From Longimicrobium sp. (GTDB lineage Bacteria > Gemmatimonadota > Gemmatimonadetes > Longimicrobiales > Longimicrobiaceae): 64,000 nt of DNA. Below are positions 1 to 64,000 of this stretch, piece by piece. Within the stretch, counting starts at the first letter, position 1. Each line of letters starts with the position of its first letter. Under the pieces are notes generated by a model, which saw nothing but the letters and a program-made list of their open reading frames with translations, was not told the origin of the DNA and did no database searches. Both the position numbers and the translations under genes were made by a program. The stretch lies in assembly GCA_036389135.1 (NCBI GenBank), contig DASVQP010000048.1, forward strand, positions 58,399 to 122,398, given 5' to 3'.

Positions 1-826
1 CCGGGACGGTGGCGGCCGGCGCGGCGGTGCGCACCCCCAGCAAGGCGAGCAGCGCCGCGAACAGCCGTCCGATCGCGGTACGGGCGAGCGGAGGCGGCGG
101 GGAGGGCGGGGGCGCCGGCGGACGCACCACCACGAAGCGCTTGCGGCAGGAGACGACCCGCTCGGCGTCCGGCAGGTTCTCGGTGACCGAGACGGCCTCC
201 ACCCGCAGCTCCGCCTCGCGCCCCTCGCCCACCGTGCGCATCACCAGCGTCAGGGCGAAGCAGAGGCGGTCGGTGACCTCCACCTCCACCATCCCGCCGT
301 AGCGCCCCAGGAAGTCGCCGGGTGAGGTACGCGGGTCCACGCCGGCGCGCACCGCGTCGTAGCTGGCAAGGTCGGCAAAGCGCAGCACCACGTCGCGGTG
401 GCGCGGGGGAGTGGTGCCCTCCACCGGGGCGTGGTAGGTCCAGCGGCGGTCCGTGCCCGCCTCCACCACCGCCGCCGGCCGGTCCTTGGCCAGCTTCACC
501 ACGCAGGCGCGGCGGCGGTAGGGGGCGCGCAGCACCACCACGAAGTCGTCGGGGCGGTTGAAGCCGTAGGGCGCCGAGTAGGGCGGGTTCGTCCCGCTGG
601 CCAGGTTCCCCTTGGGCAGGTGCGTCTCACCCACCCCGCGCAGCAGGTCCCAGCGCAGGTGGATGCCGCTGGCGCTCCCGTCGGATCCGTCGCTTCCCGC
701 CGCCTGCAGGTACAGGTAGGGGCTCTGCACCAGCGCCGTTCTGGCGGCCAGCTGCTGCGGCACGGTGTCCACGCCGCCGCGGGGGTCGGCGACCGTCTCG
801 GGCGGGTAGGGGGTGACGGTGCTCAT
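1..826 (-). CDS. hypothetical protein, N-terminal part only (gene continues past the left edge); fourth gene of the giant-protein run
   Basis: The ATG at 824-826 overlaps the stop (823-825) of the upstream 1989-aa ORF as ATGA. The minus frame stays open to base 1 with strong third-position G/C. It begins MSTVTPYPPETVADPRGG. It is absent from the ORF track because it has no stop inside the window. No motif recognised. Confidence 0.7.
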   Translation of the reverse strand, partial: MSTVTPYPPETVADPRGGVDTVPQQLAARTALVQSPYLYLQAAGSDGSDGSASGIHLRWDLLRGVGETHLPKGNLASGTNPPYSAPYGFNRPDDFVVVLRAPYRRRACVVKLAKDRPAAVVEAGTDRRWTYHAPVEGTTPPRHRDVVLRFADLASYDAVRAGVDPRTSPGDFLGRYGGMVEVEVTDRLCFALTLVMRTVGEGREAELRVEAVSVTENLPDAERVVSCRKRFVVVRPPAPPPSPPPPLARTAIGRLFAALLALLGVRTAAPAATVP

Positions 827-3800
827 TGCGTGACTCCCCCGGGCGAGAGGGCGGGGCCCGCCGGGCCGGTGGGATCCACGGGCGGCGAAAGGAAGAGGGT
901 CACCGTCACCACGCTCGCCGGTGCCCAGGCGGCGCCGTTCCACTCCGGCAGGGTGAAGGTGAAGTCCAGGTCGTGCAGCGCCACGTTCAGCCCGGGGTGG
1001 CCCACGAACGCCATCGCCCGGTCCTTCGAGTGCACGGTGGTGAAGGAGACCGGCGGCGCGTTCCGCTGCGTGAGCACCAGGGTAGGGGCGGCGCCCGCGT
1101 CGGTGATGCGGGGGTCGATCAAAGGCTCGGGGCTGCGCACCAGGAAGCCGAGCACGCCCCCGCCTGCCGCGTCGCGGACGATCGTGAAGTCGGTGCCCAC
1201 CGGCGGGTCGAGGGCGGGAAGGCGCAGCACCCCCTGCGCCAGCCGGTCGAACGGATGCCCGTACTCCCGCTCCAGCGGGTCGCCCGAGGGCGGGGCGTGC
1301 GAGAGCAGCGCCACCAGTTGCGCGGTGCGACCTGCGTCCAGGGTCACGGCCACGTCGTCGTACACGGCGTCGCGCAGGTACGTCCCGTCGGCGTCGGCCA
1401 GGCGGTAGCTGTTCACCTGCTCCGGGTGGTCCGCGTAGCGCGACGTCCGGAAGTTTTCGCGGTGCACCTCCTGGACGGCGGCGCCGAAGCGCGCCGTGAA
1501 CACGGCCAGGTACAGCTTGCGAGGCTTGAGGCGTTCCACGCTCACCGTGGCCTGCACCCCCGGTGGCGCGATCCCGCCCTGGCCCACGCCGGTGCAGGGG
1601 TCGCCCTGCGTGGCCAGGTTGTTCAGCAGCTTCACGTCGGGCGGCGAGTGCCTCGCCAGCCCGGCGGTGAAGGCCAGGTAGACGGGGGGGACCTCGCCCG
1701 GGGCGCCGGGCGCGGGCCTCGGGTCCACCGGGTCCAGGATGGCCACCTCCAGGGTGCTTGAGACGGCGGGGTTCCCGTTGTACGCGTCGAACTGGCCGCC
1801 GAACATGGTGGCCACGTACGGGTGCAGCCACGCCAGCCGCAGCCGCGGCTCCACGTAGTAGAGCGGCTTGGCGTTCAGCACGTTGCCGTCGGCGCTGGGG
1901 TAGCTGTGCGCGAAGTCGATGTACGGCTTGAGCGACTGCAGCCGGAACTGGTCGGCGCGGTCGGCCGCGAGGAGCGCCTGGTATTCGGCGCGGTACGGAT
2001 GGAAGTGCCCCAGCGGCCCCCGCGTGCGGAAGCCCAGGTGCAGGTAGCGCCGGGCGGCGGTGGAGATGCCCTGCTCGTCGACGGTGACCCGGTCCACCAC
2101 CTGGAGGGTGACCGCATAAAGGGTGTCGAGCCGCCAGATGGGGTGGAGGGTGCGATTGATGGCCGTCACCATCGCCGTGTTGCTGGCCAGCAGGGCCCCG
2201 GCGCCGGGGATGGTGGCGTTGTACGCCGCGTCTTCCGCCGGCAGCCAGCAGAAGCCGAAAAAGAACGTGGCGCAGCCGTAGTCGAAGGATCGGTCCAGGT
2301 TGCAGGGTGGGTAGTCCTGGCGCGGCGGCCGCTGCCCTCCCAGCCCCTCCCCCACGGTGTCGCCGCGCAACGGGACGGCGCCCGGGCAGCAGCGCAGCAG
2401 CGCGGCCAGCGCCTCCATCTGCCCGCGCAGCTCGTCCGCCTCCGCGCGCAGCTCCTCCGCCAAGCCGTGGTGGTGGACGGCCAGCGCGGGGGAGCAGCAC
2501 TCCCCCTGCGCGCCATCGGCCAGCAGCTCGTGCTCGGCGGCCTGGGCCAACAACTGGGCCACCTCCGCTTCCAGCGCGGCGAGCTGTCCGCGCACCTCGG
2601 CGCAGACCATGGCGAAGTACGCCTCCAAGCTCCCGCACGGCGGCGGAGCCGGCGGTGCGGGGGGCGGCGGACCCCGGTCGGGCCAGGGGGGGCGACCCCC
2701 GGCCGGCGCGGTGGCGACCGCGGTGGGTCCGTCGCGGCAGTCGCATTCCCCTGCCTCGATCACCACCCGGTCGATCGGCGCACCGGGTGCGTCGTAGACC
2801 AGCGGCTGCTGCAGGCGCAGGGGGTCGGCCACCTCGCTGCGCATGGTGATGTCATCGTAGACAGGCTGGTGGCTGGGGTTCACCCCCGTCTGTCGCCGGC
2901 GGCGGTAGTGCACGGTCACCCCGTCGGAGAGGGTGGCCAGCTTCAGCCGCACCCGCGCCGCCGGCTCGGGAAAGACGATCTCCAGCCGCCACCCGGGGCG
3001 CAGCGCCACACCGCGGAGGTGCCCGAACGTGTTGGGGAAGGGGATCGCCCGGCCGTCGCCGCCGGTGAGCCGCACGTCCACGCCGTCGAAGGCGTAGCGC
3101 CGCCCCGACGCCATCGGGTCCGGCCAGGCGGGCCCGTCCACCGCCACGCAGCGCTCCGGGCGCGGGGGCTCGGGGCAGAAGAGCGTTTCGGTGGTGATCC
3201 CGGAGTTTTCGGGGATGAAGGGCCCGGCCGTGTCGTTGACGTAGCTCAGCGGCGTCTGCGACAGCAGCGAGAGCTTGTTCACCCGCCCCGGCTGGTCGGC
3301 CTGCCACCACCCCTCCCGCAGCCCGGCAAGGTCCGCCGGGTCCACGAAGGAAAGGTGGGCGAGCGGGGTGAGCGCGCCGTACACGTCGTAGTCGTCCCAG
3401 CGGCCGGCGGCGGGGTTCCAGGAGCGGATCCGCACCTCCTCCACCACGTACTCGTGCCGCACCTGCGGCGACTTCCCCCGCTGCGGCGGCACCAGGTCGG
3501 CGTTGGCGAAGCCGGTGCCGGTCACCCCGATATTGGTCACGGCGGGCCCCGGCGCCACCGGGCGTTTGAACTCCACGTCGATGGTGCTGTCCAGCGGCAC
3601 CACGAAGTCGTCGAAGCTCCCGCTCCACCCGGCCGTGGGCGGCGGCGGCAGCGCGGCGGCCATGGCGCCCGGCGCCACGTTCAGCGCGAAGCGCTCGCGC
3701 GTGGCCACGCACACCGCGCGGGCCGCCTCGCTGGGGGCGTCCTCGTTGAAGACCGGGAGGGCCGCCGTTTCGAGGTTGGAGTCGAAGGTCCAGGTGAAGT

Positions 3801-6792
3801 CGAGCGTGAAGGTGCCGCCCAGCTTCTTCACCGGCTTGGGGAGGTCGAGCTCCACGCTCACCGAGCCGGTAACGATGAACGGCTTCGGCGCCTCGGCGGC
3901 CAGCGCGGCCGCGAGGCTGACCCCCATCTTGAACTTGAACACCTTCACCGCCGCCGAGCCGCCCATCAGGATCCGGCCGCCGATCTGCTTGGGCTTGAAG
4001 CTCAGCCGCCCCTGCGTGTCGAGGTACACGTGCGCCTCGAAGCGCACGGGTCCGAACCCCTTGGCGAAGTCCCAGCTGACCCCCGCCCCGGCGCGGATCC
4101 CCGAGGCGGAGAGCATCAGGTACGACCAAGCGTCGAACAGGGTGAGGATGCGCGCCGTGATCCGCTTGCTCGCGGGGGTGTCGACGCCGGCGTTGATGTA
4201 CCAGGCGCCGGAGTCCTGGAAGAAGAACCCCATCTCCACCAGCGCCTGCAGGTCGAGGATGGCGCCCGAGCCCTCGGGCACCTGGTAGTCCACCCCGAAG
4301 GCCGCTTGGATCGACTCGCGCGTGACCGCGATCACCACCGAGAACGGCGGCTCCGTGGCGCGCAGGTCCGCCCGCTCGCCCAGCACCGCCGCCTGCCCCA
4401 CCAGCAGCAGGACGTCGGGGAGGGAAAGGAGGAGGAAGAGCTTGGCCGAGATCGCCTTCGCCGAGTCGCTCGCGGTGCCCACCACCGCCCCGGCGCCGAG
4501 CGAGAAACCCTTGCGGGAGGTGAACTTGTCCACGTTCACCCCTTCGCGGTACGAGAGCGGCACCTGCTTCTTGTAGTACTCGTACCACGAGGCGTCGGGT
4601 GGGAGGTTCACCGCGGCGCGGTCGGCCACGTAGTGCATCCCGAGCAGCACGCGGAAGGCGTAGAACGCGAGATTGGTGTTGCCGATGACGATCGGTACCG
4701 ACAGGCTGAGCTCGGCGTCGATCAGGAACGACGGGATCGACGGGTTGAGCCGCATGGCCGCGCTCGCGCCGATCCCCGCTCGGGGGAGCATGAGCCTGAT
4801 GCCGCCCGCGTACTCGGCGCCCGCGCTGGAGCCGGTGGCGTCCGGGTCCGGCTCCTTCACCTGCAAAAAGCCGCTGATCAGCACCGCTGCCTCGTCGGCC
4901 GACTTGCTGCCGGGGATCACCATGTCGACGGCAATCCCCTCCACGCGCATGAACACGTCCAGTGGCGGGCCGTCGGTGCGCCAGTAAATCTTCAATCCGC
5001 TGGCCTGCACCTGAACGCTGCCGGAGTTCACGTCCACCCCGCCGTCGAAGGAGAGCCACTTGTAGCTGAACCCGTTGCGCTCGTACGAGCCGGTTCCGAG
5101 CGCCGTCACCGACAGGGTAACGGGCCCCACCTTGAGGGTAACCGCCTTCGGCAGCACCAGGGTGCCACCCTCGATCTCGAAGGTGCCGTCTTCCCAGATC
5201 ACCAGCTTCTTGAGGTCGACCGAGATCGGGCGGTCGAAGGTGAGCGCGGGGATCTGGAAGGTGAGCGTGGCGGTGCCCGAGGCGCACAGGAAGAAACGGT
5301 CGTCCTCGCGCCCGAAGCCCAGGGTGTAGATCACGAAGTCCATCACCCCGGGGATGCGGATGAGAATGCCGTCCTTTTCCGTGGCCGTCACGCTGAAGTC
5401 GCCGTCCTGGGCGATGTGCGCGCGGATGTCGATGGTGGCGTCGTTCCCCAGGGCGTCCTTGAAGCCGGGGATGGTGATCCACCCGCGGATGTTGGACTCG
5501 ACGATGGCGTTGCGCTCGAAGCGCAGGTCGAAGGCGGTGAGGCCGGCCTCGATGTTCCCGATCTGCGTGTGCATCACTCCCGCGGCGTCGAACCCGATCT
5601 TTCCCGAGAAGCCCCCGGTACCGATGATCAGGTTCGTCCCCACCAGCTTGGGGCCCGTGCCCGTCGTCGTCCCCGACGCCTTGAACCACCTGTTCGGCAG
5701 GCCGATGGTGGCCTCCTTCACGTAGACGCCCACGAAGTCCACCGGCCGCCCGTCCGCCGTGGCCTCGGGGATGTTCTTTGTGCGGCTCAGGTCCAGCTTC
5801 ATGTCGTCGAAGCCGAGCGTGAGCCCCGTGTCGCCGATCTGGCTTGTGGTGAAGCTGAAGGTGCCCAGCGAATCGAACTCGAACCCCGTTTCGGTGGAGT
5901 AGAGCACCGAGCCCGCCACGAAGGTGAGCCGCGACTTCTGTTTCTGATCCTCGGGAAGGGTGGAGTTGGCGTCGATCACCTCACCGGTGTTGGCGTCCAC
6001 CGGCTGCAGCAGCGTGCGCGGGAACTCCAGCGCCAGGCTCAGGTCGCGGATGGCCACGGAGCAGCGGGGGACCAGGAACGCCTTGAAGTCGTCGCGCGAG
6101 AACTCCTTCACCCACTGGCCGAAGAAGGTGGAGATGTCGTTGAACACCTGGTCCACCGAGTCGGCGCTGCTCAGGTAGTCGTAGATCAACTCGTAGAGGG
6201 TGAAGGTCTGCGACTGCTCGAGCTGCGCGAGCAGGTCGTCGATGACTTCGTGGGGGGCGGCGCCGGGGTTCTGCAGGGTGGGGTTGGTGAGGAGGACGGA
6301 GGGGAGGTGCTCGAGGTTGATGCTGTTCACCAGGTCCTGCACCGGGTCGGCTGCTGCGCCGTGGAACAGGTCGATGAGCCGCGCCAGCAGCGCCGGCGGC
6401 GGCGCGCCCGAGATCTCCACCAGCGCGTCGAACACTAGCCGCGGCAGCTCCACCAGGCTCGCGTGCTGGAAGTGGCGCACGTACTTCAGGATCTGCCAGC
6501 GGTAGCTGAGCGCGATGGGGATGGAGGTCTCCGGGCCCGCGACCAGGTCGGGGTACATCACCAGCGCCACGCCCCCCGTACCGGGGATCTCGAAGCCGAG
6601 CCGGCGGTAGATGACCAGTGACAGCTGGTAGAACCCCACGTCGCCGTGCGCGCTCTTCTGGACCTGCAGGTCGCGAAAGAAGAGGCGGTCGAACACGGCG
6701 TGAAGCCCCTCCTGCACGAACCCCAGGTTGGGCGGGATCGCGTCCAGCGGCAGCAGCGTGGAAACGGAGGGGTAGAATGAAGTGTCGGTCAT
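823..6792 (-). CDS. giant hypothetical protein (1989 aa)
   Basis: Single uninterrupted ORF with coding-like third-position G/C and normal amino-acid composition. ATG at 6790-6792 is preceded by an AT-rich leader. No catalytic or repeat motif recognised. Contains an internal Pro-rich, Cys-rich, coiled-coil segment. Confidence 0.85.
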   Translation of the reverse strand: MTDTSFYPSVSTLLPLDAIPPNLGFVQEGLHAVFDRLFFRDLQVQKSAHGDVGFYQLSLVIYRRLGFEIPGTGGVALVMYPDLVAGPETSIPIALSYRWQILKYVRHFQHASLVELPRLVFDALVEISGAPPPALLARLIDLFHGAAADPVQDLVNSINLEHLPSVLLTNPTLQNPGAAPHEVIDDLLAQLEQSQTFTLYELIYDYLSSADSVDQVFNDISTFFGQWVKEFSRDDFKAFLVPRCSVAIRDLSLALEFPRTLLQPVDANTGEVIDANSTLPEDQKQKSRLTFVAGSVLYSTETGFEFDSLGTFSFTTSQIGDTGLTLGFDDMKLDLSRTKNIPEATADGRPVDFVGVYVKEATIGLPNRWFKASGTTTGTGPKLVGTNLIIGTGGFSGKIGFDAAGVMHTQIGNIEAGLTAFDLRFERNAIVESNIRGWITIPGFKDALGNDATIDIRAHIAQDGDFSVTATEKDGILIRIPGVMDFVIYTLGFGREDDRFFLCASGTATLTFQIPALTFDRPISVDLKKLVIWEDGTFEIEGGTLVLPKAVTLKVGPVTLSVTALGTGSYERNGFSYKWLSFDGGVDVNSGSVQVQASGLKIYWRTDGPPLDVFMRVEGIAVDMVIPGSKSADEAAVLISGFLQVKEPDPDATGSSAGAEYAGGIRLMLPRAGIGASAAMRLNPSIPSFLIDAELSLSVPIVIGNTNLAFYAFRVLLGMHYVADRAAVNLPPDASWYEYYKKQVPLSYREGVNVDKFTSRKGFSLGAGAVVGTASDSAKAISAKLFLLLSLPDVLLLVGQAAVLGERADLRATEPPFSVVIAVTRESIQAAFGVDYQVPEGSGAILDLQALVEMGFFFQDSGAWYINAGVDTPASKRITARILTLFDAWSYLMLSASGIRAGAGVSWDFAKGFGPVRFEAHVYLDTQGRLSFKPKQIGGRILMGGSAAVKVFKFKMGVSLAAALAAEAPKPFIVTGSVSVELDLPKPVKKLGGTFTLDFTWTFDSNLETAALPVFNEDAPSEAARAVCVATRERFALNVAPGAMAAALPPPPTAGWSGSFDDFVVPLDSTIDVEFKRPVAPGPAVTNIGVTGTGFANADLVPPQRGKSPQVRHEYVVEEVRIRSWNPAAGRWDDYDVYGALTPLAHLSFVDPADLAGLREGWWQADQPGRVNKLSLLSQTPLSYVNDTAGPFIPENSGITTETLFCPEPPRPERCVAVDGPAWPDPMASGRRYAFDGVDVRLTGGDGRAIPFPNTFGHLRGVALRPGWRLEIVFPEPAARVRLKLATLSDGVTVHYRRRRQTGVNPSHQPVYDDITMRSEVADPLRLQQPLVYDAPGAPIDRVVIEAGECDCRDGPTAVATAPAGGRPPWPDRGPPPPAPPAPPPCGSLEAYFAMVCAEVRGQLAALEAEVAQLLAQAAEHELLADGAQGECCSPALAVHHHGLAEELRAEADELRGQMEALAALLRCCPGAVPLRGDTVGEGLGGQRPPRQDYPPCNLDRSFDYGCATFFFGFCWLPAEDAAYNATIPGAGALLASNTAMVTAINRTLHPIWRLDTLYAVTLQVVDRVTVDEQGISTAARRYLHLGFRTRGPLGHFHPYRAEYQALLAADRADQFRLQSLKPYIDFAHSYPSADGNVLNAKPLYYVEPRLRLAWLHPYVATMFGGQFDAYNGNPAVSSTLEVAILDPVDPRPAPGAPGEVPPVYLAFTAGLARHSPPDVKLLNNLATQGDPCTGVGQGGIAPPGVQATVSVERLKPRKLYLAVFTARFGAAVQEVHRENFRTSRYADHPEQVNSYRLADADGTYLRDAVYDDVAVTLDAGRTAQLVALLSHAPPSGDPLEREYGHPFDRLAQGVLRLPALDPPVGTDFTIVRDAAGGGVLGFLVRSPEPLIDPRITDAGAAPTLVLTQRNAPPVSFTTVHSKDRAMAFVGHPGLNVALHDLDFTFTLPEWNGAAWAPASVVTVTLFLSPPVDPTGPAGPALSPGGVTQ

Positions 6793-6914
6793 GATTTTTA
6801 TCTCAACGAACGACTAGGGTCCAGTAGGGTCCTTCTCTCCAACCGCATGACGGTCGCGATCGAAAGAGTCATACGAGATTGCACGGGCTGGTTCGGGATC
6901 GGTGGGTGAAAGAT

Positions 6915-6993
6915 CTCACGGAGAGTCAGCAGAGTCAGCAGAGTCAGCAGAAACTGCTTTGTTTTTTCTGATGACTCTGCTGACTCTGCGTGA
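6915..6993. repeat. word-repeat hairpin with arms built from tandem CAGAGTCAG units
   Basis: The left arm tcacggagagtcagcagagtcagcagagtcagcag pairs with the right arm ctgatgactctgctgactctgcgtga. It lies between the 784-aa and 1989-aa genes, so it is terminator-like on the minus strand. Confidence 0.8.
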
Positions 6994-7064
6994 TTCCTCT
7001 TTTCCCGTTGTTCCAGAACGATGCTCGGTGATCCAGTATCACGAGTAACTGACGCGAAGCGAGA

Positions 7065-9419
7065 TCATGCTTCAACGCCTTGATAAAGGATCGAGTGAAA
7101 TTTCTCTACATAACCAACCAGGAAGGCACTCCGCGCAGCCAGCTTCCTGTTCCTGGATTTGAAGGCATTTTTCAATTCGTACTGGTTGTGTGATGAGATC
7201 GCCCGGATAATACCAGGGTCATTGCGAGAAATACGGACATATGCACCGTTCTTCATCTTCGGCTTCAACAGCACGTTGTCCATCTCGTACTCGGTCACCA
7301 CCCACCGTCCGATACCACCGTAGGAAACAGTCGCAAACAGCAGCTTCTCAAGAATGTTGGGTGCTGCTCCCGTTGCGATGATGTTCGTGACCTTGTTTTT
7401 GATGAGGGTCTGTGTATAGTATTTTTTTGAAAAGATGAGCAGGTAATTCTGCACAATGGTCCGCTTGGCTACGGGCATCTGGAAAGCGTCGAAGGTAGCT
7501 TTGTTCCTGAGGTAGATCAGCATGCCTGGGCCTCTGTACAACCCGAAGATCTTCTTCAGGGCCGCTTTGAACAGCCCCGCGTTGAATCCTAGTTTGTGAG
7601 TGCCATCCAGCACGGAGTCCGGCGCAGTGAAATCGCCGCTGGCGTAAAAACCGTTTAACAAGGTTTCGAAGCTGGAGTAATTGACTGGATTGTCGGGTAA
7701 CTCACTGGCCGGTCGCACCAGGTAGCGCTGACTATCAGTCGCGGGCGTAATCAGGATCTTCGCCGGAGTTTCCGACGCGGGTTTGTGATAGAAGACTTCA
7801 TGCGAGTAAATGTTTCGGAAGCCGTTGACGGGATCCCCAATCCTCTGCTGAATGGTAACGCGCCACCCCGTGTAACCCGCGGCGGGACCGGTTGCGGAAC
7901 TGATGGCGATCAGACTTTCGTCTATTCCCATCAGATCTCGAAGCGATAGGCGAAGGCTGGCGTCGCCGGCCGCAAACGGAATGGCAACGGAGCGCGACTC
8001 GTAGTGCAACGTGAACGATCCCGTTGCACCAGCGAGTTTCTGGATCGTAAACTCGACCTTGTAGACGTTTGCCGTGGCGTAGTTGCCGCCGATGTCGTAA
8101 CCGTACCCCAGGGTCAGGCCGGACGCCCACCGCGTGGTGGCTTGCGAGCGTATGTTGGGGTTCTCCGCATAGAACTGCCCCGCCTGATAACGGACCAACA
8201 GGCCGGTCAGCACCCCTCCCGACGTGTAGAATGTGTCGGCCGTGAAATCCTCATCACCCGCGAAATCTTCTTCCAGGTAATGGTTGGTTGGTGTGCTGGC
8301 ACTCGTGACATAATATCGGTCAGTGGAATCACGATTGATGGTCCGGCCTGCAATGGCGGCGCTTCCCGGTTGCGGCGAACTCGCGGTAAAGACACCTGCC
8401 GTATCGTATGTGCCGAAGGTGATCCGACGTTTTGCATGCACGACTGTTTCAATCTCATCCGGGTAATGCGCACCCCGCACGAAGTTCTGTGGCTTGTTCT
8501 CCGTATAGACCGTGAGGAAATAGTACAGCGGAAGCGTCTTGATCGCATCGATGGTAGCCTGATCATCGATTGCTTCCTTGGGTACCCGCCCGGGAAAGAG
8601 ATCACCGAAGTCAATTTCGTAATAGGAATATGCACGTGCAGTGTCAGGGGTGTTGTAATCGAAGCTTACGACGTTTCCTCCGTCGTCTACGTGATCGTAC
8701 GTGCTCCCGGCGAGTGCCACCTGTTCACCAGCGCCGTTCAGCCGCTTCACGGCGTAAGCGGCGCGGATGTCATTGGCTCGCTTGCTCCACGTCGTTCCGC
8801 CCACGTCTAGTGGATCGCCAAAATTGGATATGAACGGGCTCCCAGCATAGTAGCTGTCGGAAGGAGTGTCGTAGAACAGGTCCTGACCCGCAATGTCGAA
8901 GTTCGCGACGGGGTTGGGGCGCGTGATGGTGCAGAGTTGAAACTGCGGACTTAGAACTTCACCCTTCGAGTTGACGACTTCGTGGAATGCCCCCAGCACG
9001 TAGGTACCGTCGGGGGTTTTCACGATCCTTCTGTTGCAGTAGAGGTCCAGTTCCGGATCGGTAAGTGGCGGTGAGATCTGGACTGCTTCCCCTTGGAAGG
9101 GGAGGCGGAACATGATCAGGAACGTGAGTTTGTCCAAGCTCTTGTTCGGCTGGCTGGTTCCGGTCTGCTCCAGATCCGGGTTCACTCCGTTGTCGCTCGA
9201 AGGATCCCACTCGGTCGTGATCGTAGCACCGACTTTCGTATAGAAGCCGGCGTATTCGGCAATTTTTCCACGCAGCGGAATCCCAGCAGCCTTGATGTCT
9301 TGGAGCAATTGCCACAGCGGAGCGTCGAAGCCCCCGGGCATCATAGAGGGGATCTCGACGACGCCCGTGTTGACTTCGGTAGACGAGGAGATCTGGGCCT
9401 GTGGATCAAGCGCCAGCAT
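7065..9419 (-). CDS. hypothetical protein (784 aa), visibly AT-richer than its surroundings
   Basis: Long ORF with protein-like composition rich in Y/N/K/F. Its start overlaps the stop of the upstream gene by 14 nt. No motif recognised. Confidence 0.85.
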   Translation of the reverse strand: MLALDPQAQISSSTEVNTGVVEIPSMMPGGFDAPLWQLLQDIKAAGIPLRGKIAEYAGFYTKVGATITTEWDPSSDNGVNPDLEQTGTSQPNKSLDKLTFLIMFRLPFQGEAVQISPPLTDPELDLYCNRRIVKTPDGTYVLGAFHEVVNSKGEVLSPQFQLCTITRPNPVANFDIAGQDLFYDTPSDSYYAGSPFISNFGDPLDVGGTTWSKRANDIRAAYAVKRLNGAGEQVALAGSTYDHVDDGGNVVSFDYNTPDTARAYSYYEIDFGDLFPGRVPKEAIDDQATIDAIKTLPLYYFLTVYTENKPQNFVRGAHYPDEIETVVHAKRRITFGTYDTAGVFTASSPQPGSAAIAGRTINRDSTDRYYVTSASTPTNHYLEEDFAGDEDFTADTFYTSGGVLTGLLVRYQAGQFYAENPNIRSQATTRWASGLTLGYGYDIGGNYATANVYKVEFTIQKLAGATGSFTLHYESRSVAIPFAAGDASLRLSLRDLMGIDESLIAISSATGPAAGYTGWRVTIQQRIGDPVNGFRNIYSHEVFYHKPASETPAKILITPATDSQRYLVRPASELPDNPVNYSSFETLLNGFYASGDFTAPDSVLDGTHKLGFNAGLFKAALKKIFGLYRGPGMLIYLRNKATFDAFQMPVAKRTIVQNYLLIFSKKYYTQTLIKNKVTNIIATGAAPNILEKLLFATVSYGGIGRWVVTEYEMDNVLLKPKMKNGAYVRISRNDPGIIRAISSHNQYELKNAFKSRNRKLAARSAFLVGYVEKFHSILYQGVEA

Positions 9420-11500
9420 GGCCGTACACCTTCAGGTTGGTGGTGCCGTTCAGAGGATCGGTATTCATTTCGTCGACCTTGTAATCGCCCGTCGCCGTAT
9501 CGGCCTTGAATCCCCGCAGAACGACTTCGAACGACGTATAGCGGACACCCTTGACGTCGGTCTGAGTCTGCAAGTGCTTCACGCCCAAGTAGATTCGAAA
9601 ACGATTGTCCAGAGTGGCCGCAGCACTGCTCTTCCAGATGTCATACGTGGTGTTTGAGAGGACAAGCATGAGGAGCTTGCCGAAATCAGGAATCGTGAAC
9701 CTCGCCCGAGCCTCGGCGTCGGCGTCCGAGGTGAACTCTGCCATGGGAACGGTTTCAGCAGCAGAAAGCACGAGGTCGCTCCTCCGTACCCGCTCGAGCG
9801 CATACTTGAGGACCACCAGGTTCGGGTAGCTTCCCGTGAATTCACTGGTCTCTCCGGAGAGCCTCACGAGCGCAGAGGTCTGTCCCGTCTGCTGCCGTAT
9901 GCACGTGGGCAGCACGAAGAGCGTTGTGTTGGCGGAGTCGCGTGCAATGCCGACGTTGCCGATGAAATCGCAGTCCAGCCCCGCCACTCCTCGCCCATCC
10001 ACGTAGACTTCCTCCTCGTACACCGCGGACTTGATGCTAGACGAGCCCGCAAAAAGGATGCGCAGGTCGAGCGGATAGAGCAGGTTGTCGAGGTAGTTCG
10101 CCGCCGGCAGGGCCGTGGAAACCATGGAGGCCGTGGCCGCGCTACCCGGCTCCTGCTTGAGGTACTTCAGCCGGATGTAGCACGAGACGGGCGTCGTGGC
10201 GGCTTGGCCCGTGACGTTGGGCACCACGAACGTCATCGATTTCGCGGAAGTGGTCCCGGTCTGGGTGAATCCGCCGAAAGCTCCCTTGAAGTCGTCGAAG
10301 AACCGTTCGGCACCGTTCAGCTCGGCCGGGAAGCCGTCGCCCTTGGCGCCCGTTTCGCGGTACCCCTGTGACACGTAGAGCAGCGGTTTGGGATTGTGGC
10401 CGACCGGGAGCTGGATCCGGAACGCGTTCCGCGCTTTAGTGACGTTGTTGCCCGGGAAATCCGCTGCCTTCAGGGTCAGGAGAGGCCACTTGCTCGCGTA
10501 ATAGTCGACCTGCGCCGGGGTAACAGTTCCAGGCTTGTAGCTGAGCTGGATGGTGTCGGTGTAGTTCCCGAAGTAGTTCAGCGAGTAGTTGTGCTCGTTG
10601 CGAATGTCCAGGTAGCCCTTGTTCCGGTTCATGAACGACGAAAGCACGTCGATGTACAGATCCTTTCCCCCTTTGGGCTCGAACGTCGACCCGGTGCTGC
10701 TCCTGGCGTGCACCCCCACGTCGAAGAACGATCCGTAGAAGGCGCAGGGGTCCATGAAGCCCAGCACCTGCTCTTTCGCGTGGCGGTGGTCGAACCTTTG
10801 TGCGGGCGTCGCCTGGGTGGGGAGCGCCGCCACGGAGATGACGCTCTCCAGCCTCCTCGCCAGGGAGATCTCGTGGCGGAAGCCGAGCCCCTCCAGCAAG
10901 ATCTCGATTCCAAAGCTTGCCCTGTCGAACTGGCCGATCCTCCACCCCCCCATCACCGGCTGCAGTTGGAACTTCACTCCCGCCTGGTAGAAGAAGTTGT
11001 CGATCGGCTGGTCGTCAGCGAACTCCGGGCTTGCCGCGGCCGTGAACCCCACGCCCAGCGCCTCGGCGGGGGGGGAGGTGTTGGTATTCGCGGTGGCGTT
11101 CTTCTCCGCCTGCGACTTCCAGATGCTCTGCGTGAGCTGGTTTGTCGACGCCTGGGCGACCTCGTTCCCGTTGATGAGTGACGAGCGGAGGATCCCCTTG
11201 TAGATGATGTACTTGATGGGGACGAAGTTCAGCGCCGGCTGCTCCCGCGGGCGGAGCACCAGGTTCACGAGCGCCGGGTTGTTGGGGTTCGAGATTTCCT
11301 GCACGCACACGACGCCGGCGCACACCGCGTAGGCGGTGGGGTCGAAGTTCTTGCTGGGATCGGCCGTGTGGAGGCTGGTGGTGCGGTAGAGGTCGGCCCC
11401 ATTGACTGTGCCAGCCGGCCCGAACGCCTGGCTGGGGAGCTGTGGGGCGAGGAGATCCGCGTTTGTGAAGAAATGGAACTTTGCGGCCATGGATCCGGCT
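9406..11500 (-). CDS. hypothetical protein (about 698 aa)
   Basis: The track ORF extends to 11802, but its first ~100 codons are R/S/P-rich junk. The ATG at 11498-11500 (MAAKFHFFTNADLL) has GGAG about 9 nt upstream. No motif recognised. Confidence 0.8.
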
Positions 11501-11904
11501 CCGCTGCATGCTGGGACCTGCGATGAACGACTGCCTGACCTGTGGATCGACTGCGCCTGAAGGAACTGCCAGGCTGAGATGCGCCGGGAAGGGCGGGGGT
11601 GGAGCGGCGCTGAGAGCGTGAAGCGCGCATTTGACGTGCCGCGCGCCGCCCTTCGCGTCGTGCCGGTGCAAGGCCCTGCGAGCGGCGGAGTTGGGTCGCG
11701 CCGCGCCGTGTGAGCGTCCGCCGGCAACGTGAGGCTGGCCCGTCCCAGGTGGGACGAAAATGGGGCGAGAAACGGGGCTACTGAGCGGCTTGTGCTCGTC
11801 ACGCACAGCTCTCAACGTACAGTAGTGATCGCGACCGCGCTGAAGATGAGGCAAAGCAGCCCCAAGTCCGTTCGATGCTCAATTTGGGGATGTAAGCCAG
11901 CGCC

Positions 11905-12018
11905 AGTAACAAAACGGAGTAACAAAAGCCAGTAACGCTGGGTGATCCTGGGCAACCCCGGGTTGCGCAAACCTCACAGAAATACTAGACTTTTGTTGCC
12001 TCCGTAACGCGGCGTAAC
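11905..12018 (+). repeat. short direct repeats AGTAAC x3 and CGTAAC x2 in the AT-rich region upstream of the giant-protein run
   Basis: AGTAAC occurs at 11905, 11918 and 11931. CGTAAC occurs at 12003 and 12013. A small hairpin GCAACCC/GGGTTGC lies at 11952-11966. Confidence 0.5.
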
Positions 12019-12040
12019 GGGCCGCCGCGGTTTCCTAATC

Positions 12041-12073
12041 TTGGGGCCGCGCGTTCGAGTCGCGCCGGGGGCA
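12041..12073 (+). other. tRNA 3'-end-like fragment (T-arm plus acceptor 3' strand), possible att remnant
   Basis: GCGCG-TTCGAGT-CGCGC at 12049-12065 has T-stem/T-loop form. It is followed by a 7-nt CGGGGGC and an A. No matching 5' acceptor strand, D-arm or anticodon arm lies upstream. Confidence 0.35.
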
Positions 12074-12094
12074 CTATCGACGAAACCCAACCGT

Positions 12095-12497
12095 GGATGC
12101 TGGGTTTCGTCGTTTGTTCGACACCAAGCGACGAACGGGCCCGGGAGCATCTTTGCTTCCGGGCCCGCTCGCCGTCTGTTCGGGATCTCAGCGCCCCACT
12201 GCGCTCAGGGGTCGACCCTGAACGGCATCGTGCGAGAGCGCGTGACGCCGTTCGTGCCGACGTAGGTGGCGGTGAGAGTCACGCTGCCGGGCGAGACGCC
12301 GGTGATCGTCGCGGACTCGCTGGTGGACGGCTCTCCGACCCTGACGATGCTGGTGTCCGAGCTCGTGAACACGATCGTATAGCTCCCGGGTACGCCGTTG
12401 CCGTTCGCGGTGTACCGGACCCTCGCGGAAGCGGTGCAGGTCGCTCCCACCTTCACGGCCTGGCACGTCAGGGCATTGAACGAGGGGATACACGTCC
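12095..12497. repeat. left copy of an approximately 400-bp direct repeat (partner at 17157-17567)
   Basis: By-eye alignment with 17157-17567 shows high but imperfect identity. It covers the last ~95 codons of a Big_2 gene plus its downstream stem-loops (GGGCCCGG...CCGGGCCC and TTCGTCG...CGACGAA). Confidence 0.85.
12205..12490 (-). pseudogene. 3' remnant of a Big_2-domain surface protein gene
   Basis: The C-terminal ~95 aa (SFNALTCQAVKVGATCTASARVRYTANGNG...RSRTMPFRVDP) parallel the C-terminus of the 17266-19713 protein. Upstream of 12490 the frame becomes R/P-rich junk with no signal peptide. Confidence 0.7.
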
Positions 12498-13109
12498 TTG
12501 ACGCCGCGGAGAGGCGGGCGGCGATCGCGGCGTTGCGTCTGGGAAGGGCGATGGAAGGCCTCCGCGGGGATCCCGCAAAAGTCTGCCGAAGCACAGGGAC
12601 TGTTGCAGTGAAGATAGCCGCAGGCGATCGGAACAACGACGGCGTTCCATTTCCGCCACGCGATTCTTCGGCACCACGAACAGTGCACCGGTGGCGTCTC
12701 CTGGCCGAGATTTGCTTCAAGCGCCCGCGCCGCCCCCGACCGACCGTCCCCGGGCGTTGCGCACGCGCCTCCGCGCATGGCGATCAGCTTCGCACGATCA
12801 CGCAAGTTTCGTCTTGCACCTGCAATCCCGGGCTCGTGGCCACCCGCCGGGCCACTGCGGCTAAAGCGAGCGTCCACAAGGTGTTTGCAAAGATGCTCGC
12901 TTTTTGTTCCGGCCTCGGGTACATTGGGGCACACACCAGCCGGCCCGCGCCCCTGCCCGTGCTCCCCCGTCCCGCACCGGTGCGCGCGCCCCTGCGCACA
13001 TCTCCATTAGACCGAAGCTGCGTTTCCGGCCGCGGAACGCGTCCCGGATCGCCCGGCGATCAGCGCGCGGGGCCGTTCTTTTTGGTTTCCACCGCCACAG
13101 GGCTCTCCG

Positions 13110-13277
13110 ATGCAGACACCCGATCCGCCATCTCCCGCGCCTTCCGCCGCACGGGCGCCGTACGTTCCGCCGCTTCTTGAAGATCTGGGAGGGTGGACCG
13201 CGCTCACGCTCCAGCAGAGCTTCGTGGTAGCCGACGAGCAGCCCTGGACCCAGTACCTGAAGAACGACCAGAAGTAG
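13110..13277 (+). CDS. small ORF (55 aa), candidate RiPP precursor with a lasso-type leader motif
   Basis: Translation is MQTPDPPSPAPSAARAPYVPPLLEDLGGWTALTLQQSFVVADEQPWTQYLKNDQK. Y18, P21, L23, G27 and T33 fit YxxPxLx3Gx5Tx. The C-terminal half is K/N/Q/W/Y-rich with G/C-ending codons. This is the first start after an in-frame stop at 13008-13010. It is below the ORF-track length cutoff. Confidence 0.5.
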   Translation: MQTPDPPSPAPSAARAPYVPPLLEDLGGWTALTLQQSFVVADEQPWTQYLKNDQK

Positions 13278-13322
13278 CCCCGCCGTCTCCACCGCGGCAG
13301 CTCCCTTGACGGAACGGCACCC

Positions 13323-15638
13323 ATGCGGTTCAAACATTGCTGCCCCCTTGCCCTGCTCGGCGCCGGACTCCTGGGCGCGTGCACCGACGACGTCACCGGC
13401 ACGGGCGGCGCAAACCCCGCTCCGGAGGCCCCGCGCGCGCTCGGCCTGGTGGAGATCCGCATCAGCGGCATCGGCACCGCCCAGATGAGCGCCGCGGTGT
13501 TTCCGCTGGAGCGCGCGCGGGGGGACCTCACCCCGGTGCCGGGCGGCAGCCCCGCGGGCACCGTCCAGGTGCGCCACGTGAGCGCCGCCACGGTGGACGT
13601 GGGTACGCGTGGGGCCGGGGGACAGCGCTACCTGCAGGCCGTCTTCCAAGTGCGCAACGCGGATGCGCAGGGCACCGCCTACGCCACGCAGCGGCGGAAC
13701 GTGGCCTTCGTTCCCGTGAGCACCGCGGGCACCATCCCCGGCACACCCGTGCGGCGGTTCCTCAGGCAGGACGGCGGCGCCGCGGACTCCGCGCTGGCGG
13801 CGCAGCTGCGGCCCACCGGGGCGGTTGCGCTGGACGCGGGGGGCGCGCCGGCCTCGCAGTACCCGGACGTTCTGCAGGCCTTCACCGAGGCCGAGGCGGA
13901 TGCGATCGGCATGCCGGAGGGGGTGACGAACCGCTTTCCCTACGGCTTCGTGGTGCGGCACGCCACGGCAACGGACACGCGGACGCTGGCGCCCACCCCG
14001 GCGGCGGACCAGTTCGACGGGCGCGTCACCTTTGCGTACCGCATCCCGCTGGCGGCCACGGCGGCGGACGACCCCTTCACCATCTCGGTGCTGGCGGTGG
14101 CGGTGGAGGACGGCGAGACGCGCGTGACGCAGGCGCCGGAGGAGCAGGCGGCGGCGGGGCGCAGCGCGTTCGAGGCGCGGGCCGCCGCGCTGGCCGCCAC
14201 GGGGGTCACGCTCTTCCCCGGCGGCGCGTACGCGGGAAGCGCGGCGAAGCGCATGCTCTGCGGGGTGCGCACCGCGGGCGAGAGCGGGAATCCGGCAGCC
14301 ACGCTCTCCCCCTGCCCGGCGATCGCATCGGTGGCGGTGAGCCCGACGGACGCGGTGCGGCTGGTGAACGTGGCGAGCGAGCTGGTGGGGCAGACGGTGC
14401 AGCTGACCGCGGCCGCCACGGACGCCAACGGCGGCCCCGCCGAGTGGGCGAGCATCGCGTGGAGCAGCTCGGACTCCGCGGTGGCGACGGTGAGCGGCAC
14501 GGGGCTGGTGACCATTACGGGCGCGGGCAGGGCCACGATCACCGCCGCCGCGGGCGGGAAGAGCGGAACGGCCACCCTTGCGGGTGAGCCGCTGAGGGCG
14601 GCGACCCTGACGACCGGGACGAGCCACGCCTGCGGACTGACCCCCTCGGGTGCGGCGTACTGCTGGGGGGCCAACTACCGGGGCCAGCTGGGCGACGGCA
14701 CCACCACGGACCGCGGCTCGCCGGTGGCGGTCGCAGGCGGGCATACCTTCACCAGCATCAGCGCGGGCTTCGCCTTCACGGTGGCGCTGACCTCCTCGGG
14801 AGTGGCCTACGCGTGGGGGGGCAACGACGAGGGCGCGCTGGGCGACGGCACCACCACGAACCGCGCCGAGCCGGTGGCGGTCTCCGGCGGGCTGACCTTC
14901 GCCAGCATCAGCGCGGGCGGCTTTCACGTGGTGGGGCTTACCTCCACGGGTGCGGCCTACGCCTGGGGGCGCAACCAGCAGGGCCAGCTCGGCGACGGCA
15001 CGGACACCCTGCGCACCGCGCCGGTGGCGGTCACCGGCGGGCTCAGCTTCGCGAGGGTTGAGGGGGGCTTCTTCCACACGGTTGCGCTGACCTCCACGGG
15101 TGCGGTATACCAGTGGGGGGGAAGCGGCATCGCTAGCGCCGCACCCATGGTGGTGCCCACGGGCGGGCGGCCGTTCGTGAGCGTCTCCACGAGCGCGTAC
15201 CATACGGTGGCGCTCGCCGCCTCGGGCAAGGCCTACGCGTGGGGGAGCAACTCCGTGGGCCAGCTGGGCGACGGCACCACCACGAACAGCGCCGCGCCGG
15301 TGGCGGTTTCCGGCGAGCTTACGTTCGCCAGCATCACGGCGGGCAGAGACTACACGTTGGCGCTGACCCGGGCGGGTGCGGCCTACGCCTGGGGAGGCAA
15401 CGTCCGCGGATCGCTGGGCGACGGCACGACCACGGACCGTACCGCGCCCGTGGCGGTCTCGGGCGGGCTGACGTTCACGAGCATCGGCGCGGGTGTGTTT
15501 TACACGTCGATCGGAGTGACCTCCGCGGGCGCGGCCTACGGGTGGGGAGACTATTCGGGCCAGTCGGGTGGCAGTCCCGGCACGATCTACCCCGCACCTG
15601 TGGCGATCTCCGGCGGGGTGGTCTTCAAGCAGCCGTGA
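13323..15638 (+). CDS. RCC1-repeat lipoprotein with a Big_2 domain
   Basis: Lipoprotein signal MRFKHCCPLALLGAGLLGAC. One Big_2-like segment (VSPTDAVRLV...TATL). At least seven repeats of the form YAWGxNxxGQLGDGTTTxRxxPVAV. Confidence 0.9.
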   Translation: MRFKHCCPLALLGAGLLGACTDDVTGTGGANPAPEAPRALGLVEIRISGIGTAQMSAAVFPLERARGDLTPVPGGSPAGTVQVRHVSAATVDVGTRGAGGQRYLQAVFQVRNADAQGTAYATQRRNVAFVPVSTAGTIPGTPVRRFLRQDGGAADSALAAQLRPTGAVALDAGGAPASQYPDVLQAFTEAEADAIGMPEGVTNRFPYGFVVRHATATDTRTLAPTPAADQFDGRVTFAYRIPLAATAADDPFTISVLAVAVEDGETRVTQAPEEQAAAGRSAFEARAAALAATGVTLFPGGAYAGSAAKRMLCGVRTAGESGNPAATLSPCPAIASVAVSPTDAVRLVNVASELVGQTVQLTAAATDANGGPAEWASIAWSSSDSAVATVSGTGLVTITGAGRATITAAAGGKSGTATLAGEPLRAATLTTGTSHACGLTPSGAAYCWGANYRGQLGDGTTTDRGSPVAVAGGHTFTSISAGFAFTVALTSSGVAYAWGGNDEGALGDGTTTNRAEPVAVSGGLTFASISAGGFHVVGLTSTGAAYAWGRNQQGQLGDGTDTLRTAPVAVTGGLSFARVEGGFFHTVALTSTGAVYQWGGSGIASAAPMVVPTGGRPFVSVSTSAYHTVALAASGKAYAWGSNSVGQLGDGTTTNSAAPVAVSGELTFASITAGRDYTLALTRAGAAYAWGGNVRGSLGDGTTTDRTAPVAVSGGLTFTSIGAGVFYTSIGVTSAGAAYGWGDYSGQSGGSPGTIYPAPVAISGGVVFKQP

Positions 15639-15662
15639 AGGGGAGGAGCGATGCTCCCCGCC

Positions 15663-16574
15663 TCACGGGCCCGCCAGCGGGAGCGGGGTGCCGCCCAGGA
15701 TGAGCCGCCGCGTCCACACGCGGCGGAGGAGGGCGGGGATCAGCCCCGCGACCGCCGCGCGCGAGGCGGCGGAGAGCGGGACGCCGATGCTCTCCCACAG
15801 CGCCCGCACCGCCTCCCGCTCCGGCAGCGCCTCCCACCGGGACGGCCGGTTCGCGTCGCGGGAGAGGAGCGCCACGCTCGCGAGCCGCGCCCCCCCGGGC
15901 CGCGCCCCGCCCAGCGCGTCCCAGGGGATGAACAGCTTCCCGTCCGCCCCCATCCGCCCGGGCAGGTCCGGGGCGAAGCGCCGCCGTGCGTCGGGCCACA
16001 GGTGCACCCCGCGGTCCCAGCCGTACACCTGGAGGGTGACGGGGTCCAGCCAGGCGAAATCCTCCGCGACCGGGTCCCACCCGCCGCGCACCGCCTGGAC
16101 GAGCGTGCTGCTCTTTCCGGTTCCGCTGCGGGCCAGGAGCGCGGTGGCCTCGCCGTTCCGGGCGATGACGGACGCGTGGAGCGGCACCAGCCCGCTCGCA
16201 CGTAGCGACTCGTACACGGCCATGAAAAGCGCTCCGCGAAGAAGCTCCCTCCTCGACTCCTCCTCCAGCCCGTACGGTTCGATCCGGCTTCCCGCGGTGC
16301 CGAGCGCCAGCCGGACGCCCGCGGCCTCGTCGCCGATCATCCAGTCATCCTCCCCCAGGGTCCGGCAGGGGAGCTCGATGCGGGGGATGCGTACCACGGG
16401 TCCGGGAGCCGGGAGCGGGGTGCGCGGCCGGGCACCTCGCGCCACGACGATGTCGAACCCCGCCTCGCCCGTCTCGTGCTCGTCGAACCGCCAGTGTGCG
16501 TGCAGCCACTGCTCCAGGCTGGGCGGGAGATTCGCCGTTTGCACGGTGCGGCCCATCACGGAGAACTCCGTCAT
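15663..16574 (-). CDS. HPr kinase-related (HprK-like) kinase
   Basis: LHASVIARNGEATALLARSGTGKSST matches the HPrK C-terminal domain P-loop pattern. Its start overlaps the upstream PqqD stop as ATGA. Confidence 0.75.
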   Translation of the reverse strand: MTEFSVMGRTVQTANLPPSLEQWLHAHWRFDEHETGEAGFDIVVARGARPRTPLPAPGPVVRIPRIELPCRTLGEDDWMIGDEAAGVRLALGTAGSRIEPYGLEEESRRELLRGALFMAVYESLRASGLVPLHASVIARNGEATALLARSGTGKSSTLVQAVRGGWDPVAEDFAWLDPVTLQVYGWDRGVHLWPDARRRFAPDLPGRMGADGKLFIPWDALGGARPGGARLASVALLSRDANRPSRWEALPEREAVRALWESIGVPLSAASRAAVAGLIPALLRRVWTRRLILGGTPLPLAGP

Positions 16575-16828
16575 GTGGAGACGCGGATCAGCTCCGCGGC
16601 GCGCAGCCGCTCAAAGAGGCCGCGCACGTCCCGCTCAGCCGTCGCGACGTCGACGTCGAGCACGGCAGCGAGCTCGCGTGCGGCGGCGGTCACCGATTCC
16701 GCGGGAAGCGCACTCCAGATGCGGCGGCCCGTGTCGTTGAGGCTGAACATCTCGCCCGTGCCCGGATCGAGCAGGATCAGCTCGCGATCCAGGTGCGTTT
16801 CGATGACGCGGGGATTCCTGGCGTACAT
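16571..16828 (-). CDS. PqqD-family protein (RiPP recognition element type)
   Basis: 85 aa: MYARNPRVIETHLDRELILLDPGTGEMFSLNDTGRRIWSAL, then a helical tail. This is the typical PqqD pattern. The frame stays open upstream to 17146, but that stretch is R-rich junk. An alternative start exists at 16933. Confidence 0.75.
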   Translation of the reverse strand: MYARNPRVIETHLDRELILLDPGTGEMFSLNDTGRRIWSALPAESVTAAARELAAVLDVDVATAERDVRGLFERLRAAELIRVST

Positions 16829-17040
16829 TCGGCTCGCGCGGAGAGGAGAGAGCACGCACCTGCAGGTTCCGGCCCCGTGGGCTGCGCGTCCGGCCGGCGG
16901 ACGGCGGCCGCCGCCGACTGAGCCACGTACCATGGGCGGACGAAAACGCACGAACACCACCCCTGCACATCCAGGACCGAGGAGCGGCCCTGGTACGCCC
17001 CGCGGTCTTCGGTTTCCCACCCGGCATCTTCTCGTTGTTT

Positions 17041-17070
17041 CTCTCCCGCGTCTCTGCGCCTCTGCGTGAG
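17041..17070. repeat. degenerate single arm of the CACAGAG-family element
   Basis: cccgcgtctctgcgcctctgcgtgag resembles the right arm of the elements at 40392, 54074 and elsewhere. No left arm was found. Confidence 0.5.
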
Positions 17071-17156
17071 CCCCACGGGTTTCCTGCAACCGGCATGCGA
17101 CCCCGAGCGGCACCCATGAGGTCCATCCGGCTCTACCCCTCGCCACGGGGCTACCG

Positions 17157-17567
17157 CGGATGCTGGGTCTTGTTTGTTCGATACCAAGCGACGAACGGGT
17201 CCGGGAGCATCTTCGCTTCCGGGCCCGCTCGCTGCCTGGTACGGGGTCTCAGCGCCCTGCTGCGCTCAGGGGTCGACCCTGAACTGCATCGTGCGGGAGC
17301 GGGTGACGCCGTTCGCGCCGACGTAGGTGGCGGTGAGCGTCACGGTGCCGGGCGAGACGCCGGTGATTGTCGCGGTTTGGCTGGTGGATTGGCTGGTGGA
17401 CGGCTGCGCGACCCTGGCGATACCGGGGTCGGAGCTCGTGAACACGATCGTCCGAGCCCCCGGGAAACCGTTGCCGTTCGCGGTGTAACGGATCCGCGCG
17501 GAAGCGGTGCAGGTCGCTCCCACCTTTACGGCCTGGCACGTCAGGGCATCGAACGAGGGGTACACGT
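17157..17567. repeat. right copy of the approximately 400-bp direct repeat (partner at 12095-12497)
   Basis: Same evidence as the left copy. Here it is the genuine 3' end and terminator region of the full-length Big_2 gene. Confidence 0.85.
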
Positions 17568-19713
17568 CAACCACGGAACCCGTCTGGGTGCCGGACACGC
17601 CCTCGCTGGTCGCGGTGACGGTGACGCTTCCGGCGCTGACGCCGCCCATCAGCCCGGAGGGCGAGACGGTCGCGACCGCGTCGTTCGAGCCGGAGTAGGT
17701 GACGGTGCGGTCCGGGAGCTCGCGCCCCACGGAGTCCACGGCCGTGGCGCGGGCACGGACGGTGTCACCCACGATGAACGGGTCCGGGAACGGGGCGAAG
17801 CGAATCGAGGTGACCTGGGCGCGCAGGACCGTCACCGTCGTGGAGCCGCTCTTCCCCTCGCTCGTCGCGGTGATGGTGGCGGTGCCGGCGGACACGCCGC
17901 TCACGAGCGCGGTGCCGTTGCTGAGCCCGGAGGTGCTCACGGTGGCGACCGCCTCGTTGGAGCTGCTCCAGGTGACCGGCCTCCCGGTGACCACCGCACC
18001 GCTGGCATCGCGCGTGGTCGCGGTGAACTGACGCCACGCGTTCTCACGCAACTGCAGGTTCTGCGGCGTCACTTCCACGGACGCCACCGGGCCGGGAACG
18101 ACGTTGATCGTCGCGGTCGCCGTCTTCCCTTCAGCGGTGGCGGTGATGGTCGCCGTACCGGCGGACACTCCCGTCACCACCCGGTTGCCATCGATGGTCG
18201 CCACCGCCGCGTTGGAGGTGACGAGCGTGGCGGTGCGCCCGCCCAGCTCGTTCCCCGCCGCGTCGCGCGCGATCAGGGTGAGCTGGGTGGTGAGGCCCAC
18301 GCGCACCTCCGCCGGGTTCGGCGAGAGCGTGAGCGTGGCGATCGGCACCGGGATGACCGTGACCTGCGCCATCGCGGACTTCCCCTCGACCGTGGCGGTG
18401 ATCGCCACCGGCCCACCGGGGTTCGATCCGGTCACCAGGCCCGTCGCGCTCACCGAGGCCACCGCGGGGTCCGCGCTGGTCCAGGTGATGGGACGTCCGC
18501 CCACCGCCGCCCCGCTCGCATCACGCGCGATCGCGGTGAGCTGCACCGACGCGCCCGACTGGATCGTCGCGTTCTGCGGAGTGACCTCGACCGACGTCAC
18601 CGGGCCGGGAACGACGTTGACGGTCGCGGTCGCCGTCTTCCCTTCCGCGGTGGCGGTGATGGTCGCGGTGCCCGCGGACATCCCGGTCACCATCCGGTTC
18701 GCGTCGATGGCCGCCACCGCCGCATTGGAGGTGACGAGCGTGACGGTGCGCCCGCCCAGCTCGTTGCCCGCGGCGTCACGCGCGATCAGCGTGAGCTGGG
18801 TGGTGAGCCCCACCCGCACCTCCGCCGGATTCGGCGAGAGCGTCAGCGTGGCGATGGGCACCGGGATCACCGTGACCTGCGCCATCGCGGACTTTCCCTC
18901 GACCGTGGCGGTGATCGCCACCGGCCCGCCGGGATTCGAACCGGTCACCATACCGGTCGGGCTCACCGAGGCCACCGCGGGGTTCGCGCTGGTCCAGGTG
19001 ATGGGACGCCCGCCGACCGCCGCCCCGCTCGCATCGCGCGCGACGGCGGTGAGCTGCACCGACGCGCCCGACTGGATCGTCGCGTTCTGCGGAGTGACCT
19101 CGACCGACGTCACCGGGCCGGGAACGACGTTGATGGTGGCGGTCGTCGTCTTCCCTTCAGCCGTCGCGGTGATGGTCGCGGTGCCCGCGGACACTCCCGT
19201 CACCACGCGGTTGCCATCGATGGCCGCCACCGCCGCGTTGGAGGTGACGAGCGTGGCAGGGCGCCCGCCCAGCTCGTTGCCCGCGGCATCGCGCGCGATC
19301 AGCGTGAGCTGCGTAGTGAGCCCCACCCCTACCTGGACCGGATTCGGCGAGAGCGTCAGCGTGGCGACCGGCACCGGGGCAATCGTCAGCGCCACCCGCC
19401 CCACCTTTTCCTCCGCGGACGCGGTGATGGTGGCCGAGCCCGGCGTCAGTGCGGTGACGACGCCACTGGCGCTCACCGTTGCGACCGCCTTGTTGTCGCT
19501 GTTCCACGTAATCGCGCGGCCGGGCAGTACGTTGCCGGAAGGATCCTTGAGCACGATGGAGAGCTGCATCGTCTGCCCAGCGACGATGCTCGCCGCGGGT
19601 GACGTGACTTCGACGGATTCGACGGAGGCGGGCCCCGCGGGATCGTCGCTGCACGCGGTGAGCAGAAGGGCCAGGAACCCGAGGGCGGTGGTACGGCGCA
19701 GGGAGGCGACCAT
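17266..19713 (-). CDS. multi-Big_2 (bacterial Ig-like group 2) surface lipoprotein
   Basis: Lipoprotein signal MVASLRRTTALGFLALLLTAC, with the start at 19713 preferred over 19761. Eight or more Big_2-like modules (QLTxxARDAxGNxL...ATITAT). Confidence 0.9.
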   Translation of the reverse strand: MVASLRRTTALGFLALLLTACSDDPAGPASVESVEVTSPAASIVAGQTMQLSIVLKDPSGNVLPGRAITWNSDNKAVATVSASGVVTALTPGSATITASAEEKVGRVALTIAPVPVATLTLSPNPVQVGVGLTTQLTLIARDAAGNELGGRPATLVTSNAAVAAIDGNRVVTGVSAGTATITATAEGKTTTATINVVPGPVTSVEVTPQNATIQSGASVQLTAVARDASGAAVGGRPITWTSANPAVASVSPTGMVTGSNPGGPVAITATVEGKSAMAQVTVIPVPIATLTLSPNPAEVRVGLTTQLTLIARDAAGNELGGRTVTLVTSNAAVAAIDANRMVTGMSAGTATITATAEGKTATATVNVVPGPVTSVEVTPQNATIQSGASVQLTAIARDASGAAVGGRPITWTSADPAVASVSATGLVTGSNPGGPVAITATVEGKSAMAQVTVIPVPIATLTLSPNPAEVRVGLTTQLTLIARDAAGNELGGRTATLVTSNAAVATIDGNRVVTGVSAGTATITATAEGKTATATINVVPGPVASVEVTPQNLQLRENAWRQFTATTRDASGAVVTGRPVTWSSSNEAVATVSTSGLSNGTALVSGVSAGTATITATSEGKSGSTTVTVLRAQVTSIRFAPFPDPFIVGDTVRARATAVDSVGRELPDRTVTYSGSNDAVATVSPSGLMGGVSAGSVTVTATSEGVSGTQTGSVVDVYPSFDALTCQAVKVGATCTASARIRYTANGNGFPGARTIVFTSSDPGIARVAQPSTSQSTSQTATITGVSPGTVTLTATYVGANGVTRSRTMQFRVDP
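18061..19377 (-). repeat. intragenic tandem repeat, about 2.6 copies of a 513-bp (171-aa) unit
   Basis: Units begin at protein residues 133, 304 and 475 (ATLTLSPNP...). Copies are nearly identical at the amino-acid level. Confidence 0.85.
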
Positions 19714-19930
19714 GGTATTTTCACCGAGGAGGGGCGGCGATACGAAGCGTCGCATTCGCAAAGACGGTAGACCGTCCCTGCGGAGTGTGTCGGCTTCTGC
19801 CGGTAGCCAGCAGGCTTCTATCGAAGGCGAGCGGCGAACGCCTCAAAATGGCAAGGTCGTTCTACTTATCGTACACTCGTGTGCCCCAGTTGTGCCGCGT
19901 CCCGCCAGGTGTCCCGCGTTACCCTGGCGG

Positions 19931-20119
19931 CTACTCAGCGGGGACCTTCGTAGCGACCAGCTTGACGACCCCCACGAGCATCATCAGTACCCCGGCGCCC
20001 ATGAGAACGAAGCGGGCCCAGCCGAGACTCTGCACTACGATGCCCAGCGTGTTCACGGAGGTTCCGATTGTAATCAGGGCGATGTAAACGGGGACACTCT
20101 GGTTCGTAGTACGGCTCAT
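19931..20119 (-). CDS. small membrane protein (62 aa, two predicted TM helices)
   Basis: MSRTTNQSVPVYIALITIGTSVNTLGIVVQSLGWARFVLMGAGVLMMLVGVVKLVATKVPAE. Locally AT-richer. The upstream part of the track ORF is junk. Confidence 0.55.
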   Translation of the reverse strand: MSRTTNQSVPVYIALITIGTSVNTLGIVVQSLGWARFVLMGAGVLMMLVGVVKLVATKVPAE

Positions 20120-20320
20120 AAGACGCGGCTCCGGAGTCGGGGAGATATTGGATTCGCCAGGGGCGGCACTGTCACGTACGCTGCACCTGGACGCGAGTTT
20201 CATCATGCGCCGGCATACAGGTTTTCGCGGGACCTGGATGAACATAGCGGAGAACGCGGCATGGCGCCGATCCCCAACTCGCCCGCGCATCCGAGCGGTC
20301 GAGCCCATTCTACGCCATCG

Positions 20321-20818
20321 TCACACCAGCGCCGACACCTCACCGCCCGCGGCGCGCGCCCGCTCGGCGTCGGCGGGGAGGTCGGCGAGCATCTGGAAGT
20401 CGGCGAAGTCGAAGCCGGGGCCCACCATGCACGCCACCAGGGTGTACGCCCCACGGGTACGCGCGGCCTGCCACTCGCCGGCGGGCACGATGCCCAGCGC
20501 GTGGACGCCCTCGGCCACCGGGCCCAGCGTCTGGCGGCGTGCGGGGCCGCCCGCATCCGGCATGCACCACAGCTCCAGCGGGTCGCCCTCCAGCCAGCAC
20601 CACGACTCGTCCGAGCTTACGCGATGCCAGCGGCTGGCGGCGCCGTCGGCCAGGAGGAAGTAGATGGCGGTGAGCGCGCTCCGCTCCGGGCGTCCGTCGG
20701 CGGGACGCACGGCCAGTGGAGAGCGGAAGACCTCGCGAAAGGCGCCGCCCTCCGGGTGCGGCTGCAGGCCGAGAATTCGCACCAGCTCGCGGGCGCGCGG
20801 GTGTGTCGGCTCGCTCAT
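20321..20818 (-). CDS. cupin-fold protein, DUF985-like
   Basis: LQPHPEGGAFREVFRS at the N-terminus and a cupin-like core. The ATG at 20816-20818 removes a junk N-terminal extension. Confidence 0.7.
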   Translation of the reverse strand: MSEPTHPRARELVRILGLQPHPEGGAFREVFRSPLAVRPADGRPERSALTAIYFLLADGAASRWHRVSSDESWCWLEGDPLELWCMPDAGGPARRQTLGPVAEGVHALGIVPAGEWQAARTRGAYTLVACMVGPGFDFADFQMLADLPADAERARAAGGEVSALV

Positions 20819-20931
20819 GGTCTCCAACGGGGAAGGGTTGCCGATCGGCGTGGGATGCGTGAGACTGCGTTCGTGCGCTCGCAAGATATCTCCCAGGGCG
20901 GCGAGCCGAACCCCGGTCCCGGAGCGCGTCG

Positions 20932-21381
20932 ATGCCCGGCGAGTGCATCTTCTGCCAGATCGTCGCGGGTGAAAGCCCCGTGAGCGCGTTCTACGAGGAC
21001 GACGTAGTGCTCGGCCTAATGACCATCGGCCCGGTGAACACGGGGCACGCGATGGTGATCCCCAGGCGGCACGCGGCCTCACTGAGCGAGATGGACGAGG
21101 AGACCGGCAGGCACCTGTGGACCATCGCCCAGCGAACCGCGGAGGCGATCCGGAATTCCGGCGTGCGCTGCGAGGGCGTGAACCTCTTCCTGGCCGATGG
21201 CGCGGCTGCGGCACAGGAGGTCTTCCACGTGCACATGCACGTGATCCCGCGCTACGTGGGCGATCCCTTCAAGATCGTGGCCGACTGGACGATCCATCCG
21301 CCGCGCGAGGAGCTGGACCAGGCCGCCCGCCAGATCCGAGCCGCGTACGGCCAGCTCTGGTCCGGCGGACCCCGGACGTGA
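20932..21381 (+). CDS. HIT-family hydrolase
   Basis: CIFCQI at the N-terminus and the histidine triad HVHMHVIP. Confidence 0.9.
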   Translation: MPGECIFCQIVAGESPVSAFYEDDVVLGLMTIGPVNTGHAMVIPRRHAASLSEMDEETGRHLWTIAQRTAEAIRNSGVRCEGVNLFLADGAAAAQEVFHVHMHVIPRYVGDPFKIVADWTIHPPREELDQAARQIRAAYGQLWSGGPRT

Positions 21382-21502
21382 CACGAGCCAACCTCGCTCT
21401 GATGGGCCGCCGTTATTTACGTCCGGTGAGGACCGGGTGCTGGCATTCCCCTCGCGGGAGCGCCACGCTCGCGCCAGTAAGCCCGCCGCTGCCAGGGAAG
21501 AG

Positions 21503-21805
21503 ATGCGAGCATTGATCGTCGATGGTGATTGCGGGATGCGTCAGGCGTTGTCGGCAATCGTGGGCGAGCTCGGGCTTGAGGTGACGGACGCGGCGACCGT
21601 GTTCACCGCATCGGGGCATCTGGCGGCGGAGGCGTACGACCTGCTGGTGCTGTCGCTCCTTCTCCCCGACGGAACCGGGATGGACGTCGTGCGGGCCGCG
21701 CACCGGCTGGGGTGCGAGGCGCCCTTTCTTCTCGTCACCGGCGCGCACGACCTGGACGCGCTGCCTGCGGCCGTCGCGGCGGTCCTCGGCTGGGACGAGG
21801 TCTAG
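21503..21805 (+). CDS. stand-alone receiver-domain protein lacking the phospho-acceptor Asp
   Basis: CheY-like layout: MRALIVDGD...YDLLVLSLLLPDGTG...FLLVTG. Ser replaces the conserved Asp in the LVLSLLLP segment. Confidence 0.65.
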   Translation: MRALIVDGDCGMRQALSAIVGELGLEVTDAATVFTASGHLAAEAYDLLVLSLLLPDGTGMDVVRAAHRLGCEAPFLLVTGAHDLDALPAAVAAVLGWDEV

Positions 21806-21848
21806 GAAGGCGGCCTCCTGCCTTGTTTTCGCCACTGGTCAAAGACGA

Positions 21849-22676
21849 ATGCTCAGAGCGGACGTGACGCCCATGCACCGCGCCAGGCGGCTGGTGCGGG
21901 ACGTCGGCAGGTTCGTGGTGTTCAAGTCGCGGCTGCTGGCGGCGATGGTGCGCGACGTCCGGGACCTTCGCGACCCGCAGCTCGCGCCGCTGCCTCCCGC
22001 CAGGCTCCGCCAGCGCGTGGGCGGCAGCACGGACGTGCAGACGTTCCTCATCGTCGGGAGGAACGTGGCGCGCGACCTCGACGATCTGCTGGGAACGCTG
22101 GGGCGCGGCGTCTACTCGTTCGAGAACGTCCTCGACTTCGGATGCGGCCCGGCGCGGGTGCTCCGCTTCCTGCGCGACGCCCCCGCAACGTGCCGGCTGC
22201 ACGGCACCGACATCGATCCCGAGTCCATCGCGTGGTGCGAGAAGAACCTCCCGGAGGTTCGCTGGAGCTTGAACGGCCACCATCCGCCGACGCACTTCCC
22301 GGACGCGGCCTTCGACCTGATCTACTCGATCTCCGTCTTCACGCACCTCGACGAGCAGCTCCAGCTCGCCTGGCTCCAGGAGCTGCGGCGGATCGCGCGG
22401 CCGGGGGCGATCCTCATCGTGAGCGTGCATGGCGAGCGGCTCGCGCGCGCATCCATCCCGCGTCAGGCCGAGGAGGAGATCCACGCGGCCGGTGTCCTGT
22501 TCGTGGAGGGCGCGACGGGGATGCTGAAGCCGGACGGGCTCCCCGATTTCTACCAGAACAGCTTCCACACCCGCGACTACATCCTGCGGGAGTGGTCGAA
22601 GTACTTCGACGTGCTGGAGTACCGCGAGCGCGCCATCAACAACCACCAGGACGCGGTGTTGCTGCGCAGGAGGTGA
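21849..22676 (+). CDS. class I SAM-dependent methyltransferase
   Basis: Motif I VLDFGCGPARVL, with downstream acidic and hydrophobic motifs (DLIYSISVFTHL). Confidence 0.85.
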   Translation: MLRADVTPMHRARRLVRDVGRFVVFKSRLLAAMVRDVRDLRDPQLAPLPPARLRQRVGGSTDVQTFLIVGRNVARDLDDLLGTLGRGVYSFENVLDFGCGPARVLRFLRDAPATCRLHGTDIDPESIAWCEKNLPEVRWSLNGHHPPTHFPDAAFDLIYSISVFTHLDEQLQLAWLQELRRIARPGAILIVSVHGERLARASIPRQAEEEIHAAGVLFVEGATGMLKPDGLPDFYQNSFHTRDYILREWSKYFDVLEYRERAINNHQDAVLLRRR

Positions 22677-22802
22677 GGCACCGCGCCGTGGCTACGTACT
22701 GCGCGCATCATCACTACGTAGCGCGACGTACAGCGGGATCGCCCCGCCGGTGGCAACTTGGGAGCGTTCGGTGCGCATGGCGCATCCACGACCTCCCAAG
22801 CG

Positions 22803-23390
22803 ATGCGAGCCCCAAAGATGAAGCGTGCCCTTGCCGCCGCTGTTGCCGCGCTCCTCTGCGCCGCGCCGGCCCGTGCCCAGATCGACGACACGTTGCCCCC
22901 GGAGAGGACGCAGTCGATCTCCATCCTCCCCTTCCACTTCCTTTTCGGCTTCTACGCGGGCGACTACGAGCGCGTGGTGGCGCCGACGGTATCGCTCGGG
23001 CTGGGATCGAGCTACTTCTCCGCGGACGGCTACACCCACGAAGACATCGTTTCGGGCGAGGTGTACGAGACCGGCGAGCTCCACTACGCCACTCTGGAAG
23101 GCAAGCTGCGCTACTACCCCTCCGCCGATGGGCTCAACGGCGTCTCGTTCGGCGTGACCTTCGGGCCCACCTGGGTTCGCGGCGACCACGTGGCCCCGGA
23201 CGGCGGTGACACCTTCACCGCGCTGGGCGTGGGCTTCGAGGTGGCGAGGAGCCATACGATGGGCGTGGACCGGCGCTTCTACTACGGCTACGGCGGCGGC
23301 GGGAAGCGCCTCTTCCCCGTGACCGCGGCCAGCGGCGAAGCGCAGCTCGTGATCCCCACGCTGCGGCTCTCCGTCGGAATGCTCTTCTGA
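22803..23390 (+). CDS. putative outer-membrane beta-barrel protein
   Basis: Signal peptide MRAPKMKRALAAAVAALLCAAPARAQ. Alternating hydrophobic pattern and a C-terminal Phe. Confidence 0.6.
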   Translation: MRAPKMKRALAAAVAALLCAAPARAQIDDTLPPERTQSISILPFHFLFGFYAGDYERVVAPTVSLGLGSSYFSADGYTHEDIVSGEVYETGELHYATLEGKLRYYPSADGLNGVSFGVTFGPTWVRGDHVAPDGGDTFTALGVGFEVARSHTMGVDRRFYYGYGGGGKRLFPVTAASGEAQLVIPTLRLSVGMLF

Positions 23391-23416
23391 TCGGCCCATG
23401 CGGTCAGAATACGAGG

Positions 23417-23447
23417 GAGGCACGGGGAGAGGGTTCTCCGTGCCTCT
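23417..23447. terminator. bidirectional stem-loop between convergent genes
   Basis: GAGGCACGG-N12-CCGTGCCTC lies between the 23390 (+) and 23466 (-) gene ends. Confidence 0.6.
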
Positions 23448-23465
23448 TCGTCTGCGCGTGAGCCG

Positions 23466-24143
23466 CTACGCCGGGCGCGGGTTCTTGAGGCCCGTCCGTA
23501 GCTTGTTCGCGACCTCGCGGAGCACGCGCGGCGCCAGCGTGGCGCGGTGCCGCTCGACGAACGCCTCGACGGCGGCGGGGTCGCGCTTGCACAGCTCGCG
23601 CAGCGACCAGGAGACCGCCTTGACCACCATGTCGTCGCGATCCGCGGCGAGGAGCGCGCAGAGGGCGAGGGTGCGCGGCGTGTCTCCGCGGCCGCCGCGC
23701 GCGCAATTGTTGAGGCCGATGGTGCTCACCAGCGCCGCGCGCCGCCACCAGCGGTCGGGCGATGCGGCCCAGCCGTGGATGACCTCGTCCGCCACCTGCC
23801 CCTCGCGCCACGCCGGACCCGAGACGTAGCACCCAAAGGTATCCACCGCGACCCACGACGCCATCCCGCGCCCGAGCCGCTCCAGCTCGGCGGCTCCCAG
23901 GCTGCGCAGGGCTGGCCGGTGCTCGCTCACCAGCTCGTACGCCACGAGGCGCCGCACGTCATCGCCCCCGTCCAGCAGCCGCTCGGCAAGCTCCACCACG
24001 TGCCGCGGCTCCCACGCGGCGATGCGGCGCGAGAAGCCGCGGCGAAGCTCGCGCACCGGCACCGTCGTGCGCTCCGGCAGCGCATCCAGCGCATCCGCGA
24101 TCTCCCGGGCCAACTGCGCTGGATGAGGCGTGGAGCTTTCCAT
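23466..24143 (-). CDS. DNA alkylation repair (HEAT-repeat, AlkD-like family) protein
   Basis: Helical-repeat protein with W/R-rich motifs (RWWRRAALVSTIGLN, VVKAVSWSLREL) typical of that family as I recall it. Confidence 0.55.
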   Translation of the reverse strand: MESSTPHPAQLAREIADALDALPERTTVPVRELRRGFSRRIAAWEPRHVVELAERLLDGGDDVRRLVAYELVSEHRPALRSLGAAELERLGRGMASWVAVDTFGCYVSGPAWREGQVADEVIHGWAASPDRWWRRAALVSTIGLNNCARGGRGDTPRTLALCALLAADRDDMVVKAVSWSLRELCKRDPAAVEAFVERHRATLAPRVLREVANKLRTGLKNPRPA

Positions 24144-24173
24144 CAGCGTTCGAGGTGCATGCCTGGAGCGGAG

Positions 24174-24959
24174 CTACTCGCCCAGCCGCAGGATGCGCTT
24201 CCAGAGCGGCGGCGGCACCTCCAGCGGCGGCACCTCCAGCGGCGGCTCGCCCTGCAGGAGGCGGGCGGCATTGGTCTCCAGGAGTAGCGTCGCCTGCTCC
24301 TCGCCGCCGCGCGAGCGGAGCAGGTCGCGCGCACCCGCCAGCGCCAGCCGGCCACGCGCGTGGTAGTCGCTCGCCAGGTAGTCCACCCAGCCGAGCCGCA
24401 GGAGCCGCCATGCGCGCGCCTGCGCCTCCCGCCCGAAGCGTCCCAGCAGCGACCCCGCGTTCACCTGCAGGCGGACGCCCATCCGCCGCCACTCCGCGGC
24501 GTCCCGCAGCTCCTCGTGGAGGTTCGGGTAGCGCTCGGGATGCGCCACGACCGGCGACCACCCGCGCTCCAGGAGGTACGAAAGGGTCTGCTCCGCGTTC
24601 ACCGGCACCAGCATGCGCGGGAACTCGACGAGCGCGAACGGGGTCCCCGCCAGCCGGGTGCGCGGGTCGGAGAGGTCGGGGGTGTCCGTGTTCAGCATCA
24701 CCTCGGCGCCGAGCTCCAGCCGCAGCGCCGGCTCCTCCGCCGCGGCGATGCCGCGCACCTCCTTCCACGCCGCCTCCACCTGGTCGAGGCGCGCGCCGAG
24801 CTGCTCGGGGTGCGCCGTCAGCGCGCCGCTCAGGTGCGGCGTGGTGATGGCGGTGTGCACCCCCTGGCCGCGCATCTCGGCGAGCGCCGCGCGCGCCTGC
24901 TCCACGTCGGTCGCGCCGTCGTCCACGCCGGGAACGAGGTGGCTGTGGAAGTCGATCAA
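24174..24959 (-). CDS. PHP-domain tyrosine-protein phosphatase (CpsB/YwqE type)
   Basis: N-terminal MIDFHSHLVPGVDDG and later SDYHA motifs. Confidence 0.8.
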   Translation of the reverse strand: MIDFHSHLVPGVDDGATDVEQARAALAEMRGQGVHTAITTPHLSGALTAHPEQLGARLDQVEAAWKEVRGIAAAEEPALRLELGAEVMLNTDTPDLSDPRTRLAGTPFALVEFPRMLVPVNAEQTLSYLLERGWSPVVAHPERYPNLHEELRDAAEWRRMGVRLQVNAGSLLGRFGREAQARAWRLLRLGWVDYLASDYHARGRLALAGARDLLRSRGGEEQATLLLETNAARLLQGEPPLEVPPLEVPPPLWKRILRLGE

Positions 24960-25063
24960 GTACGCATCTCCACGGGGGGCTCCTCCTGCGCAATCGCATT
25001 CCGCAATCGGCAGGGTACCGCACCCGAGGGCGGTTCTGCAAGGTCAGGGAGGCGCGTCGGAAT

Positions 25064-25266
25064 TTTTGTCATCCTGAGAGAGCCGCCCCGGTCGAACTCC
25101 GCGGCCGCATCGCGTACTCCTGCGGCGACCGAAGGATCTAGCCGGCGAGGCAAGTGGACGGCGGGTAACGGCGGTCCTCTCGGAACGCGCAGTAGATCCT
25201 TCGCTCCGCGCCAAAGTATGGAGCCGGGGCGAGGACGGCGAAGCGCGTCGCTCAGGATGACAAAAG
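25064..25266. repeat. approximately 200-bp nested-palindrome element (MITE-like)
   Basis: Outer inverted repeat TTTTGTCATCCTGAG / CTCAGGATGACAAAA. Inner inverted repeat CGAAGGATCTA / TAGATCCTTCG. Intergenic. Confidence 0.7.
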
Positions 25267-25303
25267 AAGGGGGGCGAACCCACCATGACCACTGCCGCCC
25301 GCG

Positions 25304-25359
25304 AGCCCGCTTCAGCGGTCTTCCCGTGGTTCCAGCCGGGGGATTCATCCCCCGGCGGG
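25304..25359. repeat. REP-like hairpin unit, inverted copy of 47564-47617
   Basis: gcttcagcggtcttcccgtggttccagccgggggattcatcccccgg matches the reverse complement of 47564-47617 almost base for base. Confidence 0.85.
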
Positions 25360-25432
25360 CCTCTCGTTGACACGCGCGCGCCGCAGGGGCACTTTCCCGC
25401 CGCCCAGCGCGCCAACCTTTCGGCCCATTCCG

Positions 25433-25876
25433 GTGAAGTCTCTTCTTACCTACGTCATGATGGTGGTCCTTCCGATCGCGGGGGTGCTCGGCGTGCTGCA
25501 CGCCGGGCGCGATCTGCGCGCGCCGCACGCGATTGGCGGCGAGTGGCGGATCGGCGCGGGGCCGCTCACGGGTACCACCTTTGTCGTGCAGCAGTCGGGC
25601 GAGCACCTGTCGCTCGTGCTGCCGGTGAGGGGCGGAATCCAGCTCCGGGGCAGGTCGCGCGGCGACACGCTCGAGTTGAGGAACGGTGGACTGGCGATCA
25701 CCCACATGGAGGCGTGTGACCCCGCGCGAGGTACGACCCTGCGCGCGATCCTCGACCTCACCGCCGCGCCGGGGCGGATGAAGGGCGCCGCGATGGTCGG
25801 GGGTGAGCACTGCCCGCCGATCCCCTTCGACGCAGCGCGCGCGCCGAAGCCGGGGCGAAAGGCCGCGCAGCACTGA
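25433..25876 (+). CDS. hypothetical membrane-anchored protein
   Basis: Coding-like codon bias and one N-terminal TM segment (LLTYVMMVVLPIAGVLGVL). Its stop overlaps the start of the antiporter gene (TGATG). The start is uncertain: TTG 25367, GTG 25433 or ATG 25457. Confidence 0.6.
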   Translation: MKSLLTYVMMVVLPIAGVLGVLHAGRDLRAPHAIGGEWRIGAGPLTGTTFVVQQSGEHLSLVLPVRGGIQLRGRSRGDTLELRNGGLAITHMEACDPARGTTLRAILDLTAAPGRMKGAAMVGGEHCPPIPFDAARAPKPGRKAAQH

Positions 25877-27195
25877 TGCCGAACCTTCTCCTTCTCCTCG
25901 TCCAGATCGGCGTCGTGCTGGTTGCGGCGCGGCTGGTGGGGCTCCTCTTCCGCCGCATCCACCAGCCGCAGGTCGTGGGCGAGATGGTGGCGGGGATCCT
26001 CCTGGGGCCGTCGCTGCTCGGGTGGGCGGCGCCCGAAATCTCGGCGCGCCTCTTTCCGGCGGCGTCGCTCGGCTTCCTGAACTCGATCAGCCAGATCGGG
26101 CTGCTGATCTTCATGTTCCTGGTGGGGCTGGAGCTCGATCCGAAGCTGCTGCGCGGCAAGAGCCACACGGCGGTGGTGACGAGCCATGCCAGCATCGTCG
26201 CGCCCTTTTTCCTCGGCGCGCTCCTCTCGCTCCTCCTCTACCCGCGCCTCTCGGACGACAGCGTCACCTTCACCGGCTTCGCGCTCTTCATGGGCGCGGC
26301 CATGAGCGTGACGGCGTTCCCCGTGCTGGCGCGCATCCTCACCGAGCGCGGGCTCACGAAGACGCGCGTGGGCGCGGTGGCCATCGCCTGCGCGGCGGTG
26401 GACGACGTGACGGCGTGGTGCATCCTGGCCGGCGTGGTGGCGGTGGTGCGGAGCGGCACGGGCGTGCATTCGCTCTGGGTGACGCTGGCCGGCTCGGCGG
26501 CGTTCGTGGCGGTAATGCTTGGGCTGGTGCGGCCCGTGCTGGCGCGGCTGGAGGGCGCCTTTCACCGGCACGGCAAGCTGACGCAGGACCTGCTCGGCGG
26601 GGTGCTCCTCATGGGCCTCGCCTCCGCGTGGATGACGGAGTACCTGGGGATCCACGCGCTGTTCGGCGCCTTCCTGGCGGGCGCGGTGATGCCCAAGGGG
26701 GAGCGCTTCGTCCACGCCCTCACCGAAAAGCTGGAGGACGTGACGGTGGTCCTCCTCCTCCCGCTCTTCTTCGCCTTCACGGGGCTGCGCACCTCCTTGG
26801 CGCTGCTGGAGGGGGCGGAGATGTGGGGGTACGCCGCGCTCATCATCCTCGTGGCGGTGGCGGGGAAGTGGGGCGGCTCCACGCTGGCCGCGCGCTTCAC
26901 GGGAATGAACTGGCGCGAGGCGGGCGCGGTCGGGGTGCTGATGAACACGCGCGGGCTGATGGAGCTGGTCATCCTCAACATCGGCCTGGACATCGGGGTG
27001 ATCTCCCCCGCGCTCTTTGCGATGATGGTGCTGATGGCGCTGGTGACCACCTTCATGACCTCGCCGCTGCTGGAGTGGATCTATCCGGCGCGGATGATAC
27101 GGCGCGATGCCGGCGTTCCGGGGGAACCGGAGTCTCACACAGAGCCGCAGAGGGGTACGGAAAGAACAGCGGAGGGGTTCCCCTGTGCCTTGTAG
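25876..27195 (+). CDS. cation:proton antiporter (CPA2/Kef-like membrane domain)
   Basis: About 12 TM helices and an N-terminus LLLLVQIGVVLVAARLVGLLFRRIHQPQVVGEMVAGILLGPS typical of the Na/H-exchanger family. The last ~20 codons read into a repeat element. Confidence 0.85.
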   Translation: MPNLLLLLVQIGVVLVAARLVGLLFRRIHQPQVVGEMVAGILLGPSLLGWAAPEISARLFPAASLGFLNSISQIGLLIFMFLVGLELDPKLLRGKSHTAVVTSHASIVAPFFLGALLSLLLYPRLSDDSVTFTGFALFMGAAMSVTAFPVLARILTERGLTKTRVGAVAIACAAVDDVTAWCILAGVVAVVRSGTGVHSLWVTLAGSAAFVAVMLGLVRPVLARLEGAFHRHGKLTQDLLGGVLLMGLASAWMTEYLGIHALFGAFLAGAVMPKGERFVHALTEKLEDVTVVLLLPLFFAFTGLRTSLALLEGAEMWGYAALIILVAVAGKWGGSTLAARFTGMNWREAGAVGVLMNTRGLMELVILNIGLDIGVISPALFAMMVLMALVTTFMTSPLLEWIYPARMIRRDAGVPGEPESHTEPQRGTERTAEGFPCAL

Positions 27196-27220
27196 TTCCC
27201 TCTGTGCCCTCTGTGTGATG
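27133..27220. repeat. CACAGAG-family palindromic element
   Basis: tctcacacagagccgcagagggg ... ccctctgtgccctctgtgtga, with the conserved internal sequence shared by the other copies. Confidence 0.85.
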
Positions 27221-27402
27221 CTTTTTCCTGGAAACAGCGCTCACCTGCTAACGCACTCCCGTTGACACAAGTCCAAGCGCGGCGCTAATTTTCGGTTTCT
27301 GTGCACCCGCCGGGTGGCGGCGTGCACCCTTCGCCGTTTCCGGTGCAACCAGGCGCTTCGGCCGAACCACCGCCGCTGCCGCAACTCCATTCCGAGGACT
27401 GC

Positions 27403-28098
27403 ATGGCTTCGCCCTCCGTCGCCCGTACCCGCCGCCCCTCCGCCGCTGTCCAGTCCGACGACGCGCTCGCCATGCGCGCCGCCGAAGTCGCGGAATGGGC
27501 CAAGCGGAACATCCGCCGGATCGTGACGGTGGCCGGTGCCCTCGCCGTGCTGATGCTGCTCGCGGTGGGCTACTTCCTCATGCAGCGCAGCAACGCGTCC
27601 AGGGCTTCGGTGGCGTACCTGGAGCTCTCCGCGGGGAACGCGCAGGGGCCGCAGCGGACGACGCAGCTGGAGGCGTTCGTGGCGCAGTACGGCGGCACCA
27701 ACGAGGGAAAGGAGGCGCGGCTGGAGCTCGCCGGGCTCTACCTGGACGGCAACCAGGCGGCCCGCGCGCTCCCGCACGCCCGTGAAGTCGCGGGGTCCGG
27801 CGGGTACCTGAAGTACCAGGGGCAGCTGATGCTGGGCTCGGTGCTGGCCCGCACCGGCGACCGCGCCGGCGCCATCCAGGCGTACCGCGACGCCGCGGCC
27901 ACCGCCCGCATGGACTTCCAGCGCGCCGAGGCGCTGAACCAGGCCGCCATCCTCCAGGAAGGGGCCAGCAACTGGCAGGGCGCCGCGGAGCTGTACCGCG
28001 AGATGCTCAAGGACACCAAGGAAGGGACGATGGACCGCTCCGTCATCGAGATGCGCCTGGCCGAGACCGAGGCGAAGATCGCGACGGCGCGCCGCTAG
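27403..28098 (+). CDS. membrane-anchored TPR-like protein (YfgM-like architecture)
   Basis: One TM segment (IVTVAGALAVLMLLAVGYFL) followed by helical repeats. The ATG at 27403 is preferred. Confidence 0.6.
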   Translation: MASPSVARTRRPSAAVQSDDALAMRAAEVAEWAKRNIRRIVTVAGALAVLMLLAVGYFLMQRSNASRASVAYLELSAGNAQGPQRTTQLEAFVAQYGGTNEGKEARLELAGLYLDGNQAARALPHAREVAGSGGYLKYQGQLMLGSVLARTGDRAGAIQAYRDAAATARMDFQRAEALNQAAILQEGASNWQGAAELYREMLKDTKEGTMDRSVIEMRLAETEAKIATARR

Positions 28099-28107
28099 CC
28101 CTTCCCG

Positions 28108-29064
28108 GTGCTGGAGATACGCTACCCGTACATCGATCCCGTCGCGATCGACCTCCCCGGGCCGCTGGACGTGCGGTGGTACGGGCTTGGGTACATGGCC
28201 GGGTTCGGCGTGGCGTACTACATCCTGCGGCGCCTGGCACAGAGGCGCTTCCTGAAGCTTGACCCCGACGCGGTGGGCGACCTGATCTTCGCCCTCATGC
28301 TCGGCGTCATCCTCGGGGGGCGCCTCGGCTACATCCTCTTCTACGACTTCTCCAGCTTCGCCGCCAACCCGCTCTCCATCATCCGCATCTGGGAGGGCGG
28401 GCTCGCCTTCCATGGCGGGCTGCTCGGCGTGATCCTGGCCGGCGCCTGGTTCGCGCGGAAGCAGGGGGCCCGCTTCCTGAATCTGGGCGACGCGCTGGCG
28501 CTGGGCGTGTGCCCCGGGATCTTCACGGTGCGCGTCGCCAACTTCGTCAACGGCGAGCTCTTCGGCCGCATCGCGGGGCCGGACGTGCCGTGGGCGGTTC
28601 GTTTCCCGACTGACCCCAGGGCCGCCGAGCTCCTGGGAGTCGGCGGGGCGCTGCAGGATCGCGAGCGGATCATCCGCGACGCCTTCGAGAGTGGCCGGTG
28701 GGACGCGGTCAGCGCGGAGGTTCCCCTCCGCCACCCGTCGCAGCTCTACGAAGCGCTCGGCGAGGGGCTGGTGCTGGGAGTGATCCTCTGGCTGGTGTAC
28801 CGCTGGTCGTCGCGGCGCGGGCACCCGCTGGGCGCGGGGTTCTTTGGCGGCGTGTTCATGCTGGGATACGGCGTGGCGCGCACCTTCATCGAGCTCTTTC
28901 GCCAGCCGGACGTGCAGTTCACCGACGATGCCGACCGGGTCGGCACCGTGCTCGGCCCGCTGACGATGGGCCAGACGCTCTCGCTCCTGATGATCGCCGT
29001 GGGGATTTTTCTTCTGGTGCAGGGGTGGAGGAAGCGCGTACCGCAGGCACATCTTTCCACCTGA
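28108..29064 (+). CDS. lgt: prolipoprotein diacylglyceryl transferase
   Basis: YGLGYMAGF, IWEGGLAFHGGLLG and RHPSQLYEA motifs. Polytopic membrane protein. Confidence 0.9.
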   Translation: MLEIRYPYIDPVAIDLPGPLDVRWYGLGYMAGFGVAYYILRRLAQRRFLKLDPDAVGDLIFALMLGVILGGRLGYILFYDFSSFAANPLSIIRIWEGGLAFHGGLLGVILAGAWFARKQGARFLNLGDALALGVCPGIFTVRVANFVNGELFGRIAGPDVPWAVRFPTDPRAAELLGVGGALQDRERIIRDAFESGRWDAVSAEVPLRHPSQLYEALGEGLVLGVILWLVYRWSSRRGHPLGAGFFGGVFMLGYGVARTFIELFRQPDVQFTDDADRVGTVLGPLTMGQTLSLLMIAVGIFLLVQGWRKRVPQAHLST

Positions 29065-29075
29065 CGCGAACGGCC

Positions 29076-29993
29076 ATGGGCGCGGGACACGACCACGGAC
29101 ACGGGCATGCGCACGGCAGCCAGCGCCGGCTGGCGGTGGTGCTGGTGCTGGCGGCGGCGTACATGGTGGCGGAGGCGGTGGGCGGCTGGGTGGCCGGCTC
29201 GCTCGCCCTCCTGGCCGACGCGGGGCACATGCTCTCCGACGTGGGGGCGCTGGCGCTCGCGCTTTTCGCGGCGTGGATCGGGCGCCGCCCCGCCAACGCG
29301 CGCCGCACCTACGGCTACCACCGCACCGAGATCCTGGCCGCGCTCGCCAACGCGAGCACGTTGATCGCCATCTCCCTCTTCATCTTCGTGGAGGCGTTCC
29401 AGCGCCTGAACGACCCCCAACCGGTGCAGGGCGCGCTGGTGATGTGGATCGCGGTGGGCGGGCTGGCGGTGAACCTGGTCGGAATGTGGGTGCTCCACGG
29501 CGGCCGCGGCGAGAACCTGAACGTGCGCGGCGCCTGGCTGCACATGCTCACCGACGCGCTGGGGAGCGTGGGCGCCATCGCGGGCGGCGCCGCGGTGTGG
29601 GCGTTCGGGTGGTTCTGGGCGGACCCGGCGGTCTCCGTCCTCATCGGCGCGCTGGTGATCTACGCCTCGTGGGGCCTCCTCAGGGAGAGCGTCTCCGTCC
29701 TCCTGGAGGGCACCCCCACGCACATCGACCTGGACGAGGTGCGCGCCGCCATGCTCCAGGTGGACGACGTGGAAGCCGTGCACGACCTGCACGTCTGGAC
29801 CATCACCAGCGGCATGGAGGCGATGAGCGGCCACGTGATCGTCGGCGAGCGCCACGAGCGCCGCCCCTCCGCCGACATCCTCGCCGACCTGCACCGCGTC
29901 CTTCACGACCGCTTCGGCCTGCACCACCTGACGATCCAGCTGGAGCCCCGTGGGTTCCAGGAGAGCGGGTGCGTGACGCTGGCGGGGTGTTGA
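29076..29993 (+). CDS. czcD: cation diffusion facilitator family metal efflux transporter
   Basis: His-rich N-terminus GHDHGHGHAHG, DAGHMLSD and HMLTDALGS motifs, and a C-terminal cytoplasmic domain. Confidence 0.85.
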   Translation: MGAGHDHGHGHAHGSQRRLAVVLVLAAAYMVAEAVGGWVAGSLALLADAGHMLSDVGALALALFAAWIGRRPANARRTYGYHRTEILAALANASTLIAISLFIFVEAFQRLNDPQPVQGALVMWIAVGGLAVNLVGMWVLHGGRGENLNVRGAWLHMLTDALGSVGAIAGGAAVWAFGWFWADPAVSVLIGALVIYASWGLLRESVSVLLEGTPTHIDLDEVRAAMLQVDDVEAVHDLHVWTITSGMEAMSGHVIVGERHERRPSADILADLHRVLHDRFGLHHLTIQLEPRGFQESGCVTLAGC

Positions 29994-30027
29994 GGGGAAC
30001 CGTTTTTACGCCCAACATGCAAGGATC

Positions 30028-31110
30028 ATGGCCGCTTACACTCTGGACGTACTCGAAGCAACGCGTAGCATGTTGGCAACGTTCTTCGATGAGGTTGATG
30101 AAGTCGCCAGATTGACTCACCAACTGGCTGAGCACCGCGACGAACTTCTCTGGGAAGCGGCCCACGTCTTAACAGGACCAAACCTTTCCACAGAACACGC
30201 GCAGGGTGCGCACGATGCAGCGGCACACATGGGGAATGTTATCAGGCTGATGCGAACCTCCCGTCCAAGCGTGCTATTTCGGTTGATTGACGATCAGATC
30301 GCGAGGTTCTCCGATCTCCAGCCTCGTTTTCCTGAACACGTCCAACTAGAGGTTGATGGGCTGATTGAGGCTTTGCAGGCGTTTCATGGGGCGTATGAGA
30401 CGTTAGTGAGTAGCTACGACACCGCAAGCGCAATGGCTGTGCTCGCAGCCGGCGGAGATGTGGAGGATGCAAGAACCACCCTTATTCCGGTGTTAATCAC
30501 CATTGAAGAGGGTTTCGGTGAAGAGGGGGTTATAGCCCCCGGCGAATCCCTCTTCGAACTTTATCTCGCGTCCCACTCGGATTTCGCGCGTATAACCCGG
30601 CAGTTCGAAGCGATTGTAGAGTTGTACGACACTCTGTGCAACGTGATGGACGTCGCCCCGGGCGAGCATCCATTACGTGTAGCGCACTTTGCGTCCGGTA
30701 GCCTCTGGCTAAAGCTGTTTGGTGAGTCGCGAGTGATAACGCTGATGGTCTCTCTGGTACAGCGCAGTGTGAATTACCTCCACCGAAATTTCACCAATGA
30801 AGGGAAGATATCGTCGATCCCACGCAAGCTGGAGGCTTTAGATGCTGCCGTGCGATTCACGAACGGTTTAGCCGATGCCGGTATTGATCCCGGTCCGATG
30901 CGCGCGGAGTTGCAACATTCATCGGTACTCATCGCAAACGAGTTGAATGCATTGCTTGCAGGCGAGCCAAGTGTTCGACTGAACGGGACTGAGATCGCAC
31001 TCGCGACTGAGCTACACGCTGGGTATCTCGAAGCAGGAAGAAAGATGCTGCCAGCCCGGAGCCAAGATTCATTGACTGAACCAGGCGAAATGACGCCAGA
31101 ACAGCCTTAA
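30028..31110 (+). CDS. hypothetical protein (360 aa), AT-richer orphan gene
   Basis: Clean ORF with an all-helical-looking sequence. Its base composition is clearly lower in G+C than both neighbours. A hairpin CTCCAT-N8-ATGGAG lies just downstream (31135-31158). Confidence 0.8.
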   Translation: MAAYTLDVLEATRSMLATFFDEVDEVARLTHQLAEHRDELLWEAAHVLTGPNLSTEHAQGAHDAAAHMGNVIRLMRTSRPSVLFRLIDDQIARFSDLQPRFPEHVQLEVDGLIEALQAFHGAYETLVSSYDTASAMAVLAAGGDVEDARTTLIPVLITIEEGFGEEGVIAPGESLFELYLASHSDFARITRQFEAIVELYDTLCNVMDVAPGEHPLRVAHFASGSLWLKLFGESRVITLMVSLVQRSVNYLHRNFTNEGKISSIPRKLEALDAAVRFTNGLADAGIDPGPMRAELQHSSVLIANELNALLAGEPSVRLNGTEIALATELHAGYLEAGRKMLPARSQDSLTEPGEMTPEQP

Positions 31111-31355
31111 TCTTTCGCACCCGCCGTCATCGATCCTCCATTGTCGTAGATGGAGTGGCGCTATGCAGGTGCGCCGGTAAGGTGCTCGCGTTTATACCGG
31201 TTGACGGATGGCAAATGGGACAAACAGGTCGGCAAATTGGCCCGTACCCGCGTAATCCGGCCGGTTACTCCCGCGTAGCGGAGCGGAGGTCAGACACGCG
31301 CGATGAATCTTGCCCGTGTCCGATCTGTGCGCCACGCAGCGATGCACGCAACCGT

Positions 31356-31384
31356 CCCTCCCCCAGGTAGTTATTGGGGGAGGG
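31356..31384. terminator. stem-loop downstream of trxB
   Basis: CCCTCCCCC-N11-GGGGGAGGG lies 34 nt beyond the trxB stop. Confidence 0.6.
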
Positions 31385-31417
31385 GCCGCGAGTTCACGAG
31401 CGGGGGAGGGGGTCCCT

Positions 31418-32464
31418 TCAGTCCACCGCGATCCCGCCGCGATCCGCCTGCGCAATCGAGCTTTCGGCGGTCTCCAGCACCGGGTCCTGGCCGATGCCGT
31501 CGTGCAGGGCGAGCCAGCGCTCCGCCTCAAGCGCGGCCATGCACCCGGTGCCGGCGGCGGTGATGGCCTGGCGGAAGTAGTCGTCCATCACGTCGCCCGC
31601 GGCGAAGACGCCGTTGACGCTGGTGCGCGTGCGCCAGGCGTGCGGCGTCTTCACGTAGCCATGCTCCGTGAGGTCCAGCGCACCTTCCAGGAACGACGTG
31701 TTCGGCGTGTGGCCGATCGCCACGAACAGGCCGCCGCACTCGAAGTCCTCCTCCGCGCCCGTGGTGAGCGACTTGAGGCGCACGCCGGTCACGAACTCGT
31801 CCCCCAGCACGTCGGTCACGGCGGTGTTCCAGCGCACGCTGATCTTGGGGTTCTCCAGCGCGCGCTTCGCCATCACCTGCGATGCGCGGAACGAGTCGCG
31901 CCGGTGCACGATCACCACCTCGCTGGCGAACTTGGTGAGGTAGTTGGCCTCCTCCATCGCCGTGTCGCCGCCGCCGACCACCACCAGGCGCTGGTTGCGA
32001 AAGGCGGGGAGGGCTCCATCGCACACCGCGCATGCGGAGACGCCGCCGCCCGACTGCGCGAGCCGCATCTCGTTGGGAAGCCCCAGCCAGTTGGCGCGCG
32101 CGCCGGTGGAGATGATCACGGAGCGCGCGTGCACCTCGCCGGACCAGGTGAGCCGCAGCACGAACGGATGCCCGGTGAGGTCGACCGAGGCCACGTTCTC
32201 GCCGATTACGCGCGTGCCGAAGCGGACGGCCTGCGCCTTCATCCGCTCCATCAGCTCCTGCGCCTGCAGCCCGTCTGGGAAGCCGGGGAAGTTCTCGATC
32301 TCGGTGGTGTACATGAGCTGCCCGCCCGGGATCATCGTGGGCGAGGGCTCCCCCTCGATCACCAGGGGATCCAGGTTGGCGCGTGCTGCGTACAGGGCGG
32401 CCGTCCAGGCCGCGGGGCCCGATCCGACGATCACCACGTTCTCGATCTTCCCATCCGCGCTCAT
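31418..32464 (-). CDS. trxB: thioredoxin-disulfide reductase
   Basis: [19 protein letters not shown] (FAD), CAVCDG redox centre and [13 protein letters not shown] (NADPH). ATG at 32462-32464. Confidence 0.92.
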
Positions 32465-32540
32465 CCGTCCTCCATGGAAGTGTGCACCGCGTCCATTCGC
32501 GATGCGGGAATATAACGGCGTCGCCAAGCGGCTGCATCCG

Positions 32541-33596
32541 TCACGCGCGCACCTCGGCCAGCGGGATCTCGGCGCAAACGCGCGTCCCGGCGCCGGGGGT
32601 GCTCTTCACCTCCACGCGCCCGCCCAGGTAGGCCGCGCGCTCGCTCATCCCGAAGAGTCCCAGCCCTCCCGAGTCCGCGCTCCTGACCCGCGCCGCGTCG
32701 AAGCCGCGCCCGTCGTCCTCCACCGTCACCACCAGCTGGTCCTCCTCCCGCCGCAGCCGCACGGTGGCGCGGGTGGCGGCGGCGTGGCGCACGACGTTGG
32801 AGAGCGCTTCCTGCACGATCCTGTACACCGCAAGCTCGCCTTCGGGCGTCAGCGCGCCGTCCACCGGCTCCGCCTCCAGCCGCACGCGCACCCCCGCGAT
32901 CTCGGACACGGAACGGACGTGCGACTCGATGGCGGGGACCAGCCCCAGCTCGTCGAGCGCGGGTGGCCGCAGCCCGCGGGCGAAGCGGCGCACCCCTTCC
33001 AGCGCCGCCCCGATCTCGCGCCGCATGTCGTCCAGCAGCCGTTCCAGCGCCTCGGGATCGGCGTTGCGCAGCACGCGGATGCGGATGAGGAGCGCGGCCA
33101 GGAGTTGCGCCGTCTCGTCGTGCAGCTCGCGGGCGATACGCTTCCGCTCCTCCTCGGCCGCGTACAGGGCGCGCGCCGCCACCTCGCGCAGCCGGGCGCG
33201 GTAGGCCGCGGCGGCGTCGAGGGAGCCATTGAAGGTGCGGGTGAGCTGCTCCAGCTCGCGGTCCGCCATGGGGGAGACGGGGGCGCGCGCGTCCAGGTCG
33301 CCGGCCTGCACGCGCGCCGCGCTGCGCTCCAGCAGCTCCAGCGGCTGCAGTGCGAGGCGCAGGATGACGGCGTTCACCAGCACGGTGGCCCCCACGCCGG
33401 CCAGGGCGAAGGCGCTCGCCAGGTCCAGGATGGAGCCGCCGGGCTTGGCGCGCACGTACGCCGCCGTCAGCGTGCTCCCCAGCACCGCGCCAAGGAGCAC
33501 CAGCGCCGCGTTGGCGATGAGGATCTTGTAGAAGAGCGGGACGCGGAGGAGCGCGCGCAGGATGCGCGCTCCGGGCGTCGCGGGCGGATCGGTCAT
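32541..33596 (-). CDS. sensor histidine kinase (HisKA_3 / NarX-DegS type), no adjacent response regulator
   Basis: Two N-terminal TM segments, H-box [10 protein letters not shown], and a HATPase region ([17 protein letters not shown]). The start is 33596 or 33647. Confidence 0.85.
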
Positions 33597-33666
33597 GGCG
33601 GCGCGCGGGGTGCGGGTCGGCGCGGAAGATACATCCGCCCGCCGCAAAGCGCGAAGGGAAAGAAGT

Positions 33667-33735
33667 CCTAAGTGCTAAGTGCTAGGTGCTAAAAAGCGTA
33701 GTTCACTTAGCACTTAGCACTTAGCACTTAGCACT
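33667..33735. repeat. word-repeat hairpin with arms of tandem CTAAGTGC / GCACTTAG units
   Basis: cctaagtgctaagtgctaggtgctaa - loop - ttagcacttagcacttagcacttagcac. It lies immediately 3' of the cupin gene on the minus strand. Confidence 0.85.
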
Positions 33736-33743
33736 GTTGGTTC

Positions 33744-34085
33744 CTACCCCGCGTCGCGCCCGTGCACCTGAAACGGCGGGTGCGTCGCCTCCACGGCCGT
33801 GAACGGCTCCAGGATGCGGTAGGTGTGCGTGGCGCCGCGCGGCACCGTCCACGAGTCGCCGGGCTCCAGGATGAGCATCTGCCCCTCCGTGTGCAGCTCC
33901 GCGCGCCCGCTGATGACGAAGCCCACCACCTCGTAATCGCGGGCCACCGGCTCCTTGTCGTCCTCCGGCGGCGCGTTCTCCCACAGGCGCATGGAGAGGG
34001 TGACGCCGGTTGCGAGGTACTTCTGGCCGTGCTCGCCGGTCGGCGAGCTCGCGGAGCTGACCTTCATCACGCTGGTGTCGCCCAT
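33744..34085 (-). CDS. cupin-domain protein (113 aa)
   Basis: The sequence GFVISGRAELHTEGQMLILEPGDSWTVPRGATHTY has the cupin motif pattern. ATG at 34083-34085. Confidence 0.7.
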   Translation of the reverse strand: MGDTSVMKVSSASSPTGEHGQKYLATGVTLSMRLWENAPPEDDKEPVARDYEVVGFVISGRAELHTEGQMLILEPGDSWTVPRGATHTYRILEPFTAVEATHPPFQVHGRDAG

Positions 34086-34256
34086 CGTCTGTCTCCCATC
34101 AGGGGCCCGCCCCGGCGCCGTCGAGATCGTGGACGGCGGCGGAGCTTGCGAAAAGGTGCGGCGCCCCTGCGCAGGCATCGTGCCCGCGCCCGCATGGCAC
34201 GAGTCCGGCATCCGCGTTGTGCGGCAGTGCGACGCCTCCCGATTCCCGGTCGATCA

Positions 34257-34680
34257 CATGAGAACATTCCTCGTCGCGGCGCTGCTCCTCATCTCGTGCT
34301 TCCTCGCGCCGATGCCCACATCGGCGCAGCGCGCCTGCCCGCCCACCACTCAGCAGTCCGAGCGTCGCGTCCGGAATCTGCTTTCCCTTCCCAACCTGGC
34401 GCAGTCGAATGTCGACATGGGGAGTGCATCTCGCGATTCCGTGAAGCCATTGCGCACCGAGAGCGACGGTACGGTCTGCGGCGCACTCTGGAAGTTGGTG
34501 GAAGCGCAGTCCGACCGGGTTCGCGGGCGCTATACGTTCGCGTTCTACCGCTCCGTGGACCGGTACTTCGTGACACTCACGCCCCCTCCCGTGCCGCCGG
34601 GCCGAGCTATGCTCCGGCATGACGACGTAGTAGAGGTGTACGATCGCGATTTCAGGCTCCTGGCACGGTTCGGGATCTGA
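34257..34680 (+). CDS. secreted hypothetical protein (140 aa)
   Basis: Signal peptide MRTFLVAALLLISCFLAPMPTSAQ and coding-like composition. Confidence 0.6.
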
Positions 34681-34691
34681 GTAACAACTTC

Positions 34692-35651
34692 GTGGCGCCA
34701 AATTCCAAGCATCAAGAAACGCCCCCAGCTCATGCAGAGCTGACCGCTCCCGTCGCACCCGAGGCGAGCCCGCCCGGCCCGCGCGCCGTTCCCGCCCGGG
34801 AGTGCCCCAACTGCGGCACGTGGGTGGACGACCGCTTCTGCCCGAGCTGCGGACAGCGCAACGCGGAGCGGCTAGTCTCCGTCCGCCGCATGCTCAGCGA
34901 CACGCTGGAGGACCAGCTCGCCCTCAACGCCGCCCTTCCGCGCACGTTGGGAGCGCTCTTCTTCCGCCCGGGCCTGCTCACACGCGAGTACGTGGCGGGC
35001 CGGATCGCGCGCTACCTGCCGCCCTTTCGCCTGTACCTGGTCTCCAGCGTCGTCTTCTTCGTGGCGCTCTCCAGCATCACCGACGCCAACCGCATCTGGC
35101 GCGACGCGGCGCCGGCGCTCCGCGAGTGGGAGGCGAAGCACCCGGGCGAGAGGCCCAAGAACATCAACGTCGGCCTCGACACCCTGGTTGCGCCCGGCTG
35201 GATGCGCCCGCTGGCCCGCCGCATTCTCCGCCAGCAGGACAAGCTGAACGCGATGACTGCGCTGGAGTCTCTGCGCGTGCAGATGGAGAGTTTCAACCGC
35301 AACGCGCCGCGCGCCACCTTCTTCCTGGTCCCCGCCTTCGCCGCCGTCCTGCACCTCCTCTACCTGCGGCGGCGGAAGCTGTACGTGGAGCACCTGGTCT
35401 TCGCCCTTCACGTGCAGTCGTTCGCCTTCCTTGCCGCGGCAGCGGGGCTGATGTTCCCGTACACGCTGCCGGGGCGCAACCGCGTCATCGGGCTGATCCT
35501 GCTGGGCTATCTGCTGTGGGCGATGAAGGTGGCGTACGGGCAGGGGTGGCCGAAGACGATCCTCAAGTATGCCGCCGTGGTCGTGTGCTACGGCTCCATC
35601 CTCGTCGGGACGATCGCGGCGCTGACGGTGATCTCGCTGCTCACGCTGTGA
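34692..35651 (+). CDS. zinc-ribbon membrane protein (DUF3667-like)
   Basis: CPNCGTWVDDRFCPSCGQRN, followed by several TM segments. Confidence 0.65.
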   Translation: MAPNSKHQETPPAHAELTAPVAPEASPPGPRAVPARECPNCGTWVDDRFCPSCGQRNAERLVSVRRMLSDTLEDQLALNAALPRTLGALFFRPGLLTREYVAGRIARYLPPFRLYLVSSVVFFVALSSITDANRIWRDAAPALREWEAKHPGERPKNINVGLDTLVAPGWMRPLARRILRQQDKLNAMTALESLRVQMESFNRNAPRATFFLVPAFAAVLHLLYLRRRKLYVEHLVFALHVQSFAFLAAAAGLMFPYTLPGRNRVIGLILLGYLLWAMKVAYGQGWPKTILKYAAVVVCYGSILVGTIAALTVISLLTL

Positions 35652-36177
35652 CCACCGGCAGCGCCTCCTTATCGCGCAGCAGGGCGACGATCGCCTCCAG
35701 GTGCTCGTGGTCCACCTCGTCGAAGGCGGCCGGGATGGTGCTGTCGACGTCGAGCACCGCGATCAGGCGGTCCTGCGTGTCCCACACCGGCACCACGATC
35801 TCGGACATCGAGGCGGAGTCGCAGGCGATGTGGCCGGGGAACGCGTTCACGTCCTCCACGATCAGCGTCCTTCCCTCGCGCGCCGCGGCGCCGCACACCC
35901 CGCGCTCGAATGGAATCCAGAGGCATCCCATCGTCCCCTGGTACGGCCCCACCAGCAGCATCCGCTCCGCGACGCGCCGGTAGAAGCCGGTCCAGAAGTA
36001 GTACGGGAAGGCGTTGTGGAGGAGGCACACGATCGAAACCATCCCCGCCAGCAGGTCCCGCTCGCCCTCCAGCGTCGCGCGGACCTGCTCCGTGACGATC
36101 CCGTACCGCTCCGCCTTCGCCGCCGCATCCATGCGGAGCTCCCCCGTCTTGTCGGCAACCAGTGTGTATTCGGCCAT
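35641..36177 (-). CDS. GAF-domain protein, free methionine-(R)-sulfoxide reductase-like
   Basis: YYFWTGFYR...LLVGPYQGTMGCLWIPFERGVCGAAA...VEDVNAFPGHIACDSASMSEIVVPV. Confidence 0.8.
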   Translation of the reverse strand: MAEYTLVADKTGELRMDAAAKAERYGIVTEQVRATLEGERDLLAGMVSIVCLLHNAFPYYFWTGFYRRVAERMLLVGPYQGTMGCLWIPFERGVCGAAAREGRTLIVEDVNAFPGHIACDSASMSEIVVPVWDTQDRLIAVLDVDSTIPAAFDEVDHEHLEAIVALLRDKEALPVVTA

Positions 36178-36190
36178 CGTAAAGTTCGCC

Positions 36191-36273
36191 TCGCACAGAG
36201 ACACAGAGGGCACAACGAGAACAGAAAAGGCTACTCCGTGCCTTGCAGTTCCCTCTGTGCCCTCTGTGTGATG
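36191..36273. repeat. CACAGAG-family palindromic element
   Basis: tcgcacagagacacagagggcac ... gttccctctgtgccctctgtgtga. Confidence 0.85.
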
Positions 36274-36283
36274 GTGTTATCGG

Positions 36284-37000
36284 TTACTGGAGCTCGCGCC
36301 GCGCCGGCGCCCCGGCTTCCATCAGCTCGCGGAAGCGGCGCAGATCGTCCTCCAGCATCGCCTGCGGCATGCTGTGGAAGAGGCCCAGGATCGCCTGGCC
36401 CACCACGCCGCCCGGCGCGTCAATCTCCACCGCGTAGTGCACCTCCGCCTGCGTGCCGTCGCCGAACGGGGTGAAGCGCACCGAGCCGCGGTTGGGGATG
36501 TCTGACGGTTCGATCGACTCCCACGCGATGTACTCGCCCGGACGGTCCTCCGTCAGCCGCGAGGTCCACTGGAAGGAGCGGCCCATCGGTCCCGCTGCGG
36601 TCCAGCGCGAGGTGCTCTCGTCCAGGATCTCCACGCGCGTGATGGCGTCGCGGAAGCGCGGCGCGGTGGTGAAATCGCGCCAGAAGTCGTACAGCTCGCG
36701 CGCCGGCCGCTGGATGGCCGTGCGCGCCGAGCCGCGGAACCCGGCGTCGGGATCGGGCTTGTCGGGGCGCGTGGTCTCGTGCGAGCGGTCGATGCCCAGG
36801 GCGCCGTACACCTGGCAGTAGCCCGTCACACCGCGGTGCACCAGCGTCGCGCCGGCGAGGCCGAGGATGGTGCCCTGCACGCCCTTTCTGCGCAGGCCGA
36901 GCGCGGCCAGCGCGCCCCCGCCCAGCACCGAGAGGATGCGCTCGTTCTTTCCGACATTCGTACGCGCGGCGCCGCCTTCGGCGCTGCGCGGCTCGCCCAT
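36284..37000 (-). CDS. SRPBCC-fold protein with an N-terminal DUF2892-like membrane segment
   Basis: NVGKNERILSVLGGGALAALG is a YgaP-like segment. It is followed by a START/cyclase-like region (ELYDFWRDFTTAPRF). ATG at 36998-37000. Confidence 0.6.
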   Translation of the reverse strand: MGEPRSAEGGAARTNVGKNERILSVLGGGALAALGLRRKGVQGTILGLAGATLVHRGVTGYCQVYGALGIDRSHETTRPDKPDPDAGFRGSARTAIQRPARELYDFWRDFTTAPRFRDAITRVEILDESTSRWTAAGPMGRSFQWTSRLTEDRPGEYIAWESIEPSDIPNRGSVRFTPFGDGTQAEVHYAVEIDAPGGVVGQAILGLFHSMPQAMLEDDLRRFRELMEAGAPARRELQ

Positions 37001-37137
37001 CTTCGCCACGTCCGGACCTCCTGCTTCGGGACATCGTGCTGCGGTCGAGCGGCGGGCGGTGTGCAAGAGGCAAGCCCGGGTGGGCCCTCACCCCCCGAGG
37101 GGCTGCACTCCAGGAGAGGCGTCGGCTTCGCGGCCAC

Positions 37138-37161
37138 CGGCGCGATGAATCGTGCCCCTAC
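37138..37161. repeat. REP-like hairpin unit GCGCGATGAATCG(C/T)GC + CCCTAC
   Basis: The same unit recurs at 55598-55622 and, inverted, at 59279-59303. Confidence 0.8.
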
Positions 37162-37193
37162 GACATCTGGTGCTACTAGCAGATGCACGCATA

Positions 37194-37223
37194 CGCCCCT
37201 CCCCCGCAGTTTGGGGGAGGGGC
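37194..37223. terminator. stem-loop downstream of ctaA
   Basis: GCCCCTCCCCC-N7-GGGGGAGGGGC lies just beyond the ctaA stop on the minus strand. Confidence 0.6.
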
Positions 37224-37248
37224 AGCGAGGAACGAGCGGGGAGAGGGC

Positions 37249-38217
37249 CTACACCGCGGCGGCGCGCGGTGAGGCGGGGAAGGCCGTTTCGCTCGGCGCT
37301 TCGGCGGGGTGCTCCTCCAGGGCGGAGGCGGTGGTGAGCACGAGGGCGATCCAGACGCAGTCGGCCAGGAAAAGGTGGGTGAGCTGCATCCAGAGCGGCA
37401 CCCGCAGGACGATGTTGATGACGCCGGCCGCCACCTGCACCGCAAACAGCGCGGTCAGGAGGGTGGCGAGGCGTTGCGTGGCGGGGCTGGGGCGGGCGCG
37501 GCGCACCATCCAGGCGACGACGGTGATGTACACGCTGGTGGCGATCGCCAGGAGAGGGTGCACGATGCGCAGCCGCTCCAGGAAGTGGGCCGTCGAGGAG
37601 AGCTCGAAGCCAACGGTGGTCTTGGGGAAGAGCGTGTCGCCGAGTGCCGTGACCGCGCCGGTGGCGCCCACCAGGATCGTGGCGCCGAGGGCCGTGAGCA
37701 GGACGGCACCGAGCGGGCCCCGGCCGCGCACCCGCACCTCGCCGCCGCCCGAGGCCCACCAGCCGGTCAGCGTGAGGGCGCCCAGCAGGAGGAAGGTGTT
37801 GACCAAGTGCGCGGCCATCGAGAACGCGCGGAAGGCGGACTTGTCGCCCGCCACCAACTCAAAGAGCACCAGCCCGGCCCCGAGCAGTGCCTCCACGAAG
37901 ATCAGCGCGGTGGAGAGCGCCGCGCCCCGCCGCACCCGGTGCCCGGCGGGGAAGGCGCGCCACGCCCACAACGCCATCGCCACCACCAGCAGCAGCGCGA
38001 GGCCGCTGGTGGCGCGGTGGGTGAGCTCGATGAGGAGCTCGTTGGAGGCGAGCTCCGGCATCACCTCGCCGTTGCAGACGGGCCAGTGGCGGCCGCAGCC
38101 GGCGCCGGAGTTGGTGGCGCGCACGACCGCGCCCCACAGCACCACGGCGACGTTGAAGGCCAGCACGCCCCACGCGTAGCGGGCGAAACCGGAGGTGGAG
38201 CGGAACAGCGGTCTCAT
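37249..38217 (-). CDS. ctaA: heme A synthase (COX15/CtaA)
   Basis: GAGCGRHWPVCNG motif, eight TM helices and conserved His residues. The 918-aa track ORF upstream of 38217 is junk. Confidence 0.85.
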   Translation of the reverse strand: MRPLFRSTSGFARYAWGVLAFNVAVVLWGAVVRATNSGAGCGRHWPVCNGEVMPELASNELLIELTHRATSGLALLLVVAMALWAWRAFPAGHRVRRGAALSTALIFVEALLGAGLVLFELVAGDKSAFRAFSMAAHLVNTFLLLGALTLTGWWASGGGEVRVRGRGPLGAVLLTALGATILVGATGAVTALGDTLFPKTTVGFELSSTAHFLERLRIVHPLLAIATSVYITVVAWMVRRARPSPATQRLATLLTALFAVQVAAGVINIVLRVPLWMQLTHLFLADCVWIALVLTTASALEEHPAEAPSETAFPASPRAAAV

Positions 38218-38481
38218 TCGGACGGGCCCTGGCACAGGTGGAAGCCCAACGGTACACCCCTGCCGCGCCACCGCGCAAGTGTTTGCGCAAGCACGGGTTC
38301 GGCGGCGTGCAAAGCGTGTGGGGGAATGCCCCACGAGGCGGTCGGGAGGCCTCCACACGCGGGGGTGCTGGGGTGGCGCACGTGGGTGCGGCGTGTATAT
38401 TTGCGCTCGTCCGCGCCCGCCAGACCGGCGCGCGCGGCCCCAACGAACGACGCCTCCCACGGGGCGCCGAGCCCGTAGCTG

Positions 38482-39528
38482 ATGCACGATACTCTTCCAG
38501 CCGTGACGGCCGCCCCCGCGGAGGCACACCCGGACGCCGGAATGACCACCGCCACGCAGCGCGCCGGGATCGAGGCGGAGCGGCGCGGCGGCGCGGGCGT
38601 GCGCCAGCTTCTGCGCGACTACGTGACGCTCACCAAGCCGCGCATCATCTCGCTGCTCCTGGTGACCACCGTCACGCCCATGTTCATCGCGCTGCGCGGC
38701 TGGCCGTCGCTGTCCGTCGTGCTGTGGACGATGCTGGGGGGCTACCTGATGGCGGGTGGCGCCAACGCGATCAACATGTTCATCGATCGCGACATCGACG
38801 CGCACATGCCGCGCACCAAGCTGCGCCCCATCCCCAGCGGGCGGATGTCGCCGGGGCACGTGCTGGGCTTCGGCGTCACGCTGGGCGCCGCGGCGTTCGC
38901 GACGTTCGCGCTGCGCGTGAACCTGCTGAGCGCGTGGCTGGCGCTGGCGGGGCTCCTCTACTACGTCTTCATCTACACCCGCTGGCTCAAGCGCACCTCG
39001 CCGCAGAACATCGTGATCGGCGGGGCCGCGGGCGCCTTTCCGCCGCTGGTGGGCTGGGCCGCCGCCACGGGCGAGGTGTCGCTGACGGCCGCGTACCTCT
39101 TCCTGATCGTCTTCTTCTGGACCCCGCCGCACTTCTGGGCGCTGGCGCTGGTGAAGCAAAAGGATTACGGCCGCGTGGGCGTCCCCATGGCGCCGAACGT
39201 GTGGGGCGAGCGCGAGACGATGCGCCAGATGCTCTTCTACACGTTGATCATGATCCCCGTCACGCTGGCGCCGGTCACCTACGGCGGGCTGGGGCTGGTG
39301 TACGGCGTGTCCGCGTCGGTGCTGGGCCTCTGGTTCCTGCGCGACGTGGTGCGGGTGATGCGCGCGGGCAACTTTACCAAGCCGGCGTGGACGCTGTACC
39401 GCAACTCGCTGCTGTACCTGGCGCTCCTCTTCGCGGCCATGGCGGTGGACGGCGTGGTCCCGGGCGCGCGCGTGGGCCACGACCCCATCATCCTGCGCGA
39501 CCCCGACATCACCGCCGCCGCGCGATGA
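38482..39528 (+). CDS. ctaB: protoheme IX farnesyltransferase (heme O synthase)
   Basis: LTKPRIISLLLVTT and the UbiA-family motif NMFIDRDIDAHMPRT. Divergent from ctaA. The start is 38482 or 38542. Confidence 0.9.
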   Translation: MHDTLPAVTAAPAEAHPDAGMTTATQRAGIEAERRGGAGVRQLLRDYVTLTKPRIISLLLVTTVTPMFIALRGWPSLSVVLWTMLGGYLMAGGANAINMFIDRDIDAHMPRTKLRPIPSGRMSPGHVLGFGVTLGAAAFATFALRVNLLSAWLALAGLLYYVFIYTRWLKRTSPQNIVIGGAAGAFPPLVGWAAATGEVSLTAAYLFLIVFFWTPPHFWALALVKQKDYGRVGVPMAPNVWGERETMRQMLFYTLIMIPVTLAPVTYGGLGLVYGVSASVLGLWFLRDVVRVMRAGNFTKPAWTLYRNSLLYLALLFAAMAVDGVVPGARVGHDPIILRDPDITAAAR

Positions 39529-39782
39529 GCGGCACACTCGCCTTCCACGCCGCCTCCCCGGATGGCGCCGAGGGCTTCGTGGTCCTCCTCCAGCGCCCCG
39601 GCGCGGACGGGCTGCTGAGCACGACGGAGTGGCCGGCGGGCGCCTACCTCGCACCCGGCCGGCATGGCGACACTTCGGTGGATGAACTGCTCGCCCGCGT
39701 TCGCGCCTGGCGCTCGGCCGGGTGGACGCTGAGCGAGCCGCTGGAGCGGATCGAAAGCTGGCTGCGGCACCCGCCGCGCTGA
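39525..39782 (+). CDS. hypothetical protein (85 aa) translationally coupled to ctaB
   Basis: The ATG overlaps the ctaB stop as ATGA. Codon bias is good. MSGTLAFHAASPDGAEGFVVLLQRPG.... Confidence 0.55.
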   Translation: MSGTLAFHAASPDGAEGFVVLLQRPGADGLLSTTEWPAGAYLAPGRHGDTSVDELLARVRAWRSAGWTLSEPLERIESWLRHPPR

Positions 39783-39838
39783 CCCACCCACCGCGGCGCT
39801 CGCCGCACCCCCATCCCTTCTCCTGGAGGCCCTCCGCG

Positions 39839-40390
39839 ATGACTACGCCGCACCGTGTGTCGCCGCGAAGCCAGGCCCGCTGGGACGCCGCCGCCGACGA
39901 GCACGAAGTCGCCCTCGCCGCGTACCTGCACTCGGCCTCGGCCCTGCCGCACGCATCGTGGACGCTGCCGTGGGGGGAAGGGAAGTGGACCCCCGCCCAG
40001 GTCACCGAGCACCTGACGCGTGCCTACGAGGCCCTCCTCGACGAGTTGCGCGAGGGGCGCCCGATGCGCGAGAAGCTGGCGGGATGGCGGAAGAAGATGG
40101 TCCGCATCGTCATCCTCCCCCACATCCTCTTCCATCGCACGATCCCCCTGCGCGTCCCCTCGCCGCGCGAGATGCGCCCCGGCGAGCCGCGCGCCGACCG
40201 CGAGGGTGCGCTGCAGGCGCTCCGCGAGCTGGGCGAATGCTTCGCCGCCGAGCTCGCCGCCGCGCGCGAGCAGGGCTCCGCCGGCCTCACCCATCCGTAC
40301 TTCGGCAAGCTGGAGCCCATCAAGGCCCTCCGCTTCGTCGCCATCCACCTGGACCACCACCGCAAGCAGATCGAGCGCACCCCCAAATAA
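39839..40390 (+). CDS. DinB-family protein
   Basis: Four-helix pattern with WTPAQVTEHL and VAIHLDHHRKQI near the C-terminus. Confidence 0.6.
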   Translation: MTTPHRVSPRSQARWDAAADEHEVALAAYLHSASALPHASWTLPWGEGKWTPAQVTEHLTRAYEALLDELREGRPMREKLAGWRKKMVRIVILPHILFHRTIPLRVPSPREMRPGEPRADREGALQALRELGECFAAELAAAREQGSAGLTHPYFGKLEPIKALRFVAIHLDHHRKQIERTPK

Positions 40391-40391
40391 G

Positions 40392-40490
40392 AAAAGCCTC
40401 ACACAGAGAACACAGAGGGAACCGCAAGCCGCAGAGAACTACTTCTGCCGTTCTTGCCGTTCCCTCTCTGTGTCTCTGTGTGAGGCTTTT
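40392..40490. repeat. CACAGAG-family palindromic element (most complete copy)
   Basis: aaaagcctcacacagagaacacagagggaac ... gttccctctctgtgtctctgtgtgaggctttt. It fills the whole gap between convergent genes. Confidence 0.9.
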
Positions 40491-41083
40491 TACCTTGGCT
40501 GTCGACGTGGCGCGAGGGTGTTGCGGATTCGCTGCAGCTCCTCGCGCAGATCGCGGATCGTCTGGTCGCGCTCGGCTACCTCGCGGCGGAGGCGGGCGGC
40601 CTCGGCGGCCGCGGCGGAGCTCTCGCCGCTGCCGCCGGGCGAAGGCTCGGTCACGACGCGGGTGACCACGCGGGGGTCGCACGCCACGGCGCCCGCGCGC
40701 GTGTCGCACGGGCGCTGCAGCTCGGTGACGAGGCGGAGCAGGGAGCCGGCCTCGCGCAGGTGGTAGCCGCGGAGCGCCTGCACGCTGTCGTCGGCCAGGT
40801 ACATCTGGAGCTGCTGGCGCGCGAGCGTGAGATCCACGCTGCTGCGCGGCTCCAGGCTCAGCACCCCCAGGTAGAAACGCGACTCGTGCCCCTCCGTCGT
40901 GCGCGGATGCTCGTTGGCGAGGCGCTGGAACGCGGCGGCTGCAACCCGGAACGAGTCCTGGGCGTACGCGGCGTGCGCCTGCTCCCACAGCCGCGCCCGG
41001 TGGCCCGCGTCCGGCCCGCCCCCCCGGAGCGTGGCGCAGGCGCCCAGGAGGAGCACGGAAAAGATTGCACAGACAGTTCGCAT
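40490..41083 (-). CDS. lipoprotein with a C-terminal coiled coil
   Basis: Lipobox in MRTVCAIFSVLLLGAC, a helical middle region and a charged C-terminal coil. Confidence 0.7.
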   Translation of the reverse strand: MRTVCAIFSVLLLGACATLRGGGPDAGHRARLWEQAHAAYAQDSFRVAAAAFQRLANEHPRTTEGHESRFYLGVLSLEPRSSVDLTLARQQLQMYLADDSVQALRGYHLREAGSLLRLVTELQRPCDTRAGAVACDPRVVTRVVTEPSPGGSGESSAAAAEAARLRREVAERDQTIRDLREELQRIRNTLAPRRQPR

Positions 41084-41087
41084 GGGG

Positions 41088-42602
41088 TCAGCCGTGAGGA
41101 ATCGTCTCGCCGACCTTGGCGGCCGGTGGGCGTTCGGGGATTACCACGGTGAAAGTGGTGCCCTTTCCTTCCTCACTCGCTGCACTGATCGTGCCCCCAT
41201 GCGCCTCCACGATCTCATGCGCGATCGCCAGCCCCAGCCCTGAACCCACCGAGCGCGGCTGGGCGTCGTTGTCCACCTGGTAGAACTTCTCGAAGATGTG
41301 CGGGAGCTTGTCCGCGGGGATGCCGACGCCCGTGTCCGCGACCGTCACGCGGATGCCGGCGCCGTCACGGTGCGCCTCCAGCCGGATGTTTCCGCCGCGC
41401 CGCGTGAACTTGAAGGCGTTGGAGAGGAGGTTGCCCAGCACCTCGTTGAGGCGGTCCGCGTCGCCCACCACGTTGACGGGAACGTCGTCCGCCACTTCCA
41501 CGGGGAAGTCGATCCCGTTCTGGTAGGCGAGGACCTGGAAGCCGCTGGTCAGCTCCTGGAGGAAGTCGCGCACGTTGATGCGCCGCAGCTCCAGCCGCCC
41601 GCCCCCCGCCTCGAAACGGCTGATGTCCAGCAGGCGGTGCACCAGGCGCGTGAGGCGGTCCGTCTGGTCGTTTACGGCCAGGAGCGTCTTCCGCTGCGTC
41701 TCGTTGACCTCGCCGTAGATGCCGTCCGCCAGGAGCGACACGTAGCCGCGGATGACGCTGAGCGGCGTCTTGATCTCGTGCGAGGCCACGGAGACGAACT
41801 CGGCCTTGAGCCGGTCCAGCTCCGCCAGCCGCTCGGCCATGGAGGTGAAGGAGCGCGCCAGCTCGCCGATCTCGTCCGGGCGGTGCGTGGGCACGCGCAC
41901 GTTGGGGGTGAAGTCGCCCTCGGCCACGTGCCCCATCCCCGCCCGCAGCTCGCTCACCGGCCGCAGCACGCCGCGCGTGAGCCAGGCGCCCAGGAGGAGC
42001 GTGGCGATCAGCGCAGCGGCCAGCGCGGTCAGCGTCGAGGTGGCGGCGCGGTCGGCAATTTCTTGCGCGCGGCGAACTTTTTCCTCACCCTCGGCGTCGA
42101 TGGCCTGGGCCACGGGGTCCAGCGAGTGCTCCATCGCGTCGAACGCCGGAACCACCACCGACTGCCGGAATTCGGTGTTGGGGTCCGCCACGCCGCGGCG
42201 CAGGCGCGACTGCTCTTCGGCGATGGCGCGGCGGAGCTGCTCGAACTGGCGGGCGGCGCGGCCGGTGGCGGCGCGGTACTCCGGCGTGGCGCTCGGGCGC
42301 GCGCCCAGGCCGCGGATCTCCCCCTCCAGCCGGCGCGTGGCGGTGTCGGTTCGCGCGCGCCAGTAGAGCGCCGTATCCGGCGAGATGTTCCACAGCACCA
42401 CGTGGTTGCTGTGGGCGTAGTCCAGCTCCTCCAGCCCGGTGTGGATGCGCCCCAGGATGCGGGTCGCCTCGGTGTCGCGCGTGCGGAGCTGCGCGGCCAC
42501 GTTCTGCAGCTCGCGCAGCCCGAACAGCGCGGACACCGCCGGCACGAGCAGCACCGTGGTGATCGCCAGCAGGGTAAGGACGAAACGTGTGCGCAGGTTC
42601 AT
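41088..42602 (-). CDS. sensor histidine kinase with a HAMP domain
   Basis: N-terminal TM, periplasmic region, second TM, HAMP, H-box SVASHEIKTPLSVIRGY, and N/G boxes (LLSNAFKFT, DTGVGI, GSGLGLAI). Confidence 0.9.
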   Translation of the reverse strand: MNLRTRFVLTLLAITTVLLVPAVSALFGLRELQNVAAQLRTRDTEATRILGRIHTGLEELDYAHSNHVVLWNISPDTALYWRARTDTATRRLEGEIRGLGARPSATPEYRAATGRAARQFEQLRRAIAEEQSRLRRGVADPNTEFRQSVVVPAFDAMEHSLDPVAQAIDAEGEEKVRRAQEIADRAATSTLTALAAALIATLLLGAWLTRGVLRPVSELRAGMGHVAEGDFTPNVRVPTHRPDEIGELARSFTSMAERLAELDRLKAEFVSVASHEIKTPLSVIRGYVSLLADGIYGEVNETQRKTLLAVNDQTDRLTRLVHRLLDISRFEAGGGRLELRRINVRDFLQELTSGFQVLAYQNGIDFPVEVADDVPVNVVGDADRLNEVLGNLLSNAFKFTRRGGNIRLEAHRDGAGIRVTVADTGVGIPADKLPHIFEKFYQVDNDAQPRSVGSGLGLAIAHEIVEAHGGTISAASEEGKGTTFTVVIPERPPAAKVGETIPHG

Positions 42603-42719
42603 GCGCCGCGGTCCGAAGTCATCTGAGCCGGTGTAAACGGATGGTTAACGCGCTTGCGCCTGCCGGACGGTGCCGCGTGACGGCTCCCGGCGCAAGGGGT
42701 AGTACGGCAACTGCACGTT

Positions 42720-42805
42720 TCACACAGAGACACGGAGGAGAACAGAAAGGAAAAAGAAGCTGCCTTTTCAGTTCTTGTTGTTTTCCTCTGTGGCTCTGTG
42801 TGAGG
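42720..42805. repeat. CACAGAG-family palindromic element
   Basis: tcacacagagacacggaggagaac ... ttttcctctgtggctctgtgtgagg. It overlaps the last codons of mazG. Confidence 0.85.
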
Positions 42806-43607
42806 CCGCTGTTCGTTCGCGGCGCTTGACCTCGTCCCAGAGCACGTCCAGCTCTTCGAGGGTGGCTTCGCCGAGGACGACGCCGCGCTCGAGGGCGAGG
42901 GCTTCGATGGCGCCGAAGCGGCGGGCGAACTTGGCGTTGGCGCGCGCCAGGGCCGGCGTGGGATGCGCGCCCGCCAGCCGCACCAGGTTCACCATGGCGA
43001 AGAGCAGGTCGCCCAGCTCGTCCTCCAGGTGGTCCGCGTCGCCGGACTCCAGCGCCTCGCGAACCTCGTCCGTCTCCTCGCGCACCTTGTCCCACGCGCC
43101 GCGCCAGTCCGGCCAGTCGAAGCCCACCGAGGCGACGCGGTCCTGCATGCGAAAGGCGCGCAGCAGCGGGTCCATCCCCGAGGGGAGGGCGCTGAGGAGG
43201 CCCGTGGCTTTCGGGTGCCCGGCGCGCTCGCGGGCCTTGATCGCGGCCCACTCCTCCCGCTCCCCCAGGCCGAAGAGGTGAGGGTGGCGTCGGCGCATCT
43301 TTTGCTCCAGGCCGGCGACCACTTCCTCCCGGCTGAAGGCGCCCTGTTCCTCGCCGATCACCACCTGGAAGGCCACGTTCAGCAGCAGGTCGCCCAGCTC
43401 GTCGCGCAGCGCGGCGGGGTCGCCCGCGTTGATGGCGTCGGCCACCTCGTGGGCCTCCTCCAGCAGGTAGCGCTGGAGGGAGTGCGGCGTCTGCTCGGCG
43501 TCCCACGGGCAGTGGGCGCGAAGGAAGCGGACCAGCTCCAGGGAACGGTCCAGGACGCCGCCGGAGTCGGGCGCGGCGGGGCGGAAGTCGGGTTGCGATG
43601 TCGTCAC
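42768..43607 (-). CDS. mazG: nucleoside triphosphate pyrophosphohydrolase MazG
   Basis: Two MazG repeats with EEAHEVADAI and EETDEVREAL motifs. GTG start. The C-terminal ~12 codons lie inside the repeat element. Confidence 0.85.
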   Translation of the reverse strand: MTTSQPDFRPAAPDSGGVLDRSLELVRFLRAHCPWDAEQTPHSLQRYLLEEAHEVADAINAGDPAALRDELGDLLLNVAFQVVIGEEQGAFSREEVVAGLEQKMRRRHPHLFGLGEREEWAAIKARERAGHPKATGLLSALPSGMDPLLRAFRMQDRVASVGFDWPDWRGAWDKVREETDEVREALESGDADHLEDELGDLLFAMVNLVRLAGAHPTPALARANAKFARRFGAIEALALERGVVLGEATLEELDVLWDEVKRRERTAASHRATEENNKN

Positions 43608-44794
43608 AAGGGGCCTATACTACGCGATTTGTGCCAATTCCGCCAACGGACGCCGAGCACGACACTTCCCGCGCCTGGGTGGAGGTAGACCTGGACGCGC
43701 TTCTGCGCAACCTCCGCCGCGTGCGCGAGGCCGCGGGTGGCGCCGCCCTCCTCCCCATGGTGAAGGCCAACGCCTACGGGCTGGGGCTCGCCCCCGTGGC
43801 GCGCCACCTGATGGCGTCGCTGGAGCCGGAGGCGCTGTGGGGCTTCGGCGTCGCCGCGGTGGCCGAGGGGGAGGCGCTGCGCGAGACCGGGTGGCGGGGC
43901 CGGGTGGTGGTGACCGCCCCCACGCCGCCGGGCGAGTACGCGCGCGCCGCACGGGCCCGTCTCACCCTGGCGCTCTCGGACGTTGACGCGGTGCGCGGGT
44001 GGGCGGATGCCGCGCGGAACGCGGGAGCACGCCTGGCCTTCCATACCGAGATCGACACGGGGATGGGTCGCGCCGGCTTTCCGGCGGGCGAGGCGGCGGA
44101 GTGGGGAAGGGCGGTGGCGGAGGCCGCAGGGGACCTTTTGGAGTGGGAGGGGTGTTTTACGCACTTCCACTCCGCGGACGAGGCCGACCTCGCTTCCGCG
44201 GATGCGCAGGAGCGGCGCTTCCGGGCTGCGCTGGCCCGGCTTCCGGATGGGCACCGGCACGTGGTCCACACCTCCAACAGCGCCGCGGCCCTGCGCCGCG
44301 CCGGTTTCGGGGGCGACGTGGTACGCCCCGGCATCTTCATGTACGGCGGCGAGGCGGGGCCGGGCACGCGCCCGGAGGCGGTGGCATCGCTCCGCGCGCG
44401 GATCGGGCTGGTCAGGGCGGTCCCCGCGGGGACCACGGTGGGCTACGGCGCCACCTACACCTCGCGTCGCGAGGAGCGGTGGGGAACGCTGGCCATCGGC
44501 TACGGCGACGGGCTCCCCCGGCGCCTGGCGACGGCGGGAGGGGAGGCGCTGGTCCGTGGGCGCCGCGTGCCGATCGTCGGCCGCATCTCCATGGACATGA
44601 CGGTGGTGGACCTTTCGGAGGTGCCCGGCGAGGTCCGCGCCGGCGACGTCGCCACCCTCATCGGAAGCGACGGTCCCGGCGAGATCCGGGTGGACGAGGT
44701 GGCCGCCCGTTGCGGCACCATTTCTTACGAGATCCTCACGGGGCTGGGGCTCCGCCTTCCGCGCACCTACCGGGGCGCGCCGGCGGGTGCCTGA
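43598..44794 (+). CDS. alr: alanine racemase
   Basis: PLP-lysine motif LLPMVKANAYGLG and the C-terminal ISYEILTGL. The start is uncertain. The ATG at 43598 overlaps the divergent mazG start, and GTG 43631 is an alternative. Confidence 0.88.
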   Translation: MSSQGAYTTRFVPIPPTDAEHDTSRAWVEVDLDALLRNLRRVREAAGGAALLPMVKANAYGLGLAPVARHLMASLEPEALWGFGVAAVAEGEALRETGWRGRVVVTAPTPPGEYARAARARLTLALSDVDAVRGWADAARNAGARLAFHTEIDTGMGRAGFPAGEAAEWGRAVAEAAGDLLEWEGCFTHFHSADEADLASADAQERRFRAALARLPDGHRHVVHTSNSAAALRRAGFGGDVVRPGIFMYGGEAGPGTRPEAVASLRARIGLVRAVPAGTTVGYGATYTSRREERWGTLAIGYGDGLPRRLATAGGEALVRGRRVPIVGRISMDMTVVDLSEVPGEVRAGDVATLIGSDGPGEIRVDEVAARCGTISYEILTGLGLRLPRTYRGAPAGA

Positions 44795-44845
44795 ATCCCG
44801 GGGCGGCCGAGGCCGCCCGCACACACACCGTTCCGGTTCTCTCTG

Positions 44846-46201
44846 ATGCTACGTCGTATCGGCCCGTGCAGGACCTTCCTGCTCGCCGCGCTCGTGCTGG
44901 GCCTCGCGGCATGCGACGACGAGTCGCCCACCCTTTCCGGCACCGAGATCTTCGGCGGCAACAGCCCCACGCGAGAGGTGATCGTGCCGGCCGGCGCCGC
45001 CTTCCGGCCGCTGGGCGTGTTCACCGGCTACAGCGCCCCCAGCGGGGTGGTGTACTCGGTGGTCGCCAACCGCTTCGCGGGCGAGCTGAGCGCCAACGCG
45101 CTGTACCGCAGCGCGGCGGCCTTCCCGCGCTCGGTGACCTTTACGCAGGACAACGTCAACCGCACGGACACGCTCCCCCGCTTCGTCTCCGGCGAGCTGG
45201 TGCTGCGCGTGGACTCGGCGCTCTCCACCGCCGGGCCGGTGACGCTCCAGGTCTTCCGCCTGGCGCAGGATTGGGACGCCACCACCGCGACGTGGGAGCT
45301 CGCCTCCGACACGGGCGGCGTGCGCACCCCGTGGCGGACGCCGGGGGGCACGCGCGGCGCGCTCCTGGCGCAGGCGGAGTACACGGTGGGCGCCGCCGGC
45401 GACTCGGTGGTGATCGCGCTGGACTCGGCGGACGTCGCCGCGCTGCGCGACAGCACCGGCTTCGGCTTCACGGTGGGCGCCGCGCAGGCGGGGGCGCGGG
45501 TGCAGATCCGCGCCATCCCCACGCTCCGCGCGGGCGTGCGCCCCTCCAACGCGGTCCGCGACACCGTCGTGCAGACGACGATCCCCATCGAGACGCAGCC
45601 CAACACCTTCGTCTTCACCCCGGAGCCGCCGCAGCCGGCGGGGATGCTGGCGGCGGGCGGCATCCGCTCCGCGCGCTCGCTCTTCCACTTCGAGCTGCCG
45701 GACTCGGTCACCGGGTGCGCCGCGGGCGGCGGGTCGTGCCAGCGCGTGGCGCTGCGCGACGTGCAGCTCAACCGCGTGTCGCTGCTGCTGCGCCGCTCTC
45801 CGGTCTCGGCCGCATTCGCGCCGCTGGACTCGGCGATCGTCTCCATCTACACCATCACCGAGCCGGAGCTGGGGCGGCGAGCTCCGCTGGGACAGCCGGT
45901 GCTGGACCCCAACGAACGGGTGAGGTTCGCCAACCAGAGCGGCTTCCTGGCGCCGCAGAGCGCGGCGGCATTCGCGCCGGCCGACTCGCTGGTGGAGCTG
46001 AACATCACCGCCTTCGCCACCAGCGCGGCCCGCGGCGACACGGTGCCCATGGACTTCGCGCTGCTGGGCGGCCCGCTGGTGGGGATCCCGTCGGTGCGCC
46101 CCAACGGCCAGATCTACGACACCTTTGGCCTCGTGGCCTTCCTGCCGGAGCCGCGGCTTCGCATCGTCTACACACTGCCGGTACGGAGCGAGCTGCCATG
46201 A
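44846..46201 (+). CDS. hypothetical lipoprotein (451 aa)
   Basis: Lipobox in MLRRIGPCRTFLLAALVLGLAAC and coding-like composition. Confidence 0.7.
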   Translation: MLRRIGPCRTFLLAALVLGLAACDDESPTLSGTEIFGGNSPTREVIVPAGAAFRPLGVFTGYSAPSGVVYSVVANRFAGELSANALYRSAAAFPRSVTFTQDNVNRTDTLPRFVSGELVLRVDSALSTAGPVTLQVFRLAQDWDATTATWELASDTGGVRTPWRTPGGTRGALLAQAEYTVGAAGDSVVIALDSADVAALRDSTGFGFTVGAAQAGARVQIRAIPTLRAGVRPSNAVRDTVVQTTIPIETQPNTFVFTPEPPQPAGMLAAGGIRSARSLFHFELPDSVTGCAAGGGSCQRVALRDVQLNRVSLLLRRSPVSAAFAPLDSAIVSIYTITEPELGRRAPLGQPVLDPNERVRFANQSGFLAPQSAAAFAPADSLVELNITAFATSAARGDTVPMDFALLGGPLVGIPSVRPNGQIYDTFGLVAFLPEPRLRIVYTLPVRSELP

Positions 46202-47358
46202 GCCGCGCCTTTCGCCTCGGGGCCCTCGCGGCCCTGGCCTTCGCCGTACACGCGGGCGGCGCCCAGGCGCAGTCGGTGCTCTCCTCCCGCGGGCTGGGGT
46301 ACCCCCTGGAGCCGGTGGACGCGCGCGCCCGTGGGCTGGGCGGCGTTGCGCTGGGCCTTCCGGAGGCCACCTTCTCGCTGGTGAACCCCGCCGGGCCGGT
46401 GGGGCTCGCCACGGCCGCCATCTCGGTGACCTTCCAGCCGGACCAGTACGACGCCACCGCGGGAACGCAGGCCACCAGCGGCACCACGGCGCGTTTTCCC
46501 GCCGTGCAGGCCGTCTTCCAGCCGCGCCCCCGCTTCACCCTGATGGCGGGGTACGGCGCGTTCCTGGACCAGAACTACCGCGCCACCCGCAGCGACACGA
46601 TCACGCTGAGCACGGGACGCGTCGCGGTGGAGGAGCGCTTCCGTTCGCAGGGCGCCATCGCGCGCTTCCGCGGCGGGATCGGCTACCGTGCCGGGCCGCG
46701 TTTCGCGGTGGGGCTGGCGGTGGACGCCTTTACCGGAGCCGTGCGCGACACCAGCCAGCGCTTCGTGGAGGGGCTGAACGCGGCCGTCAGCGCCACCACG
46801 ATCACCTACACCGGCACCGGCATCTCCGCGGGGATGCGCTGGATGCCGGTGGAGGCGCTCAGCTTTGCGGCGGCCGTGTCGGGCGGCGGGAAGCTGAACG
46901 CCAGCCCCAACGACTCGACGGTGGCGGAGAAGGACTACTCGCTTCCCGTCACCCTGGACGTGGGCGCCAGCGCCCGCGTGACGGGCAACATGCTGCTTGC
47001 GGCCTCCGGCCGGTGGGCGGGATGGGGCGCGGCCGACGACGACATCACCAACCGCGGCGGCGCGCGCGACGCGCTGAACCTCGCGGGCGGGCTGGAGTAC
47101 GACGGCTTCACCCTCCTGGGCCAGACGCTTCCGCTGCGGCTGGGTGCCCGCATGGCGCGCCTCCCCTTCCGCTGGGACGGCGCGGACTCGGCCTTCCCTG
47201 ACGAGCGCGCCCTTACCGCCGGCATCGGCGCGCGCCTCGGCCGCGGCGCGGCGATGCTGGACGCGGCGGTGGAGCGCGGCACCCGTGGCGGCGACGCGGC
47301 GGGCTTCGAGGAGCCTTTCTGGCGCGGCTCCGTCTCGGTGACGCTCTTCGCCCGCTGA
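46198..47358 (+). CDS. putative outer-membrane beta-barrel protein (386 aa)
   Basis: The ATG overlaps the upstream stop as ATGA. Signal peptide MSRAFRLGALAALAFAVHAGGAQAQ and alternating beta-strand pattern. The upstream part of the 1119-aa track ORF is junk. Confidence 0.65.
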   Translation: MSRAFRLGALAALAFAVHAGGAQAQSVLSSRGLGYPLEPVDARARGLGGVALGLPEATFSLVNPAGPVGLATAAISVTFQPDQYDATAGTQATSGTTARFPAVQAVFQPRPRFTLMAGYGAFLDQNYRATRSDTITLSTGRVAVEERFRSQGAIARFRGGIGYRAGPRFAVGLAVDAFTGAVRDTSQRFVEGLNAAVSATTITYTGTGISAGMRWMPVEALSFAAAVSGGGKLNASPNDSTVAEKDYSLPVTLDVGASARVTGNMLLAASGRWAGWGAADDDITNRGGARDALNLAGGLEYDGFTLLGQTLPLRLGARMARLPFRWDGADSAFPDERALTAGIGARLGRGAAMLDAAVERGTRGGDAAGFEEPFWRGSVSVTLFAR

Positions 47359-47394
47359 CCCACTCCACGCGACGCGGCCCGGTGTCTTTACGGC

Positions 47395-47700
47395 GCCGGG
47401 CCGCGTTGGCGTTGCGGGGGGCGGGGCGCTGGGCAATGGGTGGCAACCGAGCGGGTCCGGCGGTTGAAACCGCTGCAACAACCGCGGGAAACCTGCCTTC
47501 GCAGGTTCGGGGGGCGGGGTTGGTAGGGGGCGGCGGGCACCCTGGCAGGCCCCGGCGCCGCAACACCGGGGGATGAATCCCCCGGCTGGAACCACGGGAA
47601 GGCGGCTGAAGCCGGCTCGTGCACGCCGGCATCTGACCCGGAGTCCGCGCAGGCGGACTTTGTGCTGTTGTAGCCGCGAGTTCACTCGCCGCGAAAGCCA
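47395..47700. repeat. array of short REP-like hairpins
   Basis: Consecutive stem-loops: GCGGTT-GA-AACCGC, AACCTGC-CTTC-GCAGGTT, CCGGGGGAT-GA-ATCCCCCGG, AGTCCGC-GCA-GGCGGACT and GCGAGT-TC-ACTCGC. Confidence 0.8.
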
Positions 47701-47716
47701 CGACCCACCACCCACC

Positions 47717-48385
47717 ATGACCGCACCAACGGACCCGCGGGGCCTGTTCCTTGCCTTCGAAGGGGTGGAAGGCTCCGGCAAGACCACGCAGGTCCGCCTG
47801 CTCTCCGAGCTGCTCGCGGCGCGGGGGCGTGAGCCGGTGGTGGCGCGCGAGCCGGGGTCCACGCCGCTCGGCGAAAGGGTGCGCGCCACCGTGCTCGCGG
47901 ACCTGGAGCTGGCCGTGCCCGCGCGGAGCGAGCTGTTCCTGATGCTGGCGGCGCGGGCGGCGTTCGTGGACCAGGTGGTGCGCCCCGCGCTGGCAGGCGG
48001 GCGGGTGGTAATCGCGGACCGGTTCGAGCTCTCCACCCTGGCCTACCAGGGCGGCGGGCGCGGGCTGCCGGCCGACGAGATCGCCGAATGCAACCGGATC
48101 GCCACCGGCGGCGTATCTCCTCATGCCACCATCCTCCTGGAGCTCGACCCCGAGGAGGGCGCGCGGCGGCAGAGGTCGGCCGGGATGGACCCCGACCGGA
48201 TGGAAAGCGCCGGGGCCGAGTTCCACGCCCGCGTGGCCGCCGCGTACCGCGAGATGGCAGGCCGCGTGGCAGGAGTCGTGCGGGTGGACGCGGGAGCGCC
48301 GCCGGCCGAGGTCCACGCGAGAGTGGTGGCCGCGCTCGCCACCCGCTTTCCGGAAACCTTTCCGGCAGGCGGGTTTACAATCTAG
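47717..48385 (+). CDS. tmk: thymidylate kinase
   Basis: P-loop FEGVEGSGKTTQ and the DRF motif (IADRFELST). ATG at 47717. Confidence 0.9.
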   Translation: MTAPTDPRGLFLAFEGVEGSGKTTQVRLLSELLAARGREPVVAREPGSTPLGERVRATVLADLELAVPARSELFLMLAARAAFVDQVVRPALAGGRVVIADRFELSTLAYQGGGRGLPADEIAECNRIATGGVSPHATILLELDPEEGARRQRSAGMDPDRMESAGAEFHARVAAAYREMAGRVAGVVRVDAGAPPAEVHARVVAALATRFPETFPAGGFTI

Positions 48386-48439
48386 CAGCACCAGCCGCGC
48401 TTTCCCCGCGGCCTCCCCGCACCGCTCTTCGGAGGCGGA

Positions 48440-50083
48440 ATGAAGCTCCATCGCACCATTGTCGCCCCCGCGCTGGTGGCGGGCGTCGCACTCGTATCCG
48501 GCGGCTGGCTCCTGCAGCAGGGCAGCCGCGAGGACAGCGTCTTCCAGCGCGCGCAGCTCTTTGACGAAGTCGTGCGCTACGTACAGACGCGCTACGTGGA
48601 CCCGCAGCCCGCTTCGGAGCTGTACCAGAAGGCCATCAAGGGGATGCTGCGGGAGCTGGGCGACCCGCACACCACCTTCATGTCCGCCGAGGAGTACGCG
48701 CAGCTCCACCTCGCCACGAGCGGCGAGTACGCGGGGGTGGGGATCCAGATCGCGCCGCGCGACAACTACATCACCGCGGTGGGCGTCCTTCCCGGCACCC
48801 CGGCCGAGCGCGCCGGCGTGCGCGTGGGCGATCGCATGATCGAGATCGACGGGCAGGACGCGAAGGGGTGGAGCGACGAGAAGGCGGTCAAGGTGCTGCG
48901 CGGTCCCAAGGGATCGCCCGTCACCATCAAGGTGCTGCGCGTGGGCGTCGACGAGCCGGTCACCTTTCGCATCGTGCGCGACGAGATCCACGTGAAGTCG
49001 GTGCCGTACGCGTACATGGCGTCGCCGGGGGTGGGCTACGTCAACCTCACCGTCTTCGCGGAGACCTCCACCGACGAGATCCGCGCGGCCATCACCCGCC
49101 TCAAGGGCGAGGGGATGAAGTCGCTGGTGCTGGACCTGCGCAACAACCCGGGCGGCCTCCTCAACCAGGGCGTCTCGGTGTCGGACCTCTTCCTGAAGTC
49201 CGGCCAGGCGATCGTGGAGACCCGCGCCCGCGACCCGCGCGAGAGCGAGACCTTCCGCGCCCGCGACGACGCGTCGTATCCCGAGCTGCCGGTGGTCGTG
49301 CTGGTGGACGAGTACTCGGCCAGCGCCGCGGAGATCGTGGCCGGCGCGCTGCAGGACCACGACCGCGCGCTGGTGGTGGGGAGCCCCACGTACGGCAAGG
49401 GCTCGGTGCAGTCGCTCTTCCCGCTCTCGGGGGGCAACTTCCTCAAGATGACCACCGCCAAGTGGTACACTCCGGTGGGGCGCTCCATCCAGAAGGAGCA
49501 CGAGGAGGACGAGGACGGCCTGGCCGCCGAGGACACGGCCGAGGTGAGCCGCTCGGGAACGCCGATGCTGCAGGACACGGCCAAGCGGCAGCCCTTCCGC
49601 ACGGATGGCGGGCGCACGGTGTTCGGCGGCGGCGGCATCGTGCCGGACCTGGAGCTGAAGCAGGACTCGGCCACCGCGGTGGAGCGGGACTTCTTCCGCG
49701 CCCTGGCCAAGGACCTGGGGAAGTGGGAGAGCGAGCTGCTGCGCTACGCGGTGGAGTACGGCCGCAGCACGCCGGGGCTCACCCCCGACTTCCAGGTGTC
49801 GCCGGCCATGCGCAACACCCTCTTCGAGCGGATCGCCCGCGCCGGGATCGGGGTGACGCGCGCCCAGTACGACGCCGCGCAGCGCTACGTGGACCTTCGC
49901 CTGGTGAACGCCATCGCGCGGGCGCGCTTCGGCGAGAGCGTGGCGGCCCAGCGCAACGACGCCACCGACCGCGTGCTGCAGGAGGCGCTGCGCCTGGCGA
50001 GGACCTCGCCCACGCAGGCGGCGCTCTTCCGCGCGGCCGAAGCGGCCCGCGGCAGGCAGCCCGCGACGGCCAGCCGGAGATAA
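48440..50083 (+). CDS. S41-family C-terminal processing peptidase
   Basis: N-terminal anchor, PDZ region (GVGIQI...GTPAERAGVRVGD), catalytic-region motifs EYSASAAEIVAGALQD and YGKGSVQ. Confidence 0.9.
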   Translation: MKLHRTIVAPALVAGVALVSGGWLLQQGSREDSVFQRAQLFDEVVRYVQTRYVDPQPASELYQKAIKGMLRELGDPHTTFMSAEEYAQLHLATSGEYAGVGIQIAPRDNYITAVGVLPGTPAERAGVRVGDRMIEIDGQDAKGWSDEKAVKVLRGPKGSPVTIKVLRVGVDEPVTFRIVRDEIHVKSVPYAYMASPGVGYVNLTVFAETSTDEIRAAITRLKGEGMKSLVLDLRNNPGGLLNQGVSVSDLFLKSGQAIVETRARDPRESETFRARDDASYPELPVVVLVDEYSASAAEIVAGALQDHDRALVVGSPTYGKGSVQSLFPLSGGNFLKMTTAKWYTPVGRSIQKEHEEDEDGLAAEDTAEVSRSGTPMLQDTAKRQPFRTDGGRTVFGGGGIVPDLELKQDSATAVERDFFRALAKDLGKWESELLRYAVEYGRSTPGLTPDFQVSPAMRNTLFERIARAGIGVTRAQYDAAQRYVDLRLVNAIARARFGESVAAQRNDATDRVLQEALRLARTSPTQAALFRAAEAARGRQPATASRR

Positions 50084-50212
50084 AGAGCGCCGGCAGGTAA
50101 AAGCGGCCAGCAGCGGGCAGGGGAGGAGGGGTGCCAAGGTGCCTCTCCTCCTTTATTTTACGGGTCCGCGGCGGAAACCCCCGCGGCGGTGTGTCCCCAG
50201 GGTCGAGCGGCG

Positions 50213-51223
50213 ATGACGGAAGCGGTGAGCGTGGTGGAGGTGGTGAGGAACGCGGTGCCGGAGAGCTGGCACCGCGTGCACGTGGCGGTGGTCGATGCGC
50301 GGGGGATGCTTCGCGCGTCCACCGGCGACCCGGAGCTGTGCACCTTCTTCCGCTCCTCGTCCAAGCCGATCCAGGCGCTCGCGCTGGTGGACGACGGCGC
50401 CGCCGAGCGCTTCGGCATCACCCCCGCGGAGCTGGCGCTCTGCTGCGGTTCGCACGCGGGGAGCGCGCGCCACGTGGCCGCCGCCGAGTCGATCCTGCTC
50501 AAGGCCGGGTGCACGGCCGAGGCGCTGGCGTGCGGGGCCCATCCGCCATTCGACGACCACACGCGGCACGAGCTGGAGGAGGCGGGTCTGGCACCGGGGC
50601 GGCTTCACAACAACTGCTCGGGGAAGCACGCGGGGATGCTCCTCCTGGCCCGCGCCCACGGCTGGGAGACGGACGGCTACCAGCGCGTGGGGCACCCCGT
50701 GCAGGGCCGCATGCTGGCCGAGGTGGCGCGCTGGGCGCAGGTGCCGCAGGAGGCGGTGGGGCTGGGGACGGACGGGTGCGGCGTGGTGACGTTCGCCCTG
50801 CCGCTGCGCCACATGGCGCTGGCGTACGCCGGCTTCGCGGCGGCGGCGCGCGCGGGCGAGCCCGGCCCCTCGCGCATCGTGGAGGCGATGACGGCGCACC
50901 CGGAGATGGTGGCCGGCGAGGGGCGCATCTGCACCGAGCTGACGCGCGTGGCGGGCGGCCGCGTCTTCGCCAAGATCGGCGCGGAGGGCGTCTACTGCGT
51001 CGGTGTACCCGGCGCGGAGCTGGGGATCGCGCTCAAGGTGGAGGATGGAGCCCAGCGCGCGGCCGGCCCCGCCATCATCGCCGTGCTGCGCGAGCTGGAC
51101 CTGATCTCGGAGGACGACCTGGGGCGTCTGCACACCTTCGTCTTCCCCGAGGTGGTGAACACGCGCGGCGAGACGGTGGGCCAGCTCCGCCCCCGCATCC
51201 ACCTCGCCACGCCGGATGCCTGA
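50213..51223 (+). CDS. asparaginase II-family protein
   Basis: FFRSSSKPIQALALV, CGSHAGS and NNCSGKHAGML motifs. Confidence 0.75.
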   Translation: MTEAVSVVEVVRNAVPESWHRVHVAVVDARGMLRASTGDPELCTFFRSSSKPIQALALVDDGAAERFGITPAELALCCGSHAGSARHVAAAESILLKAGCTAEALACGAHPPFDDHTRHELEEAGLAPGRLHNNCSGKHAGMLLLARAHGWETDGYQRVGHPVQGRMLAEVARWAQVPQEAVGLGTDGCGVVTFALPLRHMALAYAGFAAAARAGEPGPSRIVEAMTAHPEMVAGEGRICTELTRVAGGRVFAKIGAEGVYCVGVPGAELGIALKVEDGAQRAAGPAIIAVLRELDLISEDDLGRLHTFVFPEVVNTRGETVGQLRPRIHLATPDA

Positions 51224-51824
51224 CGCCGCCCTGCTGCGCCTGGCCGCATCGCTCGGCACGCGCGACTCCGCCGCCATCCGCGCGGCGATGGAGGGCGCTC
51301 TGGATGCCGATCCCGTCGCGGTCGAGGAGGTCCTCCTCCAGTCGCACCTCTTCGTCGGCTTTCCAGACGCGCTGAACGCGCTGGGGCTGTGGCGCGAGGT
51401 CAGCGGCCGCCCCGCATCCCCGTCGCTCGGCGAGGACGCGCGGGAGTGGGACGCGCGCGGAAAGGCGGTGTGCGCCGCCGTCTACGGCTCGAACTACGAG
51501 AAGCTGCGCGCCAACGTCCGCTCGCTGCACCCGGACGTGGACGGCTGGATGGTGACCGGCGGCTACGGACGCGTGATTGGCCGCCCGGGGCTGGACCTGG
51601 TGACGCGCGAGCTGTGCATCGCCGCGCTGCTGGCGGTGTGGAACGTGCCGCGCCAGCTCCACTCGCACCTGCGCGGCTCCCTCAACGCCGGCGCGACCGC
51701 CGAGCAGGTGGACGAAGCCGTCGAGGCGGCGTGCGCGTTTCTCGATGACGACCGCGCGGAAGAGGTCCGCGCGCTGTGGGGCGCGATCCGGCGGCCCTCA
51801 CCCCCCGGCCCCCTCTCCCGATGA
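51216..51824 (+). CDS. carboxymuconolactone decarboxylase (AhpD-like) family protein
   Basis: The helical CMD-type region RELCIAALLAVWNVPRQLHSHLRGSLNAGAT. It overlaps the upstream gene by 8 nt. Confidence 0.55.
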   Translation: MPDAALLRLAASLGTRDSAAIRAAMEGALDADPVAVEEVLLQSHLFVGFPDALNALGLWREVSGRPASPSLGEDAREWDARGKAVCAAVYGSNYEKLRANVRSLHPDVDGWMVTGGYGRVIGRPGLDLVTRELCIAALLAVWNVPRQLHSHLRGSLNAGATAEQVDEAVEAACAFLDDDRAEEVRALWGAIRRPSPPGPLSR

Positions 51825-51890
51825 CAGGAGAGGGCGCCCCTCTCGTTGTCGGGAGAGGGGGAGCACTGCAACTACGAGGGGCTCGAATGC

Positions 51891-51921
51891 CCCTAATCCC
51901 TAATCCCTAATCCCTAATCCC
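51891..51921 (+). repeat. tandem heptamer (CCCTAAT) x4 plus a partial unit
   Basis: ccctaat occurs at 51891, 51898, 51905 and 51912, followed by ccc. It ends one base before the obg start codon. Confidence 0.95.
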
Positions 51922-52950
51922 TTGTTTTTAGATCACGCGACGATCCAGGTAAAGGCCGGCGACGGCGGTGGCGGCGAGGTGTCGTTCCGGCGCGAGACGG
52001 GGGTGCCGCACGGCGGGCCCAACGGCGGCAACGGCGGCAAGGGCGGCGACATCATCCTGCGGGCCGATCCGCAGCTCACCACGTTGATGGACTACCGCTA
52101 CCAGCAGCACTACAAGGCGCAGCCCGGCGCGCGCGGCCAGGGCTACGACCGCACAGGGCGCGACGGCGAGCCGCTCATCCTGCGCGTGCCCCTGGGCACC
52201 GTGGTCAAGGATGACGAGACGGAGGAGCTGCTGGGCGAGCTGCTGACCCCCGGCGACGAGGTGGTGGTGGCGAAGGGCGGCCGCGGCGGGCGAGGCAACG
52301 CGGCCTTCGCGACGGCCACCAACCAGGCGCCCCGCCGCGCCGATCCGGGCGCGGAGGGCGACGAGCGCCGAATCGTGCTCGAGCTGAAGCTGATCGCCGA
52401 CGTGGGGCTGGTGGGGGAGCCGAACGCGGGGAAGTCGACCTTCCTCTCCGCCGTCTCGGCCGCTACGCCGAAGATCGCGGACTACCCGTTCACCACGCTC
52501 ACCCCCAACCTGGGCGTGGTGACGCTGAGCGACCACCGCTCGTTCGTCGTCGCGGACATCCCGGGGATCATCGAGGGGGCGCACGAGGGGAAGGGGCTGG
52601 GGCACCAGTTCCTGCGCCACATCGAGCGCACCCGCACGCTGGCGATCCTGATCCCCGCCGACGCGCTGGAGCCGCAGACGGAGTACGACCGCCTCCGCGA
52701 GGAGCTCTCGCGATATTCGGAGGAGCTCGCCGCAAAGCAGCACTGCGTCGTCTTCAGCAAGGCCGACCTGCTTCCGCCCGAGTGGGAGCAGCCGCGGGTG
52801 GATGCGCCCGAGGCGTGGGGGCAGTTCGTGATCTCGTCCGTCGCGCGTCGCGGGTTGGATGCGCTTCTCGAAGGGTTGTGGACGCACGCCGCGCGCGTGG
52901 TGGCCGAAGAAATCGCCGCGGGCGAAGAGCCCGAGCCCTGGCGCCCCTGA
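51922..52950 (+). CDS. obgE: GTPase Obg/CgtA
   Basis: N-terminal FLDHATIQVKAGDGGGG (glycine-rich Obg fold), G1 GEPNAGKST, G3 DIPG. TTG is the only start candidate after the in-frame stop at 51901. Confidence 0.92.
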   Translation: MFLDHATIQVKAGDGGGGEVSFRRETGVPHGGPNGGNGGKGGDIILRADPQLTTLMDYRYQQHYKAQPGARGQGYDRTGRDGEPLILRVPLGTVVKDDETEELLGELLTPGDEVVVAKGGRGGRGNAAFATATNQAPRRADPGAEGDERRIVLELKLIADVGLVGEPNAGKSTFLSAVSAATPKIADYPFTTLTPNLGVVTLSDHRSFVVADIPGIIEGAHEGKGLGHQFLRHIERTRTLAILIPADALEPQTEYDRLREELSRYSEELAAKQHCVVFSKADLLPPEWEQPRVDAPEAWGQFVISSVARRGLDALLEGLWTHAARVVAEEIAAGEEPEPWRP

Positions 52951-52957
52951 CGCACGC

Positions 52958-54067
52958 ATGCCGCTCGATCCCGCCGCGCTGGAGCCGCTCCTCCGGCTGG
53001 CCGTGGTCCCGCGCATCGGGCCCGGCCGCATCGGCACCCTCCTGGCCCGCTTCGGCACGGCGGAGCGCGCGCTGAACGCATCCGTCACGGCCATCGCGGC
53101 GCTCCCCGGCTTCGGCGCGGAGATGGCGCGCCGCGTGGCGGAGGCGGGGACGCCGGCGGGGCGCGAGCGGGCCCGCTACGCGCAGCAGCTGATGGACCGC
53201 GTCGGCGCCGTCGCCATCACGCTGGACGACGCCGCTTACCCGGCCGCCTTCCGCCTCCTTCCCGATGCGCCGTTCCTGTTGTTCGCCAGCGGCCGGCTGG
53301 ATCTGCTGGGAACGGCCGGGATCGGCGTGGTCGGCACCCGCGCGCCCACGCCGTACGGGCGCCAGGCCGCCTCGTCGCTGGCGGCGGACCTGGTGCGCGC
53401 CGGCTACGCCATCATCAGCGGGATGGCGAAGGGGATCGACGCCGCCGCGCACGCCGCCGCCCTCGACGCGGGCGGGGCGACGGTAGGCGTGCTGGGGCAG
53501 GGGATCGACCGCGTCTATCCGCCCGAGAACCACCGCCTCTTCGGCCGCATGCGCGAGCGCGGCCTCCTCGTCACCGAGCTCGCTCCCGGCGAGGACCCCA
53601 ACGCCGGCAACTTCCCCCGCCGGAACCGCCTCATCGCGGCGCTCAGCGACGGCGTGCTCGTGGTGGAGATGGGCGAGCGGAGCGGCGCGCGACACACGGT
53701 GGAGTACACGCTGGAGCTGGGGCGCGAGGTCTTCGCCGTCCCGGGCCCCATCGGCTCGGCGGCGAGCGCGGGCACCAACCAGCTCCTCAAGGAAGGCGCC
53801 CGCCTCGTCACCTCCGCGCACGACATCCTCGAAGAGCTGCGCGGCGTCGGTCACGCCACCCCCGTTGCTCCACCTCCCGCGCCGCCCCCCGATCTCCCGC
53901 CGCAGGAGGCGGCCGTCTTCGCCCTCCTCCACGGTGAGCCCCGCCACGTCGACGAGCTCGCCACCGCCGCCGCGCTCCCGACCGGCGCCCTACTGACAGC
54001 GCTCCTCTCCCTCGAGCTGCGAGACCTCGCGGAATCGCTCCCCGGCAAGCAGTTCCGCCGCCGCTGA
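52958..54067 (+). CDS. dprA: DNA-processing protein DprA
   Basis: VVGTRAPTPYG and SGMAKGIDAAAHAAAL motifs, with a C-terminal winged-helix-like tail. Confidence 0.88.
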   Translation: MPLDPAALEPLLRLAVVPRIGPGRIGTLLARFGTAERALNASVTAIAALPGFGAEMARRVAEAGTPAGRERARYAQQLMDRVGAVAITLDDAAYPAAFRLLPDAPFLLFASGRLDLLGTAGIGVVGTRAPTPYGRQAASSLAADLVRAGYAIISGMAKGIDAAAHAAALDAGGATVGVLGQGIDRVYPPENHRLFGRMRERGLLVTELAPGEDPNAGNFPRRNRLIAALSDGVLVVEMGERSGARHTVEYTLELGREVFAVPGPIGSAASAGTNQLLKEGARLVTSAHDILEELRGVGHATPVAPPPAPPPDLPPQEAAVFALLHGEPRHVDELATAAALPTGALLTALLSLELRDLAESLPGKQFRRR

Positions 54068-54073
54068 AAAGCA

Positions 54074-54158
54074 TCACACAGAGAACACGGAGGGGAACTG
54101 CAAGCCGCAGAGAACCCCTTTCTGTTCTCTTTCCGTACCCTCTGTGGCTCTGTGTGAG
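54074..54158. repeat. CACAGAG-family palindromic element
   Basis: tcacacagagaacacggaggggaac ... ccgtaccctctgtggctctgtgtgagc, directly after the dprA stop. Confidence 0.85.
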
Positions 54159-54227
54159 CCCCTTCCCGCGCGGAACGTCCGGCTGGCTGCGGTGTCCCTG
54201 AGGTCCACCCGTCGCAAGGAGTGATCG

Positions 54228-55394
54228 TTGCCGTCTGGCCCGTCCGCGCCGCGTGCGCTGTACGTCCACGTCCCGTTCTGCGTGCGCCGCTGCTCGTACT
54301 GCGACTTCGCCGTGCAGGCCACGCGCGAGGCGCCCACGGCCGAGTGGCTCGACGCCGTCGTGGGCGAGATGCGCCTGCTGGCGGACGAGCGCGGGTGGAC
54401 GGAGCCGCTCGCGCTGGACACGGTCTACGTCGGCGGCGGCACCCCGTCGCTCCTCGCGCCCGCAGCGATGGCGGAGCTGCGCGAGCGGCTGGCGCCCTTT
54501 GCCACCTGGAGCGACGCGGCGGAGTGGACGTGCGAGGCGAACCCGGAGAGCTTCACCGCGGCCACCGCCGCCGACTGGCGCGCCTCCGGCGTCAACCGCA
54601 TCTCGCTGGGCGCGCAGACCTTTCACGAGCCCGCGCTGCGCTGGATGGGGCGGATGCACGGCGTGGAAGGCCCGCGGCGAGCGATGGACGCCGCGCGCGA
54701 GGCGGGCTTCGGCAACGTGAGCGTGGACCTGATCTTCGGCCTTCCGCAGCGCCTCGGCCGCGACTGGGGCGCCGACCTGCACCACGCCCTCACGCTGGAG
54801 CCGGAGCACGTCTCCCTCTACGGCCTCACCGCCGAGGCCGCCGCGCCGCTCGGCCGCTGGGTCCTGGAAGGCCGCGAGACGCTCGCCGACGACGACCGCT
54901 ACGCGGACGAGTACCTCCTGGCGCACCGCCACCTGACCGCGGCCGGCTTCCGCCACTACGAGGTCTCCAACTTCGGCCTCCCGGGCCGGGAGTCGCGCCA
55001 CAACGGCGTCTACTGGACGGGCGCGCCCTACGCCGCCCTCGGGCCCGGCGCGCACGCCTTCTACCCGCCGCTGCGCCGCTGGAACGTGCGAAGCTGGGAC
55101 ACCTATCGCGACTCCATCGCCGCCGGCCGCCTCCCGGTCGACGACGAGGAGACGGTGGATGACGAAACGCGCGCGCTGGAAGGAGCGTGGCTCGGTCTTC
55201 GCACGGACACCGGCTACCCGCTGGCCGACGCCTGCGACGCCGAGCTCCGCCTTGCGGATGCGTGGCGCGCGCGGGGGCTGGCGCACGCGGATGAAGCCGT
55301 GTTGCGGCTGACGGCGGAGGGGTGGCTGCTGCTGGACCGGCTGGCCGTGGAGCTGGCCGAAGCGGCGGAGGGGAGGGCGGTGTTGGCGGGATGA
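54228..55394 (+). CDS. hemW: radical SAM heme chaperone HemW-like (oxygen-independent coproporphyrinogen oxidase family)
   Basis: LYVHVPFCVRRCSYCDF (CxxxCxxC) and a HemN C-terminal domain. TTG start. Confidence 0.85.
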   Translation: MPSGPSAPRALYVHVPFCVRRCSYCDFAVQATREAPTAEWLDAVVGEMRLLADERGWTEPLALDTVYVGGGTPSLLAPAAMAELRERLAPFATWSDAAEWTCEANPESFTAATAADWRASGVNRISLGAQTFHEPALRWMGRMHGVEGPRRAMDAAREAGFGNVSVDLIFGLPQRLGRDWGADLHHALTLEPEHVSLYGLTAEAAAPLGRWVLEGRETLADDDRYADEYLLAHRHLTAAGFRHYEVSNFGLPGRESRHNGVYWTGAPYAALGPGAHAFYPPLRRWNVRSWDTYRDSIAAGRLPVDDEETVDDETRALEGAWLGLRTDTGYPLADACDAELRLADAWRARGLAHADEAVLRLTAEGWLLLDRLAVELAEAAEGRAVLAG

Positions 55395-55786
55395 ACGCGG
55401 GCGTCGAGGAAGGGCAAACGTGGGCGGACACGCAGGTCCGCCCCTACGAGCTGTCGTGTCGAAGGCGGCGGTCGGCGCGGGGGGGAGGGCGGGCGCGAAG
55501 GGCGGGTGTCAGAGCGTGGGCGGGCACGGGCAGCCACGCGGGGCGGCCCCTACGGGATTTGTGTGCGGAGGGCGAGGATCGAGGTGGGGGCAAGGGCGGG
55601 CGCGATGAATCGCGCCCCTACCGATCTGTGGAGCCCGGACCGCAGTTCTCCCCCTCGCCCGCCCTGCGCCCCCGCAGGCGGGGGAGGGGGCCGGGGGGAG
55701 GGGGCCATCCCGCCCAGCATTGCGCTCCCCTCCGCCAACCGCGAAATTCAACGGGTTTTCCAGCGTTTTCCACGGGCCACGGACCC
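55395..55786. repeat. REP-rich intergenic region
   Basis: GGGCGGAC-N6-GTCCGCCC + CTAC at 55420-55448. GCGCGATGAATCGCGC + CCCTAC at 55598-55622. Several further G/C hairpins. Confidence 0.75.
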
Positions 55787-56836
55787 ATGACCGAGCAGCC
55801 GCTCAGCGAGCGCGAGCACGAGGTACTGGAGGCGGTCATCCGCACGTACGTGGAGACCGCCGAGCCCGCCGGGAGCCGCATGGTGGCCCGGCGCTTCGGG
55901 CTGGGGATCTCCCCGGCCACGGTGCGCAACACCATGAGCGACCTGGAGGAGAAGGGCTACCTCTTCCACCCGCACACCTCCGCCGGCCGCGTCCCCACCG
56001 ACCTGGCCTACCGGCTGTACGTGGACGTCCTCATGTGCCGTACCCCCCTCACCTCCGGCGAGGAGCTCGCCATCCGGCGCGAGCTGGCGGCCGGGGCGGG
56101 GGAGGGCGCGGCCATCGAGCAGCTCGTGCGCAGGGCGGCGCAGGTGGTAGGGCTGCTCACGCAGGAGCTGGGGGTGGCGATGGCGCCGCGGCTGGACGAG
56201 GCCGTGCTGGAGCGGCTCGACCTGGTGCCGCTCGGCGAGGCCAAGGTGCTCCTGGTGCTGCGCCTGCGCGCAGCGGGGGTGCGCACCATCTACGTGGACG
56301 TGCCCACCCTCATCGCCCCCACCACGCTGGAGTCGGTTGGGCGGGTGCTGAACGAGCGGCTGGGCGGCCTCACGCTGGGGCAGATCCGCGCCACCCTCCC
56401 CGAGCGGCTGCGCGACACCGTGTCCACCGGCCGCGGCGAAGCGGAGCTGCTCAACGTCTTCATGCAGCAGGCCGACGAGTGGTTCGCGGCGCCCGCGCAC
56501 GGCGACGCGGATCTGCACCTGGGTCGCGCTTCGGTGCTGGCGGACCAGCCGGAGTTCGCCAGCGGCGACCGGCTGCGCGCCCTCATGGAGCTCACCGAGC
56601 GGCGCGACCTCCTCAAGCGGGTGGTGGGGACTCGCGCGGCCGGCGGCCTCAACGTCACCATCGGCGTGGAGCACGACGACCCGGCGCTCTCCAACTTCAC
56701 CCTGGTGACTTCCGAGTACCGCTCCGGCGACCTCAAGGGCGTCATCGGGGTGATCGGGCCCACCCGGATGCCGTACGAGCGCGTTGTGGCGCTGGTGGAC
56801 ACCACTTCGACGCTGATTTCGGAACTTCTCGGCTGA
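55787..56836 (+). CDS. hrcA: heat-inducible transcription repressor HrcA
   Basis: LSEREHEVLEAVIRTYVETAEPAGSR and ISPATVRNTMSDLEEKGYL. Confidence 0.9.
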   Translation: MTEQPLSEREHEVLEAVIRTYVETAEPAGSRMVARRFGLGISPATVRNTMSDLEEKGYLFHPHTSAGRVPTDLAYRLYVDVLMCRTPLTSGEELAIRRELAAGAGEGAAIEQLVRRAAQVVGLLTQELGVAMAPRLDEAVLERLDLVPLGEAKVLLVLRLRAAGVRTIYVDVPTLIAPTTLESVGRVLNERLGGLTLGQIRATLPERLRDTVSTGRGEAELLNVFMQQADEWFAAPAHGDADLHLGRASVLADQPEFASGDRLRALMELTERRDLLKRVVGTRAAGGLNVTIGVEHDDPALSNFTLVTSEYRSGDLKGVIGVIGPTRMPYERVVALVDTTSTLISELLG

Positions 56837-56860
56837 CAAAGCCGCTGCGCAGATAATGGG

Positions 56861-58015
56861 ATGAGAGACTACTACGAGATTCTTGCGGTGGAGCGTACCG
56901 CGGATGGCGAAGCGATCAAGAAGGCGTACCGCAAGCTCGCCCTCCAGTACCACCCCGACCGCAACGGCGGGGACAAGGAGGCCGAGGAGAAGTTCAAGGA
57001 GGCCACCGAGGCGTACGAGGTGCTCCGCGACGCCGACAAGCGCGCCGCCTACGACCGCTTCGGCCACGCGGGCGTCAAGGGTCGCGCGGGTGGCGGCGGG
57101 GGGCAGCAGTACGGCGGCTTCGGCTTCGAGGACGCGCTCAACATCTTCATGCGTGACTTCGGCGGCTTCGGGGGGCTGGAGGACCTGTTCGGCGGCGGTG
57201 CGGGGCGCGGGCGCGGCGGGGCACAGCGCGGCAAGGACCTGCAGATCAAGCTGACCGTGTCCCTGCCCGAGGTGGCGTCGGGGGTCAAGAAGACGGTCAA
57301 GATCCGCGCGCTCGACGCCTGCTCCAAGTGCACCGGCGCGGGCTCCGAAGACCCGTCCGGCCCCGCCACCTGCCCCGGATGCCAGGGGGCGGGGCAGGTG
57401 CGCCGGGTGCAGCGCAGCGTCTTCGGCCAGTTCGTCAGCGCCAGCGTCTGCCCGCAGTGCCAGGGCGCGGGGCAGATCATCAAGAACCCGTGCAAGAAGT
57501 GCGGGGGCGACGGCCGCGAGCGCGGCGAGCAGACGCTGGAGATCCAGATTCCGGCCGGCGTCAGCACCAATAACTACCTGACGCTCCGCGGGCAGGGGAA
57601 CGCGGGCCCGCGCAACGGTCCGCGCGGCGACGTGATCGCGGTGATCGAGGTGGAGGAAGATCCACGCTTCGAGCGCGAGGACACCGATCTCGTCTTCGAC
57701 CTCCCGCTCTCCTTCAGCGCCGCGGCGCTGGGGCAGGAGGTGGACGTCCCCACGGTGTACGGCGACGAGCGCGTGCGCATCCCCGCCGGCACGCAGAGCG
57801 GCGACGTGCTCACGCTGCGCGGCAAGGGCCTCCCGCAGCTCGGCGGCGGCCCCAAGGGCGACCAGCACGTCCGCATCCACGTATGGACGCCCACCGAGCT
57901 TTCCGCCGAGCAGGAGGAGCTCTTCCGCCGCCTCGCCGAGCTGGAGGGCCCCGTGCCGACCGGCGACCGGCCGAGCGGTTTCTGGAGCCGGGTCAAGGAC
58001 GTGTTCGCCGCGTGA
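56861..58015 (+). CDS. dnaJ: molecular chaperone DnaJ
   Basis: J domain with the HPD motif (YHPDRN), a G/F region, and four CxxCxGxG zinc motifs. Confidence 0.95.
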
Positions 58016-58917
58016 GCGCTCCCGACCGCTGGCTCGTGCTGTTGGTGCGGCTGGACGATCCCGATCTGCGCGCGTTGGCCGGCGAGGCACTCGTCGGGCT
58101 CGGCGCCGGTGCGGTGCAGGAGACGGCCGACGCGCTGGTCACCTACCTCGCGCCGCCGGAAGACCCGGACGCGTTCGTGGAAGAGGCGCGCGCGGCCATC
58201 GCGGACGCGCTGCCGGAAGGCGCGGCGCCCGAGCTGTCGTGGCACTGGCAGGACAACGAAGACTGGGCCCGCACCTGGAAGCAGGGGCTGGCCCCGCGCG
58301 TCCTTTCGCCGCGCCTGGTGGTGAAGCCGACCTGGACGGAGTGGGACGCCGCCCCCGGCCAGATCGTGCTCGACGTGGATCCGCAGATGGCGTTCGGCAC
58401 CGGGGAGCACGCTACCACGCGCGGCTGCCTCCGCCTCCTCGACCGCGTCGTGCGCGAGGGCGACCGGGTGCTGGACGTGGGCTCCGGCTCCGCGATCCTC
58501 GCCATCGCGGCGGTGCGGCTGGGCGCGGCGGAGGCGGTGGCGGTGGAGTACGATCCCGACGCCAACATCAACGCGCTGGAGAACATCGAGCAGAACGGCA
58601 CCGTCGGCCGCGTTCGCATCGTGGAGGCGCTCGCCGAGCCGGGGATGATGGCGGAACTGGGGCGCTTCGACCTGGTGCTCGCCAACATCCTGAGCGGCGT
58701 CATCCGCCCGCTCCTCCCCGCCTTCCGCGACGCGCTGGGCGGCTCGCCGGACGGGCGGCTGATCGTGAGCGGCATCCTCCTAAGCGAGCACGCCGACGTC
58801 CTGCGCGACGCCGAGGCCGCCGGCTTCCGCATGCAGACCACCGACGAGGAGGACGAGTGGTGGAGCGCCCTGTTGGTGCCGGTTGCCGGCTTCCATCCAC
58901 CCGCGAGAGCCCAATGA
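58012..58917 (+). CDS. prmA: ribosomal protein L11 methyltransferase
   Basis: GTG overlaps the dnaJ stop. [13 protein letters not shown] and [15 protein letters not shown] motifs. Confidence 0.85.
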
Positions 58918-59261
58918 ACGACTGCATCTTCTGCAAGATCGCCGCGGGTGAGATCCCGTCGAATCTCGTGTACCAGGACGAGCACGTCGTCGCCTTCCCG
59001 GACATCCACCCGGCGGCCCCCGTGCACGTGCTGGTGGTCCCTCGCAAGCACGTCCAATCCGTCGCCCACCTCGGTGACGGAGATCTGGAGCTCGCCGGCC
59101 GCCTCCTGCTCGCCGCGCGCACGGTCGCGCAGCAGGCGGGCGTAGCGGAAGCCGGCTACCGCGTCATCATCAACATCGGCGACGAGGGCGGCCAGACGGT
59201 GCCGCACCTGCACCTCCACGTCATCGGCGGCCGCCAGCTCACCGGCCACGGCACGGCCTGA
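58914..59261 (+). CDS. HIT-family protein (HinT-like)
   Basis: The ATG overlaps the prmA stop as ATGA. CIFCKI and the histidine triad HLHLHVIGG. Confidence 0.9.
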   Translation: MNDCIFCKIAAGEIPSNLVYQDEHVVAFPDIHPAAPVHVLVVPRKHVQSVAHLGDGDLELAGRLLLAARTVAQQAGVAEAGYRVIINIGDEGGQTVPHLHLHVIGGRQLTGHGTA

Positions 59262-59343
59262 CCCGCCCCCGAATCTCCGTAGGGGCGTGATTCATCACGC
59301 CCTCAGCCGCGGAAGCACCTGGGCGGGGACGAGAACACGACAA

Positions 59344-59374
59344 AAGAGGCACAGAGATTTCTCTGTGCCTCTTC
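59344..59374. terminator. stem-loop between convergent genes
   Basis: AAGAGGCACAGAG-ATTT-CTCTGTGCCTCTT, a short relative of the CACAGAG arms. Confidence 0.7.
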
Positions 59375-59410
59375 ACTTGGCTATCGCCCGCCTGTGTGCT
59401 GGGGAGCGGC

Positions 59411-59941
59411 TCAGGCAGCTTCGCGGATGGGCAGGATGAGCTGCTCGCGGCTGTGAGCTTCCGGCGCGATGTCAGGGTCGAGGCGCGCGATCTGGCCGGC
59501 GGCGAAGGCGCGGAGCAAGACGCCCAGCGCGCGCTCGGGGGTATACTCCGGCACCCCCACGCGCTCGATCTCGGCCGCGCTGGTCCAGTCCAGCTTCCAC
59601 CCCTCCAGCATGCTCAGGAACCCGTCGAGCGCGCGCGACGGCGTGGGGGTGGCCGCCGGCCGGATCTGCGGCTCCCGCCAGATGCGGCTCCCCGGGCGAG
59701 CCCGCGTCGCGGGCGGCACGAAGACGCGGCGCAGCGCACGCTGGCTCCCCAGCTTCCGCTCGATCCGGCAGAGCGCCGCGTACTTCAGCCGCCGCGCCTC
59801 GATGGTCTGCGGCGCCTCCAGCTCGCGCTGCAGCTGCTCGGCCGCTCGGGCGAGCTGCTCGGGAGTGAGCGCGGAGAAGTCGCGGATCGTCTCCGGCGCG
59901 TCCAGGTTGGGTGCGGCGCTGCGCATGCGGGGACGGCCCAT
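59411..59941 (-). CDS. hypothetical protein (176 aa)
   Basis: ORF with reasonable composition from MGRPRMRSAAPNLD. No motif recognised. Confidence 0.5.
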   Translation of the reverse strand: MGRPRMRSAAPNLDAPETIRDFSALTPEQLARAAEQLQRELEAPQTIEARRLKYAALCRIERKLGSQRALRRVFVPPATRARPGSRIWREPQIRPAATPTPSRALDGFLSMLEGWKLDWTSAAEIERVGVPEYTPERALGVLLRAFAAGQIARLDPDIAPEAHSREQLILPIREAA

Positions 59942-60112
59942 GGTCACCTGACTGGTCAGCGTGTGGCGGACCCGAGCCTCTGAGTCGCTCGGCGGGACAC
60001 GGCGATGGGGCAGGGCGTGTGCCGTTGAGGGTTTGTAAGCTGTATCCATACAACGGAAAAGCGGCCCCGAGCGAAGCCGTTTTCTGCCGGACCCTGGGCG
60101 TGCGTCTGCGGC

Positions 60113-60952
60113 CTAGTGCTGGATCGTGGTGACCCGCCCATTCTCGAAGTAGACGTAGGTGCCGCGGCCGTACACCCACTGCTCCCGGCGGCCGTAGCGC
60201 GTGATGGTGGTGTGCACGTCCGCGGGCTCGCCCCACGATTCGAGTACGAGGCGCTCCGACCAGCCGATCCGGATGGTGCCGGCCATGAGGTCGCGCAGCA
60301 GCGTGCCGGTGTAGCCGCGCGCCCGTAGATACTGCTCCCGCTCGCGCCGCCGGGCAGCCTCCGCCGCCTCCAGATTCCGGGCGTAGTTGGCGCGGGCCTC
60401 CTGCGCCGCTCGCGCCGCCGCGGCCTCCTTCGCCCGGCGCAGCGCAGCGATGCTGTCGGCGGGAGCCAGCACCCGCTCTGGTTCGTGCCACGTGTATCGG
60501 ACGAGCGAGCCATCCGCCCTGACGCCCCGCAGGTCGGAATAGCTGGATTCAACGAAATGAGGGACGTACAGGAGGTAGCGCTGATCGGATTTCAGCAGGA
60601 CCGAGTGAAGACGCCCGTCCGTTTCGCGGCAGCGCATCCCGACGACGTCGAAGTGCGTTGCATCGCGCCCGGCCGGGCGGCGGATCTCGATCCGATGGTG
60701 CGAACCCGGCGCCCGGCCGGCGACGAAGGCGTAGAACTTCGCGCCTGGTTCAGCGTCTCCGTCGAGCCGTACGGTTGACGGCAGGGTGACGCCGGCTCCG
60801 CACGCCACTACTCCGTTGAAGTCGAACGCCGGCGGGCTCTGCAGGGGCAAAAAAGGCGCGAGTACTCCCGCCCAGCCGCCGCCTCCGCTCTGGCCGAGGA
60901 GCGGCGATGCGCAGGCGAGAGCGGCAGCGCACAGGACCAAGACAGAACGCAT
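60113..60952 (-). CDS. secreted hypothetical protein (279 aa)
   Basis: Signal peptide MRSVLVLCAAALACASPLLGQ, a charged coiled segment, and the compact C-terminal domain ending YVYFENGRVTTIQH. Confidence 0.65.
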   Translation of the reverse strand: MRSVLVLCAAALACASPLLGQSGGGGWAGVLAPFLPLQSPPAFDFNGVVACGAGVTLPSTVRLDGDAEPGAKFYAFVAGRAPGSHHRIEIRRPAGRDATHFDVVGMRCRETDGRLHSVLLKSDQRYLLYVPHFVESSYSDLRGVRADGSLVRYTWHEPERVLAPADSIAALRRAKEAAAARAAQEARANYARNLEAAEAARRREREQYLRARGYTGTLLRDLMAGTIRIGWSERLVLESWGEPADVHTTITRYGRREQWVYGRGTYVYFENGRVTTIQH

Positions 60953-60980
60953 CTTCTCTCCCGACGACGTGGTGGATGAG

Positions 60981-61472
60981 CTACGGCCCGCCCGCCCCGC
61001 ATTGCCTGATCGGCGCGTCCGCCGCGGAGGGCGGGGGAGCGGTGCGGGGGGCGAGCGCGAAGGCGGCGACGGGGAAGGTGGTCCGATTCCGGGGAAGGCG
61101 ACGCGGGGTCAGCGTGCAGCCGCGCACCCGTCCGTCGGCTTCGATGGGGCCGGCGAGCTGGACGTTCAGACCGAAGTTGCTCCGCGCGCCGTGGCTCCAC
61201 ACCAGACGGTCGCCCTCCAGCCTCCCAAAGATTACCTGCGGTCCATCATCCGTGTAGAACGTCCAGGCGGTGTCGGTGCCCGCGGCGGTCCGCCGCCATT
61301 CGGTGGCAAAGGAAACCGTGACGGTGTCGTGACGCTCCTCACCCAGCCAGATCACGACGCCATGGTAGCCGCCGCCCAGCCCGGGACCGGCACGCGGGGC
61401 AGGCGCCGGCGTGGCGCACCCGGCGACGAGGAGGCACGCGGCCGCGCGGCGAAGCGCCCGCGAGTGCCGCAT
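60981..61472 (-). CDS. hypothetical lipoprotein
   Basis: Lipobox in MRHSRALRRAAACLLVAGC. Confidence 0.55.
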   Translation of the reverse strand: MRHSRALRRAAACLLVAGCATPAPAPRAGPGLGGGYHGVVIWLGEERHDTVTVSFATEWRRTAAGTDTAWTFYTDDGPQVIFGRLEGDRLVWSHGARSNFGLNVQLAGPIEADGRVRGCTLTPRRLPRNRTTFPVAAFALAPRTAPPPSAADAPIRQCGAGGP

Positions 61473-61529
61473 CGCGAGGACGCACGAGATCATGGACATG
61501 CTTCCGGAATGCACGGATGCGTAGTGCCG

Positions 61530-62228
61530 CTACTTCGAATCGGCCTGCATGTAGACCTCTTCGTACGGCTGCAGCACCACCCAGCCGTTCCCCTCGAAGC
61601 GAAGTTGGATCGACTCGCCGCTGCCGCGCCCGATCAGCGTCTTGAAGGAGATGTCGGTGTGGATCCCCGGGGCCAGGTCGCCGGACCAGGCGACCGTGGC
61701 GTTGGGGTCGGTGAAGACGGGCTGGCCGGGCGTCACGCGCAGGGTGATCGGGACGTAATGCGTCGTGATCGCCACCATCCCCGGCCCGCTGACGCGAATG
61801 TTGAAGAGCCCGCCGGAGGCCATCCCCGCCACGCGCCGCATCATCTTGATCTCGTAGCTCATCCCGTCTTCCAGCGCCAGCAGGTCGTTGCCGTTCACGA
61901 AGATGGTCTCGCCCGCGGCGAGGTTCAGCACCTGGATGCGCTTGCCGGCCTCGGCCAGGTACACGCGGCCGCGGCCTTCCATCTTCATGAGCGTGGTGCC
62001 CTCGCCGGTCACCATCTTCTTGAGCAGGTTGCCCAGCCCCTGCTCCAGCGCCCCCTGCCGGGTGAACTTGACGGCGCCCACGTAGCCGATCATCGCGCCC
62101 ATCTTGCACCACACGCGCCCGTCGAGGTTCACCTCCAGGGTGTACGGGTTTTCCATCTCGAACTTGCCGCGCGCCTCCTCCTTCTGGCTGGTGGCGGCGA
62201 CGAACTCCTGTACGGTCTGGACGGCCAT
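61530..62228 (-). CDS. AIM24-family (DUF124) protein
   Basis: Family-typical length and motifs (GEGTTLMKMEGRGRVYLA, GGLFNIRVSGPG, WVVLQPYE). Confidence 0.7.
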   Translation of the reverse strand: MAVQTVQEFVAATSQKEEARGKFEMENPYTLEVNLDGRVWCKMGAMIGYVGAVKFTRQGALEQGLGNLLKKMVTGEGTTLMKMEGRGRVYLAEAGKRIQVLNLAAGETIFVNGNDLLALEDGMSYEIKMMRRVAGMASGGLFNIRVSGPGMVAITTHYVPITLRVTPGQPVFTDPNATVAWSGDLAPGIHTDISFKTLIGRGSGESIQLRFEGNGWVVLQPYEEVYMQADSK

Positions 62229-62304
62229 GGGCCTCTCCTGGCGTGTGGTGGGGTCGATCGGTGGGGCAGGGGTGCTCGGCAGCGCGGCGGGGAGCCGCGC
62301 GCGG

Positions 62305-62502
62305 TCAGCCGTCGCCGCGCTCGCGCTCCGCGGGCACGGCCATGCTCTCGGGCGACATGGCGGCGCGCAGCTCGCGCATGGCGGCCGCGGCGCTCCCGCC
62401 CGAGCGGGCCGCGCGCCCGGCCAGCACGCGCAGGATGTCGTCCCAGTCCGTGTTGTCGGGAAGGCTCTGGATCAGCCGCAGGGCTTCGCTCTTGGCATTC
62501 AT
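62305..62502 (-). CDS. small hypothetical protein (65 aa)
   Basis: ATG at 62500-62502, MNAKSEALRLIQSLPDNTDWDDILRVL. The upstream part of the track ORF is junk. Confidence 0.45.
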   Translation of the reverse strand: MNAKSEALRLIQSLPDNTDWDDILRVLAGRAARSGGSAAAAMRELRAAMSPESMAVPAERERGDG

Positions 62503-62653
62503 ACGGGCTGCGTGGGGAGGGGGTGTTTTCCGAAAATAACCCGAAGATACCGGCTCTTCGTGTCCCGCACAAGCGTGTCGTGGTGCGTGCCCAAGGAAGC
62601 GGCCCCCGGCACCGAAGCGCCGGGGGCCGCATCGCAAGAGCGGTTCCCGCGGG

Positions 62654-64000
62654 CTAGACCCCGGCGGGCTCGCCCAGCGGCTCGTACGCCGTGATGTACC
62701 CCGCCATCGCGGACGCCGCCACGGTGTAGGGCGAGGCGAGGTAGAGCTGCCCCGGCCCCGAGCGTCCCGGGAAGTTGCGGTTGATGGCGCTCACCGTCAC
62801 GTCCGTCGGCTTGCGGCTGACGCCCGGGCCCGCGTTGATGCAGGCGCCACACGAGGGCTCGATGAAGGTGGCCCCCACGGCTTCGAAGACGCGGTCGTAC
62901 CCCTGCTCCTGGCAGTACGCGTACACCTCCTGCGAGCCGCACTGGATGTAGAGCTGCACGTGCTCCGGCTTGCGCTCGCCGCGCTCGTGCGCCTCGCGGA
63001 GGACGCGGGCGTACATGTCCATGTCCTCCTTCTTCCCGGCCGTGCAGCTCCCCGCGTACGCGATGTCGATCCGCACCGTCTCCTCCATCTCCTCCACGTA
63101 CATCCCGTTCCCCGGGTCGCCGGGCAGCGCGATCATGGGGCGGAGCTGCGACGCGTCGATCTCGATGGTCTTCACGTACTCGGCGCCCTCGTCCGAGAAG
63201 AGCCCCTCGCAGAGCGCCTCGGCCTCGGCGCGCTCCATCCCGCGCTGCTGCACCAGGTACTCCACCGTCTTGGCGTCCGGCGCCACGAGGCCCGTGAACG
63301 CCCCCACCTCCGCCGCCATGTTGGTCATGGTGGCGCGCTCGTCCACCGAGAGCGACTCCACGGCCGGCCCGGCGTACTCGATGATCTGCCCGATCGCGTG
63401 CCCGTCCTTGATGTACGGGTGGCGCAGGATCTCCAGCATGAAGTCCTTGGCCGTCACGTTCTCCGGCTTCTCGCCCGTGACGACTACGCGGAACGACTTG
63501 GGCACCTCGACGCGCACGTCCTTGGTGATCCACGAGTTGAAGATCGCCGTCGTCCCCACGCCGAAGGCCACGCACCCCACGGCCCCCGCGTGCGGCGTGT
63601 GGCTGTCCGAGCCGATGATGACGTGGCCGGGGAGCGCATACGCCTCAAGGATCTTGCTGTGGCAGATCGCCTCGGAGCCGTGCTTGCCGTGCCCCAGCTC
63701 GCCGTACAGCCGCACCCCCTGCTTCTCCGCGAACTCGCGCTGCTTTACCTCCAGCTGGTTCGCCACGTCCAGCAGCCCGAGCTGCACGCGCTCCGGCGAC
63801 ATGGCGTCCTTGAGGAAGGTCAGGTGGTCGCGGAAGAAGAGGATCGACTCCGGCTCCAGCACCCGCTCGTCCGGGCCCACCAGCTGCTCGAAGAAGATGG
63901 CGGACATCGGCGTCACGTACTCGTGGCTGAAGCGGATGTCCGTCTGCACGAAGCCGGAATCGCCCGGCTGCACCCACTCCACGCCGATCTCGCCGCGCGC
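62654..64000 (-). CDS. aconitase-family (dehydratase large-subunit type) protein, N-terminus beyond the right edge
   Basis: GSDSHTPHAG, MTNMAAE and the Fe-S ligand regions AGSCTAG and CGACIN. The frame is still open at base 64000. Confidence 0.85.
   Translation of the reverse strand, partial: ARGEIGVEWVQPGDSGFVQTDIRFSHEYVTPMSAIFFEQLVGPDERVLEPESILFFRDHLTFLKDAMSPERVQLGLLDVANQLEVKQREFAEKQGVRLYGELGHGKHGSEAICHSKILEAYALPGHVIIGSDSHTPHAGAVGCVAFGVGTTAIFNSWITKDVRVEVPKSFRVVVTGEKPENVTAKDFMLEILRHPYIKDGHAIGQIIEYAGPAVESLSVDERATMTNMAAEVGAFTGLVAPDAKTVEYLVQQRGMERAEAEALCEGLFSDEGAEYVKTIEIDASQLRPMIALPGDPGNGMYVEEMEETVRIDIAYAGSCTAGKKEDMDMYARVLREAHERGERKPEHVQLYIQCGSQEVYAYCQEQGYDRVFEAVGATFIEPSCGACINAGPGVSRKPTDVTVSAINRNFPGRSGPGQLYLASPYTVAASAMAGYITAYEPLGEPAGV

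Follow-up and report, generated by a model that had tools for sequence, protein, structure and literature searches.

Among described systems, the closest to the locus reported here are polymorphic toxin systems, Tc toxins, eCIS and tailocins, and the Umbrella (Umb) particles of Streptomyces. Polymorphic toxin systems combine a constant N-terminal region or leader with variable toxin C-terminal domains (CTDs), and Tc toxins consist of several co-directional giant proteins with a hypervariable payload. Umb proteins are Sec-dependent and have recognisable ALF repeats, lectin or trypsin-like domains. The TANFOR class of polymorphic toxins has been described in Bacteroidetes (PMC7073777). Here, we describe a cluster in which three giant proteins, A, C and D, surround a slot of variable content, occupied in the present case by a gene termed B; no description of the A-C-D cluster was found in the literature searched for DUF6603 and related terms. 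We hold it at slightly better than an even chance that the four genes form an operon-like locus of a polymorphic-toxin delivery system with an unrecognised core, of which B is the present cargo.

Layout of the locus and its flanks

The locus lies at the left end of the window (the whole stretch of 64,000 nucleotides that was analysed), where the four genes follow one another on the minus strand. The positions of the genes and of the features discussed below are as follows.

9406..11490, minus strand: gene A, 694 aa, as called on the source contig
10351..11490, minus strand: N-terminal domain of A (residues 1-380), the most widely kept part of A
7065..9419, minus strand: gene B, 784 aa
9360..9419, minus strand: N-terminal leader of B, about 20 aa, MLALDPQAQISSSTEVNTGV
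6909..7000, minus strand: hairpin in the spacer between B and C, long and near-perfect
823..6792, minus strand: gene C, 1989 aa
3754..6066, minus strand: DUF6603 region of C (residues about 243-1013), a predicted antiparallel beta-meander
1..826, minus strand: gene D, first 275 of 1831 aa, the rest lying beyond the left edge of the window
about 11996..12074, plus strand: degenerate tRNA-like sequence, the upstream border of the cluster

The extents of B and C are exactly those given in the original prediction. The ORF predicted for A exists as well, but its start at 11500 (698 aa) had to be corrected. The mechanical ORF runs over 9406-11802 from a GTG, and the gene call on the source contig, the alignment of homologues and a GGAG located upstream all agree on the ATG at 11490. 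The fourth ORF, D, leaves the window at the left as predicted; its full sequence was taken from the source contig, a Longimicrobium-like metagenome contig (JGI 3300034136 Ga0334933_000043, locus L001), on which it spans 14887-20382 and encodes 1831 aa. The two overlaps that had been proposed, of 14 nt between A and B (ATGCTGGCGCTTGA) and of ATGA between C and D, were found on the sequence, the latter with GGGGGAG before it; with overlaps of 14 nt and 4 nt, the genes of each pair are tightly coupled. GC3 was 0.83 in A, 0.67 in B and 0.95 in both C and D, with the expected minimum at position 2 in each. These values, together with the hundreds of homologues or the defined family that each protein has, indicate that all four genes are coding.

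The genes had also been placed next to a possible att remnant. The T-arm and the acceptor-like 3' half of the tRNA-like sequence at 11996-12074 align to tRNA-Arg(CCT) with about 70% similarity; neither ARAGORN nor Rfam calls a tRNA there. A real tRNA-Arg(CCT) in the same orientation is found directly beyond D, off the window. To this extent the idea of an island has a basis, but the 17-kb interval between the tRNA-Arg(CCT) and the tRNA-like sequence contains no integrase, and the island is weakly supported. The tRNA-like sequence is possibly an old integration scar and, since the closest relative of the locus (L085) has the same flanks, the insertion is not recent.

The conserved core of A, C and D

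The four proteins had been reported to contain no recognisable domains, and this was borne out by profile-HMM searches of the kind suggested with that report. Against Pfam, NCBIfam, PHROGs and PADLOC, the best E values for A-D were about 0.02-0.04, far under the curated cut-offs where these are present, and no family of PADLOC-DB 2.0 matched any of the four at E<=1. No matches were obtained in the PDB either, with single sequences or with the A, B, C and D family profiles, leaving none of the four with a confident match to a well-described family. No signal peptide was evident at the N-termini of A, B, C and D, and no convincing TM helix was seen. Signals of Rhs, PAAR, VgrG, TPS, LXG, MuF, TANFOR and T9SS-CTD were missing from A-D and from the conserved neighbours, A, C and D also showed no RTX or MIX marker, and domains of the NTPase, sensor or nucleic-acid-binding kind were not detected in them. 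A, C and D are three conserved proteins without homology to known machines.

Gene order was counted in the GTDB loci with enough flank. A was located upstream of C on the same strand in 67 of 68 loci, D was located downstream of C in 65 of 69, and both arrangements held together in 60 of 64. The host range of the A-C-D loci includes Bacteroidota, Acidobacteriota, Planctomycetota, Alphaproteobacteria, Chlorobiota and others, so that the order A ... C-D, whose conservation had been proposed as a check, is kept across several phyla. Clustering of all plus-strand ORFs from 82 loci showed only A, C and D to be near-universal. Co-occurrence of the four families, also suggested for examination, holds for A, C and D as a core but does not extend to B, a lineage-restricted family of 17 proteins that is predicted to be cargo. 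A, C and D are the conserved co-directional core of a widespread, so far undescribed gene cluster.

The A family comprises 90 homologues, many of which have C-terminal M74, M23, C15 or zincin-like extensions; the fusions observed are to Peptidase_M74, M23, C15, a HEIGH zincin motif or S8. A phmmer search with the N-terminal domain against 1.84 billion representatives yielded 1038 clusters (50% identity), and tblastn of A into distant loci covered only query residues from about 1 to 380. This domain stands at the N-terminus of proteins 650-1700 aa long, or in the interior of larger ones of 1700-2600 aa. The AF2 model of A (pLDDT 92.5, pTM 0.93) gave no whole-fold match in Foldseek searches of the PDB and of the viral library BFVD, and showed weak local matches to the LytM domain of PrgK and to phage Lysin A. 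The model weakly suggests that the N-terminal domain of A holds a LytM/M23-like subdomain without a clear catalytic motif. A gp27/VgrG-like hub identity for A was also considered and was rejected because of the lack of a whole-fold match, the only resemblance being this weak local one.

C has 229 homologues (33-90% identity) with very many invariant residues, and at least 164 of the GTDB species genomes encode a relative of it. C itself gave no match to PF20248 (DUF6603; gathering threshold 27 bits) at E<=1. Several of its homologues scored 27.2-28.9 bits, which is borderline or at threshold, and the DUF6603-annotated proteins of Mycetohabitans align to C residues 255-1013 with an E value of 1e-53 (7e-109 against the C profile). 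These scores and alignments indicate that C is homologous to DUF6603, as a divergent member. For DUF6603, no function is described and no mention was found in the literature searched. A distant variant of the cluster is seen in Mycetohabitans, where the genes for a D-like, a phospholipase-D-like and a DUF6603 protein are neighbours. The AF2 model of C, of moderate confidence (pLDDT 70.7, pTM 0.36), predicts the secondary structure of an uninterrupted beta-meander of about 45 long strands. Foldseek with residues 1-1200 retrieved only giant beta-barrels or beta-belts (ApoB100, LptD, SlpA, ushers) at TM 0.1-0.2 and rmsd >24 A, values that suggest only a local, generic beta-meander similarity. The N-terminus of C (MTDTSFYPSVS...) has no signal peptide or hydrophobic leader. 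An outer-membrane beta-barrel of the LptD, SlpA or usher type is not supported for C, given these TM values and the lack of a Sec signal peptide.

D has a conserved core of about 1570 aa, and 12 of 23 homologues have in addition an optional module of about 247 aa at the C-terminus. PKD, Laminin_G_3 or beta-propeller domains were seen at the C-termini of other D proteins, and in six loci with a short D a phage tail-fibre-like gene lies directly after it. Since D ends in PKD, lectin or beta-propeller domains typical of surface proteins, A, C and D might be giant exported cargo, surface or adhesin proteins of a T6SS, T9SS or T1SS encoded elsewhere, with the toxin cassettes merely co-located. The cysteine pairs conserved in C, the many giant secreted proteins of Bacteroidota and one neighbouring gene with a T9SS sorting domain are consistent with this explanation. 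However, we give it only a small chance, as A, C and D have no signal peptide and no T9SS CTD, RTX, PAAR, VgrG, MIX or TANFOR marker, and stay together across phyla with differing secretion repertoires. Moreover, enzymatic heads are found in covalent fusion with the A-domain, and the reading frames of A and B share 14 nt.

The tail-fibre-like genes after D in some loci bear on another explanation, in which the cluster would derive from a phage, as a degenerate module for a tail or for host recognition, or would comprise structural genes of a mobile element, so far unrecognised, that integrated at tRNA-Arg. It would also accommodate the putative LytM/M23-like subdomain in A, the peptidoglycan hydrolases on some A homologues, as in tail lysins, and the tRNA-Arg on one side with the tRNA-like remnant on the other. 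Nevertheless, no matches to A, C or D were obtained by tblastn in 50,697 phage genomes, PHROGs was likewise empty, the viral Foldseek library offered no match for A, and the ORF families shared among loci include no capsid, terminase, sheath, tube, tape-measure, integrase or replication gene, which makes a phage origin highly improbable.

The slot between A and C

The closest relative, L085, has 92.7% DNA identity to the present locus over 11.6 kb of C and D and 81% identity over A and its upstream region. No similarity to the window was found across 9402-6790, and L085 bears, exactly at the position of B, genes of 372 aa and 380 aa unrelated to B. This comparison shows that the slot cassette was exchanged between the two close relatives. 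GC3 is lowered in B and in the 3' part of A, compared with 0.95 in C and D. The 17 proteins of the B family have a mosaic within-family similarity, and several are encoded on contigs that match, in length, contigs listed for homologues of A and C. None of the 80 GTDB loci contains B. Searches with B alone or with a profile of the 17 family members against Pfam, NCBIfam, PHROGs, PADLOC and the PDB revealed no toxin domain and no match. B is predicted to be a lineage-restricted cargo or effector occupying the slot. Comparison by hhalign ruled out that B is a diverged paralogue of A, or that it is related to f3, the family to which the second gene belongs in loci of Sphingobacteriia and Flavobacterium.

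The spacer of 272 nt between B and C folds at -100.2 kcal/mol (z -4.6). The ORFs in it are spurious and reach 48 aa at most, none being of the size of an immunity gene, and its hairpin has no T-tract terminator on the coding strand. The window itself differs from its relatives in that no immunity gene follows B and B has no recognisable toxin domain.

A leader of about 20 aa at the N-terminus is the sole similarity between four otherwise unrelated families of slot proteins, namely B, the 596/606-aa proteins of loci L002 and L006, the 372-aa family and the 380-aa family. The L002 member of the 596/606-aa family matches Pfam PETase, and one of the leader-bearing slot genes does not overlap A. 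In the clade of the window, the constant part of slot proteins is confined to this leader of about 20 aa or to about 110-150 aa.

In relatives, the slot holds EndoU, PETase-like, PG-binding and deaminase-like proteins. Among 32 slot proteins, Pfam identified EndoU_bacteria (two), PETase (two), PG_binding_1, OmpA and MORN_2 (three), and the small genes directly before C belong to the SMI1_KNR4/SUKH-1 (three), MORN_2 and LRR families. Pfam gave one OmpA match only on ten chosen slot proteins in which EndoU was sought, and PDB searches with one CTD and with the f3 family returned no matches. Judged from its gene content, the A-C interval is a variable cassette slot. In 12 loci of Pedobacter, Mucilaginibacter and Flavobacterium, the second gene encodes a constant N-region of about 730-865 aa followed by a variable CTD of about 200 aa; these CTDs fall into three similarity groups, each paired with its own family of small downstream genes. 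This pairing shows that predicted toxin and immunity genes co-vary in relatives. As toxin/immunity pairs also gather in conflict islands, part of the linkage could be positional only.

Nuclease, peptidase and lipase-like effectors overlap the repertoire of defence systems, suggesting an intracellular conflict or anti-phage system of the abortive-infection type, with A, C and D as the infection sensors that would release or activate effectors in the producer. The lack of signal peptides in A-D, the IS elements and transposases that adjoin the loci (one of them also adjoins a CHAT/TPR-S protein), and the tRNA-like sequences that bracket the cluster in the window are in keeping with such a system. 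This account is nonetheless unlikely. PADLOC was empty, and no domain of an NTPase, a sensor or a nucleic-acid binder was detected in the three core proteins. SUKH-1-type immunity that co-varies with toxin CTDs is a mark of exported polymorphic toxins, the M23 and M74 peptidoglycan hydrolases, like the PG_binding and OmpA modules, work outside the cytoplasm, on the cell envelope, and the binding modules of D, with the tail-fibre-like genes, suggest the recognition of another cell.

Many loci encode a giant long A-family protein with S8 or C15 domains and have no separate toxin/immunity pair, which indicates that the payload is not always a classical toxin. Among the long A-family proteins, S8 (10 of 41) and C15 (7 of 41) peptidases predominate; PETase-like and CBM-bearing proteins occur as well, and many hosts are degraders or predators of soil and freshwater. 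These features would suit an extracellular multi-enzyme complex for nutrition or predation, with proteases, esterases and peptidoglycan hydrolases on a giant scaffold, and not devoted to toxin delivery. However, EndoU and deaminase-like CTDs accompanied by immunity families make no nutritional sense, and cassettes sharply replaced between near-identical loci are a typical trace of an arms race; a nutritional complex is therefore left with a slim chance. Overall, the original view of an uncharacterised locus in which a machine, toxin or defence system could hide is supported by the lack of matches to known families, the conserved gene order and the toxin/immunity cassettes in the slot of relatives.

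A proposed toxin-delivery apparatus and its described counterparts

Three conserved giant proteins around a slot of swapped toxin/immunity genes probably represent a new toxin-delivery apparatus. The fusion of the A-domain to enzymatic heads and the 14-nt overlap of B and A point to a functional rather than a positional link between core and cargo. In the delivery system that we favour, A would act as a constant handle or adaptor, its 380-aa N-terminal domain being fused to, or translationally coupled with, an interchangeable cargo of enzymatic nature. Exchangeable cargo would be placed in the slot between A and C, namely toxins with their cognate immunity in relatives and the leader-bearing B here. 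The DUF6603 beta-meander of C, of about 770 residues, would probably form a very large curved sheet, barrel or shell, serving as container or conduit, and D would consist of a body of about 1570 aa with a variable C-terminal binding module that recognises the target. Together, A, C and D may form a large complex that carries the cargo to other cells. We infer the physical assembly, the roles of the core proteins, the activity of B and the export route (none of the four proteins has a signal peptide).

More tentatively, and with clearly less than even confidence, A, C and D could represent an extracellular toxin particle, or a secretion system, of a new class that is unrelated to T1-T11SS, Tc, CIS and Umb. 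In such a class, D and the tail-fibre-like proteins would set target specificity, and the leader or the A-domain would address the cargo. If true, the proposal would add a new route by which polymorphic toxins are delivered, operating in lineages that are abundant in soil, freshwater and marine habitats, namely Bacteroidota, Acidobacteriota, Gemmatimonadota, Planctomycetota and some Proteobacteria. Antagonism in these lineages is poorly known outside T6SS and T9SS. It would also provide a role for three large orphan families, those of the A-domain, of C (DUF6603) and of D, the last without annotation. The short leader, together with the exchangeable slot, suggests that the loading of cargo follows a programmable rule, which is open to direct testing; carriers in culture (Pedobacter, Mucilaginibacter, Flavobacterium, Sporocytophaga) already allow the hypothesis to be tested.

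As in polymorphic toxin systems (Rhs, CDI, MuF, LXG, TANFOR), a constant N-region or leader precedes variable toxin CTDs, immunity genes including SUKH-1 lie directly downstream in relatives, and cassettes are replaced between close relatives. Unlike those systems, the A-C-D cluster has no known trafficking domains or secretion markers, and its constant part consists of three separate giant proteins that flank the cassette. With the Tc (ABC) toxins (TcA, TcB, TcC), the cluster shares several co-directional giant proteins, the lack of signal peptides and a hypervariable payload; in addition, one component may form a large beta-sheet shell and another bears variable receptor-binding modules. In contrast to Tc toxins, the payload is separate or fused to A and is not the C-terminus of the shell protein. 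Pfam and NCBIfam gave no match in A-D to domains of TcA (VRP1, TcA_TcB_BD, neuraminidase-like), TcB (SpvB plus beta-propeller) or TcC (RHS/YD repeats with an aspartyl autoprotease), PDB searches with the C and D family profiles were empty, and the Foldseek matches listed for C residues 1-1200 include no Tc or Rhs entry, only teneurin at a probability of 0.12.

Like eCIS and tailocins (PVC, Afp), the cluster is chromosomal and distributed patchily and widely across phyla, with leader-like N-terminal signals on the cargo and tail-fibre-like targeting genes in some loci. It differs from them in having no homology to any phage protein, and no sheath, tube, baseplate (gp25, gp6), spike (VgrG, PAAR) or AAA+ ATPase was found in A-D or in the families shared among the 82 loci. 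From the multi-protein, extracellular Umb particles (PMC13274773), the cluster is set apart by its apparently unrelated protein families. Umb particles unite a polymorphic toxin with diversified lectin modules, a combination that the present cluster resembles by analogy only.

Gene layout and genomic setting

The left end of the window carries four co-directional genes, here called A to D, the last of which runs off the left edge. They were called on L001, a longer version of the same locus that reaches ~9 kb past this edge.

Genes at the left end of the window (gene calls on L001)
9406-11490, minus strand: gene A, 694 aa
7065-9419, minus strand: gene B, 784 aa
823-6792, minus strand: gene C, 1989 aa
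Left edge, minus strand: gene D, 1831 aa on L001, only the first 275 aa inside the window

The minus-strand ORFs of the original prediction were present, and the overlaps it described proved real: A and B overlap by 14 nt, and C and D share ATGA, preceded by GGGGGAG. B and C are 272 nt apart (6793-7064). Window GC is ~72% and drops to 58% around 6-10 kb. GC at the third codon position (GC3) was 0.83 in A, 0.67 in B and 0.95 in both C and D, with a minimum at position 2 in each, a pattern indicating that all four are coding.

Leftward extension, which the same prediction had proposed, completed D at 1831 aa and reached a true tRNA-Arg(CCT) directly past it, outside the window. The 17-kb cluster is flanked on its other side by a tRNA-like sequence in the same orientation:

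11996-12074: degenerate tRNA-like sequence that still shows an acceptor and a T-arm, its D-arm and anticodon arm having decayed

The suspected att remnant would be this sequence, a possible old integration scar; neither ARAGORN nor Rfam called a tRNA at 11996-12074, and no integrase was found within the cluster. A clean hairpin (~12080-12112) follows the tRNA-like sequence immediately. In Rfam, the minus strand of 11996-12112 weakly matched HPnc0260 (antisense RNA) and Plastid-ycf2; we suspect both to be antisense-of-tRNA families. Left of the window, two tRNA-Arg(CCT) genes in inverted orientation (L001 20667-20742 and 24062-24135) enclose genes for a PfkB-like kinase and an amino-acid permease; counting the remnant, three tRNA-Arg-like sequences lie within ~20 kb. 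The upstream neighbours of the cluster, an 83-aa Big_2-like ORF fragment adjoining the remnant (12205-12456, minus strand) and, beyond it, a gene for a 771-aa RCC1/Big_2 repeat protein (13323-15638, plus strand), are not kept at other loci. A second sharp low-GC patch (29900-31400, ~55% versus 71%), probably a separate recent insertion, holds one 360-aa ORF (30028-31110, plus strand), whose annotated relatives are only hypothetical proteins on Nostoc and Vibrio plasmids.

Conservation and predicted structure of A, C and D

C has 229 detectable homologues of ~2000 aa (33 to 90% identity) in Longimicrobium, Blastocatellia and many Bacteroidota, and when one genome per GTDB species was scanned, relatives turned up in at least 164 species. 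Eighty of these loci were retrieved for comparison, among them loci of Pedobacter, Mucilaginibacter, Flavobacterium, Fluviicola, Thermoanaerobaculia, Planctomycetaceae, Rhodospirillum, Chlorobiota and Kapaibacteriota. As judged by tblastn and ORF layouts at loci with enough flank, A lies upstream of C on the same strand in 67 of 68 and D downstream in 65 of 69; both hold in 60 of 64. All-against-all clustering of the plus-strand ORFs of the loci left A, C and D as the only near-universal families. Therefore, the proposed co-occurrence of four families was borne out for A, C and D, which are kept together in order, but not for B, which is not part of the core. By tblastn, the B family was found in 0/80 GTDB loci; it has 17 members in a 5.8-billion-protein database, several on contigs equal in size to those reported for A and C homologues.

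Two loci extend this picture. On a megaplasmid of Mycetohabitans endofungorum (L087, 6152-19173), genes for a D-like protein of 1322 aa, a phospholipase D-like protein and a DUF6603 protein of 2496 aa lie side by side in a distant variant of the system, so the C/D partnership with an effector-like enzyme reaches Betaproteobacteria; the host is a fungal endosymbiont, IS elements lie on the flanks, and there is no A-family gene. Immediately upstream of the A-C-D locus of L014 (184-4623) lies a 1480-aa CHAT, LCAT-lipase, DUF7379 and TPR-S protein, of a type typical for conflict systems; this neighbour suggests that A-C-D loci sit in conflict islands.

The original description of proteins lacking recognisable domains holds for all four: Pfam, NCBIfam, PHROGs and PADLOC returned nothing of value, the PDB gave zero matches to single sequences and family profiles alike, and neither an N-terminal signal peptide nor a convincing transmembrane helix was evident. 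An AlphaFold2 model of A from a 60-sequence alignment (pLDDT 92.5, pTM 0.93) had no whole-fold Foldseek match in the PDB or a viral library, and its weak local matches over ~200 residues were limited to the PrgK LytM domain, CbpA and phage Lysin A. A is therefore apparently a new architecture with a predicted LytM/M23-like subdomain. By eye, canonical HxxxD and HxH ligands were not clearly conserved in the alignment. Clustering at 50% leaves 1038 representatives of the A N-domain (residues 1-380).

The model of C residues 1-1200 is of moderate confidence (pLDDT 70.7, pTM 0.36) and comprises an alpha/beta N-terminal domain of ~240 aa, then ~45 consecutive long antiparallel strands (residues 243-1003). 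Its Foldseek matches (ApoB100 beta-belt, LptD, SlpA and ushers, all TM 0.1-0.2) represent generic beta-meander likeness only, and kinship was rejected. Some C homologues barely attain the Pfam threshold for DUF6603, which C itself misses, and Mycetohabitans megaplasmid proteins annotated as DUF6603 align with residues 255-1013 (E 1e-53); by sequence, the predicted beta-meander region corresponds to a divergent DUF6603. A hypothetical protein on a Haloferax mediterranei plasmid resembles residues 691-1014 (29% identity, E 1e-11), so this meander may reach into Archaea.

The variable slot between A and C

Two architectures were observed around the slot between A and C. In the split form, an A of ~650-730 aa is followed by a variable gene (500-1140 aa), at least one small gene, C and D; in the fused form, a long A-family protein of 1100-3044 aa precedes C and D. 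Pfam matches among 32 slot proteins were EndoU_bacteria (2), PETase (2), MORN_2 (3), PG_binding_1, OmpA, WG_beta_rep and LRR, and those among 50 small genes directly 5' of C were SMI1_KNR4/SUKH-1 (3), MORN_2, several LRR families and, once each, RHS_repeat and RNase_T. C-terminal extensions of A homologues include Peptidase_M74, M23 and C15 domains and a HEIGH motif; among 41 long A-family proteins, S8 occurred in 10 and C15 in 7, and the A-domain is sometimes internal. Twelve loci from Pedobacter, Mucilaginibacter and Flavobacterium have a second gene whose N-region (~730-865 aa) is conserved and whose C-terminal domain (CTD, ~200 aa) varies. By similarity, three groups of CTDs stand out, each matched to its own family of small proteins downstream.

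CTD groups and their downstream partner proteins
L046, L064, L077: CxxC, deaminase-like; partners of 154-158 aa
L042, L069: 'STFF' motif, probably the two EndoU matches; partners of 118-124 aa
L045, L058: partners of 213-237 aa

Such co-variation is, at the sequence level, a signature of putative toxin/immunity pairs. It fits less well with four other readings, namely, that the locus is an intracellular defence system, the cargo of another secretion system, a phage-derived module or a nutritional enzyme complex.

L085 is the locus most closely related to that of the window, with a C 90% identical in amino acids and a layout of A (689 aa), proteins of 372 and 380 aa, C (1988 aa) and D (1835 aa). 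In blastn, the two loci share 81% identity over the upstream region and A (window 12024-9403), 92.7% over an 11.6-kb stretch comprising C, D and downstream flank, and 94% in a 120-bp block at the adjacent tRNA-Arg, with zero similarity over 9402-6790, that is, B and the spacer. These limits place the breakpoints at the A stop codon and the C start codon. Together with a low GC3 in B and also in the 3' end of A, these positions fit a recently imported cassette. Since L085 has the same flanks, any integration would be old, with only the B slot recently exchanged.

Four otherwise unrelated slot families, comprising B, the 596/606-aa proteins of L002 and L006 (that of L002 matches Pfam PETase), the 372-aa family and the 380-aa family, have in common only an N-terminal leader of ~20 aa, ML[AL][LV][DE]PxAx[IVM]xSS[TS]x[VA]NPG. 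The leader is not an overlapping-frame artefact, because the 380-aa gene does not overlap A; it would serve as a signal for addressing or loading or, at the very least, as the handle at which cassettes are exchanged by recombination. In B itself no toxin domain was recognised, and the 272-nt B-C spacer behind it contains no immunity gene. This spacer (folding energy -100 kcal/mol, z -4.6) contains a long near-perfect hairpin (6909-7000) built from repeated GAGTCAGCA units. As it lacks a T-tract, a classical terminator was rejected; the hairpin may serve RNA processing or stability, or be a scar left by recombination at the cassette edge.

Possible target recognition and interpretation of the locus

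D has a conserved core of ~1570 aa without known domain and a variable C-terminus. A C-terminal module of ~247 aa occurs in the window's D and 12 of 23 homologues, and the C-termini of other D proteins bear PKD, Laminin_G_3 or beta-propeller domains. In six loci (L024, L026, L034, L045, L049 and L073), the gene directly after D encodes a phage tail-fibre-like protein of 498-730 aa, with a tail-fibre-type N-terminus and three tandem repeats of ~175 aa. The protein resembles minor tail proteins of Rhizobium and Gordonia phages, and among the sampled loci its gene is found only with a short D (~1715-1730 aa). In Sporocytophaga, D is followed by an 891-aa protein with a CBM_5_12 match, repeat-rich and with a tail-fibre-like N-terminus by reading of its sequence. 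The variable D ends and tail-fibre-like genes suggest recognition of another cell or surface. Residues 228-275 of D (window 1-145, on to ~290 off-window) include a Pro/Ala-rich insertion, ~40 residues long, in which the stretch LARTAIGRLFAALLALLGV is hydrophobic (KD 1.73); it is missing from nearly all 23 aligned homologues, which mostly have ~17-26 residues there.

The best-supported reading is that the locus is a polymorphic-toxin system in which the constant part is not one trafficking domain but a set of three proteins. We infer how the system assembles, by which route it would export and what each core protein does: A would act as a handle or adaptor, joined to the cargo by fusion or by translational coupling; C would form a DUF6603 beta-sheet container or conduit; D would supply the body and target-binding end; and B would be the present cargo in the window. 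Against this reading, B lacks a known toxin domain and a following immunity gene, and many loci have protease-rich giant A proteins in place of classical toxins. The envelope-directed hydrolases and binding modules fit defence, secreted cargo, a phage module and nutrition less well than a polymorphic-toxin system, and the absence of phage and defence homology likewise leaves all four less consistent.

In the literature searched, DUF6603 was unmentioned and the A-C-D cluster was not described. Polymorphic toxins with immunity are a known concept; the core proteins and their architecture are not.

What the first reader, a model, noticed from the sequence alone, without database searches (positions are those of the whole stretch)
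15663..16828. Translationally coupled PqqD-family and HprK-like kinase pair without the usual RiPP maturation partners
The 85-aa PqqD-type protein (16571-16828) and the 303-aa HPr-kinase-like protein with P-loop SGTGKSS (15663-16574) share an ATGA junction. HPr-kinase homologues paired with PqqD-type recognition elements are known from lasso-peptide clusters, where they phosphorylate the precursor. Here the pair stands alone, convergent with an RCC1/Big_2 lipoprotein gene. The upstream 320 bp (16829-17150) contains no convincing precursor ORF, only a degenerate repeat arm. The substrate and product of this pair are therefore unknown.
Basis: partly seen in the sequence, partly recalled or inferred. 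Interest (0 to 1): 0.65.

Follow-up and report, generated by a model that had tools for sequence, protein, structure and literature searches.

The report
Lasso-type recognition-kinase pair with its precursor
The PqqD/kinase gene pair is real but not orphaned: it is the recognition-plus-kinase module of an apparently undescribed, mostly Gemmatimonadota peptide pathway that uses lasso-peptide machinery without a ring-forming enzyme, and its likely substrate is a 55-codon gene 2.4 kb away.

Summary
An 85-aa PqqD protein (16571-16828, minus) and a 303-aa HPr-kinase-like P-loop protein (15663-16574, minus) overlap by ATGA. They lie convergent to an RCC1/Big_2 lipoprotein gene in a Longimicrobium genome.

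The reading "the pair stands alone, substrate unknown" does not hold. The 55-aa ORF at 13110-13277 carries the exact lasso leader motif: YVPPLLEDLGGWTALTL|QQS.... It belongs to a family of at least 252 peptides. Across the best 120, Y-17, P-14, G-8, W-6, T-2 and L-1 are invariant, and core residue 3 is always Ser or Thr.

In relatives, five genes recur together:
- the peptide;
- a lipoprotein with a conserved ~300-aa N-terminal domain, which is the N-terminus of the "RCC1 lipoprotein" here;
- an NTP_transf_5-Transglut_core3 fusion (lasso N-B2);
- PqqD;
- the kinase.

No cyclase or exporter appears in any locus. 50 of 120 cores have no Asp or Glu, and 29 are only 8 residues long, so a lasso ring is excluded for the family.

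This strain and two 98%-identical assemblies have lost the N-B2 gene from the locus.

Most likely mechanism: PqqD binds the leader and the kinase phosphorylates core Ser3, as shown for BsfB1 and BsfK. This is a new variant of a known kind.

The parts
16571..16828 (-). PqqD-family RiPP recognition element (lasso B1-like), 85 aa
   Evidence: Pfam PqqD E 4e-17. NCBIfam lasso_PqqD_Strm E 1e-13, 51 bits, below its cutoff of 70. 100% identical in L005 and L006. Always directly upstream of the kinase gene in relatives.
15663..16574 (-). HPr-kinase/PEPCK-fold P-loop kinase (lasso K-like, Pfam PF27840 'ScmC' type), 303 aa, ATGA-coupled to the PqqD gene
   Evidence: Motif H133...S150-G151-x-G153-K154-S155...E171-D172 has the same spacing as the BsfK motif H148...G166-G168-K169-S170...D186-D187 (PMC10368454).
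13110..13277 (+). Precursor peptide, 55 aa: leader with YxxPxLxxxGxxxxxTx, predicted cleavage TL|QQ, 21-aa core QQSFVVADEQPWTQYLKNDQK
   Evidence: (profile E 1.6e-17; at least 252 family members). Identical peptide in L005 and L006, with 2 synonymous changes.
13323..14340 (+). Conserved ~300-aa N-terminal lipoprotein domain of unknown fold (lipobox Cys20), the conserved partner of the peptide gene
   Evidence: 26 invariant columns in 10 sequences. AF2 pLDDT 80; no PDB match, best E 0.018; 631 representative proteins, with the domain at or near the N-terminus in nearly all listed.
14341..15638 (+). Variable C-terminal part of the same lipoprotein: Big_2 domain plus RCC1 beta-propeller
   Evidence: Relatives carry FG-GAP propellers, other sequence or nothing in this position.
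15639..15662 (.). 24-bp gap between the convergent stop codons, where relatives carry the NTP_transf_5-Transglut_core3 (N-B2) gene
   Evidence: L007 (kinase 69% identical) has a 474-aa N-B2 gene here. tblastn finds none anywhere in the window. L005 and L006 have the same 24-bp gap.
12112..12487 (.). Left copy of a ~380-bp direct repeat (86-93% identical) flanking the cassette
   Evidence: families D5-D7.
17172..17560 (.). Right copy of the direct repeat: 3' end of the Big_2 gene and the sequence after it
   Evidence: The segment 17049-19848 is absent from L005 and L006.

Best explanation
The pair is the recognition-plus-kinase module (B1 + K) of a lasso-derived but cyclase-less peptide pathway found mostly in Gemmatimonadota.

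Proposed mechanism (inferred, not shown):
- The PqqD protein binds the YxxPxL leader of the 55-aa precursor encoded at 13110-13277.
- It presents the precursor to the translationally coupled kinase, which phosphorylates the invariant Ser/Thr at core position 3 (Ser3 of QQSFVV...).
- In relatives, an NTP_transf_5-Transglut_core3 fusion then removes the leader after the invariant Thr(-2)-Leu(-1). It possibly decorates the phosphate as well.
- The product would be a short linear phosphopeptide with N-terminal Gln or Glu, which can form pyroglutamate.
- The peptide gene is tied to a lipoprotein with a conserved N-terminal domain. The role of that lipoprotein (partner, receptor or immunity) is unknown.

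In this strain the N-B2 gene has been lost from the locus, so leader removal needs a gene elsewhere or does not occur.

Shown here: gene identities, conservation, synteny and motif statistics. Inferred: binding, the site of phosphorylation, the cleavage site and the nature of the product.
For: 1. Family assignments.
- PqqD: Pfam and closest to lasso chaperones.
- Kinase: fold and catalytic motif.

2. The 55-aa ORF has the exact lasso leader spacing.
- It belongs to a family of at least 252 peptides.
- In the best 120: Y-17, P-14, G-8, W-6, T-2 and L-1 are 120/120; Q2 is 119/120; S/T3 is 120/120. In 59/120 that Ser/Thr is the only hydroxyl residue in the core.

3. Synteny.
- PqqD->kinase lies next to N-B2 in 10 of 13 informative non-redundant loci.
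- The peptide gene lies directly upstream of the N-domain lipoprotein gene in the window, L002, L007, L011, L019, L021 and L026, and directly downstream of it in L003 and L025.
- In L021 the order peptide->Ndom->Ndom->PqqD->kinase is on one strand.

4. Experimental precedent.
- BsfK phosphorylates Ser3 of the BsfA core with strict regioselectivity, and BsfB1 accelerates the reaction. The conserved kinase motif has the same spacing as here (PMC10368454).
- N proteins modify the phosphate, and N is sometimes fused to B2 (PMC6993621, PMC8498205).

5. No sign of decay.
- All 12 invariant kinase residues are kept.
- The six differences from the 98% relative fall in variable columns.
- PqqD and the peptide are identical in three assemblies.
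Against: - There is no biochemical evidence for any member.
- The N-B2 gene is absent from this locus and from the whole 64-kb window. No close orthologue (>58% identity) of L007's N-B2 exists in the protein collection.
- The window's core is atypical at positions 4-6: F/V/V, against V/I-P-I in most members.
- Kinase pN/pS against the 98% relative is about 1.1, but this rests on only 8 changes.
- The peptide and the pair are on opposite strands, 2.4 kb apart.
- No exporter was seen in any locus.
- The whole genome could not be searched because the tool was shut.
Confidence: 0.68

Rival explanations
1. It is a genuine lasso-peptide pathway whose cyclase (and B2) are encoded elsewhere in the genome. 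The window's core, with Asp8 and Glu9, would be cyclised into a phosphorylated lasso.
For: - The leader motif is exactly lasso-type, and this particular core has D8/E9.
- Pathway genes can be dispersed: L024 has N-B2 alone, and L025 spreads the genes over 14 kb.
- PGAP names the fusion 'lasso peptide biosynthesis B2 protein'.
Against: - No Asn_synthase-type cyclase appears in any gene listing of the related loci, including two complete chromosomes at +/-8 kb.
- None was found among the 14 window ORFs scanned against Pfam, 12 of them 398 aa or longer.
- 50/120 family cores have no acidic residue, only 15/120 have D/E at positions 7-9, and 29 cores are 8 aa long.
- Core position 1 is Gln, Glu, Ala or His and never Gly, Ser or Cys, which (by my own recall) are the usual first residues of lasso cores.
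Confidence: 0.08
2. The pair is a decaying remnant. After loss of the N-B2 gene the cassette no longer makes a product, and the genes are drifting.
For: - N-B2 is lost from the locus.
- The core is atypical at positions 4-6.
- The kinase shows 6 non-synonymous against 2 synonymous changes relative to the 98% relative.
- The cassette sits in a rearranging region flanked by ~380-bp repeats, and its flanks differ from L005.
Against: - All four ORFs are intact in three independent assemblies.
- All invariant and nearly invariant kinase residues are retained, and the changes lie in variable columns.
- PqqD is identical, and the peptide differs only by synonymous changes.
- L011 also lacks an adjacent N-B2 but keeps intact genes, and a stand-alone Transglut_core3 gene lies 8 kb away.
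Confidence: 0.17
3. The kinase-like protein has a different activity or substrate, and the link to the peptide is coincidental. It could, for example, be a ScmC-like or HprK-related protein acting on another molecule or on the lipoprotein.
For: - The sequence models that hit are ScmC (E 2e-8) and HprK_rel_A (E 4e-6), both families of untested function.
- The top structural matches are PEP carboxykinases.
Against: - Both NCBIfam hits are far below their cutoffs: 34 against 125 bits, and 26 against 200 bits.
- No radical-SAM ScmE/F genes are nearby.
- The kinase gene is always preceded by a PqqD gene, and the cluster holds a lasso-type leader peptide and B2.
- The motif spacing equals that of lasso precursor kinases.
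Confidence: 0.07

Closest known systems
Phosphorylated lasso-peptide clusters with B1, B2, K and N genes: bsf of Bradymonas sediminis (PMC10368454), psm/pseudomycoidin of Bacillus pseudomycoides (PMC6993621), pade/paeninodin (reviewed in PMC8498205)
   Same: - Precursor with YxxPxL at -17 to -12 and Thr at -2.
- A discrete PqqD-type RRE.
- An HPr-kinase-like kinase with the same H...GxGKS...(D/E)D motif spacing.
- A hydroxyl residue at core position 3, the BsfK target.
- A nucleotidyltransferase that can be fused to B2.
   Different: - No lasso cyclase (C) and no ABC exporter (D) in any locus.
- Cores start with Gln-Gln rather than Gly/Ala/Ser.
- Cores often have no acidic residue and can be only 8 aa long.
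- A lipoprotein with a conserved N-terminal domain is the constant neighbour of the peptide gene.
- In this window the N-B2 gene is also absent.
SynChlorMet cassette ScmC/ScmD (TIGR04249/TIGR04248; Pfam PF27840 ScmC)
   Same: A PqqD-like protein is paired with an HprK-like P-loop protein. Precomputed Pfam labels on the homologues give PF27840 (weak).
   Different: Scores are far below the equivalog cutoffs: 33.9 against 125 bits for ScmC, and 18.6 against 100 bits for ScmD. There are no radical SAM/SPASM ScmE/F genes. The phylum and the peptide differ.
HPr-rel-A system (TIGR04352 HprK-related kinase A with TIGR04353 PqqD_rel_X)
   Same: A PqqD-family chaperone is paired with an HprK-related kinase.
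   Different: The kinase scores 26 bits against a cutoff of 200, and the PqqD protein 23.7 against 35. No second kinase (kinase B; membership by my own recall of that system) was seen in the gene listings.
Bona fide HPr kinase/phosphorylase (HprK/P)
   Same: P-loop catalytic fold (Foldseek E 5e-5, target TM-score 0.46, to L. casei HprK/P).
   Different: There is no Pfam Hpr_kinase_N/C hit. The N-terminal half is unrelated. Nothing like ptsH was called in the annotated relatives' loci, and the partner is a PqqD-type RRE.

Membership tests
Lasso peptide biosynthetic gene cluster | Precursor with a leader carrying YxxPxL and a penultimate Thr | tested here: met
   Window 13110-13277: YVPPLLEDLGGWTALTL|QQS. 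Invariant across 120 family members.
Lasso peptide biosynthetic gene cluster | PqqD-type RRE (B1) | tested here: met
   Pfam PqqD E 4e-17. The lasso_PqqD_Strm model is the best NCBIfam hit but scores below its cutoff, 51 against 70 bits.
Lasso peptide biosynthetic gene cluster | Transglutaminase-fold leader peptidase (B2) | tested here: not met
   Absent from the 64-kb window (tblastn). Present as an N-B2 fusion next to the pair in 10 of 13 informative related loci. The rest of this genome could not be searched.
Lasso peptide biosynthetic gene cluster | Asn-synthetase-like lasso cyclase (C) | tested here: not met
   No Asn_synthase in the gene listings of any related locus, nor among the window ORFs scanned.
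Lasso peptide biosynthetic gene cluster | Core with Asp/Glu at position 7-9 for the macrolactam | tested here: not met
   The window's core has D8/E9. In the family only 15/120 have D/E at 7-9, and 50/120 have no acidic residue at all.
Lasso precursor kinases (PadeK/ThcoK/PsmK/BsfK type) | Conserved H...G-x-x-G-x-G-K-S...D-D catalytic motif | tested here: met
   H133, G151, G153, K154, S155, E171 and D172 have the same spacing as in BsfK. The first Gly is Ala148 here and the first Asp is Glu. No direct sequence comparison with a characterised kinase was possible.
Lasso precursor kinases (PadeK/ThcoK/PsmK/BsfK type) | Phosphorylates Ser/Thr of the precursor peptide | not testable with these tools
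   Needs an in vitro or in vivo assay. The invariant S/T3 of the family is the predicted site.
HPr kinase/phosphorylase | Matches Hpr_kinase_C/N models, with HPr (ptsH) as substrate | tested here: not met
   No Pfam family at E<=0.01. The profile match to PDB HprK covers only 44 residues around the P-loop, E 1e-5.
SynChlorMet cassette (ScmC/ScmD) | Scores above the TIGR04249/TIGR04248 cutoffs, with ScmE/F radical SAM neighbours | tested here: not met
   33.9 bits against 125, and 18.6 against 100. No radical SAM genes in any locus listing.
PQQ biosynthesis PqqD | Matches TIGR03859 and lies in a pqqA-E operon | tested here: not met
   16 bits against a cutoff of 46. No pqq genes in the neighbourhood.

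The most novel reading that the evidence does not exclude
The pair belongs to an undescribed RiPP class that evolved from lasso machinery by dropping the cyclase. The class would make very short linear peptides, for example pGlu-Gln-pSer-Val-Pro-Ile-Phe-Pro, possibly further decorated on the phosphate by the N domain. These peptides would work together with a dedicated lipoprotein family (631 representative clusters) that has a conserved N-terminal domain with no solved-structure match, for instance as a ligand-receptor or toxin-immunity pair at the cell envelope of Gemmatimonadota.
Probability: 0.35. Interest if true: 0.8.

Novelty: new variant of a known kind. Interest (0 to 1): 0.62.

Why it matters
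- It turns an "orphan" recognition-kinase pair into a testable enzyme-substrate prediction: the 55-aa peptide, with Ser3 as the phosphorylation site.
- It exposes a sizeable family (at least 252 peptides, at least 143 N-B2 fusions, at least 71 kinases, 631 lipoprotein clusters) in which lasso leader recognition, cleavage and phosphorylation are used without lasso formation.
- A genome-mining rule that requires a lasso cyclase would miss these loci, while PGAP labels the fusion "lasso B2". Recognising the family would correct annotation.
- It could reveal a new class of small phosphopeptides and a new lipoprotein domain in abundant soil and biocrust bacteria.
- This strain's natural loss of N-B2 offers a comparison for asking what each step contributes.

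Tried and rejected
The question of a trans-acting B2 or cyclase stays open.
- Homologue search with L007's N-B2, looking for an orthologue from this species: nothing above 58% identity. L024 shows that N-B2 can sit alone elsewhere in another Longimicrobium. P0129 was not on record.
- Fold search of the lipoprotein N-domain against the PDB: no meaningful match, best E 0.018 and TM below 0.22.
- Promoter/terminator scan and folding of the 24-bp convergent gap: nothing above shuffled controls.
- Literature: no paper holds both PF14907 and 'lasso peptide', or the term 'HprK-related kinase'. No description of a cyclase-less Gemmatimonadota family was found. A marine Gemmatimonadota survey only counts lasso BGCs.
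- Sequencing runs: only soil and biocrust DNA metagenomes hold the stretch, so there is no transcription evidence.
- Rejected: genuine HprK/P, PQQ PqqD, ScmC/ScmD and HPr-rel-A membership, all below model cutoffs and without the defining neighbours.

Full report
**Observation.**
- The window is high-GC DNA (about 70%) from a Longimicrobium (Gemmatimonadota). The kinase-like protein is 98% identical to a protein of a Longimicrobium sp. MAG (GCA_036387335.1).
- The 85-aa ORF 16571-16828 (-) and the 303-aa ORF 15663-16574 (-) overlap in ATGA.
- The first ORF is a full-length Pfam PqqD domain (E 4e-17). Its best NCBIfam model is the lasso chaperone NF033530 (E 1e-13, below cutoff), while the PQQ PqqD model scores only 16 bits against 46.
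- The second ORF has no hit in the local Pfam copy. Its homologues carry the precomputed label PF27840 "ScmC" (weak). NCBIfam ScmC and HprK_rel_A hit only about 60 residues around the P-loop, far below their cutoffs.
- A 21-sequence alignment shows 12 invariant residues, including H133, G151, G153, K154 and D172.
- An AF2 model (pLDDT 93, pTM 0.90) matches PEP carboxykinases (E 5e-7) and the HprK/P catalytic domain (E 5e-5).

**The pair is not alone.**
- Homologues of the kinase sit in a recurrent neighbourhood.
- PqqD->kinase is convergent with a 430-480-aa NTP_transf_5 + Transglut_core3 fusion, which PGAP names "lasso peptide biosynthesis B2 protein".
- That fusion is preceded on its own strand by a large secreted protein and a small ORF.
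- The closest informative relative is L007, with the kinase 69% and PqqD 74% identical. Its order is: 55-aa ORF -> RCC1/Big_2 protein -> N-B2, convergent with kinase <- PqqD.
- The window, L005 and L006 have the same order but no N-B2 gene. Only 24 bp separate the kinase and RCC1 stop codons.
- tblastn finds no N-B2 anywhere in the 64 kb.
- Because the outgroups have the gene, the simplest reading is a loss in this lineage that predates the split of the three assemblies.

**The precursor.**
- The 55-aa ORF at 13110-13277 (+) reads MQTPDPPSPAPSAARAP-YVPPLLEDLGGWTALTL-QQSFVVADEQPWTQYLKNDQK.
- It has the lasso leader spacing YxxPxLxxxGxxxxxTx. YxxPxL spans -17 to -12 with Thr at -2, as described in PMC10368454.
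- Equivalent ORFs occur in L002, L003, L007, L011, L019, L020, L021, L025 and L026.
- A profile of eight such peptides finds 252 proteins at E<=0.01 in the 5.8-billion-protein collection. The window's own peptide scores E 1.6e-17.
- In the best 120:
  - Y-17, P-14, G-8, W-6, T-2 and L-1 are 120/120.
  - Core Q1 is 105/120, with E in 12.
  - Q2 is 119/120 and S/T3 is 120/120.
  - V/I at position 4 is 115/120, P5 is 93/120 and I/V at position 6 is 114/120.
  - Core lengths run from 8 to 48 residues, and 29 cores have just 8 (QQS[IV]PIFP).
  - 50 cores have no Asp or Glu, and only 15 have one at positions 7-9.
  - In 59 cores, S/T3 is the only hydroxyl residue.
- This ascertainment is through a profile built on the motif, so the leader conservation is partly circular. 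The core statistics are not.

**No cyclase.**
- None of the gene listings of the related loci contains an Asn_synthase-type protein or an ABC exporter. These include two complete chromosomes at +/-8 kb.
- The window ORFs scanned against Pfam contain none either.
- Together with the core statistics, this excludes lasso macrolactam formation as the family's chemistry.
- A distant cyclase acting on the minority of cores with D/E at 7-9, which includes the window's core, cannot be formally excluded.

**The lipoprotein.**
- At the DNA level, the first ~1 kb of the RCC1 gene is conserved in the FG-GAP and other large proteins of the related loci.
- Ten N-terminal regions align with 26 invariant columns, including the lipobox Cys20.
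- The C-terminal parts vary: RCC1/Big_2, FG-GAP, unknown sequence or nothing, as in the 323-aa protein of L011.
- The AF2 model is confident (pLDDT 80, pTM 0.80) and mostly beta, but has no PDB match.
- An exhaustive HMM search finds 631 representative proteins (282 at E<=1e-30). The domain is at or near the N-terminus in nearly all listed.
- The peptide gene lies directly upstream of this gene in the window, L002, L007, L011, L019, L021 and L026, and directly downstream in L003 and L025.
- In L026 the peptide-lipoprotein pair occurs with no maturation gene within 10 kb.
- In L021 the order peptide->Ndom->Ndom->PqqD->kinase is co-directional.
Its role is unknown.

**Mechanism.**
- Published work on the bsf lasso cluster shows three relevant things (PMC10368454):
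  - The HPr-kinase-like BsfK phosphorylates Ser3 of the core with strict regioselectivity.
  - The RRE BsfB1 accelerates that reaction and also assists B2.
  - These kinases share H148...G163-G166-G168-K169-S170...D186-D187.
- The window's protein has H133...A148-G151-G153-K154-S155...E171-D172 with identical spacing.
- PsmN-type nucleotidyltransferases add hexoses to the phosphate, and N is sometimes fused to B2 (PMC6993621, PMC8498205).
- I therefore infer the following steps:
  - PqqD binds the leader.
  - The coupled kinase phosphorylates Ser3.
  - Where N-B2 is present, it cleaves TL|QQ and may decorate the phosphate.
  - The N-terminal Gln or Glu (117/120) could form pyroglutamate.
- None of these steps is shown here.

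**State of the system in this strain.**
- All four genes are intact in three assemblies.
- PqqD is identical, and the peptide has 0 non-synonymous and 2 synonymous changes.
- The lipoprotein gene has pN/pS of about 0.4.
- The kinase has 6 non-synonymous against 2 synonymous changes. All six fall in variable alignment columns.
- The window's core is atypical at positions 4-6 (F-V-V).
- Whether a B2 acts in trans is open. L011 has a stand-alone Transglut_core3 gene 8 kb away, and L024 has N-B2 alone.

**Context.**
- The cassette is flanked by ~380-bp direct repeats at 12112-12487 and 17172-17560, 86-93% identical. They derive from the 3' end of Big_2 genes and the sequence after them.
- Relative to L005 and L006, the window carries an extra 2.8 kb (17049-19848) holding the 831-aa Big_2 gene, and it differs to the left of 12679.
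- The stretch occurs in soil and biocrust metagenomes. No RNA data were found.

**Verdict.**
- Observation: confirmed.
- First reading: half right. It correctly identified a lasso-type B1+K pair, but wrongly called it orphaned with an unknown substrate.
- The pair is a member of an apparently undescribed cyclase-less derivative of phosphorylated-lasso machinery, which is a new variant of a known kind.
I arrived at it from my own calls before seeing that note, and I do not count it as support.

Noticed in passing
window 12112-12487 and 17172-17560: Direct repeats of about 380 bp, 86-93% identical, bracket the peptide/lipoprotein/kinase/PqqD cassette. The right copy is the 3' end of the 831-aa Big_2 gene plus a GC-rich hairpin. 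The left copy is the 3' end of a 248-aa ORF (12188-12934, -) with no Pfam hit.
   Followed up: partly
window 17049-19848: A 2.8-kb segment with the 831-aa Big_2/Big_1/Invasin_D3 repeat protein gene (17266-19761, -) is absent from the 98.6%-identical assemblies L005 and L006. The gene contains three 513-bp internal tandem copies, 87-89% identical.
   Followed up: partly
window 823-11802: Three very large co-directional ORFs on the minus strand (1989, 784 and 798 aa) have no Pfam family at the thresholds used. The two smaller ones lie in DNA of lower G+C (57-64%) than the surroundings.
   Followed up: no
L001/L015 (OY969570.1), locus coordinates 8001-8930 of L001: The kinase homologue in this long-read chromosome aligns in two frames (residues 1-251 and 213-300). 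Its called product has an unrelated Ser/Pro-rich tail, which suggests a frameshift or an assembly error. No precursor ORF was found near its two FG-GAP N-domain genes.
   Followed up: partly
L025 (GCA_036381495.1), 3987-18158: A dispersed version of the cluster. It holds N-B2, two N-domain proteins, the peptide (core QQSVPIGPGNF) and a longer 450-aa kinase homologue with PqqD. An ECF sigma factor and a Ser/Thr protein kinase-TPR gene lie between them.
   Followed up: no
L023 (Actinomycetes MAG JANPKU010000090.1): The only non-Gemmatimonadota genome hit of the kinase family. It has a PqqD-like gene, a partial kinase match (residues 116-303) and a Transglut_core3-like match 2 kb away. This could be horizontal transfer or mis-binning.
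   Followed up: no
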